In this document: positions 1 to 64,000 of the stretch, piece after piece
How the letters are laid out: the number at the start of each line of letters is the position of its first letter
Numbering within the stretch: position 1 is the stretch's first letter
NCBI GenBank assembly: GCA_963812015.1
Contig: CAWETI010000003.1
Span: 1,888,001 to 1,952,000, forward strand
Origin: an uncultured delta proteobacterium
GTDB lineage: Bacteria; Desulfobacterota; Desulfobaccia; Desulfobaccales; 0-14-0-80-60-11
Length of the DNA stretch: 64,000 nucleotides
Reading direction: 5' to 3'
Made by a program: the position numbers and the translations under genes
Notes under the pieces: model-generated
What the model was told of the DNA's origin: nothing
The model's database searches: none
What the model saw: only the letters and a program-made list of their open reading frames with translations

Positions 1-245
1 AGGCTCAGGGCCATGGCCGCCAGGCCGATCCGGGTGAGAATCCGGGCCGGATACCGGTCGCCGATGACGCCCACGGGGAAGGCCACCAGGATGGCGTTCA
101 GACTCAGGACCGCATAGAGGACCCCGATCTGGCCCCCGGTGAAATGGAGACTGCCTTTTAAATAAAGGGGGAGCAGGAAATAGATGCAGGCGATGACGGC
201 GGAATAGACGCTGATGTAAAAGGGAAGCAAGGCGGAAGGCCGCAC
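1..245 (-). CDS. MFS transporter, N-terminal part (runs off window start)
   Basis: Manual translation from GTG at 245: MRPSALLPFYISVYSAVIACIYFLLPLYLKG...FPVGVIGDRYPAR; hydrophobic, with MFS motif A-like GxxGDRY; abuts the stop of the upstream gene. Confidence 0.75.
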   Translation of the reverse strand, partial: MRPSALLPFYISVYSAVIACIYFLLPLYLKGSLHFTGGQIGVLYAVLSLNAILVAFPVGVIGDRYPARILTRIGLAAMALS

Positions 246-668
246 TTATACGGCGCTGCGGTCGAGCCGGACCTCCATGGCCCGGGCCGGACATACCGGG
301 CAGCACAGCTCGCAGGCGCTGCATTTGCTGGCGTCAAAGAGCACTGCCATCTCCGGCCGCTTGACGTAGAGGGCCCCGGTGGGACAGACAGCAGTGCAGG
401 CGCCGCATTGGTAGCAGCGCTCTTCGTTGCGCCGGACATCCCGGGCCACCCGCTGCACCTTGACTCCCGCCTCCCGGAGGTATTTGAGGCCCCGCCGGAA
501 ATTCTTGGGGTGGCCCCGGAGCTCCATGACCATAATCCCCTCTTTCCGGGGATAGATGGTGGCCTTGAGGAGGTTGAACTCCAGGTCGTAATCCTTGACC
601 AGGCGGTAAATGATGGGCTGATCCACCACTTCCTGGGAAAACCGCAGCACTAACATTTCCGCATGCAT
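246..668 (-). CDS. NIL domain + 2x[4Fe-4S] ferredoxin protein
   Basis: NIL-like N-terminus (QPIIYRLVKDYDLEFNLLKA) plus two CxxCxxCxxxCP motifs; start MHAEML after AGGA. Confidence 0.85.
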   Translation of the reverse strand: MHAEMLVLRFSQEVVDQPIIYRLVKDYDLEFNLLKATIYPRKEGIMVMELRGHPKNFRRGLKYLREAGVKVQRVARDVRRNEERCYQCGACTAVCPTGALYVKRPEMAVLFDASKCSACELCCPVCPARAMEVRLDRSAV

Positions 669-852
669 ATCCTGATCCTCTGTGGGGCGGCTACCCCCTG
701 GCCGCCGCCATTCATGCGCCGGCTCTTTCCAGAGGCGGGCGCCGAGGCCCGCCCCGCCGGTCAATATCTCTAAATCTCTAAATTCTTCCTGGCGATGGGC
801 GCCGGCCAGGATTCCATAATCTCATAAAATTATATCAGAAAAACGGCATCCC

Positions 853-3837
853 TCAAACCAGGCTGCCGAAGCGACGCTCCCAGGCAGTCCTCAGGGTGGA
901 CAGGGGGGCCTCCAGCAGGGTCTGGCCATGGCGGATAATCTTGAAGGTTGAATTAACGCCAACCTGTCCGAGGTAATAAAGGGGCTGGCCCTGAAACATC
1001 TCCTCCAGGCGGCCCTGGTGGGCCGGGTCCACGCTCACCAAGAAACGCCCGGCGGATTCTGAATAAAGTGCGACATAGGCCGGGCATTCGGGGGCCACCC
1101 GGCTCAGGTCCACCTCCACCCCCAAGCCCGCCGCCAGGCTGGCCAGGGCCAGATGTACCGCCAGGCCGCCCCGATAGAGGCCGTGGGCCGAAGCCAGGAG
1201 ATCCCCCCGGCCGGCCGCCTCCAGGACGCCATAATAGGCCAGGAAGGCCTCGGGGTTAACCTTAGGGACGCTCAGCCCCACCGCGCCCAGAAGCTCGTAA
1301 AACTCCGAACCTCCCAGCTCTGGCCGAGTGTCCCCCACCAAATAAATGAGGTCCCCGGGCCGTTTCCACTCTGGGCTCAAGGCCCGGCGCAGGTCCGGCA
1401 GGACGCTCACCGCGGTGAAAAACAGGGTGGGCAGGCCGCTTACCCGGTGCATCTCGCCGTAGGCCCCGGGCAGCACGCCGTCCACGTACATGCTGTCCTT
1501 GCCGGACAGCAAAGGGATGCCATAAGCCCGGCACAGGTCTTTGAGGGCCAAGCAGGCCCTTACCAACTGCGCCGCTTTGTAGTCCCCATCGGGGTTGTGT
1601 TGGGGGTGGTACTCCACACTGGGCCAACAGAAGTTGTCCACCCCGCCGATATGGGAAAGGCTTCCGCCTACCGCCAACAGGCGCCGCACCGCTTCGTCGA
1701 TAGTCACAGCGGTCATGTGATAGGTGTCGATCTGGGAGTAGGCGGGGTTCAGGGCCAGGCTCACGGCCAGCCCCCGGTGCGAATCCGGCCGGGGCCGCAG
1801 CACCGCCGCATCGCCGGGCACCGAGGCCGCCTCCCCCACCAGGGGTTTAACCACGCTTGCCCCCTGGACCTCGTGATCGTACTGGCGGGTGATCCACTCC
1901 CGGGAGCAGATGTTGGGGCGGTCCAGCATGGCCAGGAGCACTCCCAGGTGATCCCCGGGCTCCCCCAAGACCGGCTCCACCAGGCGGGTCTCCGGTGGCA
2001 GCCACCGAGCCTCAAACTCCCAGGGGGGAAACTCCTCCTCCAGAAACGACAGGTCCATGTAGGCGCAGGTGCGGCCCTGGTACTTCACATCCAGGATGCC
2101 CGTATCGGTGTAGCGGCCCATGACGGTTGCCTCCACCGCGTGCTTCCGGGCCAGACTCTTGAAGCGGGCTTCATGCTCCGGCCTCACGGCCACCACCATG
2201 CGCTCCTGTGATTCCGACACCCAAATTTCCCAGGGGTTCAGGCCCTGGTATTTCAGAGGCACCGCTTCCAGCCAGACCTCCCCGCCGCCGGCCATCCGGG
2301 CCGATTCTCCCACTGCCGACGACAGCCCGCCGCCGCCGCAGTCGGTGATAAAGGTGATGAGGCCCTGGTCCCGGGCCTCCAGGAGGAAGTCGTGCATATT
2401 CTTCTGGGTGTAGGGGTCGCCGATCTGGACGTGGCCGGCCGGAGTGCCCGGGGACGAGACTTCGGAGGAGGCCGTTACCCCGTGAATCCCGTCCTTGCCC
2501 ACCCGGCCGCCACAGGTGATGATCAGGTCGCCGGGGTGGGCCGCCTTTTCAGCCCCAGGCTCGCCGTGGATTTCCTTGGGCAGGAGCCCTATCGCCCCCA
2601 CGAACACCAGGCATTTGCCCAGGTAGGCGGCGTCAAAATAGAGGGCGCCGTTGACGGTGGGGACCCCGCTCTTGTTACCCCCATCCTTGACGCCTTCGAT
2701 AACGCCGTCCAGGAGCCGCCGGGGGTGCAGCCGGGGTTTGAGCGGTCCGCCATAGTCCCGGGGGCCGACGCAAAAGCCGTACATACCGCCGATAAGGCGA
2801 GCCCCCTTGCCGGTGCCCAGGGGGTCCCGGTAGACCCCCACGATGCCGGTGAGGGAACCGCCGTAGGCCTCCAGGTTGGAAGGGGAATTGTGGGTCTCGC
2901 CCTTAATCACATAGGAGAACTCGTCGTCGAACTGCCCCACCCCGGCGTTGTCCCACAGCACCGACACCACCCAGGGTTTGTCCCGGGCAATTTCCCGGGT
3001 GGGGGCGTCAATACAGACCTTGAAGGGGTTATCCAGGGTTAAGGTCTCGCCGCTCACCACATCCCGGTAGAGGAACCGCCCCCGGAAGGTGTTGTGATTG
3101 CAATGGTCACTGCGGGCCTGGGCCAGGTACTCCAGTTCCACGTCGGTGGGCGCCGCAAGCCCCACTGCCGCCCGCCGGGCCTTGACTTCGGGGCGCTGAA
3201 AATAACCCAAAATGACCGGCAGGTCGGCATCCCGCAGGGCCAGATAGCGCCGGCGGCTCAGTTCCTTGAGGACGTCCGCCGAGGTGATCTCAAAGGCCTC
3301 CACTGTCGAGGTGTGGGCTAAAACCACCCGGGGCAAAATAATCCCCATCCCGGTGCCGGGGTCCCAAGTCTCTTGGGAAAAGATCCGAAATTCCTGGACC
3401 ATGTCGTTGGCCAGGAGTTCCCGGGCGATCTGGGCCACGTGCGGCTCGGTGAGGTTCTCGCCGGTTAAGAGAAAGAGCCTGGAGGTATAGACCGCGGCTT
3501 CCGGGGGCAGCGGTCGGCCCAGGAAAGCCTCGATGGCCTCGAGGGCCACGGCCCCGGCCGTATCCCGTACTCCGGGCTTGAAGCCCACCCAGATGGCCCA
3601 GTGGAAATCCCGGGCCAGGGGTTGAAAACTGGAGACCTGGGTGGTGGGATGGGTGAAGATGTCGGTGCGGATTGCCTCCAAGGCTGCCGTTGGCAGGTCC
3701 ACATCCAGCATGAGGACCCGCAGCACCCTGACGGCCATAAGGTCAAGGCCGAAATATTCCCGGGCCAGGCGGCGGACCGCCTCCCCTTCCGCGTCCGTCA
3801 GGTCCGGGTGCCAACCGATTTCCAAACGAACTGCCAT
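853..3837 (-). CDS. purL: Phosphoribosylformylglycinamidine synthase subunit PurL (N-terminal PurS-like region, no glutaminase domain)
   Basis: SDHCNH, ETHNSPS, DCGGGGLS, SESQERM, QYDHEV and SGKDS motifs. Confidence 0.95.
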   Translation of the reverse strand: MAVRLEIGWHPDLTDAEGEAVRRLAREYFGLDLMAVRVLRVLMLDVDLPTAALEAIRTDIFTHPTTQVSSFQPLARDFHWAIWVGFKPGVRDTAGAVALEAIEAFLGRPLPPEAAVYTSRLFLLTGENLTEPHVAQIARELLANDMVQEFRIFSQETWDPGTGMGIILPRVVLAHTSTVEAFEITSADVLKELSRRRYLALRDADLPVILGYFQRPEVKARRAAVGLAAPTDVELEYLAQARSDHCNHNTFRGRFLYRDVVSGETLTLDNPFKVCIDAPTREIARDKPWVVSVLWDNAGVGQFDDEFSYVIKGETHNSPSNLEAYGGSLTGIVGVYRDPLGTGKGARLIGGMYGFCVGPRDYGGPLKPRLHPRRLLDGVIEGVKDGGNKSGVPTVNGALYFDAAYLGKCLVFVGAIGLLPKEIHGEPGAEKAAHPGDLIITCGGRVGKDGIHGVTASSEVSSPGTPAGHVQIGDPYTQKNMHDFLLEARDQGLITFITDCGGGGLSSAVGESARMAGGGEVWLEAVPLKYQGLNPWEIWVSESQERMVVAVRPEHEARFKSLARKHAVEATVMGRYTDTGILDVKYQGRTCAYMDLSFLEEEFPPWEFEARWLPPETRLVEPVLGEPGDHLGVLLAMLDRPNICSREWITRQYDHEVQGASVVKPLVGEAASVPGDAAVLRPRPDSHRGLAVSLALNPAYSQIDTYHMTAVTIDEAVRRLLAVGGSLSHIGGVDNFCWPSVEYHPQHNPDGDYKAAQLVRACLALKDLCRAYGIPLLSGKDSMYVDGVLPGAYGEMHRVSGLPTLFFTAVSVLPDLRRALSPEWKRPGDLIYLVGDTRPELGGSEFYELLGAVGLSVPKVNPEAFLAYYGVLEAAGRGDLLASAHGLYRGGLAVHLALASLAAGLGVEVDLSRVAPECPAYVALYSESAGRFLVSVDPAHQGRLEEMFQGQPLYYLGQVGVNSTFKIIRHGQTLLEAPLSTLRTAWERRFGSLV

Positions 3838-4120
3838 AGTTCTCCCCAGAAGCTCCTTTACTTAATGGAGCAAATATACCACCAGGCGAGCCGGATAGAA
3901 AGCCTAAGATGTCATGAATCACATTTAAGCCGGCCACCAGAAAATCGAGACCTGACCCGGCCCGACCATGCAGGCAAAACCTACCCCGCTGCCGGGTCTA
4001 GGAGGCGGCCAGGCTTATCAGGCGCGCTTTGATTTAATCATCCGAAAAGCGTCTCGAAGGGGGATTTGATGGAAGAAAAGGCCCAGGGGTACTGACCCTC
4101 CGGTGAGGGGTCTCAGGAGG

Positions 4121-4223
4121 ATGTTGAATAACCGCCACTTCCTTCAGCTGGTTATTCTAAGCCAAGCCACAATAAATCCGTAACTTCGTGCAGGATGACA
4201 AAAGACCGCTTTTCAACAGTGTC
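4121..4223. repeat. Degenerate MITE-like dispersed repeat, copy A
   Basis: TGTTGAA...GGTTATTCTAAGCCAAGC...CAGGATGACAAAA...TTTTCAACA; related copy at 26341-26453. Confidence 0.55.
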
Positions 4224-4348
4224 CCATGGGGAGGTTATGTCATGCCGGGCCGGGGCCGAAGCTGGCCGATTCAGCCAAACCGGGGTGATGGGAGGCGTTC
4301 CTCCGGGTAGAGGGCACGAATAGCGGGGTCGAGGAAAGGTTGTGGGCC

Positions 4349-4585
4349 TTAGCCAGTCCTAAAGAGCAGAAAAACTGCCATAAGAATACCCACTTGGATG
4401 ATCAGGATAAATTCGATTCGTTTAACTTGGGCCTCAGCTGCCAGGATTTTTGGCAGGTATTCAAGCTCGGACTCGATGCTGGCCAGCCCCGACATCAGCG
4501 CCCCATATTCTTCCGGGGTAATGATGCCCCTGAGGCCGAAGCTGGATTTATGCTCTCCTCCCCTATCTAAGTCGCTGCCTTTCAT
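4349..4585 (-). CDS. Small coiled-coil protein with C-terminal membrane anchor (hypothetical)
   Basis: G-rich RBS before ATG at 4585; helical middle and hydrophobic tail FILIIQVGILMAVFLLF. Confidence 0.55.
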   Translation of the reverse strand: MKGSDLDRGGEHKSSFGLRGIITPEEYGALMSGLASIESELEYLPKILAAEAQVKRIEFILIIQVGILMAVFLLFRTG

Positions 4586-4827
4586 GAGCACCCCCCCCAT
4601 GATTCTTATCGGCACGATTATCTCAGACTTAAAAGTTGCGGGGTCGAGTACGGTCAGAGTGGGAGGCTATGGAATCTTCAGGCCGAAATCTGACGATTTC
4701 CTGGGGACCATGATCCGGTCCAGGGAGGGCTCTCTCCCGGAGGAGATGGAGGGGCGCAGGCCAGGAAGGGTGGCGACGGTCTCTCCGGGACTCGCAGGCT
4801 AATGGTGCTGAACCTTTACCTCTCCCT

Positions 4828-5076
4828 TTATCCGGCCTGGTTGGCGGGTACAGCCTGGCCCTTATATTGGGAGCCCCCAGATTTTTTCGTTATTTCTGCC
4901 GCATGGCTTTGGAGCGTGAGGCAGTGCGTTTGGCCACGTTGGCAGATATAAGTGTAGCCTTTGTCACTTACGGGGAGGTTGCAGACCAGGCGGTCGATCA
5001 ACGCCGCGACCAGGCCGGTAAGAGAAAAGTTTCGCGGGTGATGGTAATCACAACCGCAATCAGTAATGCTAAGCAT
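4828..5076 (-). CDS. Small Cys/His-containing hypothetical protein
   Basis: Strong GGAGG RBS 7 nt upstream of ATG; AT-rich promoter-like region at 5160-5225. Confidence 0.45.
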   Translation of the reverse strand: MLSITDCGCDYHHPRNFSLTGLVAALIDRLVCNLPVSDKGYTYICQRGQTHCLTLQSHAAEITKKSGGSQYKGQAVPANQAG

Positions 5077-5265
5077 CTTAGATCCTCCATGAATGAAGAT
5101 ACTTATTGGTTGGCGATTTTCGACGGCCTCACCTTCCTGGTTGGCCAGCGAGAATTGCGGACATTATAAATCCTGAGAGAATTAATTGTATAGATAAAAA
5201 TAGACTTTTTATAATATTATTCCGTCCTTTCAGACCTCATGCCGTCGACGCCATACCTTCAAATT

Positions 5266-6642
5266 TCAGTTTCTGGCCAGCAGCGCCCCAAAAAAGGCGT
5301 CCAGGTTATGGTCCTCCGGGGAGGTGCGGTAAAAGCCGGGAGGCTGGATCAGGGCTCGGGCCGGAGGCGGCAGCCGCCCGGGGTCGATAGCCAGCTCGAA
5401 TTCCGGGTGCCGGGCCAGGAAAGCGCCGATCTGGGCCTCATTTTCTTCCGGTTCGGTGGTGCAAGTGATATAGAGGATTCGGCCCCCCGGCTTCAACACC
5501 CTGGCGGCTTCTTCCAGCATCGCGGCCTGCCGGGGCGGGAACGCGGCGAGGTCTCCTTCCCGGAGCCGGCTCTTGATCTCCGGATGGCGCCGAATAATGC
5601 CCAGAGAAGAGCACGGGGCGTCCAGAACCACGGCATCCATGGCGGCGGTTTGTAGCGGCAGCGCCACGGCGGCGTCAGCCCGGAGGGCGTGAGCCGCCTC
5701 CACCCCCCATCGCCGCGTCGTGAGCTTCAGTTCCCTAAGACGGCCCCGATGGCTGTCCACCGCTACCAGCAGGCCGGAATCGGCCATGGCCTCAGCCAGA
5801 TGCGTGGTCTTGCCCCCCCGGCCGGCGCCGATTTCCACCAGGCGCAGGTCCGGCTTCGCCGGCAGCAGGCACGAAACCAGCTGTGCCCCTTCATCCTGAA
5901 AGAGCCAGAGGCCCTCTCGATAAGAAGGCAAATCCGTGGGCGCGGTCTTCAGGGTTTCAAATATGAGGCCCACCGGGGAAAACCGGCACTGCCGGGTTTC
6001 CACCCCTTCCCGGGCCAGCCGGGCCATGAGGCTGGGGGCATCGGTCTTCAGGGTGTTGACCCGAACGGTGAGCGGCGGAATCTGATTGTTGGCCGTCAAG
6101 CGGGCCGCGGTGGCCGCAACGCCATACTGGGCCAGCCAACGCCTGACCAGCCAGGCCGGGTGTGAGTGGATCACGCTGAGGGCCAGCACCGGGTCGGATT
6201 CGGGGTCGGGGAGCGGCGGCGCTTCCCCCGCAGCCAGCCGGCGCAGCACCGCGTTAATAAAGCCCACGTGACTCCGGGGCAGACCTTTGGCCTTGGCCAA
6301 ATTTCCGGCTTCATGGAGCGCCGCCCGGGCCGGCACCCGGTCCAGCATCATAAGCTGAAAGGCTCCCAGGCGCAGGAGTTGCAAAACCAGGGGGTGGAGC
6401 CTGGCGAGGGGCAAGTTGGAGAGCTGGGACAACAGATAATCCAGCCGCAGCTCCCAGCGCTTTACCCCCTGGACCAGCTCCAGCAGCAAGGCCCGTTCCC
6501 GACGCGGCAGTCCGGGATGACGCTTGAGCGTAGCCGCCAAGCGCTCCTCCACCGATTGCCCCGGGCGAGCCGCCGCGGCCAGGATGTCCAGGGCCAGGGC
6601 CCGGGCACCGGGTTGGATCGGCGATAGCAAAAGGTTATTCAA
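5266..6642 (-). CDS. rsmB: 16S rRNA m5C967 methyltransferase RsmB/Sun
   Basis: NusB-like N-terminus (GFINAVLR), SHPAWLV, QDEGAQ, DAPCS and TCT motifs; TTG start at 6642 is an estimate. Confidence 0.93.
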   Translation of the reverse strand: MNNLLLSPIQPGARALALDILAAAARPGQSVEERLAATLKRHPGLPRRERALLLELVQGVKRWELRLDYLLSQLSNLPLARLHPLVLQLLRLGAFQLMMLDRVPARAALHEAGNLAKAKGLPRSHVGFINAVLRRLAAGEAPPLPDPESDPVLALSVIHSHPAWLVRRWLAQYGVAATAARLTANNQIPPLTVRVNTLKTDAPSLMARLAREGVETRQCRFSPVGLIFETLKTAPTDLPSYREGLWLFQDEGAQLVSCLLPAKPDLRLVEIGAGRGGKTTHLAEAMADSGLLVAVDSHRGRLRELKLTTRRWGVEAAHALRADAAVALPLQTAAMDAVVLDAPCSSLGIIRRHPEIKSRLREGDLAAFPPRQAAMLEEAARVLKPGGRILYITCTTEPEENEAQIGAFLARHPEFELAIDPGRLPPPARALIQPPGFYRTSPEDHNLDAFFGALLARN

Positions 6643-7266
6643 GATTGTCCACCCAGAGTGCCTGCTTCCAAACTCACCGGAACCAAACGAACTTTCCTCA
6701 ATAAATTCTGCTTCATCATAGCAAAAGCTTTTTATGATCCCTAACATAATCACTAGCGGTTTTTATTGTCAGCCTGAACGAAGGGCATGATCTCAACTCA
6801 AGGTAATGGCGAGATGCGGCGCGGCGCTCAGCATGACCATCCCCCTGGGAAGCCTGGTTTTGGCAGAGCTTGCCCCCCCTTGCCACAACGCCGCAAGCAG
6901 TAAAGGTGTCCGGAGCGTCCCGGCGCGATACTTCAGGCGATAGGGAAAGGACCCATCGGCTCCGGCTACCTGGCGCCGCCGGTTTTGAGCGCTATCTATC
7001 TTTAGATATCCCTGATTGCCGTCACAGCCGGGGGCCTGCTCCCGGTCGCCAAAGTTTGGGGCATCATCCTTTCGCTGCCAAAACTTGAGAAAAATAGGTT
7101 GCCAGAACCGAACAAATGCCGCATCTTTAGTGAACCCTGGGCGTCATAGCACCGATAGGCTTGGCTGGGGCCGCCCTCCGGCCGCAAACCGCCATACCGG
7201 CGCCCGGCGCGACCAACCCTGCTGCTCTCGGTGTAGGCACTGCCAGAGTCCGCAAGGCTGTTAACC

Positions 7267-8022
7267 ATGACCAAACTGACCCTAACCCTGCTGTTGATTC
7301 TCGGTCTTGCCGGCCTCACCCTGGCGTATGGCCCGGCGCTCAGAGCCGTTCCCGCCCTGGCTGAGGATCAAGCCCCGGGGACAGTCCCTGAACCTCACGA
7401 ACACCGCATCAAACAGGATCTGGAGCAGGCGATTGCCAGGGTGCAGCCGGCGCTCGATCGCTACGGCTATGCGGCGGTTTTCTTGACGGTCATGGTGGAG
7501 GGCGTGGGAATTTTAGCCCCTGGCCAAACCTTCCTCATTGCCGCCGCCGTCACCGCGGCCCACGGCCATCTCAGCATCATTTGGGTGTTGCTCTGCGCCT
7601 GCCTGGCCGCGACGATGGGGAACAGCCTGGGATACCTCTTGGGCCGCTGGGGCGGTCGTCTCTTGCTGGCCAAATTTAAAGTGAGGGGGGATCGTCTGGC
7701 GCGCCTGGAAGGCTATTTCACTCGGTATGGCCGCGGCCTGATTCTTGTGGCTCGCTTTTTCGACGGCCTGCGCCAGCTCAATGGCATTGTGGCAGGCATG
7801 TTGAAAATGCCCTGGGGCGTATTCACGGCCTTTAACGTCCTGGGGGCCATCTTATGGAGCGGGGCCTGGGGATTAGGGGCCTATTGGCTCGACAAGGAAA
7901 TCTCCATCTACCACGGTGCCTTCCGAAAGCTGGAACCGTGGGTGGTGGCTCTCAGTCTTATCGGGTTCCTGGCTTTGCTGATTTATCTGTTTCGCCATCG
8001 CCAGACGCAAAATTCCACCTGA
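7267..8022 (+). CDS. DedA family membrane protein with N-terminal signal-like extension
   Basis: VEGVGILAPGQT, GNSLGYLLGRWGG and ARFFDGLRQ DedA motifs. Confidence 0.88.
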   Translation: MTKLTLTLLLILGLAGLTLAYGPALRAVPALAEDQAPGTVPEPHEHRIKQDLEQAIARVQPALDRYGYAAVFLTVMVEGVGILAPGQTFLIAAAVTAAHGHLSIIWVLLCACLAATMGNSLGYLLGRWGGRLLLAKFKVRGDRLARLEGYFTRYGRGLILVARFFDGLRQLNGIVAGMLKMPWGVFTAFNVLGAILWSGAWGLGAYWLDKEISIYHGAFRKLEPWVVALSLIGFLALLIYLFRHRQTQNST

Positions 8023-8180
8023 GTCTATACTTTGATGGCCCCGCGGCCCCCCGCGCCAAGATCTATGGGCATCGCGGCAAGGCTTTTGCCGGCCGCCACC
8101 TCCGGTCGCCCCGGCCAACAAAAAGGCAGGGCCCTGACGGGATACCCTGCCGGATGAAGGATGGTCGGACCGAGGCTCGG

Positions 8181-9122
8181 CTAAGCCACTATCATCTCCA
8201 GTTGATAATGGCCCCCCGAATTTTTGGGGAGGTTAGCTTCCAGGCTTCCTAAAAGAGCTTTCAGGTGTTCGATGTTCCGTTCAATGGCATCCCGATACAA
8301 ATCTTGGTCTATTCCCCAGCGAACCCTGAAATGATCGTGCAGATAGCCATCCACGTGGCCTAAGTCTGATCCAAAACGCTTTTTGACCATTTCCCAAAAA
8401 GCCGGAGTTTTTTCCAATAAATCAAATTCATCCTTATAGCCCGGGACCCCGCCCTCCTTAAATTCATGGTAGAGGAAAGGCAGTTTTCTCAGATAATTCT
8501 CATTGGCCATTTGTCCGATAAGATCGGCGGTTCCTAATATTTTACCTAATATTTCATGCTCCAGGGATTGAAATCTGATTTCGGCAATTTTAACATCAAG
8601 GCCGGTACATCTTAAAAAGTTACTGCATGTCATTACATACTCCGACGAAAACCCCTTATCCTTAAAATAATTTTTCATAAACTCAATACTGCGCTCTATA
8701 TGACAAAGAGTATATTTGCCCCCCGTGCCCGTGTCATCTTCCACGGCTTGAATATAGCCCGTGTCATGCATGAACGCCGCGATTAAGCCAAGGTTAACGT
8801 TCCTTTTTTCAAAGCTGATCCCGTTCAGAAAGGCCCCATGGATAAGTTGGGCCGTGGCCAACAAGCAGTCCATCGTATGGTCTAAGTCATGGTACAAGGT
8901 GTTGCATCGGCGATATCCCGGGTAGCGCCCACTAAATATTGTTATAATATCCTGAAATACCAGATCAATCTGATCAAAGTCAAATTGTCCAAACATTAAT
9001 AAGATAATCTTTTTGACTTCCGTCATGACCTCCTGGGGGTTTCCCAAGGATATCCCCACGGCGCCCTTAACGGTAGCGGATAACCTGTTCGACGGACTGA
9101 TCAATGGAATTTTCCTATTCAT
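8181..9122 (-). CDS. HD-domain metal-dependent phosphohydrolase (PDE-like)
   Basis: YHDLDH...HDTGY...HIERS...TADL; GGGAGAGGG RBS before ATG at 9122; AT-richer than flanks. Confidence 0.8.
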   Translation of the reverse strand: MNRKIPLISPSNRLSATVKGAVGISLGNPQEVMTEVKKIILLMFGQFDFDQIDLVFQDIITIFSGRYPGYRRCNTLYHDLDHTMDCLLATAQLIHGAFLNGISFEKRNVNLGLIAAFMHDTGYIQAVEDDTGTGGKYTLCHIERSIEFMKNYFKDKGFSSEYVMTCSNFLRCTGLDVKIAEIRFQSLEHEILGKILGTADLIGQMANENYLRKLPFLYHEFKEGGVPGYKDEFDLLEKTPAFWEMVKKRFGSDLGHVDGYLHDHFRVRWGIDQDLYRDAIERNIEHLKALLGSLEANLPKNSGGHYQLEMIVA

Positions 9123-9210
9123 CCCTCTCCCATCCCCAGGCAATTGCATGCCCCCCCAATCTGTGCAACTACGGAATGCTTGCCCCCAATGGCCGTTTTT
9201 AATAATTATT

Positions 9211-9225
9211 ACAATAAATATGCCA
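9211..9225 (-). promoter_or_regulatory. Putative sigma54 promoter of the HD gene
   Basis: Minus strand TGGCATATTTATTGT: GG-N10-GT, with a non-canonical -12 element. Confidence 0.5.
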
Positions 9226-9327
9226 ATCATTCAATTTATTAATTTATATCTTAATTAATTAGATTATTCAGCACGTTAGTTATTAGGCAGCCTGGGGCCC
9301 CGGCCGCTCTGCTCCACCGGGGGGAAC

Positions 9328-9372
9328 TGTAAATTTTACATCGCTGCATCTTTACAGTTGTGTAATTTTACA
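9328..9372. promoter_or_regulatory. Putative enhancer (UAS) for a sigma54 activator: three TGT/TGC...TTTACA boxes
   Basis: TGTAAATTTTACA, TGCATCTTTACA and TGTAATTTTACA, with TTTACA repeating every 16 bp. Confidence 0.6.
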
Positions 9373-11296
9373 CCTGATCAGGAGGGCGCAAATCGTGGTG
9401 ATTGATGAGTTGATAGAGGGTGGGGCGGGAGATTCCCAGCAGCCGCGCGGCCTTAGCCTTATTCCAGCCGGTTTGCATCAGGGCCTGGAGAATGTCCGGC
9501 CTTTCCAGCGAAGATATTTTGGGGCGAGCCGCGCCGGCGGGAACTTCCTGGGGCGAGTAATCCTGAATCTCGGCCGGCAGATGTTCCAAAGTAATGGTCG
9601 GGCCGTTGCATAGGACAAAGGCATGTTCGATGGCATGCTGCAGTTCTCTGACATTTCCCGGCCAGGGGTAAATCATGAAGATTTGCAAAACTTCCTGGGA
9701 TACCCCCTCAATGCCTTTGTGATAACTCTGATTAAATAACGTTATGAAATTATTTAGCAACAAAGGTATGTCTTCCCGCCTTTCCCGCAAGGCCGGCAAC
9801 GCGACTTCCAATACCTTCAGGCGATAATAGAGGTCCTCCCGAAATTCTCCCAAACTGACCTTTTGCTTCAAATTCACATTGGTGGCGGCAATAATCCTTA
9901 CGTCTACCCGGCAAGTTACGGAATCACCCACGCGCTCAAACGTCTTTTCCTGTAACGCCCTTAACAGCTTCAACTGTAACTTGGGTGGAATATCCCCCAC
10001 TTCATCCAGAAATAGGGTGCCTCCATGCGCGGCTTGCAAGCGGCCCACCCGGTCCTTCTGGGCCCCGGTGAAAGCCCCTTTTACATGCCCGAACAATTCG
10101 CTCTCCAGCAGATTCTCTGCCAAGGCTGAACAATTCACGGTTATCAGGGGTTTATCGGCCCGGCCCCCGCCATAATGGAGCGCCTTGGCAACCAACTCCT
10201 TGCCGGTGCCGGTTTCACCCGTGATCAACACGGTGGTGTCCGTATACATCAATTGATCCAGCAGGCTGAATATTTGCTGCATCTTATGGCTTTTGCCCAC
10301 AATATTATGCAGGTTATACCGCCCGCGCAATTCCCCTTCCATTTCGGCCACCCGGGTCAAATCCCTGATGACCAGAACCGTGCCCATGGTTTTATCCGCA
10401 CTATCCCTCAAGGCAGAACTACTCACCGCCACGATTTGGCGCGACCGATTTTGCTGCTTACATTCCAGTCGGTAATCTTTGATGGTTTTTTCTGTCCTCA
10501 GCATCTCCCGTAAAGCTGCAAAACATGATTGCCCGCAATATCTAGTGACTTCCTGAAACTTCTTACCGATCATCGCTTTGGGATCCAGGCCGCAAATTTC
10601 CCGGTTGGCATCATTGGCGGCGGTAATCCGCATATCCTTGTCAACCGTGATGATGGCGTCATTGACGCTCCGGAATATAGCTTCCAGATTGCGGCGATTT
10701 TGTTCTTTCTCCGCTTCGAACAGGTTTTGCGTCGTCTGAATCAGCCGCGCTTTATTGATGGCCACTGCCGCCAGGGACGCCAGGGACAGGACCAGATTTT
10801 CATAAGCCCCGTGGAAGGGCACCAGTTTCCCCTTATCGTCCATGGCGTTAATCAGCTCTAAAACACCGGTTACGGTGCCGGTATGATCTTTGAGGGGGAC
10901 CGCCAGAATGGATTGCGTGTGGTAATGATTGCGCCGATCAAAGGCCGGGTTGAAGCGATACGGCAAATCGGCCGACAATTCATAGACATCCGAGATATTC
11001 AGGATGTTACCCGTGAGGGCTACATAACCGGCAATACTGCGCTCGCTAATCGGAATCTCAAATTGCTTGAAAAAGTGGAAGTCTTCACCCTGCAAAAGCA
11101 TCAAGGTATTATTTTGCGCTACTTCGAAGCGGAGATTGCCATTCTTCACCAAGAAAATGCTGCCGCCATCCGCGTGAGTCAGGAGGCGGAGTTCATAGAT
11201 AATTTTTTGCAATAACCTGGATAGATCTGTTTCGCTGGAGAGAGCTATACTGATTTCTATGAGTTTTTGTTTGGCAACGTCGAATGAGGCAGCCAT
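9368..11296 (-). CDS. Sigma54-dependent activator: GAF + PAS + AAA+ + Fis-type HTH
   Basis: GETGTGKE, ESELFGHVKGAFTGA, LFLDEVG, WPGNVREL and NKAKAARLLGISR. Confidence 0.95.
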   Translation of the reverse strand: MAASFDVAKQKLIEISIALSSETDLSRLLQKIIYELRLLTHADGGSIFLVKNGNLRFEVAQNNTLMLLQGEDFHFFKQFEIPISERSIAGYVALTGNILNISDVYELSADLPYRFNPAFDRRNHYHTQSILAVPLKDHTGTVTGVLELINAMDDKGKLVPFHGAYENLVLSLASLAAVAINKARLIQTTQNLFEAEKEQNRRNLEAIFRSVNDAIITVDKDMRITAANDANREICGLDPKAMIGKKFQEVTRYCGQSCFAALREMLRTEKTIKDYRLECKQQNRSRQIVAVSSSALRDSADKTMGTVLVIRDLTRVAEMEGELRGRYNLHNIVGKSHKMQQIFSLLDQLMYTDTTVLITGETGTGKELVAKALHYGGGRADKPLITVNCSALAENLLESELFGHVKGAFTGAQKDRVGRLQAAHGGTLFLDEVGDIPPKLQLKLLRALQEKTFERVGDSVTCRVDVRIIAATNVNLKQKVSLGEFREDLYYRLKVLEVALPALRERREDIPLLLNNFITLFNQSYHKGIEGVSQEVLQIFMIYPWPGNVRELQHAIEHAFVLCNGPTITLEHLPAEIQDYSPQEVPAGAARPKISSLERPDILQALMQTGWNKAKAARLLGISRPTLYQLINHHDLRPPDQV

Positions 11297-11638
11297 GGTA
11301 TGACCTCGTTTCGTCTAAATATACCTTTGCATCCGTCGGTCTCAGCCGATCAGGACTGGTTTGGCAGTGCCACTGGGTTCAGCCGATGCATCTCTCCCCT
11401 CATCCCCCTCAAGCCCGCCTGGCTTTTTATCCCGGCAACTATGTTTGCGTTTATTGCCGACATTGTCAAGGGGGAAACCCCGGACTGGGCTTAGTGTTGG
11501 GTTTCATAAATCGTATGATGGCAAGCCACCTGAAAACCTTGGATAGAAGGCGAGTGTGCCCTGGGAGCAGGAGGTGTGATCAGGTCCTGGCAATGAATCG
11601 AGGACGGAGCCCGGGGGCGTCCCGGACGTCGGCGCATT

Positions 11639-12478
11639 TCAGGCCGGCTGGGCCTGGGTCGAACGGGGCGACTGGGCCGCCGCCACCGCCCCGGGCACCA
11701 GGAAAGTGGTCAGGGCTTGTTCCACCTTTTCCAGGTCCACCTGGGTATCGTAGCAGGGACCGTGGGGGCGCTGATTGATCACCCCGAAGACCGGCAGCGG
11801 ATAGCTGTCCTGGATGCCGCTGCTGAGATCCCGCTCACAGGCCACCGCGATGATCAGGCGGGGCCGCCGTTCCACCACGATACGCCGGGCCAGGGTGCCC
11901 CCGGTGGCCACCGCCAGCCCCACCCCGTATTTCTCCGACAGATCCACCAGTCCGGTGATGGGACATTTGCCGCACCGCTTGCAGTGCACCGTACTGCCCG
12001 TGATCCGGAACTGGCATTCGTGGAATTGCAGACAATGGGGCATGAGCAGCAGCAGCTTATCCGGTGTGGTGCGGGGGTGTTGCGCCAGGACCAGCTGATT
12101 GTTGATCTCGATGAACGAGCGGCGGACCTGGTCCTTGGAGACGCCGCATAATTTCCCCACGACGCTCATCAACGGCAGGAGCAGCTTGATCACCAATCCC
12201 CGAAGTTTGCGGGAAAAAAACAGGTCCCGCCCCAAGACCACGGTGAGGGCCAGCATGACCAGGACGCCCACCACCAGCAGGAGCAGGAGGCTGAAGATGA
12301 CTCCCAGGATCAGGGGCAAGCGGGGACTGATGTTGGTGAGCCCCACGTAGGGCACATACCAGAAGACGCCCAGGATGAGGGTGAACAGGATGCAGGTGAC
12401 GGCCAGCAAGCCCAGGAAGATGCGCTTCTGGGGCCGCAGCGAATTGCCGCCGTTCAAGATGGGACCTGACTCATCCAT
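11639..12478 (-). CDS. DUF116 domain membrane protein
   Basis: PHCLQ, CKRCGKC, ATGGTLAR and AVACERDL; usual position downstream of fmt. Confidence 0.88.
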   Translation of the reverse strand: MDESGPILNGGNSLRPQKRIFLGLLAVTCILFTLILGVFWYVPYVGLTNISPRLPLILGVIFSLLLLLVVGVLVMLALTVVLGRDLFFSRKLRGLVIKLLLPLMSVVGKLCGVSKDQVRRSFIEINNQLVLAQHPRTTPDKLLLLMPHCLQFHECQFRITGSTVHCKRCGKCPITGLVDLSEKYGVGLAVATGGTLARRIVVERRPRLIIAVACERDLSSGIQDSYPLPVFGVINQRPHGPCYDTQVDLEKVEQALTTFLVPGAVAAAQSPRSTQAQPA

Positions 12479-12486
12479 GCGCAGTT

Positions 12487-13431
12487 CTACTCCAGCCCCT
12501 GGCCGATTAAAGGTTGGCCTCGCAGAAATTCGGCAGCCTCCAGGCGCTTGTGCCCGGCCAGCTGCAATGCTTGTACCGTGATACTGCCTTGACCGCAGGC
12601 GATTTCCAGACCTAACGGAGTCAGCTTTAAAACCGTCCCGGGGGCCGCCAGGCTTCCTTCACTCTTTTTGACCCGGGCCCCGAATAACTTGAGAACCCGG
12701 CCCGTTAACAAGGCGTAGGCTCCCGGCCTGGGGTCCAGGCCCCGGATCCAGCCGGCTACTTCCCGGGAGGGCAGGTCCCAGTGGATACGGCGCATCTCCC
12801 GGGCCAGAGGCGGGGCCATGGTCACCTCCGCCAGGTCTTGCGGAAGCTGGATAGATTCCCCCCGCCGTAGCATTTCCAGGGATTGGACCAGCAGGGCCGC
12901 CCCCCGCTCCGCCAGCCGGGCGTACAAGGTCCCGGCATTGTCTTCCGGGGTGATGGGCACCCGCTCCTGGAGGAAAACCGGTCCCGAATCCACTTCGTAC
13001 CGAAGCCACTGGATGGTCACCCCGGTCTCCTGTTCCCCCCTGATCAGGGCCCAATTAATGGGGGCCGACCCCCGGTAGCGGGGCAGGAGGGAGGCATGGA
13101 CGTTGAGGGAACCCACTGAGGGCAAGGCCAGAATCTCGGGGGGCAGGATCCGGCCGTAGGCCACGACAATCATGAGCTCCGCTTCCAGCCCCTGAAGGTG
13201 CCGGATGAACTCCGGGTCTTTGAGACGCTGGGGCTGCAGCACCGGCAGATTCCAGGCCAGGGCCAGTTCCTTGACCGGCGAGGGGGTGACGACCTGGCCC
13301 CGGCCCCGGGGCCGGTCCGGTTGCGTCACCACGGCCGCCACCTCTTCCCCGGCGGCCAGGATGGCCTCGAGAGACGGAAGCGCGAACTGGGGAGTGCCCA
13401 TGAAAATCAGGCGCCAGGGTCGGGATTTCAC
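12487..13431 (-). CDS. fmt: Methionyl-tRNA formyltransferase
   Basis: FMGTPQFA, VVTQPDRPRGRG and NVHASLLPRYRG. Confidence 0.97.
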   Translation of the reverse strand: MKSRPWRLIFMGTPQFALPSLEAILAAGEEVAAVVTQPDRPRGRGQVVTPSPVKELALAWNLPVLQPQRLKDPEFIRHLQGLEAELMIVVAYGRILPPEILALPSVGSLNVHASLLPRYRGSAPINWALIRGEQETGVTIQWLRYEVDSGPVFLQERVPITPEDNAGTLYARLAERGAALLVQSLEMLRRGESIQLPQDLAEVTMAPPLAREMRRIHWDLPSREVAGWIRGLDPRPGAYALLTGRVLKLFGARVKKSEGSLAAPGTVLKLTPLGLEIACGQGSITVQALQLAGHKRLEAAEFLRGQPLIGQGLE

Positions 13432-13937
13432 CTAACCGCCACCTGTTTCTTCAAACGCCTTAAATAGAGCCCCCGCTTGAGGCGGCTGATATGATCGATG
13501 AACAGAATCCCGTTCAGATGATCGATTTCATGCTGGAGCACGATGGCCACCAACCCTTCCCCACTGATTTCAATGGGTTTGCCTTCACGGTCCAGACCTT
13601 TGACCAGCACCTTGGCATGACGCCTCACCTCGGCGGCAAAGTCGGCCACCGACAGACAGCCTTCCTCATGGATGATCTCCCCTTCCCCTGCCACGATGCA
13701 GGGATTGATCACCACCTGAAGTTTTCGGGACCGGCCCTCTTTGTGGGTTACGTCGAAGACGATGAGACGCTGGAGTTCCCCCACCTGGTTGGCGGCCAGC
13801 CCCAAGCCCGGCGCGGCATACATGGTCTCCGCCATGTCGTCCACGAGACGCTGCACTCTCCCGTCGATCTCGGTGATTTCCTTGGCTTCTTGCCGCAACA
13901 CCGGATGGGGTAATTGACAAATCGGTAATACTGCCAT
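13428..13937 (-). CDS. def: Peptide deformylase
   Basis: GLGLAANQVG, EGCLS and QHEIDHLNG. Confidence 0.97.
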   Translation of the reverse strand: MAVLPICQLPHPVLRQEAKEITEIDGRVQRLVDDMAETMYAAPGLGLAANQVGELQRLIVFDVTHKEGRSRKLQVVINPCIVAGEGEIIHEEGCLSVADFAAEVRRHAKVLVKGLDREGKPIEISGEGLVAIVLQHEIDHLNGILFIDHISRLKRGLYLRRLKKQVAVR

Positions 13938-14090
13938 GGGCGTGATAATTCTAGTCCCAGAGTAAAGTGTTTTGTTTAATTTAAGGCAAAATCGGAAATT
14001 TTTCAAGAACTCACCGGTCGTCAAGGCCAAAATTGTGGTCGGAGATCATAGAGAAGCGGGGGGAGCCGGGCTCAAGGCGCCGGGAGGATA

Positions 14091-14123
14091 AAAAAGGTGA
14101 GGAGCCGTTTGCCGGCCCCTCAC
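14091..14123 (-). terminator. Probable intrinsic terminator of the Spy/ZraP-like gene
   Basis: GGTGAGG...CCTCACC stem followed by a T tract on the minus strand. Confidence 0.55.
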
Positions 14124-14159
14124 CATCCGGAGGTGGGTTAAGTGAGGAAGGGAGATTTT

Positions 14160-14624
14160 TTACTTGGCCGGCCCGTCGGGGCCAGGGCCACCACCGGCGC
14201 CAACCTTGGGGCAACCACCGACGCCCATGCCGCCGCCGTGGCCGCCTTTGCCATGGCCGAAACACTTGGCCAGCTGCGGGGCGATTTTACGGGCTTCCAG
14301 GTGGAAGGCCGTGCTCTTCTCGATCATTTGGCCCCGCAGGGCGTTGAGTTCCTTCGCCTTGGCGGTAATCGCCTTTTCATCAGGCTTTTCGGCCTTCCAC
14401 AGCGCCGCTAGCTCAGCGTGCTTGACCATCATCTGTTTGCGCACCTCGGCGGTGTCGTTCCTGAACTTCTCCTTGAGGTCAAAGAGCTTCCCCGCCTGAT
14501 CCGGCGTGAGGTTCATGGCTCCCATCATGCCGCCGCCCATGGGACGGGCCCATGAGGCCGCGGCCAACCCCAGGCTCAACGCCAGGGCCAACACCACTAC
14601 CAGGGACATCTTACTCGTTTTCAT
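14160..14624 (-). CDS. Spy/CpxP/ZraP-family periplasmic chaperone
   Basis: Signal peptide, Gly/Met-rich linker, LTPDQ motif; AGGAGGAG RBS. Confidence 0.85.
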   Translation of the reverse strand: MKTSKMSLVVVLALALSLGLAAASWARPMGGGMMGAMNLTPDQAGKLFDLKEKFRNDTAEVRKQMMVKHAELAALWKAEKPDEKAITAKAKELNALRGQMIEKSTAFHLEARKIAPQLAKCFGHGKGGHGGGMGVGGCPKVGAGGGPGPDGPAK

Positions 14625-14686
14625 GTGGACTTATCTCCTCTATCTCGGTTGCGATTGGTTAGTCCGGTTATTCGGCCTTTAGTAAG

Positions 14687-14715
14687 TTAAACCCCCAGGG
14701 GAGCCAAACCCGGCG
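14687..14715 (-). promoter_or_regulatory. Shared bipartite motif CGCCGR-N15-GGGTTWWA, copy 1
   Basis: Same motif and spacing at 56015-56043 and 56742-56770. Confidence 0.55.
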
Positions 14716-14850
14716 CGGTGGCCTGATTTTTTTTCGAGAGGCAGGAACGGACTGAGGAGAAGTGGCCAATGGCGAGAACCGGCGGCGAGAACCCATCAGG
14801 CCACCTTAGTTTGGGGAAATTCTCGAGTGACCTGCCAGCGCTGCCGCCCC

Positions 14851-17016
14851 CTAAGGCGCTTTGCCAATTTGCCGGATGATCTGGTAAACATCTTTGGACA
14901 CCGAGGTGAAGCGGATGTCCGCCTCCTTCAGGATATCGCCCCGGGCCCGCACCGCGGTAACCTTACCGTAGATTTTGCCCCTCACCTCGCTGGCCTCATT
15001 CAGGAGATGGAGGCGCACGTCGTCCCATGCCTGGACCTCCCCTTCCAGGCTAATTTGCGCCGAGGTGTCGCACAGGTGGGTCATCCAGGCATGACCGGCC
15101 GCGTCCTGCACGATCTTTTCTTTGATAATGAAGACCTGGATTTTGATGGGGGTAGTCAGGGCCATGAGGGTATCGCACCTTTCTATGAGGTGGATTTCGT
15201 AAGGCCCGTGGATACCCCGGACATCATAGAGGGTGGCCGGTAGGGGCACCCCTTTCATCTGCACCTGCATGGTGCGCTGCACCTCCACCAGGTCCCGCAC
15301 CCGTTCATAGGTCGCGGCGCTGATGAGCACCTGGCCGCCCACGGAATATGACTCCATCCGGCCGGTAAAATTGACCGGGGAGCCCACCACGCTGTACTTG
15401 GTCCGCTGTTCCGAGCCGATATTGCCCACCACCACTATCCCGGTGTTGACCGCGATGCCCATCTGGAGATAGGGCATCCCTTCGGCCTCGTTGAGCCGGT
15501 TGATCTCATCCATGGAGGCCTGCATGGCCAGGGCGCACGCCACCGCCCGCACCGGGTGATCTTCCAGGGGCTCCGGCGCCCCGAAAAAGGCCAAGAGACC
15601 GTCGCCGATGATCTCATCGATAGTCGCCCGGTGCTCCAGGAGCACTTCGATCATTTTGCCCAGGTAGCGGTTCAAGAAGGTGATCACCTGCTCGGGGTGC
15701 ATGTCCGCGGTCAAGGCGGTAAAACCCCGCAGGTCCGACATGAGAATGGAGAGTTCCCGGGTCTCACCTCCCATTTGCAGGGCGTCCCGGTCTTCCAGGA
15801 GCTTTTTCACCACTTCCTGAGTGACATAACGCCCGAAGGTATCCCGGACGAAGTCCCGTTTTTCGATGTAATCCGTGAGTTGGCGGCCCATCTCGTTGAA
15901 GGACTGGGCCAGGTTGGCGACCTCCCGGACCCCGGTTTCTGGCACCGTGGCGTTAAAGTCCCCCTGGGCGATGGCCGCGGTCTGACGAGCCAGAATTCTC
16001 AAGGGTCGCGCAATCGTTTTGGAAATGGCCACGATCACCACCGCCAGCAACAGCAGTCCTAACATGATGATCCCGAAAATTTTCCGGCTCAGACTGTGGA
16101 CTTCGGCAAATAATTCCTGTTCCGGGATAACCACCGCCAGAGACCAGCCGGTGGACGGCAACGGGGCGTAAAAGAGCCATGATTTTTTGCCGGAATGAAA
16201 GTCAAGCAACGGCACAAACCCGGACCCGCCCCGGATCATGTCCCGTCCCAGGCGCCGCAGGGAGGGGTCACCTCGGGCTTCGGCCAGGCTGAAGACGCTC
16301 TCCCGCATGATCCATTGGGTATTCGGGTGCGTGACGAAGACCCCGTTGCCGGAGATGAGAAAGGCGTAGCCGCTCTGATAAATTTTGACCGCGGAGACCA
16401 GGTCTTGAAGCCACATCAGGGAGAGGTCGGCGGTGACCACGCCCTGGAACCGACGCACCGAACCCTCCCGCCGGTAAAATGGCACGGAATACGTGGACAT
16501 GATGATGTTGCCGCCGCCTTCGTCGAAGTAGGGCTCACTCCACATGGCCTGAGAGAGTTCTTGGGGGAGCTGATACCAATCATAGTAAAAGTAGCGGTAA
16601 GATTCACTCCCCAGATAGGTGATCTTGATCTCTTGGCCTTCCCGAAAGCAATAGGGGCAAAAATAATTGTGGCGGGGATCAAAGGCGTAAGGTTCAAAGG
16701 CCACCGCCACCCCGAAGACCTCCCGGTTATTGGCCACGGTGCGGCGCATCAGGCGCTGCAACTCCGCCTGCCGGTGAGGGTAATCCTCTATCACCGCGGC
16801 CAGGTTGCCGGGGATTTTCATCACCGCTTGGAGCATGGCCTCAATCCGGTACGCGGTCTCCAGGGTGAGGTGCCTGGCGTTTTCGCCCACCTGTTCAATG
16901 ACTGCCTGTTTCGAGGCCACCAGGTTATAGGTGAACGCCGCCAGAAAGATAATGCCCGTGCTGGCGAGGATCAGCAAGATGAGTTGGGCGGCCAGTCCTC
17001 GGGGTTTGGATTGCAT
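14851..17016 (-). CDS. Membrane class III nucleotidyl cyclase: TM-dCache-TM-HAMP-cyclase + PilZ-like tail
   Basis: WSEPYFDEGGG (dCache), SDLRGFT, IDEIIGDG, GNIGSEQRTKYSVVG and VNFTGR. Confidence 0.92.
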   Translation of the reverse strand: MQSKPRGLAAQLILLILASTGIIFLAAFTYNLVASKQAVIEQVGENARHLTLETAYRIEAMLQAVMKIPGNLAAVIEDYPHRQAELQRLMRRTVANNREVFGVAVAFEPYAFDPRHNYFCPYCFREGQEIKITYLGSESYRYFYYDWYQLPQELSQAMWSEPYFDEGGGNIIMSTYSVPFYRREGSVRRFQGVVTADLSLMWLQDLVSAVKIYQSGYAFLISGNGVFVTHPNTQWIMRESVFSLAEARGDPSLRRLGRDMIRGGSGFVPLLDFHSGKKSWLFYAPLPSTGWSLAVVIPEQELFAEVHSLSRKIFGIIMLGLLLLAVVIVAISKTIARPLRILARQTAAIAQGDFNATVPETGVREVANLAQSFNEMGRQLTDYIEKRDFVRDTFGRYVTQEVVKKLLEDRDALQMGGETRELSILMSDLRGFTALTADMHPEQVITFLNRYLGKMIEVLLEHRATIDEIIGDGLLAFFGAPEPLEDHPVRAVACALAMQASMDEINRLNEAEGMPYLQMGIAVNTGIVVVGNIGSEQRTKYSVVGSPVNFTGRMESYSVGGQVLISAATYERVRDLVEVQRTMQVQMKGVPLPATLYDVRGIHGPYEIHLIERCDTLMALTTPIKIQVFIIKEKIVQDAAGHAWMTHLCDTSAQISLEGEVQAWDDVRLHLLNEASEVRGKIYGKVTAVRARGDILKEADIRFTSVSKDVYQIIRQIGKAP

Positions 17017-17063
17017 AATTCCCTGATGTCGCTTCCGGTCATTCTTTGCCGGAGCAACCCATC

Positions 17064-18080
17064 CTATTGCGCCTGGGGAAGACAGTCGCGATAAAATTCC
17101 GAAAATTTCGGGATCTGTGCGATCAGGCCGTTTTCCTGGAGGACCCCCGCGACCCGGGCATACGCTTCGGACGTAAGGGTGCCCATGGGCAGGTTCCATC
17201 CCGGCGGCTGGATGATATCCCGCATCCGCTCCAGCATCCATTTCTGGTGGACCCGGTCCGTCGCCACATTCGCGGCCCGGACATAACCCATAACAATATC
17301 CAGGGATTCATCCGGGTGGGCGAAGGCATACCGCCACCCCTCGAGAGAAGCCGCCACGAAGGCCCGGCATCTTTCCGGATGCTGTTGCACCGTCTCTTCC
17401 AGGCAATAAATGCCGTCCTCGGGGAAGTTCATCCCGTAATCGGCCATAAAAAAAGTGGTTAATTCCTCCGGATTCACGCCGGCGTTGAGAATCTGGTGAT
17501 ACTCGTTGTACCACATGGCCGAGGCCACCTCTACCCCATCCCGCAAGAACAGGTTCAGGGTTGCCGATTGGGGGACCTCCCTCACCCGGAGATGGTGTTG
17601 GCGAAAAAAGGCCCGAGGCTGCAAGCGGAATTCATCCCCCCAGAGGCCCACTCTTTTGCCGTTGATGTCCGCGGGGGCGAGAACGCCCTGGGCTTTCTTG
17701 GCTACCAGCATGAGGGCGGACCGTTGCACCATCTGGGCTATGTTGACCAGTTTGCCCCCCTGGGCCCGCGCTTCGATGCCCTTGGCGAGAAACGCGGTCC
17801 CGAAATCAACCCGGCCCTGGGCCAGCATCTCCGAGGCCGGCCACTCGGGGCCGCCCCGCATGATTTTCACTTCCAGGTGGTGCTGCCGGTAGAAGCCCTT
17901 GGCGTATGCCACGTAGTAGCCGGCGAACTGGGCCTGGGGAAGCCACTGGGGCATAAAGGTGACCCGGGCCAGGCCGCTTTCCTGGGCTCTGGCCCCGGCC
18001 CCCAGCAGGAGGCAGGCCAGCAGCGCCATGACGCCGCCCTTCACCAGACGCGGTACTAAACCTACCATTAAGCCAGGCAT
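17064..18080 (-). CDS. NMT1/THI5/SsuA-like periplasmic solute-binding protein
   Basis: QWLPQAQFAGYYVAYAKGFY; signal peptide; no permease or ATPase next to it. Confidence 0.88.
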   Translation of the reverse strand: MPGLMVGLVPRLVKGGVMALLACLLLGAGARAQESGLARVTFMPQWLPQAQFAGYYVAYAKGFYRQHHLEVKIMRGGPEWPASEMLAQGRVDFGTAFLAKGIEARAQGGKLVNIAQMVQRSALMLVAKKAQGVLAPADINGKRVGLWGDEFRLQPRAFFRQHHLRVREVPQSATLNLFLRDGVEVASAMWYNEYHQILNAGVNPEELTTFFMADYGMNFPEDGIYCLEETVQQHPERCRAFVAASLEGWRYAFAHPDESLDIVMGYVRAANVATDRVHQKWMLERMRDIIQPPGWNLPMGTLTSEAYARVAGVLQENGLIAQIPKFSEFYRDCLPQAQ

Positions 18081-18159
18081 GGCAACGCTCCCCCCTGTGT
18101 CTCTCACCTTGTGCGTGGCGCCCCCAACGCGCCTGGAGCTGCTAACCCCATCACGCTTT

Positions 18160-20124
18160 TCACCTGGGTCCCCCCTTACGCCGCCCCCGGGTTTTTGCAA
18201 AAGTCTGATAGATAGCCGGGGGCACCGAAGTGAAGCTGACCAGGATTTCGCACCGGTTCCCCTCCTGGTGCTTCACCTCGATAACCTTGCCATAGATAGA
18301 GCCCGGCATCGGTTCTTCATTCTCATCCAGAAACGTCAGGCGAACATCCTCCCAGGCTTCCAGGTTGCCCTCCGACGTCACCCGGGCGGCGGTGTCGCAC
18401 AGATGCGTCACCCAGGCCGTTCCGGTGGCGTAGGTGACAATCTTGTCCTTGATATGATGGATCTGGACCCGCTTCCTGGCCGGCAGCTTCGTAAGCTTAT
18501 CCGACTTGTCTCTCAGCCGGATATGGTAAGGGGGGCCGATGCCCCGGACGTCATAGAGCGTGGCCCGGCCCGGCACCCCCTTCATCTCCACCTGCTCCAC
18601 ACTACCCACTTCCACCAGGTCCTGCACCCGACTGTAGGTGGCGGCGCTGATCAGCACCTGCCCCGCCAGGGCACATCCTTCCATGCGGGACGCAAAGTTC
18701 ACGTTGGAACCCACAACGCTATACTTAGTCCGCCTTTCCGAGCCGATGTTGCCCACCACCACCGAGCCGGTGTTCACCCCGATGCCCATGGCCAGTCGGG
18801 GCAGGCCGTCGGCCTCGTTGGCGGCATTGATCTCATCCATGGCCGCCTGCATCTCCAAGGCGCAGGCGATGGCCCGGGCCGGGTGGTCTTCCATGGGTTC
18901 GGGGGCGCCGAAGAAGGCCAAGATGCCGTCCCCCAGAATTTCGTCGATGACGGCGTGGTTGTCCAGGAGAATTTCGATCATTTTGCTCAAATAGCGGTTG
19001 AGAAAGGTGATGACCTGCTCCGGGGCCATGTCGGCGATGATGGCGGTGAAACCCCGCAAATCCGACATGATGAGGGAGACCTCCCGGATCTCGCCGCCCA
19101 TTTCCAGAGCCCCTTCGGATTCCAACAGGCGCTTCACCACTTCCTGGGTGACATAGCGCCCAAAGGTGTCCCGGATGAAATCCCGCTTTTCGATATATTC
19201 GGTGAGTTGTTGTCCCAGTTCATTGAAGGAATGGGCCAGATCCGCCACTTCCCGCACCCCCCGTTCCCGCACGGCCACGGCGAAGTTGCCTCCCCCCACC
19301 TGGCGCACCCCGTCCCGGAGGTGAGAGATGGGACGGGAGATGGTCGCGGCAAACCACAGCCCCGACAAGATCCCAACGAGGCCCAGGGCCAGGCCGGCAA
19401 AGAGGCCTCCGATCATGACCTCCCGGTTGAGAACGGCATAATGCGCCTCGATCTGCTGTTTGGCCTGCACCATGGCGATCTGGGAGGATTCTTTGATCCC
19501 CTGTTGCGCCGGCAGGAAAAATTCATCCAGGTTGACGATGGCCGCAATGATGAACGGGGTGCCGGGGACATGGACCCGTACCGAGAACCGCTGCCTCTCC
19601 TTTTTGTCCTTATCGAAAAACGTAAAAAAACCCTGCACATAGTTTTCCTTAAAGGAACGCTTAATCAACTCCGTGGTCTCCGGGTATTCCTTCTCCCAAT
19701 CCAGCTGGTTTTTACCTTCCACGTTTGGGTCCGGGTGAAACAGTATGTAACCGCGCTGGTCATATAAATCCGTATAGCCCGCTGAACCATGCGGGGTGTA
19801 AATCGGCTGGATGGCAATAGCCCTTATCCGGGGATCCTGGCGCAGTTTGGCGTAATCATCGGTTTTTTTTCCTTTCAAGACATAGGCCAGTTCCCGAGCC
19901 ACCTCTTCGGCCTTGTCCTTGACGACGTATTCGCCCATCACGGTGAGGACTCGATCTGAATGTTGTATGTTCGTTGCGGTTACGTTATTTAGGGCCTGGT
20001 CGGCGATTTTGATGGCGCTCTTGGTGAGCCCGCCCAGCACATGGGCGTTGATGAACCAGGCGCCGACTATTAATATGGCAATAAGCGCCAGATAAGACAT
20101 GATCATATAGGTGCGCAGTCGCAT
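18160..20124 (-). CDS. Second membrane class III cyclase: TM-Cache-TM-HAMP-cyclase + PilZ-like tail
   Basis: ILFHPD Cache motif, SDLRGFT, IDEILGDG, RTKYSVVG and VNFASR; close paralogue of 14851-17016 from the HAMP onward. Confidence 0.92.
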   Translation of the reverse strand: MRLRTYMIMSYLALIAILIVGAWFINAHVLGGLTKSAIKIADQALNNVTATNIQHSDRVLTVMGEYVVKDKAEEVARELAYVLKGKKTDDYAKLRQDPRIRAIAIQPIYTPHGSAGYTDLYDQRGYILFHPDPNVEGKNQLDWEKEYPETTELIKRSFKENYVQGFFTFFDKDKKERQRFSVRVHVPGTPFIIAAIVNLDEFFLPAQQGIKESSQIAMVQAKQQIEAHYAVLNREVMIGGLFAGLALGLVGILSGLWFAATISRPISHLRDGVRQVGGGNFAVAVRERGVREVADLAHSFNELGQQLTEYIEKRDFIRDTFGRYVTQEVVKRLLESEGALEMGGEIREVSLIMSDLRGFTAIIADMAPEQVITFLNRYLSKMIEILLDNHAVIDEILGDGILAFFGAPEPMEDHPARAIACALEMQAAMDEINAANEADGLPRLAMGIGVNTGSVVVGNIGSERRTKYSVVGSNVNFASRMEGCALAGQVLISAATYSRVQDLVEVGSVEQVEMKGVPGRATLYDVRGIGPPYHIRLRDKSDKLTKLPARKRVQIHHIKDKIVTYATGTAWVTHLCDTAARVTSEGNLEAWEDVRLTFLDENEEPMPGSIYGKVIEVKHQEGNRCEILVSFTSVPPAIYQTFAKTRGRRKGGPR

Positions 20125-20322
20125 GGCTACTCCGGTGTATCCTTAATCCCGCTGAAAACGGCGCGGCCGGGAACCCTCGGCGGAATTATACAACGTTTCG
20201 GATTAAATGGAGGAAAGATTCAATATGCGAGCAGACTTAAGGAATCGGAGCCGCCCGGCGGCCCGGATGGACGATTATGAAAGAGCTTGCCGGGTCGGCA
20301 CCTTGGCACCGGCCGCTGGGGC

Positions 20323-21642
20323 TCAGGGGTAGATCCGATCCAAAAGGCGGGGAAAGGGGATGGTTTCCCGGACATGGTGCAGGCCGCAGAGCCAGGCCAC
20401 CAGGCGCTCGATGCCCATGCCGAAGCCGCTGTGGGGCACGCTGCCGTAGCGGCGCAGGTCCAGATACCATTCCAGGGGTTCCTGGGGCAGGTGATGCTCC
20501 CGGATGCGGGCCAGCAAGAGGTCCAGGTCAGCGATGCGCTGGGAGCCCCCGACAATCTCGCCGTAGCCCTCCGGGGCCAGCATGTCCACGCAGAGGGCTA
20601 GCCGGGGATCGACCGGGTCCGGTTCCATATAAAAGGCCTTGGCCTCCTTGGGGTAGCGGTGCACCAGCACCGGCCGGGGAAACAATTGGGAGAGCACGGT
20701 CTCCTCGTCTCCACCCAGATCTTCGCCCCAGGCCAGGTCTTTGCCGTGTTGTTTCAGGTGTTCCAGGGCCTGGGCATAGCTGAGGCGGGGGAACGGTCCG
20801 GCCACTTCCTCAAGGGGGGCGATATCCCGCTCCAGGAGACGTAGCTGCGCCGCCTGGCGATCCAACACCCTGAGGACCACGGCCCGCACCAGGCCCTCGG
20901 CCAATTCCATCATATCATCCAGGGTAAAGAAGGCCGCCTCGGCCTCCACCATCCAGAACTCCGTCAGGTGGCGACGGGTCTTGGATTTTTCCGCCCGGAA
21001 GGTCGGCCCGAAGCAATACACCCGGCCCAGGGCCATGGCCGCGGCCTCGAGATAGAGCTGGCCGCTCTGGGACAGATAGGCCTTGCCCCGGTCCAGATAG
21101 TCCGTCTCGAAGAGGCTGGTGGTACCCTCGCAGGCCGTGGGAGTAAGGATGGGGGTGTCCACCAGGACGAACCCCCGTTCGTGGAAAAAATCCCGGCAGG
21201 CCCGGCAGACCTCGTCCCGGATCCTCAGGATGGCCTGCTGCCGGGGAGACCGGAGCCACAGGTGGCGCCGATCCATGAGAAAGGCCACCCCGTGTTCCTT
21301 GGGGGAAATGGGATAGTCCGGGGCGATCTGCAGGGGTATCACCCGGGTCACTTCCAGCTCAAAGCCCCCGGGAGCCCGGGGCTCGGCCCTGACCCGGCCT
21401 TCCAGGATCAGGGAGGTTTCCAGGGTAAGCATCTCGAATTGCTGAAAATCTTCCTCAGGGAGGTTCCCCTTGACCAGTACCCCCTGGGCCAACCCGGTGC
21501 CATCCCGGACCACCAGAAAGCGGACCTTGCCGCTGGAACGCAGATGGTACACCCATCCGCGCAGGGACACGGCCTGTCCGACATGCTGGGCCAGGGAAGC
21601 GATGTCAACCACCGGTGCGGTGGTGGTAATAGTTGGCGGCAT
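20323..21642 (-). CDS. asnS: Asparagine-tRNA ligase
   Basis: AYLSQSGQLY, FGPTFRAEKSKTRRHLTEFWM and WYLDLRRYGSVPHSGFG. Confidence 0.96.
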   Translation of the reverse strand: MPPTITTTAPVVDIASLAQHVGQAVSLRGWVYHLRSSGKVRFLVVRDGTGLAQGVLVKGNLPEEDFQQFEMLTLETSLILEGRVRAEPRAPGGFELEVTRVIPLQIAPDYPISPKEHGVAFLMDRRHLWLRSPRQQAILRIRDEVCRACRDFFHERGFVLVDTPILTPTACEGTTSLFETDYLDRGKAYLSQSGQLYLEAAAMALGRVYCFGPTFRAEKSKTRRHLTEFWMVEAEAAFFTLDDMMELAEGLVRAVVLRVLDRQAAQLRLLERDIAPLEEVAGPFPRLSYAQALEHLKQHGKDLAWGEDLGGDEETVLSQLFPRPVLVHRYPKEAKAFYMEPDPVDPRLALCVDMLAPEGYGEIVGGSQRIADLDLLLARIREHHLPQEPLEWYLDLRRYGSVPHSGFGMGIERLVAWLCGLHHVRETIPFPRLLDRIYP

Positions 21643-21807
21643 AGGATGGCGAACCTTATCGGTCAACTTGCCAAAATCGTTATGAATTGTAATGGGCAAA
21701 GGCTCTCGGGGCCTTGCCCTTGCCGTCCAGGAAGACAGCTTCTGCGGCCCGCTTTCGCCAGGCGCCCCACGGTGGCCTCAAGGCCTACAGCTCACTGCTT
21801 ACTCCTC

Positions 21808-22755
21808 CTACAACATGATCTTGATGTGAGCCTTTTCCCGCAAGGTCTTGACCCAATCGCCAAAATACTTATTCATTTCCTGTTGGGTCACTATTCTGCG
21901 AATTTCCGGGGCCGCCTCTTCAAAGGAGCGGGCCTCGCCGCTGCGGCGGCCCAAAATTTGAATCAATTGATAGCCTTCCGGGGTTTCCACCGGGGCCAAA
22001 TCGTTCATTTTCAACTGGCCCAGGAATTCGGCCAGCCGCGGGTCCAGGTCGCTTTGGTTCACAAACCCCACATCCGTAGGTTTGAGTGAGAGTTTCCCGG
22101 CCGCCGTCGCCAGAGACTCACCCCGTCTCACATCCGTGATGATGGTCTCCGCGTTCTTTTTGGCTTCCTCTTTTTGCTGGCTGGTGGCCCCCGGCGGGAA
22201 CGGCAGCTTTAAGGTCATGAGATGCACCTGGTTGCCGCTTTTCTTGAATCTTTCCTCATAGAGGCGGCGCACCTCGGCGTCACTGACCATAACCTTTGTC
22301 CCCACCACCACCGGCAGCAATCGCTCCTGAATCATTTGATCCGCAATCTGCTGCCTGAATTCTTTTATGGAAAGCCCGGCCTGGGACAGTCCCTTGGCCA
22401 GGGTTTCGTCATCGGGAATATTATTGGACTGCTTGAAGCGAGCCAGGGATTCATCCACTTCTTTGTCGGTTACCTTGATGCCCCGGCGATTGGCCTCGGC
22501 TTTGGCCAGTTTGCGGTCAATCAAGGCCTCCAGCATCTCGCGCTCCATTTTCTTCTCAACTGCCCCTCCAGATTTAATCCCTGACTGGGCCTGAATGGTC
22601 TTGCCCATGTTTTGCAACTCGGACATGGTGATGATTTCGTTGTTAACTTCGGCTACAATCCGGTCCACCACCTCAGCCATACCCGTCCCCGTCTGCGCCA
22701 ATTGGATCAGGACGGCAACCAGAGCGATGAGTAAAGGCCCCTTAATTTTTATCAT
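21808..22755 (-). CDS. surA: SurA-family periplasmic chaperone/PPIase
   Basis: VVDRIVAEVNNEIITMSEL N-terminus; C-terminal LREKAHIK; located downstream of mfd. Confidence 0.8.
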   Translation of the reverse strand: MIKIKGPLLIALVAVLIQLAQTGTGMAEVVDRIVAEVNNEIITMSELQNMGKTIQAQSGIKSGGAVEKKMEREMLEALIDRKLAKAEANRRGIKVTDKEVDESLARFKQSNNIPDDETLAKGLSQAGLSIKEFRQQIADQMIQERLLPVVVGTKVMVSDAEVRRLYEERFKKSGNQVHLMTLKLPFPPGATSQQKEEAKKNAETIITDVRRGESLATAAGKLSLKPTDVGFVNQSDLDPRLAEFLGQLKMNDLAPVETPEGYQLIQILGRRSGEARSFEEAAPEIRRIVTQQEMNKYFGDWVKTLREKAHIKIML

Positions 22756-22759
22756 CGAT

Positions 22760-25700
22760 TTAACCCTCTACCTCTGCATTAACAAATGTCTCGACTTCTT
22801 TCAAGCAGTTTTGCAACTGCGTGAGTACCGGGCCGGTTTCCGGGAGTTGAATCCGCAAGGTTTGATCCGGGGTGAGGCGAAAGGTCTGGGGCCGCTTCTT
22901 GAGGATGCCGATCAAACGGCCCAGGTCCAGGCGCTCCGGGTGGGCAAATTGCAGCACCGCACAATTGTCCTGCAGGTCCAAACGCTTGATCCCCAATTGC
23001 CGCAACTGGTGTTTAGCCCGCACCACCTCCAGGAGATTGCGCCCCTCCTGAGGCAGGGGCCCGAAGCGGTCAAGAAATTCCGCTTCCAGTTCCTTCAGCA
23101 TCTCAGGCGTCAGGCGACCCGAGAGACGCCGGTACAGGGCCAGGCGCTGCTGCACATCGGGGACATAATCTTCGGGCAAATAAGCGGCCAGGGGCAGATG
23201 GATTTCCGGGTCCGGCGTCGCCTCCTCCATCGGTTCCCCTTTGTATTCCCGAATGGCCTCCTCCAACAGTTGGAGATAGAGTTCGTAGCCCACCTCGGCT
23301 TGGTGGCCCGATTGGGCCTGTCCCAGCAGGTTGCCGGCCCCCCGGATCTGGAGGTCGTGCATGGCTATCCTGAAGCCGGAACCCAGTTCCGTGAACTCCA
23401 TCAGGGCCTTGAGGCGCTTCTGGGCCTCATTGCTCAGGGCCGCCTCGTCCGGGACCAGCAGATAGGCGTAGGCCTGGGACTGGCTGCGTCCCACCCGGCC
23501 TCGCAACTGATAGAGCTGGGCCAATCCCATGGTATGGGCCCGGTTGATGATAATCGTGTTGGCCGAGGGAATATCCAGCCCGGCCTCAATGATGGCGGTG
23601 CACACCAGGACACTTACCTCCCGCCGCCAGAAGCGCACCATGACCCGTTCCAGTTCCTTTTCCGCCATCTGGCCATGGGCCATGGCCACCCGGGCTTCCG
23701 GCACCAGTTCCTGGACGTACCGGGCCCAGGTGGCCAGACTCCGCACCCGGTTGTGCACGAAGAAGACCTGGCCACCCCGGTCCAACTCCCGGCGGATGGC
23801 GGACTGGATCACCGCGGCCTCCGGCAGGCAGACATAGGTGCGGATGGCCCGGCGGTTCTCCGGCGGGGTGTTGATCAGGCTCAACTCCCGGATGCCGGTG
23901 AGGGATAACTGCAAGGTGCGGGGAATGGGGGTGGCCGTGAGGGTGAGGACATCCACAGTGCGCCGCCACTCCTTCAGCCGCTCTTTCTGCCGGACCCCGA
24001 AGCGCTGCTCTTCGTCCACGATGACCAGTCCCAGGTCCTGGAACGTGACGTCTTTGGACAGCAGACGATGGGTCCCGATCAGGATGTCCACTTTTCCTTG
24101 GGCCAGGTCCGCCAGGATCCGTTTCTGCTCCGCCGGCGACTTGAACCGGCTCAGGGCCCTTACCTCCAGAGGAAAATGAGCCAGGCGATGCCGGAAGGTG
24201 TCGTAGTGCTGCTCCGCCAACACCGTGGTGGGCACCAGCATCGCCACCTGTTTGCCATCCATGGCGGCCTTGAACGCGGCGCGCACCGCCACCTCGGTTT
24301 TGCCGTAGCCCACGTCCCCGCAGATCAGGCGGTCCATGGGTTTCTCCGAGCCCATGTCCAACAGCACGTCGCCGATGGCCTGCAACTGGTCCGGGGTCTC
24401 CTCATATTCGAAGGTGGCTTCAAACTCGCGGTAGACCGGGTCCGGGGGCGAAAAGTGGTGCCCCGGCAGCACCCGGCGCAGGGCATAAAGCTCCACCAGT
24501 TCCAGGGCGATCTTTTCCACCGCCTTTTTTACCCGGGTTTTGGCCCGTTCCCAGGACTTGCCTCCCAGACGCTCCACCCGGGGGCTCACCCCTTCCACCC
24601 CCAGGTATTTCTGCACCAGGTTGAGGCGGTCCACGGGGAGATAGAGCCGGTCCCCGCCCTGGTATTCCAGCTCCAAAAAGTCGTTGACTTCGCTGCCCAC
24701 CGTGAGTTTGATCAGGCCCCGGTAGATGCCAATGCCGTGGTCCAGGTGAACCACGTGATCGCCTTCCGTCAGGTCGGCCAGGGAAGTGAGATCCTGGAGC
24801 GGCGGGGATTCCTTGCGCCGCCGCCCTTCCGGCCGGAATCCCAGGGCTTCATCTTCGGTGAGGACAATCAGGCCTTCCGAGAGCAGCCGAAACCCCCCGG
24901 TCAATTCCCCGGCGGTAATTTCCACCCGGTTCCCGCGCCCCCAGGCGGGGGCCGGGGTGAACTCCACCTCCAGGCCCTCTTCCGTCAGCAGGCGGGCCAG
25001 GCGCTCGGCCCGATGCCGGTTCAAGGATACCAGGATGACGTGGAACCCGGAGCTGCGCCATTCCCTCAGGTGCTGCGCCAGGGCCGGGATTAACCGTCCG
25101 GTTTCACCCCCGGCCTGGACCAGTTCCTCGGCCAGGTGGTCGTTTTTCTCCACCTGGAAGGTGATATCCTGGTCCTGATCCGGATGGCCCCAGAGTAAAG
25201 GGGGGCAGAAGATCTGGGCGAAACGGCGGCATTGCTCTTCCCAGGGGGTTTGATCCAGCCAGCCCTGGGGTACGCCGGCCGCGGCTTCCTCCTGCTTCTG
25301 CAGTTCCTGCCCCAGGATCAAGGGGTCCCATTCCACCACCACGGTGTCCGGGGGTAGGAGGTCCCACAGGGTCGGAGGATGGTCGTAAAACTCCTCCAGA
25401 TGACGTTCGATCCGGGGGAAATGCCGGCCCTCGTGGACGTGGCGCCAAAATTCCGGATCCTGGCGGCGGCTGCGCCGGGCCAGAACGCGCTCCCGGACGG
25501 CTTCGTCCAACACCACTTCACTGGCCGGAAGCACCAGCAGGTCGTCCAGCGTCCCCTGGGAACGCTGGGTGCCAGGATCGAAGCGGCGGATGGACTCCAC
25601 CTCATCCCCCCAGAACTCCAGGCGCACCGGTTGGGGATAGAGCGGCGGAAATAGGTCGATGACCCCGCCCCGGACGCTGAACTCCCCCCGTTCCTCCACC

Positions 25701-26299
25701 ACGGGTCGGCGCTCATAGCCGCCCTCCAAAAGGTGGGCCAGCAACTCCGGGCGTTCCAGACTTTCCCCCGCCACCACGTAGGCCAAAAGGTCCCGAATCC
25801 GGGCCTCCGGGGGCAGCTTCTGCCGCAGGGCCAGGGCCGGTGCTACAATGAGGCACGGCTCCCGGGCAGTCAGGGCCACATAGGCGGCCGCCATACGGGC
25901 GCAGCTCACGTCAGCGTCGAAGCTCAGTTCCCGAAATGGCAAGACCTCGTGGGCCGGGAACATGAGGACTCGGGACTCCGGGCCGGTGGCCCGGACGACC
26001 TCTTCCCCCAGAAAAAAGATCAAGTCCTTAAAAAAATGTTCATGAAAATTGACATTGGGGGTAACCAGGAGGACCGGGCGCTGGATTTGTTGGAAGAGCC
26101 GGGCCAGGATATAAGCCCCGGCTCCGGGAGTGAGCCCCTGGAGATATGCCGGCCGGGATTCCCGGGAGAGAGCCACAGCCAGATGCTGCGCTGCCGCGCT
26201 TAAAGATAACGTGCCTACCACTTTATAACCATATCCCGGCAAGGGAATTTTTTCAAGAAGCCCTTGATTCCCCCGTCTGGGCAAGCTCTCCTGCGTCAT
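22760..26299 (-). CDS. mfd: Transcription-repair coupling factor
   Basis: GEFSVRGGVIDLF, VVHLDHGIG, CGDVGYGKTEVA, DEEQRFG, LTATPIPRTL and QLRGRVGR; start uncertain. Confidence 0.97.
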   Translation of the reverse strand: MTQESLPRRGNQGLLEKIPLPGYGYKVVGTLSLSAAAQHLAVALSRESRPAYLQGLTPGAGAYILARLFQQIQRPVLLVTPNVNFHEHFFKDLIFFLGEEVVRATGPESRVLMFPAHEVLPFRELSFDADVSCARMAAAYVALTAREPCLIVAPALALRQKLPPEARIRDLLAYVVAGESLERPELLAHLLEGGYERRPVVEERGEFSVRGGVIDLFPPLYPQPVRLEFWGDEVESIRRFDPGTQRSQGTLDDLLVLPASEVVLDEAVRERVLARRSRRQDPEFWRHVHEGRHFPRIERHLEEFYDHPPTLWDLLPPDTVVVEWDPLILGQELQKQEEAAAGVPQGWLDQTPWEEQCRRFAQIFCPPLLWGHPDQDQDITFQVEKNDHLAEELVQAGGETGRLIPALAQHLREWRSSGFHVILVSLNRHRAERLARLLTEEGLEVEFTPAPAWGRGNRVEITAGELTGGFRLLSEGLIVLTEDEALGFRPEGRRRKESPPLQDLTSLADLTEGDHVVHLDHGIGIYRGLIKLTVGSEVNDFLELEYQGGDRLYLPVDRLNLVQKYLGVEGVSPRVERLGGKSWERAKTRVKKAVEKIALELVELYALRRVLPGHHFSPPDPVYREFEATFEYEETPDQLQAIGDVLLDMGSEKPMDRLICGDVGYGKTEVAVRAAFKAAMDGKQVAMLVPTTVLAEQHYDTFRHRLAHFPLEVRALSRFKSPAEQKRILADLAQGKVDILIGTHRLLSKDVTFQDLGLVIVDEEQRFGVRQKERLKEWRRTVDVLTLTATPIPRTLQLSLTGIRELSLINTPPENRRAIRTYVCLPEAAVIQSAIRRELDRGGQVFFVHNRVRSLATWARYVQELVPEARVAMAHGQMAEKELERVMVRFWRREVSVLVCTAIIEAGLDIPSANTIIINRAHTMGLAQLYQLRGRVGRSQSQAYAYLLVPDEAALSNEAQKRLKALMEFTELGSGFRIAMHDLQIRGAGNLLGQAQSGHQAEVGYELYLQLLEEAIREYKGEPMEEATPDPEIHLPLAAYLPEDYVPDVQQRLALYRRLSGRLTPEMLKELEAEFLDRFGPLPQEGRNLLEVVRAKHQLRQLGIKRLDLQDNCAVLQFAHPERLDLGRLIGILKKRPQTFRLTPDQTLRIQLPETGPVLTQLQNCLKEVETFVNAEVEG

Positions 26300-26340
26300 C
26301 CAGAATTGGCCATAGCTTCCAAATCAGGCGGCTGCAAGAC

Positions 26341-26453
26341 TGTTAGGTCCTCCAAATGGTCATTCTGAGCCTAGCGGCTAATCTATTTTTCTAACTATAT
26401 TATGGATAATACCCTTCATTCAGGATGACAAAAACCTCTTTTCCAACACCCTG
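26341..26453. repeat. Degenerate MITE-like dispersed repeat, copy B
   Basis: TGTT...GGTCATTCTGAGCCTAGC...CAGGATGACAAAA...TTTCCAACA; related to 4121-4223. Confidence 0.55.
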
Positions 26454-26784
26454 TATTGAGCCAATTGGAACATTCGCCCAAAATTTCTTCCGATAAATGG
26501 TTTATTTATCATACCTTCCCCCCCAGCTACACCGATAGAAAGAAAAAAGTGGTCTATGGTTAGATGTCTGCACCTTTAGGCAAAATTTTTCTACCACCTT
26601 TGCATTTCGCACCTCCTCAGCCTCATTCAGGCGACTCTGACCCTCTGTATGGCAGCACACCTCCCCTGGACGGCTTCTCGCACATGCACTTCAACTAGCT
26701 GTATTCTCTTATTTATTCAGAATAGCGGCATATTTCCCCCAGGGCGTCGCCTTCCCGAATAAAAATCTGCCGGGCCCATCTGAC

Positions 26785-26800
26785 TGGCAACAAACTTGCA
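26785..26800 (+). promoter_or_regulatory. Sigma54 promoter upstream of the csrA-fliW fusion
   Basis: TGGCAACAAACTTGCA, an exact GG-N10-GC match. Confidence 0.7.
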
Positions 26801-27017
26801 TAACAAATTTAAGAATACTGCGCCAAAACGCCCCAGACACGGACGGAGGCGTGGGCGTGTGAGATGTTTGCGAAGTATTGCCTTAATGCATCCCGGTCTT
26901 GATCGGTCAGACAACCGCCGGGGGAAATCAACCAAGGCGGGAAGCCGGGGAATTCATGCGGGCCGGTTAACCTATCGGTTATCCACGCTAACCTGGCAAC
27001 GCCACAGGGGTCATACG

Positions 27018-27779
27018 GTGCTTATTTTAACCCGCAAGATCGGTGAAAGTATTCTGATAGGCGACAATATCCGGGTGGTGGTTTTGGAAGTGCGCGGCCG
27101 ACAAATCCGGCTGGGCATTGAGGCCCCTACGGATATTGTGGTGCTGAGAGAGGAAATCGCTCAACGCCTCGCCGATGAAAACCTTCAGGCGGCCAATTCC
27201 CAGTTCCAGGACGTACAGCAGGCGCTCAAGTCCTTGGAACCCAAGGTAGTTTGCCGCAAGCCCTTGCGGCCAAGCCAGCCTGGATCTCCCACCGTCATCA
27301 TCGACTCCAAGGCCTTAGGCCAGGTAACGGTGCCGGAAGACCGCATCATTACCTTCGCCGCGGGACTGCCCGGATTTCCCGATTTCCAGCGGTATGCCCT
27401 GCTCAATGGCCAGGTGGCACCGCCGTTCTATTATCTCCAATGCGTAGATAACCCCTCCCTGGCTCTTATAGTGACCGACCCCACCACCTTAGTGCCGGAT
27501 TATCAATCCAAAAACGGCGGGAGCACCTTAAAGGAATTGTGCGCTCAAAGCTACGAGGACTTGCAGGTCCTGGTAACCCTGACCATACCCCCTGGCCGCC
27601 CCCGGGAAATGACCGCGAACTTGATGAGTCCGCTCCTGATTAACCCGGAACTGCGTTTGGGCAAACAGGTAGTCATCGAAAAGTCGCCGTATTCCCATCA
27701 GTATCCGGTGTTATCTTTGAGACCAGGCTGCCAGCCCCAAGGGAACGGGAACAGTAATTCATTGAATGAAGGCTCATGA
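27018..27779 (+). CDS. csrA-fliW: CsrA-FliW fusion protein (253 aa)
   Basis: GTG start after AGGGG. CsrA part: [37 protein letters not shown]...REEI...EN. After a Pro-rich linker, FliW part in the same frame: FAAGLPGF...PFYYLQ...[12 protein letters not shown]...GKQVVI...Y. Confidence 0.92.
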
Positions 27780-28423
27780 TGTTCTCTTTTGTGAACATCT
27801 TTCCTAACCTGATCCCCTATCACGATTACCCCCCACACCTCCTAACCTTAAAAATCGATTAGGGGGGCCCCGAACCCGCCTGGTTGGTTTTCGCCAAAGG
27901 GAACGAGCCTTCCCTTCGGCGCCCCTTGACCGAAAAACTTCCCGGCTCGCCGCCCCTGCCAACGACTGCCCCGGCGCCATCATCCCACGGGTAAGGGGCC
28001 GCCCCGCCTCGATTAGCTTGGGGATTATTCACCAGGCAAAGTCATCGGGGAAAAAGTCTTCTCGAAATTCCGCCTGACCCCGTCAATGGCCGCTGGTAAG
28101 CCACCAGCTGAACCTAAGGTGACCGGGCCTGGGGAAATAAGCCATCCCCTGATTCTTTTTCTTGGGCTTTATTATTGATGGAGGTTTTGATATATTTATT
28201 AGGCAATATCAATTGCTGAGAGTGCGGTTCTTGCGATGGTAACCCCTCATTGTGTAAAGGGAAACGCCAACTGAGATTTTTTTCCAGCGTCCATCAATTA
28301 TATTGACATTTTCCTTTGTGCGCATATATTATGGCCTGGAAAGGAGTTTGTTGGCTTTTTCTCATTTACTCCACTGGGGGAGGAGAAGCCGGTAATCAAC
28401 CTTAGCAAAAAGGAGGAAGGTGT

Positions 28424-28762
28424 ATGCGGTCTAAATTGTTGGTCGGGTTGCTGGTGGTAGTGGTCGCGGTATTTTTCGTCTCTTCCCTCGCTACGGCTCA
28501 AAAGTTGGGAAGCGCTAAGTTGCTGTGCGTCTCCAAGAAAGAGCTGAAGGGCGAAGAGACTGTGGCTTCGTGCATGGCCAAAGGGGAACGGTTTGCCATC
28601 GTTGATCCTTATGGCATGGTGCGCATCTTAAGCCCGGAAGAAATAGAACTGACCAAGGCTTTTAATCCCAAAGCCTTCGAGACCCGGGCCTTTGGTATGA
28701 GATATCAGCAGTTGGCTCCGGCGCTGCCGCCCATGCCGTCTTTGACCCAGGAAGCTCCGTAA
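28424..28762 (+). CDS. Exported hypothetical protein with two Cys
   Basis: AGGAGG RBS, signal peptide, TTGACA/TATATT promoter at 28303-28330, terminator downstream. Confidence 0.75.
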   Translation: MRSKLLVGLLVVVVAVFFVSSLATAQKLGSAKLLCVSKKELKGEETVASCMAKGERFAIVDPYGMVRILSPEEIELTKAFNPKAFETRAFGMRYQQLAPALPPMPSLTQEAP

Positions 28763-28796
28763 GTCTATTTGCCAACTTCACTTCAGTATGCAGATG

Positions 28797-28829
28797 GCCC
28801 CCAAAGTGCGCTTTGGGGGCTTTCTCTTT
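28797..28829 (+). terminator. Intrinsic terminator
   Basis: GCCCCCAAAG-tgcg-CTTTGGGGGC followed by TTTCTCTTT. Confidence 0.75.
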
Positions 28830-28845
28830 AACATGAGAGGTTTTT

Positions 28846-29571
28846 ATGCTTGAGATCGATGACCTCTGGGTAAATATCGACGACAAGGAGGTGCTCAAGG
28901 GCATCAACCTCCGGGTGCCCGTGGGGGAGACCCATATCCTCTTTGGCAAGAACGGCTCGGGCAAATCCAGCCTGCTCATGGCCATCATGGGTTTCGAACG
29001 CTATCAGGTGAAGCAGGGCCGGATCAGCTTCCTGGGCCAGGATATCACCCAACTGCCCACCTATGAGCGGGCCCGCCTGGGCCTGGGCCTCTCCTTCCAG
29101 CGCCCCCCCACTATCCGGGGCGTCAAGACTGCGGACCTCTTGCGGGTCTGCTCCCGGGGCGTCGTCGCCCCCGAGGCCCTGGCCGCGGTGTATGATTTTA
29201 CCCCGTTTCTGGAGCGAGAGGTCAATTACGGCTTTTCCGGGGGGGAGATCAAGCGCTCCGAACTCCTGCAATTGCTGGCCCAGAACCCCAAGATGGTGCT
29301 CCTGGACGAACCGGAGTCGGGGGTGGACCTGGAGAACCTCCAGGTAGTGGGGAAGATCATCGCCCACCTGCTCCAAAAGGAGCGCCGCCGCCAGCACCGG
29401 GAAAAATCCGGCCTGATCATCACCCACACCGGCTTCATCATGGATTACGTCAACGCCGATCGGGCTTACATCCTGGGCGACGGCCGCATCTGCTGCCACG
29501 GCAACCCCGGGGAGCTCCTGCACGATATCAAGAACTTCGGTTACGAGGAATGCGCCAAATGTCGCAGATAA
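28846..29571 (+). CDS. sufC: SufC-like ATPase of a minimal Fe-S assembly system (SmsC)
   Basis: GKNGSGKS, FSGGEIKRSE, LLDEPESGVD and a C-terminal CxxC (CAKC). Confidence 0.9.
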   Translation: MLEIDDLWVNIDDKEVLKGINLRVPVGETHILFGKNGSGKSSLLMAIMGFERYQVKQGRISFLGQDITQLPTYERARLGLGLSFQRPPTIRGVKTADLLRVCSRGVVAPEALAAVYDFTPFLEREVNYGFSGGEIKRSELLQLLAQNPKMVLLDEPESGVDLENLQVVGKIIAHLLQKERRRQHREKSGLIITHTGFIMDYVNADRAYILGDGRICCHGNPGELLHDIKNFGYEECAKCRR

Positions 29572-30767
29572 AAAACCGGGCCGAGGAGAGTCGGCATAAA
29601 AAAGCCGCCTTCGGGTCTGATCTTAACCTGGAGGAGTTTTCCCGTCAGGGGGGCGCCTGGGAATACGACCCGGACTACCGGCAGTTTTCCCCGGAGGAAC
29701 GGAGCCGCCTGCTCACCACCGGCATCGAGCTCACTGACGAAGATCATGCCGCCACCTTCCTCCAGGCCGACAAGGCCATCGTCCACTGTCAGACCCGGCA
29801 ACCGGGGGTTGAAGTCCTGCCCATCACCGAAGCGGTGCGCCGCCACGGCTGGGTCAATAACCTCCTCTGGGGCCTGGTGGCGGTGGATGCCGACAAATAC
29901 ACCGCCGCCGCCGAGCTGGAGTTGGACAACGGGTATTTCATCAGGGCCCTCCAAGGGGCTCAAATCGCCCAGCCGGTGGAATCGTGCCTCTACCTGCGCA
30001 CCGACCGGTTTGCCCAACACGTGCACAACCTGGTGGTGGTGGAAGAGGGGGCCTCGCTTCACATCATCACGGGGTGCGCCACCCACCCCGGGGTCCGCTC
30101 CGGCCTTCACATCGGGGTCTCGGAATTCTACGTCAAGAAAGGCGGGCAGCTCACCTTCACCATGATCCACAACTGGGGCGAGGACGTCCATGTGCGCCCC
30201 CGCACCGCGGTCATGGTGGAGGAAGGGGGCCGCTACATCTCCAACTATATCCTGCTGCGGCCGGTGAAGACCGTGCAGATGTATCCCACCGTCACCTTGA
30301 ACGGCGCAGGCGCCGTAGCTCGCATCCAGTCCATCCTTATCGCCCATCCCGGCGGCGAGCTGGACGTGGGCGGCCGGGTGATCCTCAAGGCCCCCCACAC
30401 CCGGGCCGAAATCATCGCCCGCACCCTGGCCATCGGCGGCACCAGCATCGCCCGGGGCCACCTTGTCGGCCTGGTGCCGGACATCAAGGCCCACTTGGAA
30501 TGCCGGGGTCTCATCCTGGGCACCGGGGTGGTCTACGCTATTCCCGAACTGGAGGGCCGGGCGGCCGGGGTGGACATGTCCCATGAAGCCGCGGTGGGCA
30601 AGATCGCCGCCGAGGAAGTGGAATACCTCATGGCCCGGGGTCTGGACGAAGATGAAGCCGTCTCTACCATCGTCCGCGGCTTCCTCAACGTCAAGATCGA
30701 GGGCCTGCCCGCGGCCCTGGAGGAAGAAATGGAGCACGCTATCCAGGAAACCGGCAAGGGGCTGTGA
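29559..30767 (+). CDS. sufB: SufB/SufD-like scaffold of a minimal Fe-S assembly system (SmsB)
   Basis: IITGC, HLECRGL, PELE and SHEAAVGKIA...EYLMARG; overlaps the ATPase stop. Confidence 0.9.
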   Translation: MSQIKNRAEESRHKKAAFGSDLNLEEFSRQGGAWEYDPDYRQFSPEERSRLLTTGIELTDEDHAATFLQADKAIVHCQTRQPGVEVLPITEAVRRHGWVNNLLWGLVAVDADKYTAAAELELDNGYFIRALQGAQIAQPVESCLYLRTDRFAQHVHNLVVVEEGASLHIITGCATHPGVRSGLHIGVSEFYVKKGGQLTFTMIHNWGEDVHVRPRTAVMVEEGGRYISNYILLRPVKTVQMYPTVTLNGAGAVARIQSILIAHPGGELDVGGRVILKAPHTRAEIIARTLAIGGTSIARGHLVGLVPDIKAHLECRGLILGTGVVYAIPELEGRAAGVDMSHEAAVGKIAAEEVEYLMARGLDEDEAVSTIVRGFLNVKIEGLPAALEEEMEHAIQETGKGL

Positions 30768-30863
30768 GGTGACGGATATTCGAGGAGAGGTCCAGAGGCC
30801 GAAGAGGCCGAGGGCGGCCGGCTCATCCGGAAAATCCCCGTTGGCCGGTTGAGGCGGCAGGAA

Positions 30864-30906
30864 GAAATATTGCGGGGCACGGCGACGCCGTGCCCCGCAA
30901 TATTTC
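30864..30906. repeat. Perfect 21-bp inverted repeat (REP-like, possible bidirectional terminator)
   Basis: GAAATATTGCGGGGCACGGCG-A-CGCCGTGCCCCGCAATATTTC between convergent genes. Confidence 0.85.
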
Positions 30907-30928
30907 AGGACGGGGCGGCCCGGGCCGT

Positions 30929-31336
30929 TTACTTCGCCGGCGCCGGGCCTTTCACCGGAATGATTAGGTTGTCCCAGCCCAGCCTGCGGCTCAATCCTGA
31001 GCTGTGCGTCATCAGGCTGGTGAGAAACCAGCGCGACTGCCCCTCGGGGAGGGTGAGCAGCTGGAACCGGGCTTCATAAACCACAGGTTTTTGGTCCTTT
31101 TCGCTGGGGTTGGTGATGAGCACATAGGCTACCTGGGTGGCGGAGTTCTCCCCGGCCTTATAAAATCCATAGAATTCCGCCACCTTACAAAAGTTGGCGT
31201 TCCAGTTATCCAGGGTGTGCTTGGCCGCCGCCGCCGTCAACGGCGAAGCCTGCGGCGAAGAAGGAAAGGCGCAGCCCAGAAAACAACCCAGCAGGAGCAT
31301 CATTGCCGCCAAGCGGCACCAGCCCGACACCTTCAT
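30929..31336 (-). CDS. Putative lipoprotein
   Basis: AGGAG RBS; lipobox-like FLGC. Confidence 0.7.
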   Translation of the reverse strand: MKVSGWCRLAAMMLLLGCFLGCAFPSSPQASPLTAAAAKHTLDNWNANFCKVAEFYGFYKAGENSATQVAYVLITNPSEKDQKPVVYEARFQLLTLPEGQSRWFLTSLMTHSSGLSRRLGWDNLIIPVKGPAPAK

Positions 31337-31490
31337 GCCCTTCTCCTCCTTTGCCGGCATCGTTGAGAGCGCCTCCGGTTCCGGCCTCCAGCCATCCACG
31401 CAGGCGCGTTATCGCCGCCATAAAAAGATTATGCCCACCGCGGCGCAAGGCTGAACCAGAAAACCTTCTGCCTTCGGGGTTGGGCTTGCT

Positions 31491-31943
31491 TCATTGCTTC
31501 AGCAGCCCTGCTTCCTGGAGCCAGCGTTTTACCTGCTCGAAGGCATCCCGCCCCTGGGCCACCAGGTTGCCTTGAGGACTGAAAATCATGAAAAACGGCA
31601 CCTGCCGGATATTATGCTGCTGCGCCAGGGGCGAGCGCCAGTCAATCCCCTGGACATTCGGCCGGTTAATGTTGACTTTCTTAATGGCCAGGTCCGGGCG
31701 CTTGGCGGCCAGCTGTTGCATGAGGGGGGCCAGGCGGACGCACGGCGGGCAATAAGGGCTGTAGAAATCGATCAGGGTGGTTTTCCCCGGGGTCAACAGG
31801 GATTTAAGGTCCAGGGTCTCGCCGCCGTTGCCGGCATTGGCATCCGCGCCCGCCCCGGCCCAGACGCCGGAGGCCAGGAGCCCCAGAGACAGGATGGCCG
31901 CCAAGACCAGCGACTGCCGGATAAATTTGATGGGGCGCGCCAT
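31491..31943 (-). CDS. Exported thioredoxin-fold protein
   Basis: Signal peptide; DFYSPYCPPC; cis-Pro motif VP. Confidence 0.85.
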   Translation of the reverse strand: MARPIKFIRQSLVLAAILSLGLLASGVWAGAGADANAGNGGETLDLKSLLTPGKTTLIDFYSPYCPPCVRLAPLMQQLAAKRPDLAIKKVNINRPNVQGIDWRSPLAQQHNIRQVPFFMIFSPQGNLVAQGRDAFEQVKRWLQEAGLLKQ

Positions 31944-31978
31944 AGCCTTTACATAGTGCCTTACCTGATAGTTGTCAA

Positions 31979-32863
31979 TCATTTTCCCGCCGTCCCCCCG
32001 GACTCGGTATTCAGGATCAGGGGCATTCCGTCCCGCCCCCCGATGATGATGGTTTTGCTGTTTTGGGAGTCGGCCAGGGCCCGGGTGGTTTCGATGCCTT
32101 TCCAGCGTAGCAACTGGTCCGACAGTCCCTGGGAGATGATCCTCTGGAAGTCCTGGATTCCCTGGGCTTCGATCCGCTTGCGCTCCGCCTCCTGGCGCTC
32201 TTTGTCCAGGACAAACCGCATCTGTTGGGCCTGCTGGTCCGCAGCCAGCTTGGCGTTGATGGCTTCCACCACCAGCTTGGGCAGATCGACTTTACGCAGC
32301 AGGATGGTCTCCACGACTATCCCCCGCTTCCCCAGGTTCCCTTCCAGGTCCCGAAAAATTTCGCTGGAGATCAGTTCCCGGCTGGAGGTATACAGGTCCT
32401 TGGCTTCGTGATTGACGGTAATACCCCGGATAGCGGCCCGGAATTGCGGGTTGACCACCACCGCCTCATAATTGGGCCCCACCTGCCGGTAAACGTTGGC
32501 CGCCTCAGCCGATTTCAGGTGATAGAGGCAAGAGACCTCCAGGGCAACGTTGAGCCCTTCCTTGGAGGGCGCCTCGGCGTGCTCGAAGACCTCCTTGGTA
32601 CGGACGCTCATGAGTTCCATGTTGGCCAGGGGGTTGACCAGGTGCACCCCTTCGGGGATGGTGCCGTACACCTTCCCTAAGAGTACCAGGACCCCGACAT
32701 TGCCCGGGGGCACCACCTTGGCCGTGGATACCGCCACGGTCACCGCCAGGACCAGGATGGCCAGGACATAGCGGATTTGCGGGAACTTCTGGAAAGCCGG
32801 CACGTTGTGTCCCAGGACCACCAGGGCCAGGGCAATCAGTACTCCCAACAGGACCAAACTCAT
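31979..32863 (-). CDS. Prohibitin/SPFH (band 7) membrane protein
   Basis: VPPGNVGV, EGVHLVNP, SKEGL and QEAERKRIEAQG. Confidence 0.92.
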   Translation of the reverse strand: MSLVLLGVLIALALVVLGHNVPAFQKFPQIRYVLAILVLAVTVAVSTAKVVPPGNVGVLVLLGKVYGTIPEGVHLVNPLANMELMSVRTKEVFEHAEAPSKEGLNVALEVSCLYHLKSAEAANVYRQVGPNYEAVVVNPQFRAAIRGITVNHEAKDLYTSSRELISSEIFRDLEGNLGKRGIVVETILLRKVDLPKLVVEAINAKLAADQQAQQMRFVLDKERQEAERKRIEAQGIQDFQRIISQGLSDQLLRWKGIETTRALADSQNSKTIIIGGRDGMPLILNTESGGTAGK

Positions 32864-33031
32864 AGTTTCCTCCATCACCCGGAATCGAGGCTGCCGGGTG
32901 AGCCAAAGGTCAGGCTGCGGTCAAAGGGTTAACGGCAATGGGCAGAACGGGGCCGGCAACCGCATGAAGCAGAGGGGGCCGTCCCCATACCACTCCCTTC
33001 CCCGAGGGCGCCGCCGCCTTCGGGGTCGCGC

Positions 33032-33658
33032 CTATTTCTTCAACAGGCGGCTCCGGGAGCGGCCCACGTTCTGAAACACCGCTTGAAAGTCGCGATACAG
33101 GGTCTTATTGTGCCGAACCCGGTGACACTTTTTCAGATAGCGCTGAGGGTCGGGGTTGTCGGCCAAAAGATCCAGGCCTTCCCAACCCCCCGGCCGGGGA
33201 AAGGCGTAATACGGATATTCCTTGGGAATGCCGCGCACATAGGTCACCTGGGGGATCACCCACTCCAGCCGAGCCTGATAGAGCCGGTGCATGCCGTCGT
33301 TGATGAGCAGGGCCACCGTGCCGTCGGCCTCAAAGGACTCCTCCACCATGGGCGGGTAAAGATCGTAGACGACTTCTTCTCCGTCGGCCAGGCGCACCGT
33401 GTAGGTGACATAGCCGTCGAGCCGGAACAGATCTACCCCCCAGGCAGCCAGGCTCCAGCGTAATTCCTGGGTTTTGCGCAATTCCTGGAGCCAGATATAA
33501 TTCTGCGGCGGATGGAGGCAATTGGTGTGAATCTGCTCCAGGGTGATCAAAGCCTGCGAATAAATCAGGACATCTGTCCTTTCCAGGAGGGGTACCTGTC
33601 TCAGGCAACTAATTAATGCTTCCGGGGAATGTTTTTCCAGGGCGATAATGTCCATCAT
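33032..33658 (-). CDS. Hypothetical protein with ParB/Srx-like motif
   Basis: LHPPQ...PPMV...LLINDGMHR resembles the ParB/Srx core. Confidence 0.65.
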   Translation of the reverse strand: MMDIIALEKHSPEALISCLRQVPLLERTDVLIYSQALITLEQIHTNCLHPPQNYIWLQELRKTQELRWSLAAWGVDLFRLDGYVTYTVRLADGEEVVYDLYPPMVEESFEADGTVALLINDGMHRLYQARLEWVIPQVTYVRGIPKEYPYYAFPRPGGWEGLDLLADNPDPQRYLKKCHRVRHNKTLYRDFQAVFQNVGRSRSRLLKK

Positions 33659-33796
33659 GGTGAACGTATCCCGTTAAAAGGTTTAAGAATGAGAATGTTC
33701 AGGACAGGAGCCGGCGGTCCCGTTGATATTACCATCATCAAACCGGATGTGGGGAAAAATTGTGCGGGGCGGGGACAAAAAATGGGCTAAAAATCA

Positions 33797-33833
33797 AAGG
33801 TTCCCAACCCCTGGGGCAGGGGCCGGGAACCTT
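33797..33833 (-). terminator. Probable terminator
   Basis: AAGGTTCCC...GGGAACCTT inverted repeat. Confidence 0.55.
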
Positions 33834-33856
33834 GGTTTATCTTCACATCCTCCGGG

Positions 33857-34075
33857 TTAACAGTTGCCCCGGAGGAACCGAGTAGGCGGACTCAACAGGA
33901 ATGGCCCGAACCAGTCCTGGACAATGAAGCCGAAGTTGGGCTCTTCCGGCTGGGGCGCGTCTCCGAGACCCGCCTCGGTGTTCAAAAGTTCGATAAAACT
34001 CTCAGCCAGAATCTCCTCGGGGAGAGATTCGGGCAACCAGACTGGAGCGTATTCTTCTTTGCCGATGTATGCCAT
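33857..34075 (-). CDS. Small acidic hypothetical protein (72 aa)
   Basis: GAAGGA RBS, ATG at 34075, terminator downstream. Confidence 0.6.
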   Translation of the reverse strand: MAYIGKEEYAPVWLPESLPEEILAESFIELLNTEAGLGDAPQPEEPNFGFIVQDWFGPFLLSPPTRFLRGNC

Positions 34076-34131
34076 GGTTTCTTCCTTCGGCAATTTTTTA
34101 TGCAACTCCCGTACCACCTTCCAGTCAGGTT

Positions 34132-34791
34132 CTATTCTCCCGGCCAACCCTCCACCGGACAGTTGGCGCACCGGGGCTGAGGCCGGCACCACTCCTTCCC
34201 CAGCCGCACCAGTAATGCGTGATACTCCTGGTACAGGTCCACCTCAGCCGGTAGATGCTCCATGAACCACTGGCGCAACTCTTCATAAGCACAGGCTTCG
34301 GGAATGAGCCCATGACGGCTAAGGATGCGAAAAGTATAGGCATCAACCACAAACGTGGGTTTAGCAAGGGCATAGAGCAGAATACTGTCCGCGGTCTCCG
34401 GTCCGACTCCCTTGATGGTCAGGAGCGCCGGCCGCAAGGCCGACAGGTCGGCGGCCGCCATCCGGCCCAGGGAATTTTCGAAATGGTTCGCCAGGAAATC
34501 CAGGAAATTCTTGATCCGCCTGGCCTTAATATTATAGTAGCCCGCCGGTCGGATGAGCTGGGCCAACTCCGCCTCCGGCAGGTCGTGCAGGGCCTGGGGT
34601 TCGAGCAGGTCGTGGTCTTTGAGCACCCCGATGGCTCGGGCCACGTTGTTCCAATTGGTGTTCTGGGTCAGGATCGCCCCCACCGCCACTTCAAAGGGCG
34701 TCTCCCCCGGCCACCAGCCCTGGGGCCCAAAGGCTTCCAGCATTTTCTGGAAAAGCTCCTGCAGCAATGTTTTCGTGCGCCTCGATGACAT
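34132..34791 (-). CDS. HhH-GPD endonuclease III-related protein with [4Fe-4S] loop
   Basis: GAILTQNTNW, KGVGPETADSI, VVDAYT and C-x6-CxxCP. Confidence 0.9.
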   Translation of the reverse strand: MSSRRTKTLLQELFQKMLEAFGPQGWWPGETPFEVAVGAILTQNTNWNNVARAIGVLKDHDLLEPQALHDLPEAELAQLIRPAGYYNIKARRIKNFLDFLANHFENSLGRMAAADLSALRPALLTIKGVGPETADSILLYALAKPTFVVDAYTFRILSRHGLIPEACAYEELRQWFMEHLPAEVDLYQEYHALLVRLGKEWCRPQPRCANCPVEGWPGE

Positions 34792-35202
34792 GAATCCTTC
34801 CGGGGGTTAACCAAAGATAGGGTTGAGCTTTAACATTAACTGACAATATATTTCGGGCAAATCACCCGTAGGGCGAAGTTTCCCCGCCCCTGCGGCCTTT
34901 CGAATCAAGGAACAACCGAAATACTCTATGATGCGATAGCTCAGTCCGGGGCCTTACTGACCGGCCCCCCGGTAATTGTACCGGTTTTTTCGGGTGGAAA
35001 GGGGATTTTTGGAGATGCACCCGTCGGAGAAATCGGCGGCGGCGGCCCAAAGGCCCTGAGGGTACGCCCCTTGGGGTATATCCGGGTAGATTAAGATTTA
35101 TTTTACCGGGTCCATGTGGTAGAATGCCCCCAATTCTCTAGCGGCGGCCACGGCAAATTTACCTGGGAGCCCGGGCGGACTCACGTTCCAACAGGACCGA
35201 CA

Positions 35203-37137
35203 TTGACCAAGCACGTCACTTTCAAGCCCTACGAGATCACGGTCGAGGTGCCGGACGGCGAGAATCTGCTGAGGGCGGCCTTGCTGGCCGGCGTCCATAT
35301 CAATGCCTCCTGCGGCGGGGAGGGCGTCTGCGGCAAGTGCAAGGTGCTGCTGGAATCGGGCGAGTTGACGAGCACCCGTTCGGGGCTCCTGAGTGACGAG
35401 GAATGGGACCTGGGCTATCGCCAATCCTGCCAAAGCCTGGTCCATGGCGACGTGGTGATCCGCATCCCGCCGGAGTCGTTGCTGGACCGGCGTACCCTGA
35501 CCCGGCGCCGGACTGGCGTCGGCCTCCGGCCCAGCCCCATCGACCTGGATGCCTTGAAGTCCGCAGGGCTCTATAATCCAGCCTTCCAAAAGAAATTCGT
35601 CGAGTTGCCTCAACCTTCCCTGGCGGACAATGCCTGCGATCTGGGCCGCCTGGAGCAGGGTCTGGCTCGCCGACACGGCCTGGATAACGTGGCTGCCGAT
35701 TTCTTCATGCTCCGCCGTCTGTCCCAGGTGATGCGGGAGGATAACTTTCGGGTCACCACCACCCTGGATTTTGCCCAACGGCGCTCCCGAAAACCCCGGG
35801 TAGTGGATATTCAAGCAGGGGACACCACCCAGGAACACTATGCCATCGCCGTGGATATCGGCACCACCACCGTCTGGTGCCAGCTCCTGGATTTAGCCGC
35901 CGGCAAGATCATCGGCCACGCCGCGGATTACAACTCCCAGATGAGCTATGGGGACGACGTCATCAGCCGCATCGTCTTCAGCCAGAAAGACCAGGGTTTG
36001 CAAAAGCTCCAACGCTCCGTGGCCGCCACCATCAACCAGGTGTTGCACCGGCTCCTCAAAAAACACCAGTTGCCGGTGACCAAGATCTCCCACATCACGG
36101 TGGCCGCCAACACCACCATGACCCATCTGTTCTACGGCATCGACCCCAAGTATATCCGCCTGGCCCCTTATATCCCCGCCGCCTGCCATACCCCGCCGGT
36201 CCGGGCCCGGGACCTGGGCCTGGAGGTGCCGGACCACGTGTTCATCTATTCGGTGAGCTCCGTGTCCAGTTACGTGGGGGGCGATATCGTGTCCGGGGTC
36301 CTGGCCTCGGGCATCTACAAAGACCCCAAGCTGACCCTCTTCATTGATATCGGCACCAATGGCGAGATCGTCATCGGCAACCAGCAATGGCTGGCCTGCG
36401 CCGCCTGCTCCGCCGGCCCGGCTTTCGAGGGCGGCGGCATCAAATTCGGCATGCGGGCCGCGGCCGGCGCCATCGAGGAAGTGAGCCTTAATCCCGACAC
36501 TTACGAACCCATGCTGATCACCATCGACATGGTGAAACCCAAGGGCATCTGCGGCTCCGGCTTGATCAATATCCTGGCGGCCATGATGGAGGCCGATATC
36601 ATCTCCCCCAACGGCAAATTTCGGGATGACCTGAACACCCCCCGGATCCGTATGGGAGAGGAGGGCCGGGAATATGTCCTGGCCATGGCCCCCGATACCC
36701 AGAGCGGCCAGGACATCTCTTTGAGCGAGGACGATATCGACAATCTGATGCGGGCTAAGGGCGCCATGTTTGCGGGCTACGTCACCCTCCTGGAGAACGT
36801 CGGCCTCCAGCTCCAGGACCTGGAGCAGGTGATCCTGGCCGGGGCCTTCGGCAATTTCATCAATATCGACAATGCCATCGCCATCGGCCTGCTGCCCGAT
36901 CTGCCCCGGGAAAACTATCACTACGTGGGCAACGCCTCCCTCCAGGGGGCATCTCTGCTGGCCTTCTCCCGGGATCTCCTGGAGGAGGAGCGCCGGGTGG
37001 CGGACATGATGACCAATTTCGAGCTCTCCGAAACCCCGGGCTTCATGGACCAATACATCGCCGCCCTGTTTCTGCCCCACACCAAAATGGAATACTTTCC
37101 CAGCATCACCGAGCGACTGCAGGCCGCCAAAGATTGA
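35203..37137 (+). CDS. ASKHA/DUF4445 ATP-dependent reductive activator of corrinoid proteins (RACo-like) with N-terminal [2Fe-2S]
   Basis: CGGEGVCGKC, DIGTTT, YVGGDI, DIGTNGE, SAGPAFEG and GICGSG; TTG start after AGGA. Confidence 0.92.
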   Translation: MTKHVTFKPYEITVEVPDGENLLRAALLAGVHINASCGGEGVCGKCKVLLESGELTSTRSGLLSDEEWDLGYRQSCQSLVHGDVVIRIPPESLLDRRTLTRRRTGVGLRPSPIDLDALKSAGLYNPAFQKKFVELPQPSLADNACDLGRLEQGLARRHGLDNVAADFFMLRRLSQVMREDNFRVTTTLDFAQRRSRKPRVVDIQAGDTTQEHYAIAVDIGTTTVWCQLLDLAAGKIIGHAADYNSQMSYGDDVISRIVFSQKDQGLQKLQRSVAATINQVLHRLLKKHQLPVTKISHITVAANTTMTHLFYGIDPKYIRLAPYIPAACHTPPVRARDLGLEVPDHVFIYSVSSVSSYVGGDIVSGVLASGIYKDPKLTLFIDIGTNGEIVIGNQQWLACAACSAGPAFEGGGIKFGMRAAAGAIEEVSLNPDTYEPMLITIDMVKPKGICGSGLINILAAMMEADIISPNGKFRDDLNTPRIRMGEEGREYVLAMAPDTQSGQDISLSEDDIDNLMRAKGAMFAGYVTLLENVGLQLQDLEQVILAGAFGNFINIDNAIAIGLLPDLPRENYHYVGNASLQGASLLAFSRDLLEEERRVADMMTNFELSETPGFMDQYIAALFLPHTKMEYFPSITERLQAAKD

Positions 37138-37421
37138 CCTCTCCTGGAGGGGCCCTCAGGCGACTTCCACCCCCTCCCCTCTTTTCCTTTAAGGTTCAAA
37201 CTGATCGTTCCTTTCTTGTGAAATATGTAATAAATTATAAAGTTTCTTGACTCACCTGAGTAACCCCTATAATTTATGCGAACTTGTGAAAAATTAATCC
37301 GAAGCCAGGTTTTCAACCTTTGGTTCCGGTGCAGTGTTTTCTTAGCCCCGCCGGGTCTCCATCGATAGACCTGGACCGTATTCACCGGTTGTTCCGTGCG
37401 CTTTAGCCAAGGAGGGCAGTT

Positions 37422-37778
37422 ATGCAAATAAGGTGTCTGAAATGGCGGGGGGTTTCCATGTGGCCCCCTGAATGGGGGATTTCAGACCAGGGGATCGGTG
37501 AAGAAGGGGTTCTGGAAGAGGTTCACCTGCGGACTGACCTGAACCCAAAATTAATCAGTGTGATGGCCAATCATTTGGGCGATATCCGGAAAGGTATTAT
37601 GGTGCTGGAAGACTCCGCCCTCCTTGAGCTCGTTTATGGCAAGCTCAAACAGCAGGTGGGCCGTCCCCTCACCGAAATCGGGGACATGGAGATCAGTTTC
37701 TTGCCCCCCCTGCCGAAGCGCGGCCCGAGGCAGGCACGGCCCCCCTCCCCCCTCCGCTACAAATCTGTGGTCAAATAA
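37422..37778 (+). CDS. Hypothetical protein
   Basis: AAGGAGG RBS; sigma70-like promoter at about 37247-37275. Confidence 0.7.
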   Translation: MQIRCLKWRGVSMWPPEWGISDQGIGEEGVLEEVHLRTDLNPKLISVMANHLGDIRKGIMVLEDSALLELVYGKLKQQVGRPLTEIGDMEISFLPPLPKRGPRQARPPSPLRYKSVVK

Positions 37779-37850
37779 CCGGATGAAGACGGTTTTCCCC
37801 GGCGGTTGGACTGGCCCGGCTGGGACGCGTCATCCCCACCTGCCGCTTGC

Positions 37851-38417
37851 CTATCCCAGCTTCTTCAGCAGCCAGGCTATATTGTCCGCCAGGTCGGTAA
37901 TGGTTTTGAGGCCCTCGGCGTCGTTGGCCGCGTCCCCGGGCTTGAGGCCATAGGCGATGGGCCAGTAGCTGGAGCCCGGCACATACATCCCCATGATGCA
38001 GAACCAGAATTGCAGTTGGGCGTAGGTGAAATTGACGCCGGCCCGCCGGGCCACCACGATGGGGGTGCCCACCTTACGATAAAAGGGATTGTCCCCCTGG
38101 CGGGCCACGTAGCCGGCCCGGTCCAGGAGGGCCATGAGGTTCGGGGTGGCGGAGCCGAAGTAGACCGGGGACCCCACGATGAGTCCGTCTGCCGCGGTCA
38201 TGGCCTCATAGATGGGCATAAAATCGTCTTCCTGGGCGCAGCGGTTCTTGTCTTTGGCGCATTTCAAACAGGCCAGGCACGGGCGGATATCTTTGCCATG
38301 CAGTGACAGGTATTCGGTGGCGATCCCCTTCCCCTCCAGCACCTTCAGGGCGGTCTCCAGCAGCAGCCAGGTGTTCCCCTGGGGGCGGGGCGACCCGGAT
38401 ATGGCCAGCACCTTCAT
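37851..38417 (-). CDS. Iron-sulfur flavoprotein (flavodoxin-like, Isf family)
   Basis: ISGSPRPQGNT, CxxCxxC-x6-C and GSPVYFG. Confidence 0.92.
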   Translation of the reverse strand: MKVLAISGSPRPQGNTWLLLETALKVLEGKGIATEYLSLHGKDIRPCLACLKCAKDKNRCAQEDDFMPIYEAMTAADGLIVGSPVYFGSATPNLMALLDRAGYVARQGDNPFYRKVGTPIVVARRAGVNFTYAQLQFWFCIMGMYVPGSSYWPIAYGLKPGDAANDAEGLKTITDLADNIAWLLKKLG

Positions 38418-38641
38418 ATCTTATTCCTCCTCAGGCGTTATGGTTTCGCACCCCACGTGCTCAATGGCATATATTATAAGGCAGAACTGCCTTGCTTTCC
38501 ATCCCTTAGTGCCTGGCCACATTGAGAAGGCCGCAACCCGGATCTGCGCGGTGCGCCTTAAGGCCAAAAAGTGGGGATCTGGCGGGCTGCTTTCTTGCCC
38601 CGGCCCGCCTAGCAAAAACCTGACGTACGGCAATAAATTGC

Positions 38642-38689
38642 TTGACTGAAATAATGCTGCAGTCTATATTATGAGTGAACAATCACTCA
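38642..38689 (+). promoter_or_regulatory. Sigma70 promoter plus TetR operator palindrome
   Basis: TTGACT-N17-TATATT followed by TGAGTGA-acaa-TCACTCA. Confidence 0.8.
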
Positions 38690-38694
38690 CAACT

Positions 38695-39261
38695 ATGCGA
38701 CCCAAAGATAAGACCAAAGAGTTGATCGCCCGCACCGCTCTTAGCCTCTTTGTGGAGAAGGGCATCGACGGCACTACCATCCGGGACATCGCCGCTACGG
38801 CCATGATCGCCGAAGGCACCCTTTACCGGCATTATCCCAGCAAAGACGCCCTGGCCTGGGATCTGTTCAGCTATAATTTTACCGCCTTAGCCCTGGAGCT
38901 TCAAAAAATTCAGGCGCCACATCCGACTTTACAGGCTAAAGTGGACGCTATGGTCAGGCACTTCTGCACCTTCTTCGACCAGGACCCCGTCCTCTTCAGC
39001 TACTTGCTTCTGGCCCAACACGGGCAACTACAAAGAGTGACCCCCGATATGCCCAACCCGGTGGAAGTGCTACGGGAAGCCATGGCCTCCGGGATGGACC
39101 GGGGCGAGATCCCGGCCGGCGATCCTAACGTGGCCGCGGCCATGGTCCTGGGGATCGTTTTGCAGGTGGCGATATTCAAGATATATAAACGCCTTGCCCA
39201 GAGCCTTACCAGTCTGGCGGATCACCTGGTGGAAGCCTGCGGACGGGTGTTAACGAGGTAG
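38695..39261 (+). CDS. TetR/AcrR family regulator
   Basis: FVEKGIDGTTIRDIA...GTLYRHYPSK; the ATG at 38671 abuts the -10 box, so 38695 is the likelier start. Confidence 0.92.
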   Translation: MRPKDKTKELIARTALSLFVEKGIDGTTIRDIAATAMIAEGTLYRHYPSKDALAWDLFSYNFTALALELQKIQAPHPTLQAKVDAMVRHFCTFFDQDPVLFSYLLLAQHGQLQRVTPDMPNPVEVLREAMASGMDRGEIPAGDPNVAAAMVLGIVLQVAIFKIYKRLAQSLTSLADHLVEACGRVLTR

Positions 39262-39397
39262 TTTATTGGCACCTTTGGCAAGAATTTCTTTACTTAATAC
39301 CTGGAGGCTCACCTGAAGCCTCCGTAGCCATCATGCTCTTGATTTTTCTCCGTGCTTGAGCTATTTTCTATAGACTAAGTTTTTTCTAGAGGTACGC

Positions 39398-39571
39398 ATG
39401 CCCCAGGAAGATATCAAGGATAGGATCAGGGCGGCGGCCCCGGAAGGCAAGATTGCCTGTGCCGCGGCCTTCCGCCTGGCTGAAGAATTGGGCCTCTCCC
39501 GGAAGGACCTGGGGGCGCTCTTAAATGATCTGAAAATAAAAATCATCCAGTGTCAGCTGGGTTGCTTTTAA
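39398..39571 (+). CDS. 57-aa Cys-motif protein (ends CQLGCF); not in the ORF track
   Basis: GAGG RBS; MPQEDIKDRIRAAAPEGKIACAAAFRLAEELGLSRKDLGALLNDLKIKIIQCQLGCF; stop 1 nt before the next ATG. Confidence 0.85.
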   Translation: MPQEDIKDRIRAAAPEGKIACAAAFRLAEELGLSRKDLGALLNDLKIKIIQCQLGCF

Positions 39572-39572
39572 C

Positions 39573-40493
39573 ATGACCCACCTCTTCGGTCCGGTTCCAT
39601 CTCGCCGTCTGGGGCGCTCTTTGGGGGTAGATCTCATTCCCCCCAAGACCTGCCCGTATAACTGCATTTATTGCGAGGTGGGGCCCACCACCCATCAGAC
39701 CGGGCAGCGCTTCCCTTACCAGACCGATGCCATTGTTGCGGAGCTGGCCGATTACCTTCAAGACCCGGCTTCGGCCCCTGACGTCATTACCCTGGCGGGC
39801 TCCGGTGAACCCACCTTGAACCTGGGTCTGGGTCACATCATCCAAAAGATCAAAGCCATGACCCGGATTCCGGTGGCGGTGCTCACCAACGGTGCCCTGC
39901 TGTATCTGCCCGAGGTGCGCCGGGAGTTGGCCGCGGCCGACTTGGTCCTCCCCTCCCTGGACGCCGCCCGGGAAGAAACCTATCGCGCCATCAACCGGCC
40001 CCTACCGGGGCTTTCCCTGGAGTCGCTCCTTGAGGGCCTGACGTCCTTCCGCCGGGAGTATCGGGGCCAGATATGGCTCGAGGTCATGCTCATCAAAGGG
40101 CTCAACGACACCGAAGAAGAATTGTCCCTTTTGCGCCGGGCCCTGACGATAATCGCACCGGAAAAGATCCAACTCAACACCGCAGTGCGGCCAGTGGTGG
40201 AAGGTTTCGCCCGGCCTTTGGACCGCACCGCCATGAAGGCCGCCGCGGCCTTCCTGGGGGGGCCGGTGGAGGTTATCGCCGCCTTCGACCGGGAGGATAT
40301 CACCGGGGGCCAGTATCAGGATGACGATTTCGTAGAAATGCTCTCCCGGCGCCCCATGACCGCCCCGGACCTGTCGAAGGCATTGGGGCTGCCGCTGGTG
40401 CAGGTGGTAGCTTCCCTGAAACGCCTCCAGGACTCGGGCCGCATTTACCCTGACCGGCACCATGACCAGGAATTTTACCGCAACTCATCTTAG
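39573..40493 (+). CDS. Radical SAM protein (COG0731/TYW1-like) with C-terminal HTH-like segment
   Basis: FGPVPSRRLGRSLGVD, CPYNCIYC and SGEPTL. Confidence 0.9.
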   Translation: MTHLFGPVPSRRLGRSLGVDLIPPKTCPYNCIYCEVGPTTHQTGQRFPYQTDAIVAELADYLQDPASAPDVITLAGSGEPTLNLGLGHIIQKIKAMTRIPVAVLTNGALLYLPEVRRELAAADLVLPSLDAAREETYRAINRPLPGLSLESLLEGLTSFRREYRGQIWLEVMLIKGLNDTEEELSLLRRALTIIAPEKIQLNTAVRPVVEGFARPLDRTAMKAAAAFLGGPVEVIAAFDREDITGGQYQDDDFVEMLSRRPMTAPDLSKALGLPLVQVVASLKRLQDSGRIYPDRHHDQEFYRNSS

Positions 40494-40748
40494 ACACCGC
40501 CTCCGCGGCTGGATGGGGAGTCTTTCGGAAATTTCCTGGCCAAGAGTATGCTCAATTTTTCTGCAAGATGGTTCAAAGTCCCCCTGTTCTCAAGGGGGAT
40601 TTAAGGGGATTATCAGAGGGTTATCTATAATCCTCCCTCTCTGGTTCCCAAGCAATAGCTTGGGAAAAATTAAACGACGCACGACCATGCCGCCAGGGCA
40701 TTGATTAACTTTCTGTCGCGAGCTTTCCGCAATTCGGGAGATATGGAT

Positions 40749-43700
40749 ATGCAAGGCAAATTCGACGTGGGGCTGGATGTCGGCTCAGTGAGCGTCAACC
40801 TGGTGATCATGAACCCTGAGGGAGAGGTGCTCAAGGAAGAATACCGCCGCCATCTGGGGGCGCCTTCTCGCACCGCTTTAAATCTGCTGGAATCCCTGGG
40901 CCCGGAATTTCCCCTGGAACAATGCCGGTTGATCGCCTGCACCGGTATGGGGGGCAAGCGCCTGGCCGAGGTGCTGGGGGCCCGGTTTATCAATGAAGTC
41001 ATCGCCCAGGGGCGGGGCACCCACCATTTTGCGCCTCAAGCCCGCACCATCATTGACATGGGGGGCGAGGACGCCAAGATTATCATGGTGGAGGAAGAGG
41101 ACGGCCACCTGGTCATCGAGGATTTCGCCATGAACACCATGTGCGCCGCGGGCACCGGCTCCTTCCTGGACCAGCAGGCGCACCGGTTAGGCTACACCAT
41201 CGAAGATTTCAGCGAATTGGCCCTCAAGTCCACCACCCCCCCCCGGGTGGCCGGGCGCTGCAGCGTCTTTGCCAAGACCGACATGATCCACCTCCAGCAG
41301 GGCGCCACCCCGGATTACGAGATCATCGCCGGCCTCTGCCAGGCCATGGCCCGCAACTTAAAGAGCAACATCGCCAAGGGCAAGACCTTTGCCCCGCCGG
41401 TGGCCTTTCAAGGAGGCGTAGCCCACAACCTGGGAGTGCGCCAGGCCTTCCGCCAGGTCTTTAAGCTGGACGAAACCGGCCTCATCATCCCCCCCCACTT
41501 CTGCTCCCTGGGGGCGGTGGGCGCGGCGCTGGTGGCCCGGGAAAACCCCCCCGCCGATTTTCACCTGGACTTGACCCCCCTGCGGGAACACCTGCTGAAG
41601 GATGAGGACCCCTCCCGGCGCCTGCCGCGCTTGAGCCCCCCCCCGGTCTTGGGGCCGGAGCACTACCAGGTCATCGACCTGCCGGACGACGGCTCGGTGG
41701 TGGAAAGCTACCTGGGCATCGACGTGGGCTCCATCAGCACCAACGTGGTGGTCATCGACTCCGAGATGCGGGTGTTGGCCCGGGAGTACCTCATGACCGC
41801 CGGCCGCCCCCTGGAGGCCATCACCGAGGGCCTGCGTCGGGTGGGCGCCAGGATTCAAGACCGGGTCAAGATCATGGGCGCGGCCACCACCGGTTCGGGC
41901 CGCTATCTCACGGGCGACTTCATCGGCGCCGACGTGGTGCGCAACGAGATCACCGCCCAGGCCACCGCCGCCGCGGCCATCGACCCCGAGGTCGACACCA
42001 TCTTCGAGATCGGCGGCCAGGACTCCAAGTTCATCAGCTTAAAACACGGCGCCATCGTGGATTTCATGATGAACAAGGTCTGCGCCGCCGGCACCGGCTC
42101 TTATCTGGAGGAACAGGCCGAAAAGCTGGGCATCTCCATCCGCAACGAGTTCGGTGACCTGGCCCTGGCCGGCAAGACCCCGGTGCGCATGGGAGAGCGC
42201 TGCACCGTCTTCATGGAGTCCGACCTGGTGCACCACCAGCAGCGGGGCGCCGCCAAAGAAGACCTGGTGGCCGGCCTGTCCTACTCCATCGTCCAGAACT
42301 ATCTCAACAAGGTGGCGGAAGACCGGCCCATCGGCGACCACATTTTCTACCAGGGGGCCACCGCCGCCAACCGGGGCATCGTGGCCGCCTTCCAGCAAGT
42401 ATGCGGCAAAACGATCACGGTGCCGCCCCACCACGACGTCACCGGGGCCATCGGTGCGGCGCTCCTGGCCATGCGGGAGCGAAATTGGGAGACCTCCAAA
42501 TTCAAGGGGTTCGACCTGGCGGACCGTCAATATGAGATTTCTTCCTTTGAGTGCAGCGGTTGTCCCAACAACTGCGAGATTCGCCAGGTGAAGATCGAAG
42601 GGGAAAAGCCGCTGTTTTACGGCAGCCGCTGCGAAAAATACGAAGTCGGCCGCGCCGAGAAGCAGTACGACCTGGCCGACCTGCTCCTGGAGCGGGAAAA
42701 CTGGCTCTATGGCGACGAGCCCCCCATAGAAGGCAAACGCGGCCCCATCGGCATCCCCCGCACCATGTTCTTTCAGGAGCTTATGCCCTTCTTCCGGACC
42801 TTCTTCGAAGAACTGGGCTTCACGGTGGTCTTCTCCCCCAAGACCAACAAGAAGGTGATCAACCAGGGGATGGAAGCCATGGCGGCGGAGCCTTGCTATC
42901 CGGTGAAGGTGGCCCACGGCCACATCCTGGACCTGCTGAAAGCCGGGGTCAAACGCATCTTCCTGCCCAGCGTCATCGACCTGCCCCATCCCCATCCCGA
43001 GATCGGCAGCGGGGTGGTCTGTCCCATGGCCCAATCCCTGACCTACACCGTCCACACCGCCATCGATTTCGCGGCGTTCGGGGCCAAGGTGCTGTCCCCG
43101 GTGCTCTATTTCGGCCGGGGCAAACGCCGCCTGCGCCAGGGTTTGCGGGATCTGGCCCGAGAACTGGGGGTGAGCCCCTTCAAGGTGAACCGGGCCATGC
43201 TTAAGGGTCAGGCGGCCCAGGCGGCCTATTATGACCGCCTCACCGCCCGGGGCCGGGAGATCCTAAGTTCCCTGCCCCCCGACGGCCGTCTCATGGTCCT
43301 CATCGGCCGGCCTTACAACGCCCTAGACCCCGGCATGAACCTCAACCTCCACCGGAAACTCCGGCAGTTGGGGGTCCTGGCCCTGCCCATGGACTTTTTG
43401 CCCGTCGATAAAGTGGACGACCTGGATGAAATCAAGCCCATGTACTGGCGCTTCGGGCAAAAGATTCTGGGAGTGGCCGAACTCATCCGCAACGACCCCC
43501 GGCTCTACGGCATCTACATCACCAATTTCGGCTGCGGCCCCGACTCCTTCATCCAGCACTTCTTCAAGGACCGCATGCGGGGCAAGCCTTACCTGGAAAT
43601 CGAGATCGACGAGCACTCCTCCGACGTGGGGGCCATCACCCGGCTGGAAGCCTTCCTGGACAGCCTGAAGAACGTCACGGTGGAGCCGGCCCCGCTTCGG

Positions 43701-44924
43701 GTGTCGCCTTACCGTTACCGGGTCACCGGCAACCTCAAGCGCAAGATCTTCCTGCCCCCCATGACCGACCAGGCCCTGGCCATAGTGGCGGCCTTCCAGG
43801 CCTGCGGCGGCGAGGCCGAGGCCCTGCCGCCCTCCGATGAAGAGACCCTGGAACTGGGTCGTCGCCTCACCTCGGGCAAGGAGTGTTACCCCCTCATCCT
43901 CACCACCGGCGACCTGGCCAAACTGGTGCAGCGCCCGGACTTCAGGCCGGACAGGAGCGCCTTCTTCATGCCCGCGGCCGACGGCCCCTGCCGCTTCGGC
44001 CAGTACCACCGCTTCCACCGGATGGTGCTGGATGATCTGGGTTATCCCCAGATGCCGGTCTACTCCCCGGATCAGAACGAAAACATGTTCAAGGAAGTGG
44101 GCCTGGTGGGTGGCGATTTCTCCCGGATCGCCTGGAACGGCATGGTGGCCATCGATCTACTGGAAAAGAAGCTTCGGGAGACCCGGCCCTATGAATCCGT
44201 CCCCGGCGAGTCCGACAAGGTGTATGAACACTACCTCGACCGGGTCTTCCAGGCCGTGCGGGACCGGGGCGACCTGCCCGGGGCCCTTAAGGAGGCCCGG
44301 CGGACCTTTGACGACGTCTCCCTGAGCCCCAACGGCGGCAAACCCGTGGTGGGGGTCGTGGGGGAAATCTATACCCGGGCCAACCAGTTCTCCAACGAGA
44401 ACGCCGTGCGGGAGATTGAGGCCCTGGGGGGCGAAGTCTGGATGCCCCCCATCGGCGAGTGGCTCCTCTACGTCACTCACAGTTCCAAGGCGAGCGCCCT
44501 GGCCAACCGGCGTTACCGGGAACTCATCACCGTCTGCCTGGAAGAGCGCGTCCAGAAAAAGGACGAGCACCGGCTGGAGGAGATCTTCCACGGCAGCATC
44601 AAGAACCTGAGGGAACCCTCCATCCCCGAGACCCTGGAGCTGGCCAAAGACTACCTCCACCCCTCCTTCGAAGGGGAGGCCATCTTGAGTATGGGCAAAT
44701 CCCATGACTTCGTGCGCAAAGGGGCCTGCGGCCTGGTGAACATCATGCCGTTTACCTGCATGCCGGGCACCGTGGTCAACTCCCTGTTCAAGCTCTTTAG
44801 GGAGCGCCACAACAACATCCCCTTCCTGAACCTGGCCTACGACGGCCAAGAACAGACCCACACCCGCACCCGCCTGGAGGCCTTTATGTACCAGGTGCGT
44901 CAGTTCAAAACCCGTAAGGGATAG
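40749..44924 (+). CDS. CoA-substrate-specific enzyme activase: two BcrAD/BadFG ATPase domains + DUF2229/dehydratase-like C-terminus
   Basis: Two GxDVGS / MNxxCAAGTGS / RCxVF modules, CxxCxNNC, FGCGPDS and MPFTCMP. Confidence 0.92.
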   Translation: MQGKFDVGLDVGSVSVNLVIMNPEGEVLKEEYRRHLGAPSRTALNLLESLGPEFPLEQCRLIACTGMGGKRLAEVLGARFINEVIAQGRGTHHFAPQARTIIDMGGEDAKIIMVEEEDGHLVIEDFAMNTMCAAGTGSFLDQQAHRLGYTIEDFSELALKSTTPPRVAGRCSVFAKTDMIHLQQGATPDYEIIAGLCQAMARNLKSNIAKGKTFAPPVAFQGGVAHNLGVRQAFRQVFKLDETGLIIPPHFCSLGAVGAALVARENPPADFHLDLTPLREHLLKDEDPSRRLPRLSPPPVLGPEHYQVIDLPDDGSVVESYLGIDVGSISTNVVVIDSEMRVLAREYLMTAGRPLEAITEGLRRVGARIQDRVKIMGAATTGSGRYLTGDFIGADVVRNEITAQATAAAAIDPEVDTIFEIGGQDSKFISLKHGAIVDFMMNKVCAAGTGSYLEEQAEKLGISIRNEFGDLALAGKTPVRMGERCTVFMESDLVHHQQRGAAKEDLVAGLSYSIVQNYLNKVAEDRPIGDHIFYQGATAANRGIVAAFQQVCGKTITVPPHHDVTGAIGAALLAMRERNWETSKFKGFDLADRQYEISSFECSGCPNNCEIRQVKIEGEKPLFYGSRCEKYEVGRAEKQYDLADLLLERENWLYGDEPPIEGKRGPIGIPRTMFFQELMPFFRTFFEELGFTVVFSPKTNKKVINQGMEAMAAEPCYPVKVAHGHILDLLKAGVKRIFLPSVIDLPHPHPEIGSGVVCPMAQSLTYTVHTAIDFAAFGAKVLSPVLYFGRGKRRLRQGLRDLARELGVSPFKVNRAMLKGQAAQAAYYDRLTARGREILSSLPPDGRLMVLIGRPYNALDPGMNLNLHRKLRQLGVLALPMDFLPVDKVDDLDEIKPMYWRFGQKILGVAELIRNDPRLYGIYITNFGCGPDSFIQHFFKDRMRGKPYLEIEIDEHSSDVGAITRLEAFLDSLKNVTVEPAPLRVSPYRYRVTGNLKRKIFLPPMTDQALAIVAAFQACGGEAEALPPSDEETLELGRRLTSGKECYPLILTTGDLAKLVQRPDFRPDRSAFFMPAADGPCRFGQYHRFHRMVLDDLGYPQMPVYSPDQNENMFKEVGLVGGDFSRIAWNGMVAIDLLEKKLRETRPYESVPGESDKVYEHYLDRVFQAVRDRGDLPGALKEARRTFDDVSLSPNGGKPVVGVVGEIYTRANQFSNENAVREIEALGGEVWMPPIGEWLLYVTHSSKASALANRRYRELITVCLEERVQKKDEHRLEEIFHGSIKNLREPSIPETLELAKDYLHPSFEGEAILSMGKSHDFVRKGACGLVNIMPFTCMPGTVVNSLFKLFRERHNNIPFLNLAYDGQEQTHTRTRLEAFMYQVRQFKTRKG

Positions 44925-44940
44925 AAGAAAATGATCTCGG

Positions 44941-45065
44941 GAAGGGGGCTAAGGGCTTTTTCGTAAGTGGCCCCTACCCCCTCCCCGAACCCCCATAAGT
45001 CAGGAACTTGGTGGCACAGGCTTTCCAGCCTGTGGATGACTTAGGGTGCGCACCGTGCACCTTAA
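44941..45065. repeat. Cluster of REP-like palindromes between convergent genes
   Basis: GGTGGCACAGGCTTTCCAGCCTGTG at 45010-45034, TAGGGTGCGCACCGTGCACCTTA at 45042-45064, and a GGGGG...CCCCC hairpin. Confidence 0.6.
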
Positions 45066-45115
45066 GAGACTGAATGTTCAATAAAAAGGCAGGTCACCGG
45101 GCCCCGCCTTTTGGA

Positions 45116-45736
45116 TCAAATCCTCCGGGCGTTATCCTCCGGGAAGCGATATTCCATGTGCCGCGCCGTGGCCCGGGCGATGGCCTCGCCATGGTAGCGC
45201 GCCACCACCTTCAGAGCCAAATCGATCCCCGCGGCAATGCCCGCCGAAGTGAGGATATGCCCATCCTCCACCACGTGCAAATCTTCCACCACGGTCACGG
45301 CCGGGAACGACTCGCGCATCCACGTCAGGGAGCGCCAGTGAGTCGTGGCCCGGCAGCCATCCAGCAGACCGGCCTGACCCAGCAACATCGCCCCGGTGCA
45401 CACTGAGGCCAGGGTTTCCACCTGGCGGCCCCGCTGGGCAATCCAGCGAATGAGAGGCTCATTGTGGATCTGGCGGCGCGTCCCCCAGCCGCCGGGCACC
45501 ACCAGGACGTCCAGTGGCGGACAGGTCGCCAGGGTGCAGTCGGGCAGAACTTTGAGCCCGCCGGAGGCCGTGATCGCCTCGGTATGCTCGGCCACCAGCA
45601 GAAGCTCGAACGGCGAAGGCTCGTCCCGGCGCCGCTCCTCGTGCAGGCGGGTGACGGCCAAAACTTCGTACGGACCGCAAAAATCGAGCACTTCGACTTC
45701 CGGAAAGATAATTATGCCAACCAGTCTCCGATTCAT
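45116..45736 (-). CDS. DJ-1/PfpI family protein
   Basis: EVLDFCGPYEV, VVPGGWG, SVCTGA, ATTHW and TSAGI. Confidence 0.92.
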   Translation of the reverse strand: MNRRLVGIIIFPEVEVLDFCGPYEVLAVTRLHEERRRDEPSPFELLLVAEHTEAITASGGLKVLPDCTLATCPPLDVLVVPGGWGTRRQIHNEPLIRWIAQRGRQVETLASVCTGAMLLGQAGLLDGCRATTHWRSLTWMRESFPAVTVVEDLHVVEDGHILTSAGIAAGIDLALKVVARYHGEAIARATARHMEYRFPEDNARRI

Positions 45737-45784
45737 AATCGGCGTTCCTCCTCCCCTTTGCGAACCAGTGCGGCGTTGCCAGCG

Positions 45785-46564
45785 TCACTCCCCCCGAAAC
45801 ACCGGTTTGCGCTTCTCCAGAAAGGCCCTTTGCCCTTCCAGATAATCCTTGCTGTTGTAGACCAGACGGCGCAGCCCCTGGATGCGCTCAAAGGTCTCGG
45901 GGGACAGGGGCAGGGCGTTTCCTAAAATCTGGAGCTGCTCTTTCATGACTGAAATGCTGATGGGGGAATTCTGGGCGATCTGCCGGGCCATGGCAAAGGT
46001 AAAATCCTCCAGTTCTGGGATCGGCACCAAGTGATTGAGGATGCCCACCCGGGCGACCCGTTCCCCACTCACCGGCTGGGCGGTGCAGAACATCTCCCGG
46101 GCCAGGGACATGCCGATCTTGTTAAGAACGTGCAGGATCCCCGTGAGATTATAGGGGATCCCCAGCCGGGCCGAGGTAATGGCAAAAGAGGTGTTCTCGG
46201 TGCCGATCAGGATATCACAGACCAGGGCCAGTTCACAGGCGCCCCCCCAGACGCTCCCCTCCAGCATGGCGATGACCGGAGCCGGACAGCGCTGGATGGC
46301 CCGGATGGCCTGCTCCAGGGGATCGTCATACGTCAGGGGGTCCCGGCCGGGTTGAGGAAATTCGGTGACGTCATAGCCCGCCGACCAGACCTTGGCGCCC
46401 TTATTGGCCCGGAGCACGATCACCCGGACCCGTTGATAGACCATCTCGTTTAAGGCCGTGATCACCTCGTTAATTAAGGCCCGGCCCAGGGCGTTGCGCT
46501 TCCGGTCATGATTAAAGGTGATGGTGCCGATGGACTCCGATAGTGCCACGGTAATTAATTCCAT
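45785..46564 (-). CDS. scpB: Biotin-independent methylmalonyl-CoA decarboxylase (crotonase fold)
   Basis: GRDPLTYDDPL, EGSVWGGA, LGIPYN and FERIQGLRR match recalled E. coli ScpB/YgfG. Confidence 0.85.
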   Translation of the reverse strand: MELITVALSESIGTITFNHDRKRNALGRALINEVITALNEMVYQRVRVIVLRANKGAKVWSAGYDVTEFPQPGRDPLTYDDPLEQAIRAIQRCPAPVIAMLEGSVWGGACELALVCDILIGTENTSFAITSARLGIPYNLTGILHVLNKIGMSLAREMFCTAQPVSGERVARVGILNHLVPIPELEDFTFAMARQIAQNSPISISVMKEQLQILGNALPLSPETFERIQGLRRLVYNSKDYLEGQRAFLEKRKPVFRGE

Positions 46565-46724
46565 TTTTCCCTCATCCCGGCTGCTGACCCCCGGCTACCA
46601 CCCGGTCAGGCCGCCTGTTTTAGAGACTATTTGCCAAGTATTGCCGTAATTGATAACATCCCCATCGGCAAGGGTAAACTTTTTCCATCAAGTCCGTGCA
46701 CATTTCACGTGAGGAGGCGAGATC

Positions 46725-47462
46725 ATGCCCCGATGTTCCGGCTGTGGTAATCAATTAACCGGGGCCGAGCAACATTGTCCCGCCTGCGGGCAATCCACAG
46801 AGGTCGGCACAAACTTGCACGGCCCAGCTCTACCCCAGCCCCCGAGAGCATTGCCTCTGGGCAACTATATCAAAATCGGCTGGGAGCTCTTCAAACAATA
46901 TCCCGGCGGGTTTGTCGGCTTTTGCCTGGTTAACGGCCTCATCCACCTGGTCTTGCACGCCCTGCCCCGGGTGAGCTGGCTGGTGTCGGCGGGCCTCAGC
47001 GCCCCTTTGTTCATGGGCAACTTCATCGTCACCGCTAAGCTGCTGCAGCGGCAAACCCCGTCCTTCCGCGACTTTTTTTCGGGTTTTTACTTCTTTTGGC
47101 CGCTCTTTTTACTCTCCCTGGTCGTTTCGGTATTCATCAGCATCGGGATGATCCTGTTAATTATCCCCGGGGTATATCTGATGGTGGGTTACCTTTTTGC
47201 CTCGCCCCTGGTGGTGGATCGCCGCCTGGATTTCTGGCCGGCCATGGAGTTGAGCCGCCGTACCGTGAACCCCTTATGGTTCAGCCTTTTTGCTTTCGTG
47301 CTCCTCCTGACCCTGATTAATTTAGCGGGCATGGCTCTCCTGGGCCTGGGCTTCTTGATTACCTTGCCCTGGACGTTATGTTCGGTTACCGCAGCCTATA
47401 GCGACCTTTTCGGTTTCCAATCAGATTACTCGCAAGAGGTCCCCAGGCTAAAAAATCTTTAA
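46725..47462 (+). CDS. Zinc-ribbon + integral membrane protein
   Basis: CxxC-x10-CxxC N-terminus; ILLIIPGVY and several TM helices; GAGGAGG RBS. Confidence 0.8.
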   Translation: MPRCSGCGNQLTGAEQHCPACGQSTEVGTNLHGPALPQPPRALPLGNYIKIGWELFKQYPGGFVGFCLVNGLIHLVLHALPRVSWLVSAGLSAPLFMGNFIVTAKLLQRQTPSFRDFFSGFYFFWPLFLLSLVVSVFISIGMILLIIPGVYLMVGYLFASPLVVDRRLDFWPAMELSRRTVNPLWFSLFAFVLLLTLINLAGMALLGLGFLITLPWTLCSVTAAYSDLFGFQSDYSQEVPRLKNL

Positions 47463-47473
47463 AGGCTCACTCC

Positions 47474-49714
47474 ATGACGGTTGTCGAACCCCCGGCCCCT
47501 GCCCTGTGGGAAGTGGCGGTGGCCCTGCCCCTGGCCCACACCCTGACCTATCGCCTGCCCTCGCGCCTTTCGGCCGCCGCCCGGGTGGGCAGCCTGGTCC
47601 GGGTGCCGGTGGGCCGCCGGCTGGTGACGGGATATCTCCTGGCCCCGACCCGGGAGACTCCTCCCGGAACCCTCCGGGACATCCGGGAAGTGCTCGACCC
47701 CATACCCCGGTTCGGCCCGGAGTTGGTGCCCCTGTATCGCTGGGTGGCGGATTACTACCAGTATCCCCTGGGCGAGGCCTTGAGCTTCATCATTCCCGGT
47801 GGAGATGCGGCCGCCAAGCCGCGCCGGGAACTCTGGGCCGGTCCCGTGAACCAGGCCCAGGACGGCCAGATTCCCAAGCGCCTGGGCCCCAAGTCCCGGG
47901 CCCTTTTGGCTTATCTCCGGGAGGCCGGCCCCACCCCGGTGAAAGACCTCCACAGCCTTTTCCCCGTCTGTCTCGACAGCCTGCGCCGCCTGGCCGCCCG
48001 GGAATTGATCGTGCTTGAGGACCGCACCCGACTCAGGACCCCCGAGGATGATACGTCTTTTGCCCTTACAGAAAACCTCACCCTGGTCCCCCACCAGGAA
48101 CAGGCCCTGGCCGCCATCATCCAGGGAATTGACCAGAATGACTTCGCGCCGTTTCTGCTCCATGGCGTCACGGCCAGCGGCAAAACCGAGGTCTATCTGG
48201 GCGCGGCCGACCATGCCCTGGCCCGGGGTCGCCAGGTTTTGGTCCTGGTGCCGGAGATTGCCTTGACCCACCCTGTGGGCCAGGCCTTTCAGCAACGCTT
48301 CGGCCCCCGGGTCGCCCTGCTCCACAGCGGTCTGTCCGAGGCCTTCCGGGTGGATCAATGGCGCCGCATCATGATGGGAGAAGTGGATATTGTGGTAGGG
48401 GCCCGGTCGGCGGTCTTTGCCCCCCTGCCCCGCCTGGGGTTGATGGTGGTGGATGAGGAACACGATCCCTCCTACAAACAGGAGGGCGGCCTCCTCTACC
48501 AGGCCCGGGATGTGGCCCTTTACCGGGGCAAACTGGCGAAAGCCGCGGTGGTCCTGGTCTCCGCCACCCCCCAGGTGACCACCTGCTACTCGGCCCGGGC
48601 TGGGAAATATCGCTATCTCCACCTCGGCCACCGGGTCACTCCCCAGTCCCTGCCCGAGATCCAGCTTGTGGATCTGCGCACCCAACGGGGCGACAAGAGT
48701 CTCAAGGTTATTTCCCGGCCGCTCCTTAATGCCCTGGAAGAAGTGCTTCGCCGGGGGGAACAGGCCCTGCTGTTTCTCAATCGCCGGGGCTATGCCCGGG
48801 CCGTCTTCTGCCTCTTTTGCGGCCGGGTGTTCCAGTGCCGCCACTGCAGCGTGGCCCTGACCCACCACCAGGACCGGGACCTTCTGGTGTGCCATTACTG
48901 CGGCTATACCGAGGCAATGCCGGAACGCTGCCCTGATTGCCAGTCCACCGCCATCAAGCGTTACGGGGTGGGCACCGAAAAGGTGGAAACCGAGGTCAAG
49001 CGGCTGCTGCCCGGGGCCCGGGTGGCCCGCCTGGACCGGGATACGGCCCCTAACAGCGGTCGGGCCCTCAAGGTCCTGAAGGAGTTTGCCGCCGGCGAAC
49101 TGGACTTCCTGGTGGGCACCCAGATGATCACCAAGGGGCATCATTTCCCCCAGGTCACCCTCGTCGGGGTCATCGCCGCCGACCTCAGCCTCTACTTTCC
49201 GGAGTATCACGCCGGGGAGCGCACCTTCCAGCTTCTGTCCCAGGTGGCCGGTCGGGCCGGCCGGGGCGCCGCCAAGGGCACCGTGCTGATCCAGACCTAC
49301 CAGCCGGAGCATTACGTTTTTCAGACGGTCCAGGCTCAGGATTACGACAGTTTTTTTCAGCGAGAACTGGAGACCCGGCGACAACTGGGTTATCCGCCCT
49401 TTACCCGCCTGGCCCTGGTGCGCCTGAGCGGCCCGGTCGCCGAGACCGTGGCCCGGGAAGCCCGGCGCCTGGCCGCGGCCCTGGAGAACCTGCGGAGCCG
49501 GGATCATGAGCTGCGCTCCCGGGTGCGGATCCTGGGGCCGGCCCCCGCGGGTCTCACCCGCCTTCAAGGCCGGTTCCGCTGGCAGATTCTCATCAAAAGT
49601 TACGGCCGCCCCGCCCTGGTTCACCTGCTCCAGCACCTGCGCCGGGTCTGGACCCCCGCCCCCCGGTCCCACCTCAGCCTCAGCCTGGATATCGACCCGG
49701 TGAGCCTGTTCTAG
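47474..49714 (+). CDS. priA: Primosomal protein N' (replication restart helicase)
   Basis: GVTASGKTEVY, VPEIAL, DEEHD, LNRRGY, two Zn-finger pairs and QVAGRAGR. Confidence 0.97.
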   Translation: MTVVEPPAPALWEVAVALPLAHTLTYRLPSRLSAAARVGSLVRVPVGRRLVTGYLLAPTRETPPGTLRDIREVLDPIPRFGPELVPLYRWVADYYQYPLGEALSFIIPGGDAAAKPRRELWAGPVNQAQDGQIPKRLGPKSRALLAYLREAGPTPVKDLHSLFPVCLDSLRRLAARELIVLEDRTRLRTPEDDTSFALTENLTLVPHQEQALAAIIQGIDQNDFAPFLLHGVTASGKTEVYLGAADHALARGRQVLVLVPEIALTHPVGQAFQQRFGPRVALLHSGLSEAFRVDQWRRIMMGEVDIVVGARSAVFAPLPRLGLMVVDEEHDPSYKQEGGLLYQARDVALYRGKLAKAAVVLVSATPQVTTCYSARAGKYRYLHLGHRVTPQSLPEIQLVDLRTQRGDKSLKVISRPLLNALEEVLRRGEQALLFLNRRGYARAVFCLFCGRVFQCRHCSVALTHHQDRDLLVCHYCGYTEAMPERCPDCQSTAIKRYGVGTEKVETEVKRLLPGARVARLDRDTAPNSGRALKVLKEFAAGELDFLVGTQMITKGHHFPQVTLVGVIAADLSLYFPEYHAGERTFQLLSQVAGRAGRGAAKGTVLIQTYQPEHYVFQTVQAQDYDSFFQRELETRRQLGYPPFTRLALVRLSGPVAETVAREARRLAAALENLRSRDHELRSRVRILGPAPAGLTRLQGRFRWQILIKSYGRPALVHLLQHLRRVWTPAPRSHLSLSLDIDPVSLF

Positions 49715-49769
49715 TGTGGCGCCCCAGATATATTCTGAAAAAATATTCCCACTTTTCGGGGAGGCTCTC

Positions 49770-49797
49770 GTAGGGGCGGTTCGCGAACCGCCCCTAC
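49770..49797. repeat. GTAG-type REP palindrome
   Basis: GTAGGGGCGGTTCGCGAACCGCCCCTAC, a perfect palindrome; degenerate relative at 34868-34891. Confidence 0.8.
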
Positions 49798-50051
49798 AAC
49801 GGCCTTCGGCAAGGGGAACCGAATTTGGCAAGATACTCCGGGGGACCGACACTTTCAGGATGTTAAGACACTATCCTTTTCTCTAGAATGGTCATTTGCC
49901 GGTGACGCTCGCCCCACGTGCGCCAACCCGGACAAAAAAATTTGCCCGAAGGTTTTTTCCGAGGGTTTGACTCGACTGACTGACTACCGGTTCCGGCTGA
50001 AGATGCGATTTTCCTGATCAAGGTTGAGCCCGTGGTCCGGGCGATAACCAG

Positions 50052-50080
50052 TTGACCTTTTCCCGGTCAAGAGGTATAAA
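50052..50080 (+). promoter_or_regulatory. Sigma70 promoter of the tRNA
   Basis: TTGACC-N17-TATAAA. Confidence 0.7.
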
Positions 50081-50122
50081 ATAAAAGATTGTAGCGCAAT
50101 CTTCAACGCAGTCACCAGCCAC

Positions 50123-50199
50123 GCGCCCGTAGCTCAGCTGGATAGAGCAACGGACTACGAATCCGTGTGTCGGGGGTTCAAATCCCTCCGGGCGCGCCA
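50123..50199 (+). tRNA. tRNA-Arg, anticodon ACG
   Basis: 77-nt cloverleaf: GCGCCCG acceptor stem, ACGGA-CTACGAA-TCCGT anticodon arm, GGTTCAAATCC T loop, encoded CCA. Confidence 0.97.
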
Positions 50200-50215
50200 G
50201 TAATTTCAAGACGTT

Positions 50216-50240
50216 AAGGGTGGCAACAGCCACCCTTTGT
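50216..50240 (+). terminator. Terminator downstream of the tRNA
   Basis: AAGGGTGGC-aaca-GCCACCCTT followed by TGT. Confidence 0.65.
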
Positions 50241-50460
50241 TATGCCGAGAGCACTATGGGAGCACTTTTTTGGCCCGGGGCTCTTTGCTCGCCTCTTGGA
50301 CCCCAGACTAACTTAATACTTGGCACAACTACTGGGGGCAGATCAGATGAGCACTTTTTCTTTTTCCCTTAATGTCAGGTCTAATATAGTGGCATTCCTG
50401 GTAGAGGATCGGCGACCCCTTCCCGGTTTCGGGTTATGCCGTTTTCCGTCTGGTGAAGCA

Positions 50461-51000
50461 TTATTTCCCTCGCCATAAAAAGCGCCCTAAAACTCGGTTC
50501 TTGATGTCACTCCCATTATTCCCCCGTTCGGAAAGCCAGTTGGCCGTAACTGAAGTCACATATGCGGCTAAACTATATTTTACCCCCTTGCCAATAAAAA
50601 ATGCCCCAAGAACTTCGGGTAAAGACATTCCGACAAGGCCACAAAATATTAAGGCCGGTGTGTGAGGTATGGGAAGAGCAGTAATAACAATGAGTGCAAT
50701 AAAACCGAATTGGGAAACCCATTGGGCAGTCCAGCGCCATTGGCGGGAATTCACGATCTCAGGGAGATGTTTGGATAAGACCGGATAACCATAATTTCCC
50801 AGGAAATACGCAATGAGGCTTGCCGCCAAGGCGCTTCCCATCGCGGAAAAAAAGGCGATTGCCCACCATTGCTTACGATTAAGGATAACGAGAACGGAAA
50901 CCACAGGGACAGTGGCGATAGTGCAGGAAAGGGTGCAGAAAAAGGCGACTCCACCAGCTAATATGGGCAACAAGGAATTATTTGCTAAGGTACCCACCAA
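50461..51000 (-). CDS. VTT/SNARE-associated (DedA-like) membrane protein
   Basis: SAMGSALAASLIAYFLG...ALPIPHTP...GKGVKY; start estimated (TTG 51000 or GTG 50997). Confidence 0.65.
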   Translation of the reverse strand: MVGTLANNSLLPILAGGVAFFCTLSCTIATVPVVSVLVILNRKQWWAIAFFSAMGSALAASLIAYFLGNYGYPVLSKHLPEIVNSRQWRWTAQWVSQFGFIALIVITALPIPHTPALIFCGLVGMSLPEVLGAFFIGKGVKYSLAAYVTSVTANWLSERGNNGSDIKNRVLGRFLWRGK

Positions 51001-51117
51001 GGTGCGCTCATCCTGGTTCCTTATCCCACAGGTGGAGGAAATATGCAAGGCAGGAAGGGAGTGTAGCACTGATTCATAGTCTTTCTTTGGCGGGCACAGA
51101 AGGCCATCGCTGGTGGG

Positions 51118-51341
51118 GCCTGGCGACGACATCCAGGAATGCATGATCCTTCTCGCCAGTAGCCTGCTATAGCCATAACCCTGGCCGTATCCGATCCAAA
51201 TGTGTTCTCCCACCCGTGAGAAGGGGGCTCCAGACACTAGAGCCAGTCGATCCTTCGTCGAAAGGCCCCCGGCATTGATATGTATGATAAAGTTGCGCGC
51301 CGCACCATATCGTCGCTATGAAGCCGGGCCAAGATTGTCAT
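51118..51341 (-). pseudogene. CAP/SCP-domain fragment, frameshifted and truncated
   Basis: LARLHSDDMVRR, then a frameshift, then NFIIHINAGGLSTKDRL...VGEHIW...IMHSWMSSPG; the HRxNIL end is lost. Confidence 0.75.
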
Positions 51342-51372
51342 CTATTGATATTCCACTGTTTCTATAAAAATT

Positions 51373-51930
51373 CTATTCGATACAACAATCAATGGCTTTC
51401 TTGACCAATTCTCCCAATTTACTCAAAAAGCCTTTCTTTGGGGATTCTGAGACACTGATGGCATGGATATCTAAATATTTAATATCCTCATCTTTTCTTT
51501 TGACTCCTTCAAGGTTAATTAACTTCATATTTATTCCCCAAAAGAGCGAGTAAAGGCCATAAGCCTTTTCAAAAAGTTCTTCAGCCGCCTTTTTGTCTCC
51601 GACGGTTAATTGTTTGGTTCCTACTTCCATGAGGCGCATGCATGCAGCGAGCAAATGTTTTGAAATACACCAAACTTCCCCTTCATATTCCTTAATTATC
51701 TTTTTTAAAAGAGATTTGCGCATTTCCCTCACTTCATTGAGCAAATCATAGTATCCACTTTTTCCAGTTTTTGCCCCCGTAAAAAAGAAATGCTCCTCGA
51801 TGCTGATTAAATTCATAATTGCTATTGATAGATCCTGGTCAGAAGACAGGTCCATCTTATCTTGTTTCTTCATCTCATCAACTTTAAGAACGAGTTCGTT
51901 GATGGTGGGGATTTTTTCCTCTTCAGCCAT
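51373..51930 (-). CDS. Conserved helical hypothetical protein with C-terminal DCCIE
   Basis: AT-rich ORF; NLISIEEH...WCISKHLL; AAGGA RBS. Confidence 0.8.
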   Translation of the reverse strand: MAEEEKIPTINELVLKVDEMKKQDKMDLSSDQDLSIAIMNLISIEEHFFFTGAKTGKSGYYDLLNEVREMRKSLLKKIIKEYEGEVWCISKHLLAACMRLMEVGTKQLTVGDKKAAEELFEKAYGLYSLFWGINMKLINLEGVKRKDEDIKYLDIHAISVSESPKKGFLSKLGELVKKAIDCCIE

Positions 51931-51934
51931 ATCC

Positions 51935-52456
51935 TTATCCTTTTATGAAGCAATAACAAATTAAACTTAAAATCACCAGCGGGGCCACAGGCAAAACGAC
52001 CTTCTGCAAAGGGAAGTAAGACCGTCCTTTATTTTTCTCTTTCAGATAAATATAGCATACCACACCCGCAAAAAAGGAGACACTCCCCAGGATTATGCCG
52101 CACACCATTCTATCGATTCCCCAAAATTTATTAAATGGATGTCCGATAATTCCTTGCCAGTAAAGGGGAGCTATAATGATACTGTAATAACTAATGATAA
52201 TTAATATTCTGCGGCCGGGAAACCGGATATTCTTTTTATTGAGGAAACTCATAGTCCACATGATCGCCGAAAGGGTCAAACCGCCGATCCACAGACCGGT
52301 GATAATATCATCGATCCCCAACCATCCGAAGAAACTGGCGCCAGCGCACACCGCGAGGGTGCACAGAGGACAAATAGCCCAAAGCTGGTTTGGGGCCAGA
52401 ATAATCCCACCCATTCCTATAAGTAGGATAATAAGAAATATATTTTTAACTTTCAT
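51935..52456 (-). CDS. Membrane protein with N-terminal CPxC
   Basis: AICPLCTLAV...WLGIDDIITGLWIGG; several TM helices; AT-rich. Confidence 0.8.
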   Translation of the reverse strand: MKVKNIFLIILLIGMGGIILAPNQLWAICPLCTLAVCAGASFFGWLGIDDIITGLWIGGLTLSAIMWTMSFLNKKNIRFPGRRILIIISYYSIIIAPLYWQGIIGHPFNKFWGIDRMVCGIILGSVSFFAGVVCYIYLKEKNKGRSYFPLQKVVLPVAPLVILSLICYCFIKG

Positions 52457-52582
52457 GTTTTCACTATCGCCCTTTTAATTTATCTCAATGTCAAATAGCA
52501 TTCATCATCCTAATGTTATCAGCAATTTGGCATACTAACCAAACGGAAGTGGCAGCCAACACCGGCGGCCTCTATTCGGCCT

Positions 52583-52894
52583 TCACTTGAATCTTTCAAA
52601 ACCGAACTTCGTTAAGACTTCATGGTCAAGTGGTTCTTCCAAATGCTGCGCCACGAAAACGGCCAAAGGGAAGGGGTAAAGTTCCCGGCAAAACACCATT
52701 CTCTGTTCACCGTCCTCATTGGAAATCATAACCTGGATGCCGTTGCCGTCAACTACTAACGTTGCAAACAAACCCTCATAGTCTGGCGTTCCCATTTTCA
52801 CCTGGGCAAGCATTGGGACTATTTCACCACAAAGATCTTCGACATAGGGGTAGCGGATGTAGTCGGTTTCGTCAAACTTTGTTAATTTTAACAT
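52583..52894 (-). CDS. Hypothetical protein
   Basis: AGGGGG RBS; 103-aa ORF. Confidence 0.6.
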   Translation of the reverse strand: MLKLTKFDETDYIRYPYVEDLCGEIVPMLAQVKMGTPDYEGLFATLVVDGNGIQVMISNEDGEQRMVFCRELYPFPLAVFVAQHLEEPLDHEVLTKFGFERFK

Positions 52895-52896
52895 GT

Positions 52897-53400
52897 TTAC
52901 CCCCTTTTAGGCCTCATTAGTCCAGGCATTACCTGGAGAGCGGGACTAGCGGCACCGATTTCGATCTGGTTCGCAGGACCCGCTTTAATCAAGTCTGGGC
53001 TACGCGGAATGGAAGTCTCAAGGTGGATAAGTTTGGGGCCTTGTTTGGTTTGGAAGTGTCCCTCTAAAGTCTCCCAGACCCAGCCAGAATAACCGTAGCC
53101 GCCCACCGCCTTGGTCACCAGGGCCCCCGCCAGGATTTCGCCCGAGGTTCATTGAGGGAAACCGTGCCGAATTTATCGAAAGTATAATCAGGTACCGGGT
53201 GGCAGTAATCTTCTCCCTTCAAAGCCGCTGCGGTCAGGGCGGCTCCTCCGCCGCCGTATACTGATGCACGAAGACCGTACTTGTGATTTTTGGTCTGCGC
53301 CACCCCCTCTTCCCGGTCAGAGAAACCGGTGTTGAACAACACTTCTCCTTTCATCCCCAGGATGTCGTATGTGGCGTCCTTGATCACCGTGGGGCATACT
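52897..53400 (-). pseudogene. C-terminal remnant of an aldehyde dehydrogenase-family gene
   Basis: CPTVIKDATYDILGM...KYGLRASVYGG, frameshifting near 53115 into KAVGGYGYSG; EVFGP motif degraded; N-terminus missing. Confidence 0.65.
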
Positions 53401-53414
53401 AGATTTTTTCGATT

Positions 53415-53612
53415 TTACCTCCCACCGGAATCTTTTTCTATACCTGGTTTTTGACGGTTAAAAATCCTGACATTTATATTATGGTCTTCGGGATGAGTGG
53501 TCAGGTGACGGAGCCAGGCTTCCTCATTAGTCTCGGCTCTTCCCACTTCGACAATAGCCATACGCGCGTTAAAAAGCTTGCTGGGGTGATCCCTTTTCCC
53601 GGAGTCGTTCAT
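53415..53612 (-). CDS. Small hypothetical protein
   Basis: ATG at 53612 after AAGGG; EEAWLRHL...HPED. Confidence 0.45.
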   Translation of the reverse strand: MNDSGKRDHPSKLFNARMAIVEVGRAETNEEAWLRHLTTHPEDHNINVRIFNRQKPGIEKDSGGR

Positions 53613-53849
53613 AATAAGGTTATGCCCCTTAACTATTCCTCCCCGAAACACGATTTTTCGCGGGGCCAATTTGGTATTGATACGCGGATCCTAAGAAGCA
53701 GTATAATCCCCGCCACATCTCCTCTCAAGTCGCATTGGAAGCTTTTTCCTCTTCTTTGGATTTGTTTTCCGCCGTGAAGAAAATTATCAGAGATTTTGCC
53801 CGCCAACTGAAAACATATTTGCTGAAGTGAAACTAAGGCTAACTTTCCT

Positions 53850-55208
53850 TCATCGCGTCAACCAGCGGCCATTGCGGACGGTGAGGAGGGCGTAAGGCCT
53901 GATCCATCTTAACAACAGGAAGGCATAGTAAGAGTAAATTACCCCATACACAAAATCCATATCCTGTTCCTGCCGGATATAGTAAAAAGTCATGAAGAAG
54001 GAAACTATCCCTACGCCGGCGACGAATTTTAGCACAGCCAGAGGATAACTGACGAGAGAGATCAGGAGCAAGGGCAGGAAAATGCAGGTCATGGGAAATT
54101 GCGACTCCCGGATAACAAAATCTAGGATGGGCATGAGGCGATGTTTAGGCCGATAATTGCTGAACATAAAGGACAATTTGATCAGAGATTCGCGGAAATT
54201 ACTCCGGTCCCAACGCAGAAACATGCGGTATAAACCCCGATAATTCTCGGGAACCGTCGTGTAGACCAAGGCGCTGCGCTGGTACACGGTCCAATAGCCT
54301 TGACGCAACACCAAGTTGGTAAAGGCGCGGTCTTCCCCGATGGTGCAGCGCACCCCCAGAAAAGTTTGGCGCCGCCAGGTTTCCAAGATGGGATCAACGG
54401 CCTCCCGACGGTAAGCCGAAAGGGCGCCGGGGGTGCAGAAGACGAAGCCGTACATGGACTGGGCGGCTCTGACAAAGTCGAAGGAGAGGATGAAGCGCAC
54501 CCACAGCATGCGAGTCAGGAAATTTTGAGTGCGGTTATAGACCTTGACGTTGCCAGCCACGGCTCCGACCTGGCGGTCTTGCAGCATGGGGGCCAGGATC
54601 TGTCTCAAGGTCTCGGGTTCGATGACGCTGTCGGAATCCACCGTGACAAAATATTCCCCCCGCCCCCGGGTAAGGCCGGCATAAAGGGCCTCTCGCTTGC
54701 CGCGGTTTTGGGGGAAACGGATCGCCTTGATCAGCTGAGGATAAGTTTGTTGAGCTCGATGGATATAGCTCCAGGTATTGTCCTGGGAGCCATCATCAAT
54801 GCAAATGATTTCTAAGCGGTCTGGCGGGTAATCAGAAGCGGCCACTGAGTAAATGGCCTTTTCCACCATAGCCCCCTCATTATAAGCGGGGATAATCACC
54901 GTTACCGTCGGCATGGGGCCAGCGAACAAGGGATAAGGACGATATCGCCACCAGAGGATAGAGAGCACCACCTGAAAGATTAAAAAGGCCAGGCTGTAAC
55001 TGGCCCCTAAAGCCATTAAAGGAGAGCTATAGCTTTTGCGGCTGAAAAGCTGAAGGTAACTGGTAAAAGTTCCAAGTTGGCAAGAGATTATGAAGAAGAC
55101 CAGCAGGCTAAAGGGCACTATTATCTTTATTATTACGTCCCCAGTAACGAAGGGCTGATGGTTAACGAAAGGCTTGGTCGTCTCGGTTGCAACAATATCC
55201 CTCGGCAT
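53850..55208 (-). CDS. Processive GT2 glycosyltransferase, hyaluronan synthase/NodC-like
   Basis: IIPAYNE, DDGS, GKREA, VDSD, GEDR and MFLRW; TM helices at both ends. Confidence 0.88.
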   Translation of the reverse strand: MPRDIVATETTKPFVNHQPFVTGDVIIKIIVPFSLLVFFIISCQLGTFTSYLQLFSRKSYSSPLMALGASYSLAFLIFQVVLSILWWRYRPYPLFAGPMPTVTVIIPAYNEGAMVEKAIYSVAASDYPPDRLEIICIDDGSQDNTWSYIHRAQQTYPQLIKAIRFPQNRGKREALYAGLTRGRGEYFVTVDSDSVIEPETLRQILAPMLQDRQVGAVAGNVKVYNRTQNFLTRMLWVRFILSFDFVRAAQSMYGFVFCTPGALSAYRREAVDPILETWRRQTFLGVRCTIGEDRAFTNLVLRQGYWTVYQRSALVYTTVPENYRGLYRMFLRWDRSNFRESLIKLSFMFSNYRPKHRLMPILDFVIRESQFPMTCIFLPLLLISLVSYPLAVLKFVAGVGIVSFFMTFYYIRQEQDMDFVYGVIYSYYAFLLLRWIRPYALLTVRNGRWLTR

Positions 55209-55433
55209 GGCTCTGGCCTCTCTTTTTGCAAGATTTAATTTTGCCAATCTTACGCGAGCTTGGCCAGATGGCTGTTGGCCAGCCAGGCCATTAAATCTAA
55301 TTATTGATGGGCCAAGGGAACTTTTGCCAACAATAGGCTATTGGCCGAGTTGGATGCAGTAATCTCTTTCTTGAAGATTCATCATAGAATGAATCTTTCC
55401 CCTGCTAAAATTGATAAGCGGCCCTATATAGGG

Positions 55434-55476
55434 AAAGGAACCAGAAATCCAGGAAATCCGGGCTTCTGGTTCCTTT
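55434..55476 (-). terminator. Intrinsic terminator
   Basis: AAAGGAACCAGAA...TTCTGGTTCCTTT inverted repeat. Confidence 0.7.
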
Positions 55477-55489
55477 CTTACATCATGTC

Positions 55490-55960
55490 TTACAATCCAG
55501 TATCACCAGGACCGATAGGCTCCATAGCCATAGTAGAGCCCAAATTCATATTGTCCTCCTCCATGCTCACCTTAGTGCCGTGGCCTTTAGGAAGGATCTT
55601 CTTTACTTCGATCCGAAAGGGGACGAACTTCTCCTGCAGCTTAGCCTTGACAGCATTGATCTCTTTGAGCTTGGCCAGGATTTGTTTTTCATCCGGATTG
55701 TCAGCACGCCAGAGAGTCCTCAACTCCGCCTTTTTGACTAACTTTTCCTTGCGCAAACTGGCGGTGTCATCAAGAAATTTCTGCCGCAGATCGAAAAGTT
55801 TTCCCGCCTGCTCCGGAGTAAGGTTGGCACATTTACCCCAATGACCCCCATGCCCCCGGTGTCCCTTCATCCCCCAAGGCTGCGCCCAAGAGGTGAAGGC
55901 CAGGCTCAAGAATAATCCCAGAGCCAGCAATACCGTTACTGATAATTTCTTACCCTTCAT
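55490..55960 (-). CDS. Second Spy/CpxP/ZraP-family periplasmic protein
   Basis: Signal peptide, His/Gly linker, NLTPEQAGKLFDL (paralogue of 14160-14624). Confidence 0.85.
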   Translation of the reverse strand: MKGKKLSVTVLLALGLFLSLAFTSWAQPWGMKGHRGHGGHWGKCANLTPEQAGKLFDLRQKFLDDTASLRKEKLVKKAELRTLWRADNPDEKQILAKLKEINAVKAKLQEKFVPFRIEVKKILPKGHGTKVSMEEDNMNLGSTMAMEPIGPGDTGL

Positions 55961-56014
55961 TTTTCTCTCCCTTGAGTCTTGAATTTTTAGGGCCGCATAT
56001 CTGGCCTTTAATGA

Positions 56015-56043
56015 TTAAACCCTAAAAATAAAATAAACCGGCG
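56015..56043 (-). promoter_or_regulatory. Shared motif CGCCGR-N15-GGGTTWWA, copy 2
   Basis: CGCCGG-N15-GGGTTTAA. Confidence 0.55.
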
Positions 56044-56139
56044 TGACCTACACAAAATTTTCAGATAGACAGGCGGGTGAGGAACTGAAGACATTAAATC
56101 AGGGGGTTGCCGCCAAGCAAAATACTGCTTCCGAGATGG

Positions 56140-56694
56140 TTACCAATTCCCCCGGCCACGGCCGCCCGAACCCATGCCGCCGCGCCCCCTGCCTTCGGTC
56201 CCTTGCCCATCGGGACCCTGCCCCCGAAAGAGCGGTACGCCTTTCTCATCCCGCACTTTCAACGTCTGGCCGTTCTTCTTCACCTCGGCCGCAAGCAGTA
56301 CTGTCTTCTCCTCCATGGTAACCTTAGAGCCGGTCACCTCTAAGGTATCCCCTTTTTGCAAGCTGAAGCCTTGTTTGCTCACATACCAGGGAGGCCCTAA
56401 CTCCACAGTAATATTGCCTTTATCGGTCTTAAGCACCAATCCCTGGATCGCCATTCCCGGGGCGGCCCGCCATCCCTGCATTCCATAGCTTCCCAGGTCC
56501 TTTACCTGTCCTTGAACCGTAGTCACGGTCTGGAGATTGTATAACTGGCGGCCCTGTGGCCCCGGGCCACCGTCCCCTCCGTTACTCTTCCCAAAGCCGC
56601 GACTTTGCGCCGCCGCCGTCCAAGCCAGTCCCAGTAACATGGTAAGAATAATCGGTGATAACCACCATCTAGTGCTCAAATGTATTTTAGACAT
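56140..56694 (-). CDS. Exported OB-fold-like protein
   Basis: Signal peptide; TVQGQV...VELGPPWY...GDTLEVTGS...RDEKGVPLF; GGGAGG RBS. Confidence 0.75.
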   Translation of the reverse strand: MSKIHLSTRWWLSPIILTMLLGLAWTAAAQSRGFGKSNGGDGGPGPQGRQLYNLQTVTTVQGQVKDLGSYGMQGWRAAPGMAIQGLVLKTDKGNITVELGPPWYVSKQGFSLQKGDTLEVTGSKVTMEEKTVLLAAEVKKNGQTLKVRDEKGVPLFRGQGPDGQGTEGRGRGGMGSGGRGRGNW

Positions 56695-56741
56695 CCCTGA
56701 GACCTCCCATGGGCTCCATTGATAATCCTGCCTTGGTCTAA

Positions 56742-56770
56742 TATAACCCTAAAAGGCAGGAAAATCGGCG
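56742..56770 (-). promoter_or_regulatory. Shared motif CGCCGR-N15-GGGTTWWA, copy 3
   Basis: CGCCGA-N15-GGGTTATA. Confidence 0.5.
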
Positions 56771-56908
56771 GCTGGCAAGGAGTTTTTGGGGGGCCATGGT
56801 CTTGCGAGAATGGAAGTGGCTTCGTTCAGCGCCGACTGTTAATAAGATAATCCCCGGCAGAAAAGACATGGGACCGACAGCTTTTTCCAGGTCGAGAGAA
56901 CCAGTTTG

Positions 56909-56965
56909 TTGAAACTTGCGGAGCTATGAAATATACTTAAATAATCTAATTATTAGAAAGGCTAA
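56909..56965 (+). promoter_or_regulatory. Sigma70 promoter and tandem MarR operator
   Basis: TTGAAA-N17-TATACT, then TTAA-N5-CTAA and TTAG-N5-CTAA. Confidence 0.65.
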
Positions 56966-56967
56966 CT

Positions 56968-57432
56968 ATGCTCGCCTCGCCAGATGAGTGCGCTCGACAA
57001 GTATTGGAAGCCGTTCCCATGGTGATGCGCGCCATCCGCACCGAGATGCGGAGCCATCGGGGCTCTGATCTGTCGGTGCCCCAGTTTCGGGTCCTGGTTT
57101 TTTTGAATCGCCATGAGGGTGCATCCCTGTCGGATATTGCGGAGCATCTGGGGCTCACCTTGCCCTCGATGTCCAAGATGATAGATGGCTTGGTAGCCCG
57201 AAATCTGGTGACACGCCAAATGGATCTCAAAGACCGTCGTCGTGTGACCCTGGTTCTGACTGCTCTTGGGCGGAGAGAGATGCAATCGGCCTATGAGGCC
57301 AGCGAGTCTCGCCTGGCCGAGCGCTTGGCGGTCCTCACGGCCTCCGACCGCCGCACCATCATCAAGGCGATGCAGGTGTTGGAATCGATCTTTAGGTCCA
57401 GCCGAGAGGCAAAAACTACACAAGGAAAGTAA
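56968..57432 (+). CDS. MarR family regulator
   Basis: LSVPQFRVL...LSDIAEHLGLT...DRR wHTH. Confidence 0.92.
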   Translation: MLASPDECARQVLEAVPMVMRAIRTEMRSHRGSDLSVPQFRVLVFLNRHEGASLSDIAEHLGLTLPSMSKMIDGLVARNLVTRQMDLKDRRRVTLVLTALGRREMQSAYEASESRLAERLAVLTASDRRTIIKAMQVLESIFRSSREAKTTQGK

Positions 57433-57436
57433 CTGC

Positions 57437-58231
57437 ATGCATATTCTGGAAACGAAGGCACTCACCCGCTGCTTTAACGGCCATACCGCGGTGGACGCGC
57501 TGACGATTACCGTAGAGGCCGGGGAGGTGTTCGGTTTACTTGGTCCCAACGGTGCGGGTAAGACCACCACCATCAAGATGCTCACCACCCTCCTGCCACC
57601 GACCTCGGGAACTGCGTCCGTCGCCGGCTTCGACATCGTGCGACAGGCCCGGGAGGTGCGCCGGGTCATCGGCTACGTGCCACAGCTGGTCTCGGCCGAT
57701 GGCAGCCTGACCGGTTATGAGAACCTGTTGATCTTTGCCAAACTTTACGACATCCCGAGGGGCGAGCGCGAATCGCGCCTTGGCGAGGCGCTGGACCTTG
57801 TGGGCCTGGCCGACGCCGCGGACCGCATGGTGCGCGAATATTCAGGTGGGATGATCCGGCGGCTGGAGATCGCCCAGTCCATGTTGCATCGGCCGCGGGT
57901 GCTCTTCCTGGACGAACCTACCGTGGGACTCGATCCAGTAGCGCGCCGGGCTGTCTGGGACCATATCAAGAAATTGCGCGAGTACGGCGCCACCATTCTG
58001 ATGACTACTCACCTCATGGAGGAAGCCGATCACCTGTGCCAACGGGTGGCGATCATGCATCTGGGCCGAGTGGCTGCCATCGGCACGCCCGCGGCTCTCA
58101 AAGCGTCGTTGGGCGGCAACGAGACAACCTTGGATGATGTATTCGTCCACTATGCGGGCGGCGCAGTCGATTCCGGGGGAGGTTACCGTGAAGCATCAAG
58201 AACCAGGCGAACGGCCCAACGGCTGGGCTAG
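57437..58231 (+). CDS. ABC exporter ATPase (DrrA-like)
   Basis: GPNGAGKTT, YSGGM and FLDEPT. Confidence 0.92.
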   Translation: MHILETKALTRCFNGHTAVDALTITVEAGEVFGLLGPNGAGKTTTIKMLTTLLPPTSGTASVAGFDIVRQAREVRRVIGYVPQLVSADGSLTGYENLLIFAKLYDIPRGERESRLGEALDLVGLADAADRMVREYSGGMIRRLEIAQSMLHRPRVLFLDEPTVGLDPVARRAVWDHIKKLREYGATILMTTHLMEEADHLCQRVAIMHLGRVAAIGTPAALKASLGGNETTLDDVFVHYAGGAVDSGGGYREASRTRRTAQRLG

Positions 58232-59039
58232 GCGGCTTCTGCGGCACATGACAGCTCCACTGAAACGGATCACCGGGTTCGTAAGTAAGACGCTGGTCAT
58301 TGCCGAGTTGGAATTGCGCAAAATTCGCCACGATCCCACCGAACTGCTCACCCGCGCCGTACAGCCGGCACTGTGGCTGCTGGTGTTTGGGCAAGTTTTG
58401 GGCAGGACCCGGGCCATCCCCACCGGCGGCCTGCCTTACCTGGACTTTATGGCCCCCGGCATCCTCGCCCAGAGTGTCCTGTTCATCGCCATCTTCCACG
58501 GCATCGCCATCATCTGGGAGCGTGACCTGGGACTCGTCCATAAACTCCTGGCCAGCCCAACTCCGCGCCCGGCGCTGGTGCTGGGCAAGGGAATTTCCGC
58601 GGGTGTCCGGGCCCTGTCGCAGGTGGCTATCGTTTATGGGCTAGCGCTGCTGCTGGGTGTCAAGATCAACTGGCATCCCCTGGCACTGCTAGGGGTGCTG
58701 AGTGTCGCGATCCTGGGGGCGTCGTGTTTTTCCACCCTCTCCCTGATCATTGCCTGCGTGGTCAAGACCCGGGAACGCTTCATGGGCATTGGCCAGGTCT
58801 TGACGATGCCCTTGTTCTTTGCGAGCAACGCGATTTACCCGATCTCCATCATGCCAGATTGGCTAAAGGTGATCTCTCACCTCAATCCGTTGACGTACGA
58901 AGTGGACGCGCTGCGAGCTTTGATGCTGACCGGGGGAACGAGCGTTTTTGGCATAGGGCCGGATATGGGTATATTGTTGATGGTCACGGCGCTTCTGGTC
59001 ATAATTGGCGGGTGGATGTATCCACGGATCGCGATTTAA
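58188..59039 (+). CDS. ABC-2 type permease (DrrB-like)
   Basis: GTG after GGGGGAGG; YLDFMAPGIL, MPLFFAS and NPLTY. Confidence 0.9.
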   Translation: MKHQEPGERPNGWARRLLRHMTAPLKRITGFVSKTLVIAELELRKIRHDPTELLTRAVQPALWLLVFGQVLGRTRAIPTGGLPYLDFMAPGILAQSVLFIAIFHGIAIIWERDLGLVHKLLASPTPRPALVLGKGISAGVRALSQVAIVYGLALLLGVKINWHPLALLGVLSVAILGASCFSTLSLIIACVVKTRERFMGIGQVLTMPLFFASNAIYPISIMPDWLKVISHLNPLTYEVDALRALMLTGGTSVFGIGPDMGILLMVTALLVIIGGWMYPRIAI

Positions 59040-59148
59040 ACCGTACGGATATGGCAATCCTCAAGGTATTTTTCGCAGGGCGCATACAGGTGCGACCTTA
59101 CATATGGTCCTTTCTCCTTCGATTGCAACCTGATATAAGCAGAAGTCC

Positions 59149-60639
59149 ATGAATGAGCAGAAAGATAGCGTGAGCAGCATCCACAAAGAGGCGATTGCGG
59201 TCCCGGCCGGCGGGGAGACCGCGGACAAGTGGACCGTCATGGGGATTATGGCCTTCGGCCTCTTTATGGCGACCCTGGACGCCAGCATTGTGAATATCTC
59301 CTTGCCGAAAATCAGTCTCTCTTTTCATATCCCTCTCAGTGGCATGGTGGAATGGGTCATCATTGCATATCTCATCGTTATTGCCAGTCTCCTGCTGACC
59401 TTGGGCCGACTGTTGGATATGGTGGGGCAGAAACTCCTCTGGGTGCTGGGACTCTCCATCTTTACTACGAGTTCCGCCCTGTGCGGGGCGGCTCCGTCGC
59501 TGTTGTTCCTGGTCATCTTTCGGGCCCTGCAGGCAGTGGGGGGCGCGATGATCATGGCTATCAGTCCAGTCATGATCACCCGTGCTTTTCCGGCCACGCA
59601 GCGGGGGCGGGCCTTGGGTATGCTTGGTCTGGTGGTGGCCGCCGGTACGAGCGCCGGTCCCACCGTAGGCGGTCTCATAACCCATGCCTTCACCTGGCGC
59701 TGGATCTTTTACATCAATGTGCCCATCGGCATGATTGGCATCGTTGCGGCACTCCGCCTGCTGACGGAGCCATTGCGTCCGAGCTGGGGCCAGCAGCGAT
59801 TTGACCCCATCGGCGCCATCCTGCTCTCGGGCAGCGTCAGCGGCCTGATGCTGGGTCTGAGCTTCGGCCAAGAAGCAGGGTGGCGTTCCTTCACCATTGT
59901 CGGTCTCTTTGTTGCGGCTTTGGTGCTGCTGGCGGCGTTCATTATCCACGAAAAGCACGTGACACAGCCCATCGTCGATTTCTCTCTCTTCCGCAACCGG
60001 CTGTTCTCCGCGGCGATTGTCAGCAGCTTTCTCTGCTTTCTGTCTCTGTTTGCCGTGATGTTCCTGATGCCCTTCTACCTGGAAGAGCTGCTGGCGCTTC
60101 CGGTCCATCTGGCAGGCCTGCTGATGACGGCGGTACCGCTTACCATCGCGGTGGTGGCCCCGTTAAGCGGCTGGCTCTCCGATCGTTTCGGATCGCGGCT
60201 TCTCAGTTCCTTGGGCCTGGCCATCGTCTGTCTGGGACTCTGGTTTCTCAGCCGATTGACCGCACGGGTGTCACTTTTTGACATTGTCTGGCCGCTGGTG
60301 GTGACCGGCTTCGGGCAAGCGCTTTTCCAACCGCCGAACAATAACGCCATTTTGAGTTCAGTGCCACCGCAGCGCTTAGGGATTGCCTCGGGGTTTCTGT
60401 CCACAGTCCGCGTGCTGGGCCAATCCTCCAGTGTGGCTCTCTCCGGGGCGATTTTTACCTCGCTGGGCGGCGCCCAGGCCGGAGCGGCGCTAAGCCAGAA
60501 ATGGGGCCTTCCCGCCAACCCGTTGGAAACGGTGTTTGTTCATGCCTTCCACATAACTCTGCTCACCTGCATGATCATTGCGAGTATCGGGGTGTTCACT
60601 TCACTCATGCGCGGCCCCCGGGGCAGCAGCTATCGCTAA
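59149..60639 (+). CDS. DHA2 (EmrB/QacA) MFS efflux transporter
   Basis: LDASIVNISLP, GPTVGG and WRWIFYINVPIG. Confidence 0.93.
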   Translation: MNEQKDSVSSIHKEAIAVPAGGETADKWTVMGIMAFGLFMATLDASIVNISLPKISLSFHIPLSGMVEWVIIAYLIVIASLLLTLGRLLDMVGQKLLWVLGLSIFTTSSALCGAAPSLLFLVIFRALQAVGGAMIMAISPVMITRAFPATQRGRALGMLGLVVAAGTSAGPTVGGLITHAFTWRWIFYINVPIGMIGIVAALRLLTEPLRPSWGQQRFDPIGAILLSGSVSGLMLGLSFGQEAGWRSFTIVGLFVAALVLLAAFIIHEKHVTQPIVDFSLFRNRLFSAAIVSSFLCFLSLFAVMFLMPFYLEELLALPVHLAGLLMTAVPLTIAVVAPLSGWLSDRFGSRLLSSLGLAIVCLGLWFLSRLTARVSLFDIVWPLVVTGFGQALFQPPNNNAILSSVPPQRLGIASGFLSTVRVLGQSSSVALSGAIFTSLGGAQAGAALSQKWGLPANPLETVFVHAFHITLLTCMIIASIGVFTSLMRGPRGSSYR

Positions 60640-60665
60640 CCGCGGCTACGCGAGGGAGAAATTTT

Positions 60666-61610
60666 ATGGGAACCGGCAAAAAGATCTTGGTTGCAGTGGA
60701 CGGATCTTCTTACTCACTCCATGCCATCAAATATGTGGCCACCCTGTGCTCCGGCTCTCCGGTGGAAGTGAGTCTTCTCCATGTTCTACCCATGGCCTCG
60801 GAGGAACTGCTCCGGCAGATAAGCCTGGACGAAGACTTCAAGTCGAAGATTAAAGAGCAATACGAGCGGTTCAACGACGAGTGCCAGCGTGCGGCTCAGA
60901 AATTCTTGGACCAGGCCAAAGAGATCTTGATCAACTCCGGCTATGTTCCGGACTTTACCATGACCATGCTGCGGCAGTGGCAATCCGGGATTGCCCGGGA
61001 TATCATGGCCGAAGCGAAAAAGGGTTATGATGCCGTGGTCATCGGCAGAAGGGGGATAGGGAGGGTCGAAAGCCTGATGCTGGGAAGTGTCTCGGCCCAG
61101 ATCGTGCAGGGAGTTGATTGGATTCCCATTTGGGTCATCGGCGGGGAAATCCTTTCCAGTAAAATGTTGCTGGCCGTGGATGCTTCGCTAAATTCCCGCC
61201 AGGCGGTGATATACGCCGCCCCATATGCGGCGCAAACCGGGGCGGAAGTCATCCTCTTGCACGTGGTGCGCAAATTCTTTCCCGGCTGGAGCCCGTATTT
61301 GACGTCGGCCGGGGAAGCAATCGAGACGGCGCTCAATGAGAACCTGAAAGCAAAGATTCAGGGAATGTTTGATGATTGCACAGGGTGCCTGGAGAAAGCG
61401 GGCGTGGCGCCTGATAAGATCAGAACATTATGCAAGTTCGGGAGCTATAGCCGTGCGGCCGATATCCTCGCGACCGCCAGAGAGGGAAACTACGGCACCG
61501 TTATTATGGGCAGAAGCGGAATATCAGCAGTACGCGAATTCATTATGGGCCGGGTAACCACCAAGGTGCTGAATGCGGCCGAAGGCCTGGCCGTCTGGAT
61601 TGTCCCCTGA
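60666..61610 (+). CDS. Tandem universal stress protein
   Basis: Two USP domains (ILVAVDGS...GRRG...GSVS and LLAVDAS...GRSG...GRVT); GAGGGAG RBS. Confidence 0.92.
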   Translation: MGTGKKILVAVDGSSYSLHAIKYVATLCSGSPVEVSLLHVLPMASEELLRQISLDEDFKSKIKEQYERFNDECQRAAQKFLDQAKEILINSGYVPDFTMTMLRQWQSGIARDIMAEAKKGYDAVVIGRRGIGRVESLMLGSVSAQIVQGVDWIPIWVIGGEILSSKMLLAVDASLNSRQAVIYAAPYAAQTGAEVILLHVVRKFFPGWSPYLTSAGEAIETALNENLKAKIQGMFDDCTGCLEKAGVAPDKIRTLCKFGSYSRAADILATAREGNYGTVIMGRSGISAVREFIMGRVTTKVLNAAEGLAVWIVP

Positions 61611-61769
61611 ACTCCTCGGAGTGCGCTTGGCCATTGCCACCCAGGAGATAAGCAGTTACTTTTGACCAGAGGTTCGAGAAAGTCCAAAAATTGATCAGGG
61701 CGCTCTTAATCATAAGAATTGATAGATGACGGAAAATTTCATAGCAAACATGGGATAATTATTTTTTGT

Positions 61770-61819
61770 TTGACATAAAAATAATTGATTGATACGTTAG
61801 TTTCAAACATATGTTTTAA
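61770..61819 (+). promoter_or_regulatory. Sigma70 promoter and TetR/CecR-type operator
   Basis: TTGACA-N17-TACGTT, then near-palindrome TTCAAACATATGTTTTAA. Confidence 0.7.
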
Positions 61820-61829
61820 TGGCGTTCAT

Positions 61830-62522
61830 TTGACGACTATCCCTGCAGAAATTCCGGCCAGTAACGAAACCCGCCAGCGCCTCTTGGAAGCCGCGGGGGA
61901 AGTCTTTGCCAAGAAAGGCTTTCGCAACACCACCATCCGGGAAATCTGTCGCCGGGCCCGGGCCAATCTCGCTGCGGTGAACTATCACTTCGGCGACAAA
62001 GAACGGTTGTACCTTGCGGTCCTGGTATACGCGCATACCCGGGCCCGGGGAAAATACCCCCTTTTTTCCGGCGATTCCGAAGATATCCCCCCGGCGCTCC
62101 GGCTGCGCGCCTTTATCCATGATCTGATGTTCAGTCTCCTGGACGAAGGGATGCCGGCCTGGTACGGCAAATTAATGGCCCGGGAAATGATTGAACCCAC
62201 CACCGCCTTGGATACCTTGGTGGAAAATATGCTGCGGCCGATGGCGGAGAAGTTGGGGGCCATCGTGCGGGAACTGCTGGGGGCCGGGGTGACTGATGAC
62301 CAGGTGCGCTACTGCCAACTGAGTATTGTCAGCCAATGCCTGCATTATCGCCATGCCCGTCCGGTAATTCAACGCCTGTTTCCCCAACAGAGATATGGAG
62401 CAGCAGATATTCAGGCCCTGGTTGACCACATAAGCCGCTTTTCCTTACTCGCCCTGAAAGGACTGGCGCATGGTGAGGATTACTGCCTTGCCGCGGCGTC
62501 AGACGAGAGACCCCAGCCATGA
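61830..62522 (+). CDS. TetR family regulator with CecR/DUF1956-type C-terminus
   Basis: TIREICRRARANLAAVNYHFGDKE; REMIEPT; TTG start at 61830 is an estimate. Confidence 0.88.
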   Translation: MTTIPAEIPASNETRQRLLEAAGEVFAKKGFRNTTIREICRRARANLAAVNYHFGDKERLYLAVLVYAHTRARGKYPLFSGDSEDIPPALRLRAFIHDLMFSLLDEGMPAWYGKLMAREMIEPTTALDTLVENMLRPMAEKLGAIVRELLGAGVTDDQVRYCQLSIVSQCLHYRHARPVIQRLFPQQRYGAADIQALVDHISRFSLLALKGLAHGEDYCLAAASDERPQP

Positions 62523-63655
62523 GAGGAATCTTGCGAGTTGCCTTCAAGTTGTTGGTCAATGATCGGGGCAAGTTTGCCGCACTGATCGTCGGAGTCACCT
62601 TCGCTGTGTTTCTTATGGTCCAACTGACCTCGGTATTTTCCGGCATCCTGACCAAGGCCTCGGCTACCATCATCAACGTCGGCGCCAGCGTCTGGGTCAT
62701 GGACCCGGCCGTCAATAATCCTCTCAACAGCATCCAGTTGCCTGATTACATTTTGGACGCGGTGCGCAGCATCGACGGCGTCAAATACGCCGTGCCGTTA
62801 TATTCTGGAGTAGCTCTCGTCAAGCTCCATGACGGCTTCTATCAGCCGGCGACCGTCCTCGGACTGGACGACGCTAGCCTGGTGGGCCGGCCCGAACTTA
62901 TCGCCGGGAAAATTGACGACATTTTTGCCGATAATGGCTTTATCGTGGTAAAAGACGAAGAATTTTCCAAATTAGGAAACCCTAAGCTCGGCACAACTTT
63001 TGAGATCAATGACCACCGGGGGGTCGTGGTCGGGATCGCCAAGGTGGCCAGCAGCACCCTGTTCGGCATCCCGACCCTGTACACGACCTTCACCCGGGCT
63101 ATTCAATATATCCCTTCCACACGGTTTACCATTGCCTATATTTTAGTTGAACCGAAAACTGATAAAGACATCCCCTATATCAAGAATCAGGTGGCCAAGG
63201 CCGGCTATTTGGCGCTGACCAATACCGAATTCCGGCAAATAGTCGCCGACTATTACAAATACCAAACCGGCGTCGGCACCAACATTCTCATCATGACCGT
63301 GATCAGTTTCCTGGTGGGCTTATCCGTTTGTGGCCAGACCTTCTATACCTTCGTTTTGGAAAATCTGGATAAATTCGGCGCCCTGAAAGCTATCGGCGCC
63401 AAGGGTTACGAACTCGTCTACATGATCCTCTTTCAAACTTTGCTCACCGGATTCACCGGCTACGGCCTGGGGGTTGGCTTAAGTTCGCTGATGATCGCGA
63501 TCGCCAAAAGACAGATACCGAATTACGCCGCGGATATAACCTATTTCAATCTTGGCATGGCCTTCGTCATGGTGCTCGTCATCTCCGGGGTTTCAAGTTT
63601 CATCGCGGTGCGAAAAGTGATCAAAGTTGAACCTTTCGATATTTTCAGAGGTTAA
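62519..63655 (+). CDS. ABC transporter permease (FtsX/DevC-like)
   Basis: N-terminal TM, periplasmic domain, FGALKAIGA; overlaps the regulator stop (ATGA). Confidence 0.88.
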   Translation: MRGILRVAFKLLVNDRGKFAALIVGVTFAVFLMVQLTSVFSGILTKASATIINVGASVWVMDPAVNNPLNSIQLPDYILDAVRSIDGVKYAVPLYSGVALVKLHDGFYQPATVLGLDDASLVGRPELIAGKIDDIFADNGFIVVKDEEFSKLGNPKLGTTFEINDHRGVVVGIAKVASSTLFGIPTLYTTFTRAIQYIPSTRFTIAYILVEPKTDKDIPYIKNQVAKAGYLALTNTEFRQIVADYYKYQTGVGTNILIMTVISFLVGLSVCGQTFYTFVLENLDKFGALKAIGAKGYELVYMILFQTLLTGFTGYGLGVGLSSLMIAIAKRQIPNYAADITYFNLGMAFVMVLVISGVSSFIAVRKVIKVEPFDIFRG

Positions 63656-63657
63656 GC

Positions 63658-64000
63658 ATGGCCGAGGTAGCGGTGAAAGCCGTCGAACTGGTGAAATGGT
63701 TCGGGGCCGAGGAAATCAGAACCTACGCGGTGCAAGAGGTCAGCTTTGAGGCCAATTTTGGCGAAATGCTCTATATCACCGGCCCATCGGGCAGCGGCAA
63801 GACCACCTTGTTGAGCATGATTTCGGGGATTTTGAGACCTAATTCCGGCACGGTCGTGGTGGACGGGAAAGAAATCTGGAATCTTAGCCCCAACGAACTG
63901 GCCGATTTCAGATTGCATAGCATCGGCTTTGTGTTTCAGGACTACCATCTGTTCCCGAAACTGACCACCGCGGAGAACGTCGCTCTCCCCCTGATCCTCA
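63658..64000 (+). CDS. ABC ATPase (DevA/LolD-like), partial
   Basis: Manual translation MAEVAVKAVEL...GPSGSGKTT...IGFVFQDYHL; runs off the window. Confidence 0.9.
   Translation, partial: MAEVAVKAVELVKWFGAEEIRTYAVQEVSFEANFGEMLYITGPSGSGKTTLLSMISGILRPNSGTVVVDGKEIWNLSPNELADFRLHSIGFVFQDYHLFPKLTTAENVALPLIL

Follow-up and report, generated by a model that had tools for sequence, protein, structure and literature searches.

An NMT1-like binding protein gene paired with a Cya2-like class III cyclase receptor in an uncultured Desulfobaccales bacterium

The locus described here lies within a 64,000-nucleotide window of contig CAWETI010000003.1 (assembly GCA_963812015.1, positions 1,888,001 to 1,952,000), from an uncultured delta proteobacterium of the Desulfobaccales related to sulfate reducers. 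It consists of three co-oriented genes on the minus strand, in the 5' to 3' order cyc2, SBP, and cyc1 (Table 1), and both the Pfam domains and the open reading frames agree with the original prediction of a binding protein gene flanked by two cyclase genes. The longest open reading frames are 18160-20124, 17064-18200, and 14851-17241, all on the minus strand, and the true starts of SBP and cyc1 are probably later than the last two of these would imply. The predicted lack of a permease or ATPase was also borne out, with ABC permease and ATPase genes absent among the 11 open reading frames scanned across 9368-26299. Promoter and terminator scans stayed at chance level apart from a strong hairpin that follows the downstream gene, and NCBIfam returned sub-threshold matches only for cyc1, cyc2, and SBP alike. 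No conserved linked effector emerged, the flanking genes not being conserved beyond the genus, and none of the six cNMP-binding genes in the genome is linked to the locus, all of them lying elsewhere.

Table 1. Features of the cyc2-SBP-cyc1 locus, in positions of the 64,000-nucleotide window.
Feature	Position	Strand	Details
cyc2: TM, Cache-like periplasmic sensor, TM, HAMP, class III cyclase, PilZ-fold domain	18160..20124	-	654 aa
cyc2 periplasmic sensor	19420..20037	-	between hydrophobic segments 2-34 and 234-263 (hydropathy)
cyc2 HAMP	19201..19356	-	PF00672 E 1.1e-9
cyc2 cyclase catalytic domain	18511..19089	-	PF00211 (Guanylate_cyc) E 3.8e-29; Cya2 2W01 E 2.9e-53
cyc2 Glu395 codon	18940-18942	-	
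cyc2 Ser469 codon	18718-18720	-	
cyc2 C-terminal PilZ-fold domain	18187..18492	-	AF2 model pLDDT 79; leading Foldseek matches are PilZ domains
SBP: NMT1/THI5-like periplasmic binding protein	17064..18080	-	probable start ATG 18080; open frame up to 18200
SBP mature part	17067-17984	-	following a hydrophobic leader
cyc1: TM, dCache, TM, HAMP, class III cyclase, PilZ-fold domain	14851..17016	-	probable ATG 17016
cyc1 periplasmic dCache, predicted SBP docking site	16087..16914	-	PF22673 (MCP-like_PDC_1) and PF02743 (dCache_1); complex model
cyc1 HAMP	15874..16026	-	PF00672 E 3.6e-13
cyc1 cyclase catalytic domain	15202..15762	-	Guanylate_cyc E 5.3e-25
cyc1 Glu543 codon	15613-15615	-	
cyc1 Ser617 codon	15391-15393	-	
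cyc1 C-terminal PilZ-fold domain	14872..15186	-	aligned with the cyc2 copy

The two cyclases are paralogs with different sensors, as had been proposed from the sequence: from the second membrane helix onward they share 60% identity, over 425 residues that extend to the C-terminus, and their periplasmic domains are unrelated. The cyc1 sensor is a dCache domain (MCP-like_PDC_1 match, E 7.7e-31), while that of cyc2 gave only sub-threshold Pfam matches (sCache_2, dCache_2, Cache_3-Cache_2) and nothing meaningful in a sequence search against solved structures (best E 0.16). Their output cassettes form one clade in the tree (support 100/99). This shared ancestry, together with the identity through HAMP, cyclase, and C-terminal domain and the adjacent, co-oriented genes, is what could be expected of a heterodimeric cyclase integrating two periplasmic signals, as the original prediction had suggested. 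Set against this are the full catalytic set in each protein, because of which a homodimer suffices and a heterodimer is not required, and the absence of cyc2 from 7 of the 25 cyclase-type loci with an upstream flank and from 6 of 17 relatives. We consider a cyc1-cyc2 heterodimer improbable, and cyc2 is an accessory paralog.

Both catalytic domains belong to the class III cyclases (PF00211) and retain the metal-binding Asp pair and the transition-state Asn and Arg, as first noted, along with a phosphate-binding Lys. Glu occupies the place of the adenylate cyclase Lys, its codons lying exactly where the first reading of the sequence had put them, and the second specificity position is Ser. Among orthologs the Glu is kept in 28 of 28 and the Ser in 28 of 29. 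The best solved relative of both cyclases is Cya2 from Synechocystis sp. PCC 6803 (2W01, E 2.9e-53), surpassed only by a chimera based on Cya2 itself (6FHT, E 7.7e-61), and in the alignment the 2W01 chain has Glu and Gly at the two specificity places, in keeping with the Cya2 motifs cited in the first reading. The resemblance extends to the catalytic residues, to a Lys-Tyr pair that immediately precedes the second specificity residue, and to the general plan of a membrane receptor with an outside sensor, and it supports the assignment of both domains as Cya2-like and Glu-type. The differences are Ser in place of Gly562 and, instead of the Tyr572 that directly precedes the transition-state Arg, a Gly (cyc1) or a Ser (cyc2). 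Cya2 also carries a CHASE2 sensor (PMC6005667), in contrast to the dCache or Cache-like sensor with HAMP found here, and lacks the dedicated binding protein partner predicted for one of the present receptors, cyc1.

The product of these enzymes is most probably cGMP, at somewhat better than even chances, with the remaining probability falling to cAMP or mixed products. Guanylate cyclases are described as combining Glu with Cys, Ser, or Gly at the two positions, and adenylate cyclases Lys with Asp or Thr (PMC6005667), so that there is precedent for Ser at the second position of guanylate cyclases. cGMP synthesis stays an inference because Gly562 and Tyr572 of Cya2 are replaced. According to PMC4215837, Tyr572 strongly boosts the guanylate cyclase activity of Cya2, exchange of specificity residues often fails to switch the substrate, and residue identity is a poor predictor of specificity. 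The replacement of two features tied to the GTP preference of Cya2 thus leaves some room for the locus being an ordinary cAMP receptor pair, with both enzymes being adenylate cyclases or having no strong purine preference; public annotations do name the orthologs class 3 adenylate cyclases, although these names are automatic. We regard this alternative as doubtful: the Glu is invariant among orthologs, the closest solved relative is Cya2, and the eight well-aligned other cyclases of the same genome have Lys with Thr instead. Tyr at the Tyr572 position is found in only 14 of 116 parsed relatives. A discussion of specificity residues was not found in An et al. 2013 (PMC3770947), and the literature search for GcyA and GuaX gave unrelated papers only.

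Glu-type cyclases are abundant in sequence data. The first specificity position is Glu in 113 of the 150 nearest 50%-identity clusters, and these have Gly, Ala, Ser, or Thr at the second position in 109 cases, the other 4 being unparsed. The earlier statement that bacterial cGMP synthesis is rarely documented therefore holds for experiments only, with Glu-type clusters running into the thousands. The host genome encodes four Glu-type cyclases.

The gene between the two cyclases encodes an NMT1/THI5-like protein (PF09084, E 2.2e-39) with a hydrophobic secretion leader, the sole NMT1 protein in the genome. Its nearest folds are ThiY (3IX1) and a thiamin-bound binding protein from C. difficile (4NMY), with TM scores of 0.84-0.86 and E values of 3e-24 and 6e-22; these belong to the same Pfam family but are only 20-22% identical to SBP, which, unlike them, has no linked ABC partner. 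In relatives, all 17 of 17 loci have the SBP gene directly 5' of the cyc1-type dCache gene. In genome_contigs, where 80 related loci span many phyla, it is directly 5' of a gene for the same dCache in 79, the 80th running off its contig. The proposed synteny check thus revealed a conserved linkage between binding protein and receptor. What the dCache is attached to varies across these loci, with a cyclase output in 25 and a PP2C phosphatase in 50, and the pairing is kept with the SpoIIE/PP2C output in all 50 scanned. Systems of the latter kind, a binding protein with dCache-HAMP-PP2C, share with the present locus the SBP family (53-62% identical), the same dCache, and the gene order, and differ in having a phosphatase where cyc1 has the cyclase and PilZ-fold cassette. 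In total, the sensor with its interchangeable outputs occurs at no fewer than 582 loci. Because most relatives carry the PP2C phosphatase instead, the SBP-dCache sensor is much older than the cyclase output, and judging from the tree the cyclase form appears restricted to Desulfobaccales and a few neighbors.

From this pairing, SBP looks like a signaling partner rather than a transporter component. NMT1-family proteins are classically parts of ABC importers (ThiY, SsuA, TauA), and SBP could in principle mainly serve an importer encoded elsewhere, its place between the cyclases being incidental. We hold this to be very improbable given that the same sensor adjoins SBP across phyla and with two different outputs, that no ABC gene was found among the 43 scanned of 99 unassigned flanking open reading frames (13 loci), and that both single-permease ABC loci of the genome, which also has three two-permease ABC loci, have binding proteins of their own. 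The modeled complex described below also speaks against an importer role. SBP is paired specifically with cyc1, the dCache receptor encoded downstream of it. An arrangement in which it serves both cyclases was dropped, since cyc2 is often absent, and the idea of a binding-protein receptor that had been put forward for the whole operon thus stands for cyc1 and not for both enzymes.

Modeling of SBP with the cyc1 dCache, the check that had been proposed for the original prediction, predicts that the two bind, with an ipSAE of 0.85 versus 0.00 for the best of 3 controls. Among 157 solved complexes 116 attain that mark, as do 2 of 215 mismatched pairs; these counts hold only roughly, because our own alignments were used. 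Contacts agree by at least 95% between model runs, and the pLDDT of the partner is at least 89. On the dCache side, the predicted interface scores higher in conservation than the remainder of the domain (0.756 vs 0.629, permutation p 0.003), and on the SBP side it does not (0.715 vs 0.686, p 0.30). Taken with the synteny, this makes a partnership of SBP and cyc1 likely.

What this sensor would perceive is a separate matter. The best solved relatives of the cyc1 dCache are the M. mazei kinase sensors 3LI8 (E 1e-36) and 3LIB (E 1.5e-34). The latter is target R1 among the predicted amine binders tested in PMC10589655, which places the cyc1 dCache close to proven direct amine binders, and the pocket-lining stretches of the two align well. 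The dCache could accordingly sense a small amine directly, with SBP acting as a modulator or second input rather than a ligand carrier. A three-residue insertion next to the pocket in the cyc1 dCache family goes against this, as does the strict linkage to SBP, which argues that the binding protein is essential to the sensor. In addition, the cyc1 dCache family has Met-Ser-Thr where 3LIB has Met-Val-Ser, in a stretch that we take to hold two positions of the dCache_1AM amine motif, and on this assumption the motif would contain at least one apparent substitution. A single motif mismatch abolished binding in the experiments described in PMC10589655. Direct amine sensing appears to us a minority possibility, and sensing through SBP, whose nearest folds bind thiamin or its pyrimidine precursors, would be the preferred reading.

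SBP and cyc1 would then constitute a two-part periplasmic sensor, in which the secreted NMT1-type protein binds a small molecule and, in the model, approaches the cyc1 dCache from the side so as to contact both of its modules. The membrane helix and HAMP may relay the docking signal to the class III cyclase, which would act as a homodimer. This cyclase is a Cya2-family enzyme whose base-recognition positions hold Glu, Lys, and Ser, and cGMP is its likeliest product. The cyc2 protein, with the same HAMP-cyclase-PilZ-fold cassette on its unrelated Cache-like sensor, could contribute to the same nucleotide pool in response to a second signal. For the entire proposal, comprising the SBP-cyc1 sensor, cGMP as the product, cyc2 as an accessory, and a regulatory PilZ-fold module, we see an even chance.

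Parallels to such a sensor exist in LuxP-LuxQ, HptA-HptS, and NspS-MbaA, where the sbp gene likewise adjoins the gene for a receptor with a dCache-type sensor and not transporter genes (PMC8050422). Sideways docking on both dCache modules, only predicted for SBP and cyc1, is described for HptA-HptS in the same review. The entries considered here from its table of SBP-stimulated receptors are chemoreceptors, kinases, GGDEF/EAL enzymes, and a Ser/Thr kinase; none of them is a cyclase, and the name NMT1 does not occur in the review. An SBP-dCache sensor of the kind proposed would extend the binding-protein-driven receptors to class III cyclases and to the NMT1 family. Bacterial cGMP signaling is underlain by very few tested enzymes, and at this locus the receptor pair is defined and an external partner is predicted, so that input, product, and regulation are each open to testing.

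Both cyclases end in an unannotated domain that the first reading of the sequence had missed. An AF2 model and Foldseek identify it as a PilZ beta-barrel, the best Foldseek matches to PilZ domains having an E value of 5.7e-4 and TM scores of 0.59-0.67. Pfam PilZ matches 7 of 31 orthologs (best E 4.3e-6), the cyc2 copy not being among them. The domain thus shares its fold, and in some orthologs the Pfam family, with the c-di-GMP receptors BcsA, YcgR, MotI, and Alg44, and differs from them in being fused behind a cyclase and in that the two canonical c-di-GMP-binding motifs are not kept in the alignment consensus. It has a conserved signature of its own, consisting of Lys, Ser, Asn, Tyr-x-Lys, and Phe-Thr-Ser, and probably serves in allosteric control or in binding a partner. 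In a bolder and rather unlikely version of the proposal, a modular NMT1-dCache sensor is wired to either PP2C or a cGMP-forming cyclase, and the PilZ-fold tail is a nucleotide-binding site for c-di-GMP or for the enzyme's own product; if this were true, two guanine-nucleotide messengers would be linked in one enzyme, and the Desulfobaccales would be a lineage rich in cGMP signaling. No description of any cyclase-PilZ fusion was found in the open-access papers and preprints searched, and the tail would give the Cya2 family as a whole a regulatory element that has gone unstudied. The tail recurs in 109 of the 150 nearest cyclase clusters, and cyanobacterial cyclase clusters, some of them with CHASE2, have the same C-terminal fold.

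The three adjoining genes of this locus (see table) are cyc2, a cyclase receptor with a Cache-like sensor, the gene for SBP, a periplasmic binding protein of the NMT1/THI5 type, and cyc1, a cyclase receptor with a dCache sensor. This cyclase-binding protein-cyclase arrangement, noticed in the original prediction, was confirmed by reading the gene layout, domains and residues in the sequence. In cyc2, 2 hydrophobic segments enclose an outside domain of about 200 residues, for which Cache matches were sub-threshold only, followed by HAMP and a class III cyclase domain. The SBP has a hydrophobic leader and matches NMT1/THI5 at E 2.2e-39, and cyc1 carries a clear dCache (PF22673, E 7.7e-31; PF02743, E 1.2e-19) ahead of its HAMP and cyclase domains. 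The 2 receptors share 60% identity from the second membrane helix through to the C-terminus; their sensors are unrelated. Orthologue alignments and upstream sequence indicate probable real starts for cyc1 and the SBP gene. Neighboring genes encode a tRNA synthetase, SurA, Mfd, a Spy/CpxP-like protein, def, fmt, DUF116, and a sigma-54 activator; none of these encodes an ABC component. Desulfobaccales or Desulfobacca metagenome bins are the source of every close homologue.

The Spy/CpxP-like periplasmic protein (Metal_resist, E 7.5e-12) is encoded 226 nt downstream of cyc1 and is followed by a strong terminator-like hairpin of 12 pairs and a T run. Such a gene also lies 3' of cyc1 in 2 loci of the same genus (L014, L015) but not outside it. 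Proteins of the CpxP type act in the periplasm as modulators of a sensor. High G+C content is the most likely reason for a 602-aa open frame antisense to cyc2.

Coordinates of the locus and associated features (window positions unless stated otherwise)
Feature	Coordinates	Strand	Remarks
Three-gene locus	14851-20124	minus	cyc2, SBP, cyc1
cyc2	18160-20124	minus	654 aa
SBP gene	probable start 18080	minus	middle gene
cyc1	probable start 17016	minus
cyc1 Glu codon	15613-15615		adenylate cyclase Lys position
cyc1 Ser codon	15391-15393		second specificity place
cyc2 Glu codon	18940-18942		adenylate cyclase Lys position
cyc2 Ser codon	18718-18720		second specificity place
Spy/CpxP-like gene	14160-14624	minus
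Terminator-like hairpin	14096-14124		after Spy/CpxP-like gene
Antisense frame	17959-19767	plus	602 aa
Glu/Gly cyclase, window genome (G000)	C2:236706-238757	plus
Glu/Gly cyclase, window genome (G000)	C2:320613-322058	minus
Frame in L020 gap	7221-8309 (of L020)	plus	363 aa

On genomic grounds the SBP is assigned to cyc1. Among 60 related genomes, 18 encode an SBP orthologue; within the same genus the figure is 6 of 17. Where flanks were available, the SBP gene lay directly 5' of the cyc1 orthologue in every relative's locus (17/17), with cyc2 upstream in 11. A wider scan with one genome per species yielded at least 582 loci, and the best 80 of these span Desulfobaccales, Syntrophales, Syntrophorhabdus, Desulfobacterales, Omnitrophota, Nitrospiraceae, WOR-3, and others. 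In 79 of these 80 a cyc1-type dCache gene comes immediately after the SBP gene; the last one stops at a contig edge. Behind the dCache, 25 loci have a HAMP-cyclase-PilZ-fold output, 4 are cut by a contig end, and all 50 of the full-length remainder have HAMP-SpoIIE (PP2C phosphatase); in the 25 cyclase-type loci whose flank was long enough, cyc2 stands upstream 18 times. No ABC genes were found among the 43 open reading frames scanned out of 99 unassigned flanking ones (13 loci). The window genome has no further NMT1 proteins; of its ABC loci, those examined were the 2 with a single permease (3 others have two permeases), and these have their own SBPs. The cyc1-SBP locus probably encodes a binding-protein-driven receptor with a probable cGMP output. 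The original prediction of a binding-protein-gated cGMP receptor was supported in part: the cyclases are Cya2-like and Glu-type and the SBP looks like a receptor partner, but it pairs with cyc1 and not with both. In 6 loci (L020, L037, L051, L052, L054, L055) cyc2 and the SBP gene are about 1.5 kb apart, and the gap in L020 holds an opposite-strand frame without a Pfam match.

The predicted complex of mature SBP with the periplasmic domain of cyc1 (alignments of 18 and 17 rows, respectively) scored 0.84-0.85 in 3 runs, against 0.00 for the best of 3 controls. Of 157 solved complexes 116 reached the 0.85 mark, as did 2 of 215 mismatched pairs; these counts are rough because our own alignments were used. 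The runs had at least 95% of contacts in common with partner pLDDT of at least 89, and the modeled SBP contacts both dCache modules. Over 76 relatives, cyclase-type and PP2C-type together, conservation is higher for the dCache interface residues than elsewhere in the domain (0.756 versus 0.629, permutation p 0.003); the SBP interface shows no such excess (0.715 versus 0.686, p 0.30). A review of SBP-stimulated receptors covers chemoreceptors, kinases, GGDEF/EAL enzymes, and a Ser/Thr kinase, and never names NMT1 (PMC8050422).

The fold of the SBP model (pLDDT 87) comes nearest to those of 4NMY, an SBP with bound thiamin, and ThiY (3IX1), at 20-22% identity; Thi5, TauA, and SsuA come next. For the dCache profile, the nearest structures are the Methanosarcina mazei kinase sensors 3LI8 (E 1e-36) and 3LIB (E 1.5e-34), the latter being target R1, a predicted amine-binding domain according to PMC10589655. 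In alignment the pocket stretches of the cyc1-type dCache resemble those of 3LIB, but the family has what looks like a substitution, and three residues are inserted. This dCache may sense an amine directly.

Among solved structures, cyc2 is most closely related to 6FHT (E 7.7e-61), a phytochrome-Cya2 chimera with Lys at the specificity position, and to 2W01 (E 2.9e-53), the Synechocystis guanylate cyclase Cya2 itself, whose alignment gives Glu and Gly at the 2 specificity places. Both cyc1 and cyc2 keep the 2 metal Asp, the Arg beside the first Asp, and the Asn, Arg, and Lys, and both have Glu at the Lys position and Ser at the second place. Orthologous cyclases of relatives have this Glu in 28 of 28 and the Ser in 28 of 29, the sole exception being Gly. 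PMC6005667 gives the usual pairs as Glu-Gly in Cya2, Glu-Cys or Glu-Ser in mammalian guanylate cyclases, and Lys-Asp or Lys-Thr in adenylate cyclases, and has a Lys supporting the Glu of Cya2 and a Tyr acting jointly with the Gly. That Tyr, immediately before the transition-state Arg, greatly enhanced guanylate cyclase activity (PMC4215837). Its place is taken by Gly in cyc1 and Ser in cyc2, so with the Gly also replaced, 2 features tied to the Cya2 preference are missing, and the substrate choice of the pair is a well-founded guess. In many orthologues precomputed Pfam annotation lists PF26769 between PF00672 (HAMP) and PF00211 (cyclase); with an E cutoff of 0.01, a Pfam scan did not report it for the proteins of the window.

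The window genome has 13 cyclase-domain matches, 4 with Glu at the Lys position: cyc1 and cyc2 (Glu/Ser) and 2 elsewhere (Glu/Gly). These are 4 putative guanylate cyclases; among the other 9, the 8 well-aligned ones have Lys with Thr. With an E cutoff of 1e-30, a full scan of 1.84 billion cluster representatives gave 4131 clusters. Among the best 150, parsed pairs were Glu/Gly in 82, Glu/Ala in 15, Glu/Ser in 9, and Glu/Thr in 3; Lys stood first in only 3, and the first motif was not parsed by the pattern in 29. These numbers indicate that Cya2-like Glu-type cyclases are a large family, almost untested experimentally. The supposed rarity of bacterial cGMP synthesis accordingly holds for experiments but not for genes.

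Behind each cyclase domain lie about 110 further residues. Pfam gave no match for the window's own 2 copies and matched PilZ in 7 of 31 orthologous ones (best E 4.3e-6). An AF2 model (pLDDT 79) resembles the PilZ domains of BcsA, MotI, PlzA, VCA0042, Alg44, and YcgR (best E 5.7e-4). The domain lacks what we take to be the canonical c-di-GMP motifs. Its profile matched in 109 of the best 150 nearest cyclase clusters, or 105 of 128 with a long enough tail, and the matched tails have conserved positions of their own (Lys, Ser, Asn-x-Lys, Tyr-x-Lys, Phe-Thr-Ser). In the Atlas the same fold also follows cyclases whose sensors are receiver-kinase, PAS, or CHASE2; the CHASE2 cases are cyanobacterial. 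No description of a cyclase-PilZ fusion was found in open-access papers and preprints; judged by profile and predicted fold, the Cya2 family widely shares this undescribed PilZ-fold tail.

A tree was built from 46 HAMP-cyclase cassettes together with the 2 Glu-type cyclases encoded elsewhere in the window genome. It unites the cyc1 and cyc2 cassettes in a single clade (100/99), with the main cyc2 group (19 rows, 99/99) nested among cyc1 rows. The tree fits a two-step history, in which a cyclase cassette would have replaced the PP2C output on an old SBP-dCache sensor and a second copy of it would later have been joined to a new sensor; since the root rests on 2 long branches, the tree does no more than suggest this order. 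Immediately 3' of cyc1, 6 loci (L022, L024, L039, L043, L046, L047) carry a third cyclase, whose sensor is of the cyc2 type. The cassettes long enough for the tree (L043, L046, L047) group with the local cyc1 and not with the upstream cyc2, which suggests recent duplication or gene conversion. In several metagenome bins cyclase genes are split into 2 overlapping frames (cyc1 in L020 and L037, the cyc1 tail in L016 and L032, cyc2 in L017 and L033), which may reflect frameshifts or assembly errors.

Follow-up and report, generated by a model that had tools for sequence, protein, structure and literature searches.

CsrA with FliW is the textbook example of a global RNA-binding regulator restrained by another protein, a relationship understood only through flagellin. 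What is left of such a switch when flagellin is gone, and what would it mean for antagonist and target to share a single polypeptide? The question is raised by a gene, csrA::fliW, of an uncultured delta proteobacterium, situated in the 64-kb stretch of DNA that was analysed as a whole (the window). Its lineage has lost flagellin and the entire flagellum, yet both partners have been kept under selection and joined in one chain. Fused CsrA-FliW in a genome and a lineage without flagellar genes is what is new here; it is a variant of a switch whose partners were already known. A conserved switch must still act in something, and that something does not involve flagellin.

The initial annotation had described one ORF holding a complete CsrA, a proline-rich linker and a complete FliW without an intervening stop codon; the single frame and the Pfam scan, which places both families on one protein, agree with it (Table 1). 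The frame runs uninterrupted from GTG 27018 to TGA 27777-27779 and its product has 253 amino acids. Residues 1-51 match Pfam CsrA (PF02599; E 9.7e-22; profile positions 1-51 of 53; 27018-27170) with 77.1 bits against a cut-off of 27, and residues 111-231 match Pfam FliW (PF02623; E 2.2e-34; profile positions 1-122 of 122; 27348-27710) with 118.3 bits against a cut-off of 25. Both NCBIfam equivalog models of CsrA are also passed (NF002469, 81.4 vs 73; TIGR00202, 80 vs 70.1); the six NCBIfam equivalog models of FliW all score below cut-off (best 114 vs 130), though they match residues 94-233. Among solved structures, 5dmb_D matches residues 2-66 and 5dmb_A residues 97-229. The model of the full-length monomer has a pLDDT of 79 and a pTM of 0.71, with 60-69 pLDDT in the linker; where the linker stands, split relatives have the end of CsrA, a stop codon and the start of fliW. 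The C-terminal tail is unconstrained and, on the model, probably disordered.

Table 1. Features of the csrA::fliW locus (positions in the window)
Feature	Residues	Position	Strand	Basis or remark
mfd (transcription-repair coupling factor)		22760..26299	-	Pfam UvrB_inter, CarD_TRCF_RID, DEAD, Helicase_C, TRCF
mfd-csrA spacer, 0.7 kb		26300..27017	.	synteny with G063 (L101); distances in G025, G052, G027
sigma54-type -24/-12 element, TGGCA-N6-TTGCA		26785..26800	+	putative promoter; conserved
Shine-Dalgarno-like AGGGG		27006..27010	+	7 nt 5' of the GTG start; read from sequence
csrA::fliW fused gene	1-253	27018..27779	+	253 codons plus stop; single frame
CsrA domain, beta core and C-terminal helix	1-61	27018..27200	+	Pfam, NCBIfam
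CsrA R44		27147-27149	+	
CsrA N55		27180-27182	+	
variable Pro-rich linker	62-92 (about)	27201..27293	+	junction comparison
FliW domain	93-233	27294..27716	+	Pfam; PDB relatives 2aj7 and 5dmb_A
FliW N201		27618-27620	+	
FliW K216		27663-27665	+	
FliW Q217		27666-27668	+	
C-terminal tail	234-253	27717..27776	+	pLDDT < 50 for residues 235-253
conserved 112-aa ORF, no Pfam family		28424..28762	+	signal-peptide-like N-terminus; then ABC ATPase and SufBD-core genes

In an upstream alignment of 16 congeners the purine-rich block with the AGGGG Shine-Dalgarno sequence is conserved, as is the N-terminus MLILTRK. A longer ORF beginning at TTG 26796 is not supported, the region 5' of 27018 aligning among these congeners only with indels and in no frame. 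Within the linker there is no stop codon, and no Shine-Dalgarno sequence precedes either of its TTG codons, at residues 73 and 83, so that the absence of an internal start, also asserted at the outset, is right in substance. The ancestral fliW ATG is absent from all 16 own-genus sequences; an ATG at residue 77 is kept in two of three g4 genomes, and a TTG at residue 93 lies behind GGAGG in 5 of 15 g8 genomes.

That csrA::fliW is a real and functional gene is almost certain. A search of metagenome proteins returned 325 homologues at E<=1e-3, and 120 of 120 among the matches listed carry PF02599 together with PF02623, at 65-92% identity. The gene is a single ORF in 34 genomes distributed over three genera of its own order: fused in 16 of the 16 genomes of its own genus, g1, that have it (the gene is missing from two more g1 genomes, of 87% and 56% completeness), in 3 of 3 in g4 (a fourth being cut by a contig end) and in 15 of 15 in g8. 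None of the 34 copies is interrupted, and a single change accounts for the fused state on a 53-row CsrA+FliW tree (support 87/83; 90% of 200 bootstrap trees). The polypeptide is conserved and stands outside any flagellar cluster, as first proposed; two separate genes in all close relatives, named at that time as the observation that would speak against it, is not what is found within the genus. In genera further away within the family, csrA and fliW are indeed two separate genes, and this split state shows how the fusion arose.

The source is a metagenome-type assembly (genome 99.86% complete, 5.7% contamination). DNA run X2, from the same study as the probable source, has contigs over 26910-27211 and 27297-27455 that show 0 differences and leave 27212-27296, at the linker, unbridged; because they stop on either side of the linker, the junction is without independent DNA support from this strain. 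It is crossed with 0 gaps by two contigs of relatives, X10 (805 nt over 27028-27831) and X17 (448 nt over 27061-27508), which come from RNA libraries of two different studies in which DNA carry-over is possible.

The gene is very probably a relic of a flagellar operon. In the flagellated relative G063, mfd(-) is followed by flgF flgG flgA flgH flgI flgJ flgN flgK flgL csrA fliW, and in flagellated relatives csrA and fliW are two overlapping genes. The mfd-csrA distance is 8.5-9.2 kb in all four flagellated genomes checked versus 0.7 kb here, a flg block of ~9 kb being absent from this position; the spacer may be read as the deletion scar of that block. Split relatives have a CsrA that ends in W(R/K)xx before the stop codon and a fliW ATG located 14 codons before the domain. 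Their spacing has been kept after fusion: it is 276 nt in 28 of 34 fused loci and 273-279 nt in the rest, and 272-291 nt in non-fused ones. The ancestor would have been a csrA-fliW pair closing a late flagellar operon, flgF...flgL-csrA-fliW. Flagellar genes would then have been lost in the lineage, the flg block between mfd and csrA vanishing in place while csrA-fliW stayed, and a later loss of the csrA stop and the fliW start would have created one ORF directly behind a sigma54-type promoter. We infer the order of these events, flagellum loss before fusion, from the gene tree rooted by the sister family.

The neighbours are those first named, mfd (the divergent upstream gene) on one side and the 112-aa ORF on the other. 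The mfd side is kept in the own genus and in g4; in g8 the gene has moved, and in 2 of 2 g8 genomes examined it has msrAB / a disulfide oxidoreductase on one side and a formate-dehydrogenase-like operon on the other. Gene neighbourhood was discarded as a clue to function, no operon partner being common to all fused genera. The 112-aa ORF follows csrA-fliW on the 3' side in fused genomes and also in the flagellated G068, G027 and G056. Its product is putatively exported, judging from a hydrophobic N-terminus, and its conserved 90-nt leader has GGA clusters at three places, the Shine-Dalgarno sequence being one; the ORF is a neighbour and at most a putative member of the csrA::fliW system.

The putative promoter element, TGGCA-N6-TTGCA, which we take to resemble the sigma54 -24/-12 consensus, lies 111-236 nt 5' of the start codon in 16 of 16 g1 genomes and is found in 9 of 15 g8 and 0 of 3 g4 genomes. 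The window contains no other exact match (0.27 expected), and a similar element precedes flgF by 75 nt in the flagellated G063. RNA-library contigs also extend over 26714-26942, upstream of the expected start site, and leave this promoter unconfirmed. A promoter and terminator scan of 26200-28500 yielded no sigma70-like promoter before the fused gene and one good promoter before the downstream ORF. Rfam (20000-34000, E<=1) returned just two chance-level sRNA matches and no CsrB/RsmZ-like RNA, and single-sequence folds of the presumed 5' UTR (26812-27035; z -0.58) and of the downstream leader (28334-28432; z 0.11) are no stabler than those of shuffled sequences.

The absence of flgKL and flagellin from the window had been remarked on before; it extends to the whole genome. 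Profile searches of this 99.86% complete genome found no Flagellin_N, Flagellin_C, FHIPEP or Flg_bb_rod, each of which matched in 4 of 14 named genomes as a control: there are no flagellin, FlhA or rod genes in the genome, and there is no flagellar gene in the window. Flagellin is present in 0 of 34 fused genomes versus 30 of 83 genomes of the order. Across the phylum, 301 genomes at least 90% complete divide into 113 with FliW and flagellin (E<=1e-20), 24 with flagellin and no FliW, 144 with neither, and 20 with FliW and no flagellin, three of which belong to the own genus (G000 included). Of the remaining 17 genomes with FliW only, at least 8 have a sampled sister in the same genus that carries flagellin; some of these may be assembly gaps. 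The aflagellate genera g2, g3, g9 and g13 keep a separate fliW beside csrA, the sister genus g16 has kept csrA and lost fliW, and fliW without csrA never occurs at these loci.

Set against the flagellin-FliW-CsrA partner switch, the locus falls short on several counts: the three-partner set is incomplete, flagellin being absent; neighbouring late flagellar genes are present in flagellated relatives and missing here; repression of a flagellin mRNA leader has no target gene in the genome; and the flagellin-binding role of FliW as a flagellar assembly factor has no object in the own genome or in the 34 fused genomes. With no flagellin gene in the genome, flagellin cannot be the ligand, which bears out the original suggestion that a ligand of the FliW domain might be something else.

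Both domains of the protein are under purifying selection. L2, L4, R6, R44 and I47, residues of strands beta1 and beta5 that we take, from mutagenesis of E. coli CsrA, to bind RNA, are invariant (66 of 66 fused sequences each). The C-terminal extension of CsrA is present, as claimed initially: its helix retains N55 (65 of 66), and on the FliW side the contacts of this helix in the Bacillus/Geobacillus complex are likewise retained (N201, K216 and Q217, 66 of 66 each; matched to Bacillus N108, K123 and Q124 through the 5dmb_A alignment). A B. subtilis study reports that FliW N108, K123 and Q124 and CsrA N55 are needed for FliW-CsrA binding (bioRxiv 10.1101/2020.07.02.184341). CsrA position 41 is occupied by V in 65 of the 66 fused sequences, and the K123-D41 salt bridge of Bacillales is without a counterpart. 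Position 204, in the CsrA-proximal cluster, is S/C/T in 34 of 34 fused versus G/A in 18 of 19 non-fused sequences.

In the own genus dN/dS is 0.13 for CsrA, 0.27 for FliW, 0.50 for the linker and 0.70 for the tail; the corresponding g8 values are 0.20 (CsrA), 0.41 (FliW) and 0.57 (linker), and CsrA spans 0.13-0.28 across three genera versus 0.7-1.2 for the tail. Flagellated relatives have 0.055-0.11 for CsrA and 0.10-0.20 for FliW, constraint in the fused genera being about twice as relaxed. Several FliW sites that are invariant in flagellated genera vary in fused genera, two of them in the N-terminal loop, a segment protected by flagellin in HDX according to PMC6070490. The two-fold relaxation and the variation of these sites indicate that some function has been lost in the fused protein.

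How might the two halves work together? Two copies of the protein are predicted to form a homodimer, with a score of 0.57 versus 0.00 for the best of 3 controls. Of proteins with solved structures, 20 of 30 one-chain pairs and 1 of 23 single chains attain this mark; contact agreement between runs is at least 94%, with a partner pLDDT of at least 75. The predicted interface is formed by residues 1-48 of both copies: all contacts returned are CsrA-CsrA, in a method that lists inter-chain contacts only and that may be reproducing CsrA dimers already solved; FliW contacts missing from its list are no argument for or against docking, in cis or in trans. In all likelihood the protein dimerises through CsrA in the usual strand-swapped manner, each dimer then carrying two tethered FliW domains. 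Following the solved FliW-CsrA complex, Q217, N201 and K216 of each FliW would probably bring it onto the C-terminal helix of CsrA, near N55. FliW docked in this way would hold RNA binding off by default, and release could come from a protein or signal, other than flagellin, that competes for the FliW surface; sigma54/enhancer-dependent control of synthesis would add another layer.

Docking in cis, autoinhibition and a non-flagellin releasing ligand are, we infer, the elements of the mechanism, and they are not equally secure. By analogy with the solved complex, we are modestly inclined to regard the fused CsrA as antagonised by its own tethered FliW. With both halves under purifying selection, RNA binding would have to be released by a factor other than flagellin; release by such a ligand is, in our view, somewhat less likely than not. 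One FliW per CsrA dimer suffices for inhibition in B. subtilis (PMC6529632), and a permanently tethered antagonist, at two FliW per dimer, might never let go. No candidate releasing ligand was found. The second CsrA of the genome (L100:3813-3974, 53 aa) was considered as a target of the FliW domain in trans and is an unlikely one, since it ends at residue 53 and is without the N55 helix. A more elaborate version, in which tethered FliW senses how much of some non-flagellar protein is in the cytoplasm and CsrA represses the mRNA of that same protein, is a long shot; if true, it would make csrA::fliW a one-protein feedback controller for the secretion or assembly of a non-flagellar structure. 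Its concrete client candidate is the putatively exported 112-aa protein, on account of its place beside csrA-fliW in flagellated and flagellum-less genomes and of its GGA-bearing leader.

Other readings of the same evidence have to be weighed. FliW could have ceased to inhibit in this lineage and stay bound as a fixed accessory domain, tuning where a constantly active CsrA is localised, how stable it is or what it binds, the fusion serving to guarantee 1:1 assembly. Fusion does fix the stoichiometry and abolish independent titration of FliW, the genome provides no flagellin ligand, the salt-bridge partner is replaced by V41, position 204 has shifted, and purifying selection on both domains fits any obligate two-domain protein. 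We nevertheless consider it unlikely: the N55/Q217 pair, N201 and K216 are kept as they are where FliW inhibits, and we know of no example of a non-inhibitory FliW. Geobacter FliW, encoded in the same csrA-then-fliW order, is reported to interact with CsrA and to affect its outputs (PMC13407953).

It is rather improbable that FliW is the working part, engaged since flagellum loss with a new partner such as a transcription factor, and that the main task of CsrA is to dimerise the protein or to sense RNA load. CsrA is the more constrained half (0.13 vs 0.27 in the own genus) with all of its RNA-binding residues intact, fliW is not seen without csrA at these loci, and g16 dispensed with fliW and not with csrA. 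The idea derives what plausibility it has from the aflagellate genera with a separate fliW, which imply that FliW is retained without flagellin even when unfused, and from non-motile Clostridioides difficile, whose FliW interacts with the sigma factor TcdR (PMC11898703).

A third reading, that FliW was kept and then welded on merely to silence a harmful free CsrA, in a gene that serves no positive function and is slowly decaying, is very improbable. Relaxed constraint would suit it, as would the likening of the FliW-CsrA pair to a toxin-antitoxin module (PMC6529632), but changes inactivating CsrA would then be neutral, and the CsrA dN/dS stays far below that of the tail in three genera; besides, no fused copy is interrupted, a dedicated conserved putative promoter has been kept, and RNA-library contigs exist. 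Finally, the single frame might stem from faulty assembly or sequencing, or the ORF might yield two proteins by way of an internal start; this is hardly credible and already close to refuted: the contaminated metagenome-type assembly, the X2 gap and the linker TTG codons lend it something, but the same single frame recurs in 34 genomes and in all 120 listed proteins, contigs of two RNA libraries cross the junction, and the linker offers neither a Shine-Dalgarno sequence nor, in the own genus, the ancestral ATG.

A CsrA held off by its own FliW, the reading that we favor, would offer, as a natural single chain, a way to study the allosteric step in FliW action and would imply a non-flagellin input into CsrA; if self-inhibition is absent, FliW does more than antagonise. 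In both cases, one gene without flagellar background makes a simple experimental object, one that bears on the roles of FliW and CsrA beyond motility. For hundreds of such proteins, 'flagellar assembly factor FliW' is a misleading database name.

The architecture itself is not unique, and it has already been catalogued automatically. Protein libraries contain further fused CsrA-FliW clusters (P0131, P0133, P0137/P0271, P0147, P0153, P0205) and one, P0195, with the reverse domain order. These other fused CsrA-FliW proteins are 34-40% identical to the 253-aa protein, with shorter linkers and a total of 205-222 aa, for which reason they are probably of separate origin; the 253-aa family is the flagellum-less case of the CsrA-FliW fusion. 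Of the initial statement that no characterised example is known, what stands is that none was found in print: no paper among those found describes a CsrA-FliW fusion of this kind, and a mention in the 2016 PNAS mechanism or the 2011 phylogeny papers is possible.

The nearest points of reference are the Hag-FliW-CsrA switch of B. subtilis and the Geobacillus thermodenitrificans complex (PDB 5DMB), which are built from the same two families, share the CsrA helix with N55 and the FliW equivalents of N108, K123 and Q124, and likewise have both partners co-expressed in a fixed ratio. There, the partners are two polypeptides, encoded in the order fliW then csrA and combined at about one FliW per CsrA dimer; here they are one polypeptide, in the order csrA then fliW, and fusion sets two FliW per dimer. 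Flagellin, the hag leader, the flagellar genes and a counterpart of the D41 salt bridge, all part of the Bacillus system, are absent.

Geobacter sulfurreducens and the window's organism belong to the same broad group, the former Deltaproteobacteria. As described in PMC13407953, G. sulfurreducens has an flgJKLMN-csrA-fliW operon, a CsrA whose extended C-terminus includes N55, and a FliW that acts on non-motility traits, biofilm among them. The order csrA then fliW at the close of a late flagellar operon is that of the window's flagellated relatives; unlike csrA::fliW, the pair in G. sulfurreducens consists of two genes in a flagellated bacterium, whereas here the flg genes are gone and csrA and fliW have been fused. 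Non-motile C. difficile of clade 5 retains FliC-FliW-CsrA, and its FliW binds TcdR (PMC11898703). There, as here, the regulatory module has outlived the flagellum, and in C. difficile it keeps regulatory roles, with a FliW partner that is not flagellin; but there flagellin has been retained and the proteins are separate, whereas here flagellin is absent and the two proteins are one.

The fused gene is a single open frame of 253 codons with a GTG start, whose first residues (MLILTRK) and preceding purine-rich Shine-Dalgarno sequence are conserved in 16 congeners. In the Pfam scan both CsrA (E 9.7e-22) and FliW (E 2.2e-34, spanning the whole profile) come out complete, which bears out the claim of the initial annotation that one uninterrupted ORF encodes both. 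The CsrA equivalogs of NCBIfam score above their own cut-offs on the fused protein; the FliW equivalogs match residues 94-233 with scores below theirs. The linker is stop-free, also as claimed; the claim that it holds no internal start or ribosome-binding site also stands in essence: two TTG codons lie there, each without a Shine-Dalgarno. A longer ORF from an upstream TTG is not the gene: the 16 congeners align upstream of the GTG only with indels. By Pfam, mfd (-) flanks the gene on one side and a 112-aa ORF without an assigned family on the other, followed by an ABC ATPase and a SufBD-core protein. The CsrA-FliW fusion is a real feature of this genome.

Coordinates of the fused gene, its domains and associated features
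Feature	Coordinates	Remark
csrA-fliW fused gene	window 27018-27779 (+)	
CsrA domain	residues 1-51	
Linker	residues ~62-92	
FliW domain	residues 111-231	
TGGCA-N6-TTGCA	window 26785-26800	conserved in g1, the genome's own genus
Upstream TTG of longer ORF	window 26796	rejected as start
Presumed 5' UTR	window 26812-27017	~205 nt
TTGACA-16-TATATT and the leader behind it	window 28303-28423	near-consensus sigma70 promoter and ~90-nt leader of 112-aa ORF
First RNA-library contig	window 27028-27831	805 nt, 71 substitutions, 0 gaps
Second RNA-library contig	window 27061-27508	448 nt, 0 gaps
Third RNA-library contig	window 27065-27232	3 substitutions
Further RNA-library contigs	window 26714-26942	upstream of expected start site
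Segment unbridged by DNA run	window 27212-27296	
Second CsrA-like ORF	L100:3813-3974 (contig C3 of this genome)	53 aa
Region of relocated fused gene, g8	L118:5982-9970; L119:2782-6614	two loci

Nor is the fusion an artefact. A homologue search at E<=1e-3 returned 325 homologues of 139-443 aa, and all 120 of these that were listed (65-92% identity, 232-291 aa) carry both Pfam domains. ORF structure was examined at 54 loci, from 83 genomes of the order Desulfobaccales, and the fusion is a single ORF in 34 genomes of three genera: 16/16 gene-bearing genomes of g1 (two further ones, 87% and 56% complete, are without the gene), 3/3 of g4 (a fourth locus is cut by a contig end) and 15/15 of g8. The junction is crossed in frame by contigs from wetland RNA (two libraries, each from a separate study); these derive from relatives, may reflect DNA carry-over, and do not allow strand or level to be read. 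Sequence continuity at the junction is supported by these gapless contigs and is incomplete in a DNA run of the study from which the source probably comes, a run that matches perfectly where it covers the gene and leaves a segment unbridged.

The genome (3.96 Mb in 6 contigs, 99.86% complete, 5.7% contamination) has no match anywhere to Flagellin_N, Flagellin_C, FHIPEP (FlhA) or Flg_bb_rod, each of which matched in 4/14 control genomes; the window, for which the absence of flgKL and flagellin had been claimed, has no flagellar genes, and neither has the whole genome as judged by these families. The fused FliW is the only one, and there is one extra CsrA, ~421 kb upstream of the fused gene, which keeps R44, carries L, not R, at position 6 and stops before the C-terminal helix and N55, the residue that faces FliW; many Desulfobaccales genomes have short csrA-only matches of this form. 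Flagellin is present in 30/83 genomes across the order (genera g5, g6, g7, g10, g11, g12, g14 and g15, and 2/4 genomes of g17) and absent from g1 (0/17, plus the present genome), g4 (0/4), g8 (0/15), g2, g3, g9, g13 and g16. It is found in 0/34 fused genomes, which form kin groups, so that this is a pattern on the tree and not 34 independent observations. In a phylum sample of 301 genomes (flagellin threshold E<=1e-20), FliW and flagellin occur together in 113 of 133 FliW-positive genomes; of the 20 without flagellin at that threshold, three are g1 (this genome among them), and gaps in assembly may account for several others. Two 99%-complete g17 genomes of the sister family (G080 and G082; loci L091 and L092) keep a split csrA-fliW and have no flagellin match, two congeners being flagellin-positive; in them FliW may have outlived flagellin a second time, independently.

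The gene order of a flagellated relative (G063) is mfd(-), flgF flgG flgA flgH flgI flgJ-like flgN flgK flgL csrA fliW, and mfd lies 8.5-9.2 kb from csrA in 4/4 flagellated genomes checked versus 0.7 kb in the window. The 112-aa ORF follows fliW in flagellated relatives, as in the window; in one (G068) so do the sufC/sufBD genes. Where csrA and fliW occupy different frames (15 loci), the end of CsrA reads ...W(R/K)xx* and the fliW ATG lies 14 codons before its domain, overlapping or abutting csrA. The two genes share a frame, with one stop between them, in G018 (L072), G065 (L077) and G068 (L076), and with three stops in G046 (L079); these loci look like intermediates or reversals. From CsrA start to FliW domain the distance is 276 nt in G068 and G065 and in 28/34 fused loci (273-279 nt in the rest): the spacing of the fused forms matches that of split loci, and the csrA stop is gone. 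The ancestral fliW ATG is kept in 0/16 g1 sequences; Met occupies that site in 2/3 of g4. On a maximum-likelihood tree of CsrA plus FliW (53 rows) one change accounts for the fused state (branch support 87/83, and 90% of 200 bootstrap trees). With the root on sister family f2, the fused genera form one clade, g4+(g8+g1), and g9, g3, g13 and g2, unfused and without a flagellum, take an intermediate position between this clade and the genera with a flagellum. Because the order of events is read from a gene tree whose root is assumed, we only infer that flagellum loss came first, deletion of the flg block in place second and fusion last. In g8 (2/2 genomes examined) the fused gene has been relocated: msrAB and a pyridine-nucleotide-disulfide oxidoreductase precede it, and a formate-dehydrogenase-like operon follows at ~0.4 kb, with a molybdopterin subunit that is two ORFs in both genomes, possibly split by a selenocysteine TGA. 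A flagellated g12 genome (G056) has two csrA-fliW pairs on different contigs (L097, L098), with tip branches of 0.036 and 0.076 changes per column.

Upstream of the fused gene, the motif TGGCA-N6-TTGCA occurs in every one of the 16 g1 genomes, at 111-236 nt from the start codon; in spacing and letters it fits the sigma54 -24/-12 consensus. The exact motif occurs once in the 64 kb (0.27 expected; at least one in 25/100 shuffles). It is also present at 9/15 g8, 0/3 g4, 1/1 g2 and 2/2 g13 loci, and within 700 nt of csrA at 1/14 loci of flagellin-bearing genera. Because an exact copy precedes flgF by 75 nt in the mfd-flgF spacer of G063, the one genome examined, the putative promoter may be that of the old flagellar operon, moved next to csrA by deletion. 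RNA-library contigs also extend upstream of the expected start site and so do not confirm it. The presumed 5' UTR is longer than the ~100 nt of 9/16 congeners; the window and six others have unrelated 20-120 nt insertions downstream of the sigma54-type element and ahead of the Shine-Dalgarno (compared with L045 and L047-L053). Four genera, some with a flagellum and some without, conserve the ~90-nt leader of the 112-aa ORF. Three GGA clusters lie in it, at about -86/-81, -45/-42 and -12/-9, and the third coincides with the Shine-Dalgarno; folded as a single sequence, the leader does no better than its shuffled versions (z 0.11). This leader is a possible CsrA target.

Median pairwise dN/dS (Nei-Gojobori) by genus and segment
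Genus	CsrA	Linker	FliW	Tail
g1 (fused)	0.13	0.50	0.27	0.70
g8 (fused)	0.20	0.57	0.41	
g4 (fused)	0.28	0.43	0.44	1.2
g11 (flagellated)	0.055		0.10	
g12 (flagellated)	0.067		0.20	
g7 (flagellated)	0.11		0.16	

These values establish that both domains of the fused forms are clearly under constraint, about two-fold weaker than with flagellin. Across 66 fused sequences no change occurs at L2, L4, R6, R44 or I47, nor at N201, K216 or Q217 of the FliW domain; N55 is present in 65. These three FliW residues correspond (5dmb_A alignment) to Bacillus subtilis N108, K123 and Q124; according to bioRxiv 10.1101/2020.07.02.184341, N108 and Q124, which face CsrA N55, are needed for binding and K123 for inhibiting CsrA. 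The Bacillales partner D41 is V in the fused protein. Fused forms have S/C/T at position 204 (B. subtilis A111) in 34/34 cases, unfused forms G/A in 18/19. T97 and F100, in an N-terminal loop protected by flagellin in HDX (PMC6070490), are fixed across eight flagellated genera and variable among fused forms, as are Q109, E130, H131, L138, W139, I187 and M198; this small sample suggests that flagellin-binding constraint has been lost.

As an architecture the fusion is recurrent. Two ESM Atlas clusters, an automatic catalogue, share it (68 and 89 members; Thermodesulfobacteriota is the commonest phylum among 14 members of known phylum), and JGI labels such proteins 'flagellar assembly factor FliW'. 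Thirty of the best 150 among 1.84 billion protein representatives were Pfam-scanned: CsrA precedes FliW in 16/30, the query's own representative (P0085) being a 17th, and follows it in 1/30. FliW-FliW tandems account for 8/30 (P0129, P0136, P0141, P0144, P0145, P0161, P0185, P0224) and tandem CsrA for 2/30 (P0225, four stretches; P0238, two). P0271 is a second fused family, on 152 contigs. P0130 (2715 aa) aligns to the query over 21 short segments (E 5.6e-35; best at query 110-146) and has no Pfam family at E<=1e-4. Repetition of a FliW-like segment could explain so giant a protein, or it may be artefactual. No natural fusion was found in the accessible full-text literature, key 2011 and 2016 papers lying outside it; among the matches listed, judged mostly by title and abstract, 'fused' denotes tags or reporters. 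The statement that no characterised example was known agrees with this. The fusion itself therefore recurs and lacks a published description; this case stands out because the fusion persists, under selection, in a clade that has no flagellum.

The AF2 monomer model (66-row alignment; pLDDT 79, pTM 0.71) has confident helices at CsrA 44-59 (block mean 92) and 63-71 (87), with the linker at 60-69 and the tail below 50. The two-copy prediction scored 0.57 versus 0.00 for the best of 3 controls, a mark reached by 20/30 solved one-chain pairs and 1/23 solved single chains; contact agreement between runs is at least 94% and partner pLDDT at least 75. Its confident inter-chain contacts pair residues 1-48 of one copy with the same stretch of the other, as in the classical CsrA dimer; because CsrA dimers have been solved, the predictor may simply be reproducing them. 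As to cis or trans docking, the prediction yields the CsrA-CsrA interface and does not reveal the FliW position. The mechanism is uncertain. The reading preferred here, somewhat more likely than not, is a self-antagonised single-chain regulator: the CsrA dimer would carry two tethered FliW domains, both docked at N55, and so be off by default. Because flagellin is absent and CsrA still constrained, release would come from another input; the suggestion that the opening ligand is possibly not flagellin fits a genome without a flagellin gene. FliW might instead be a fixed cofactor of CsrA, or function might be centred on FliW; a neutralised relic is at odds with selection on CsrA. According to PMC6529632, one FliW per CsrA dimer suffices for inhibition in B. 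subtilis, where translational coupling holds the FliW:CsrA ratio tight; the fusion is an extreme form of the same coupling. In non-motile Clostridioides difficile, FliW binds TcdR (PMC11898703), a precedent for a FliW partner other than flagellin.
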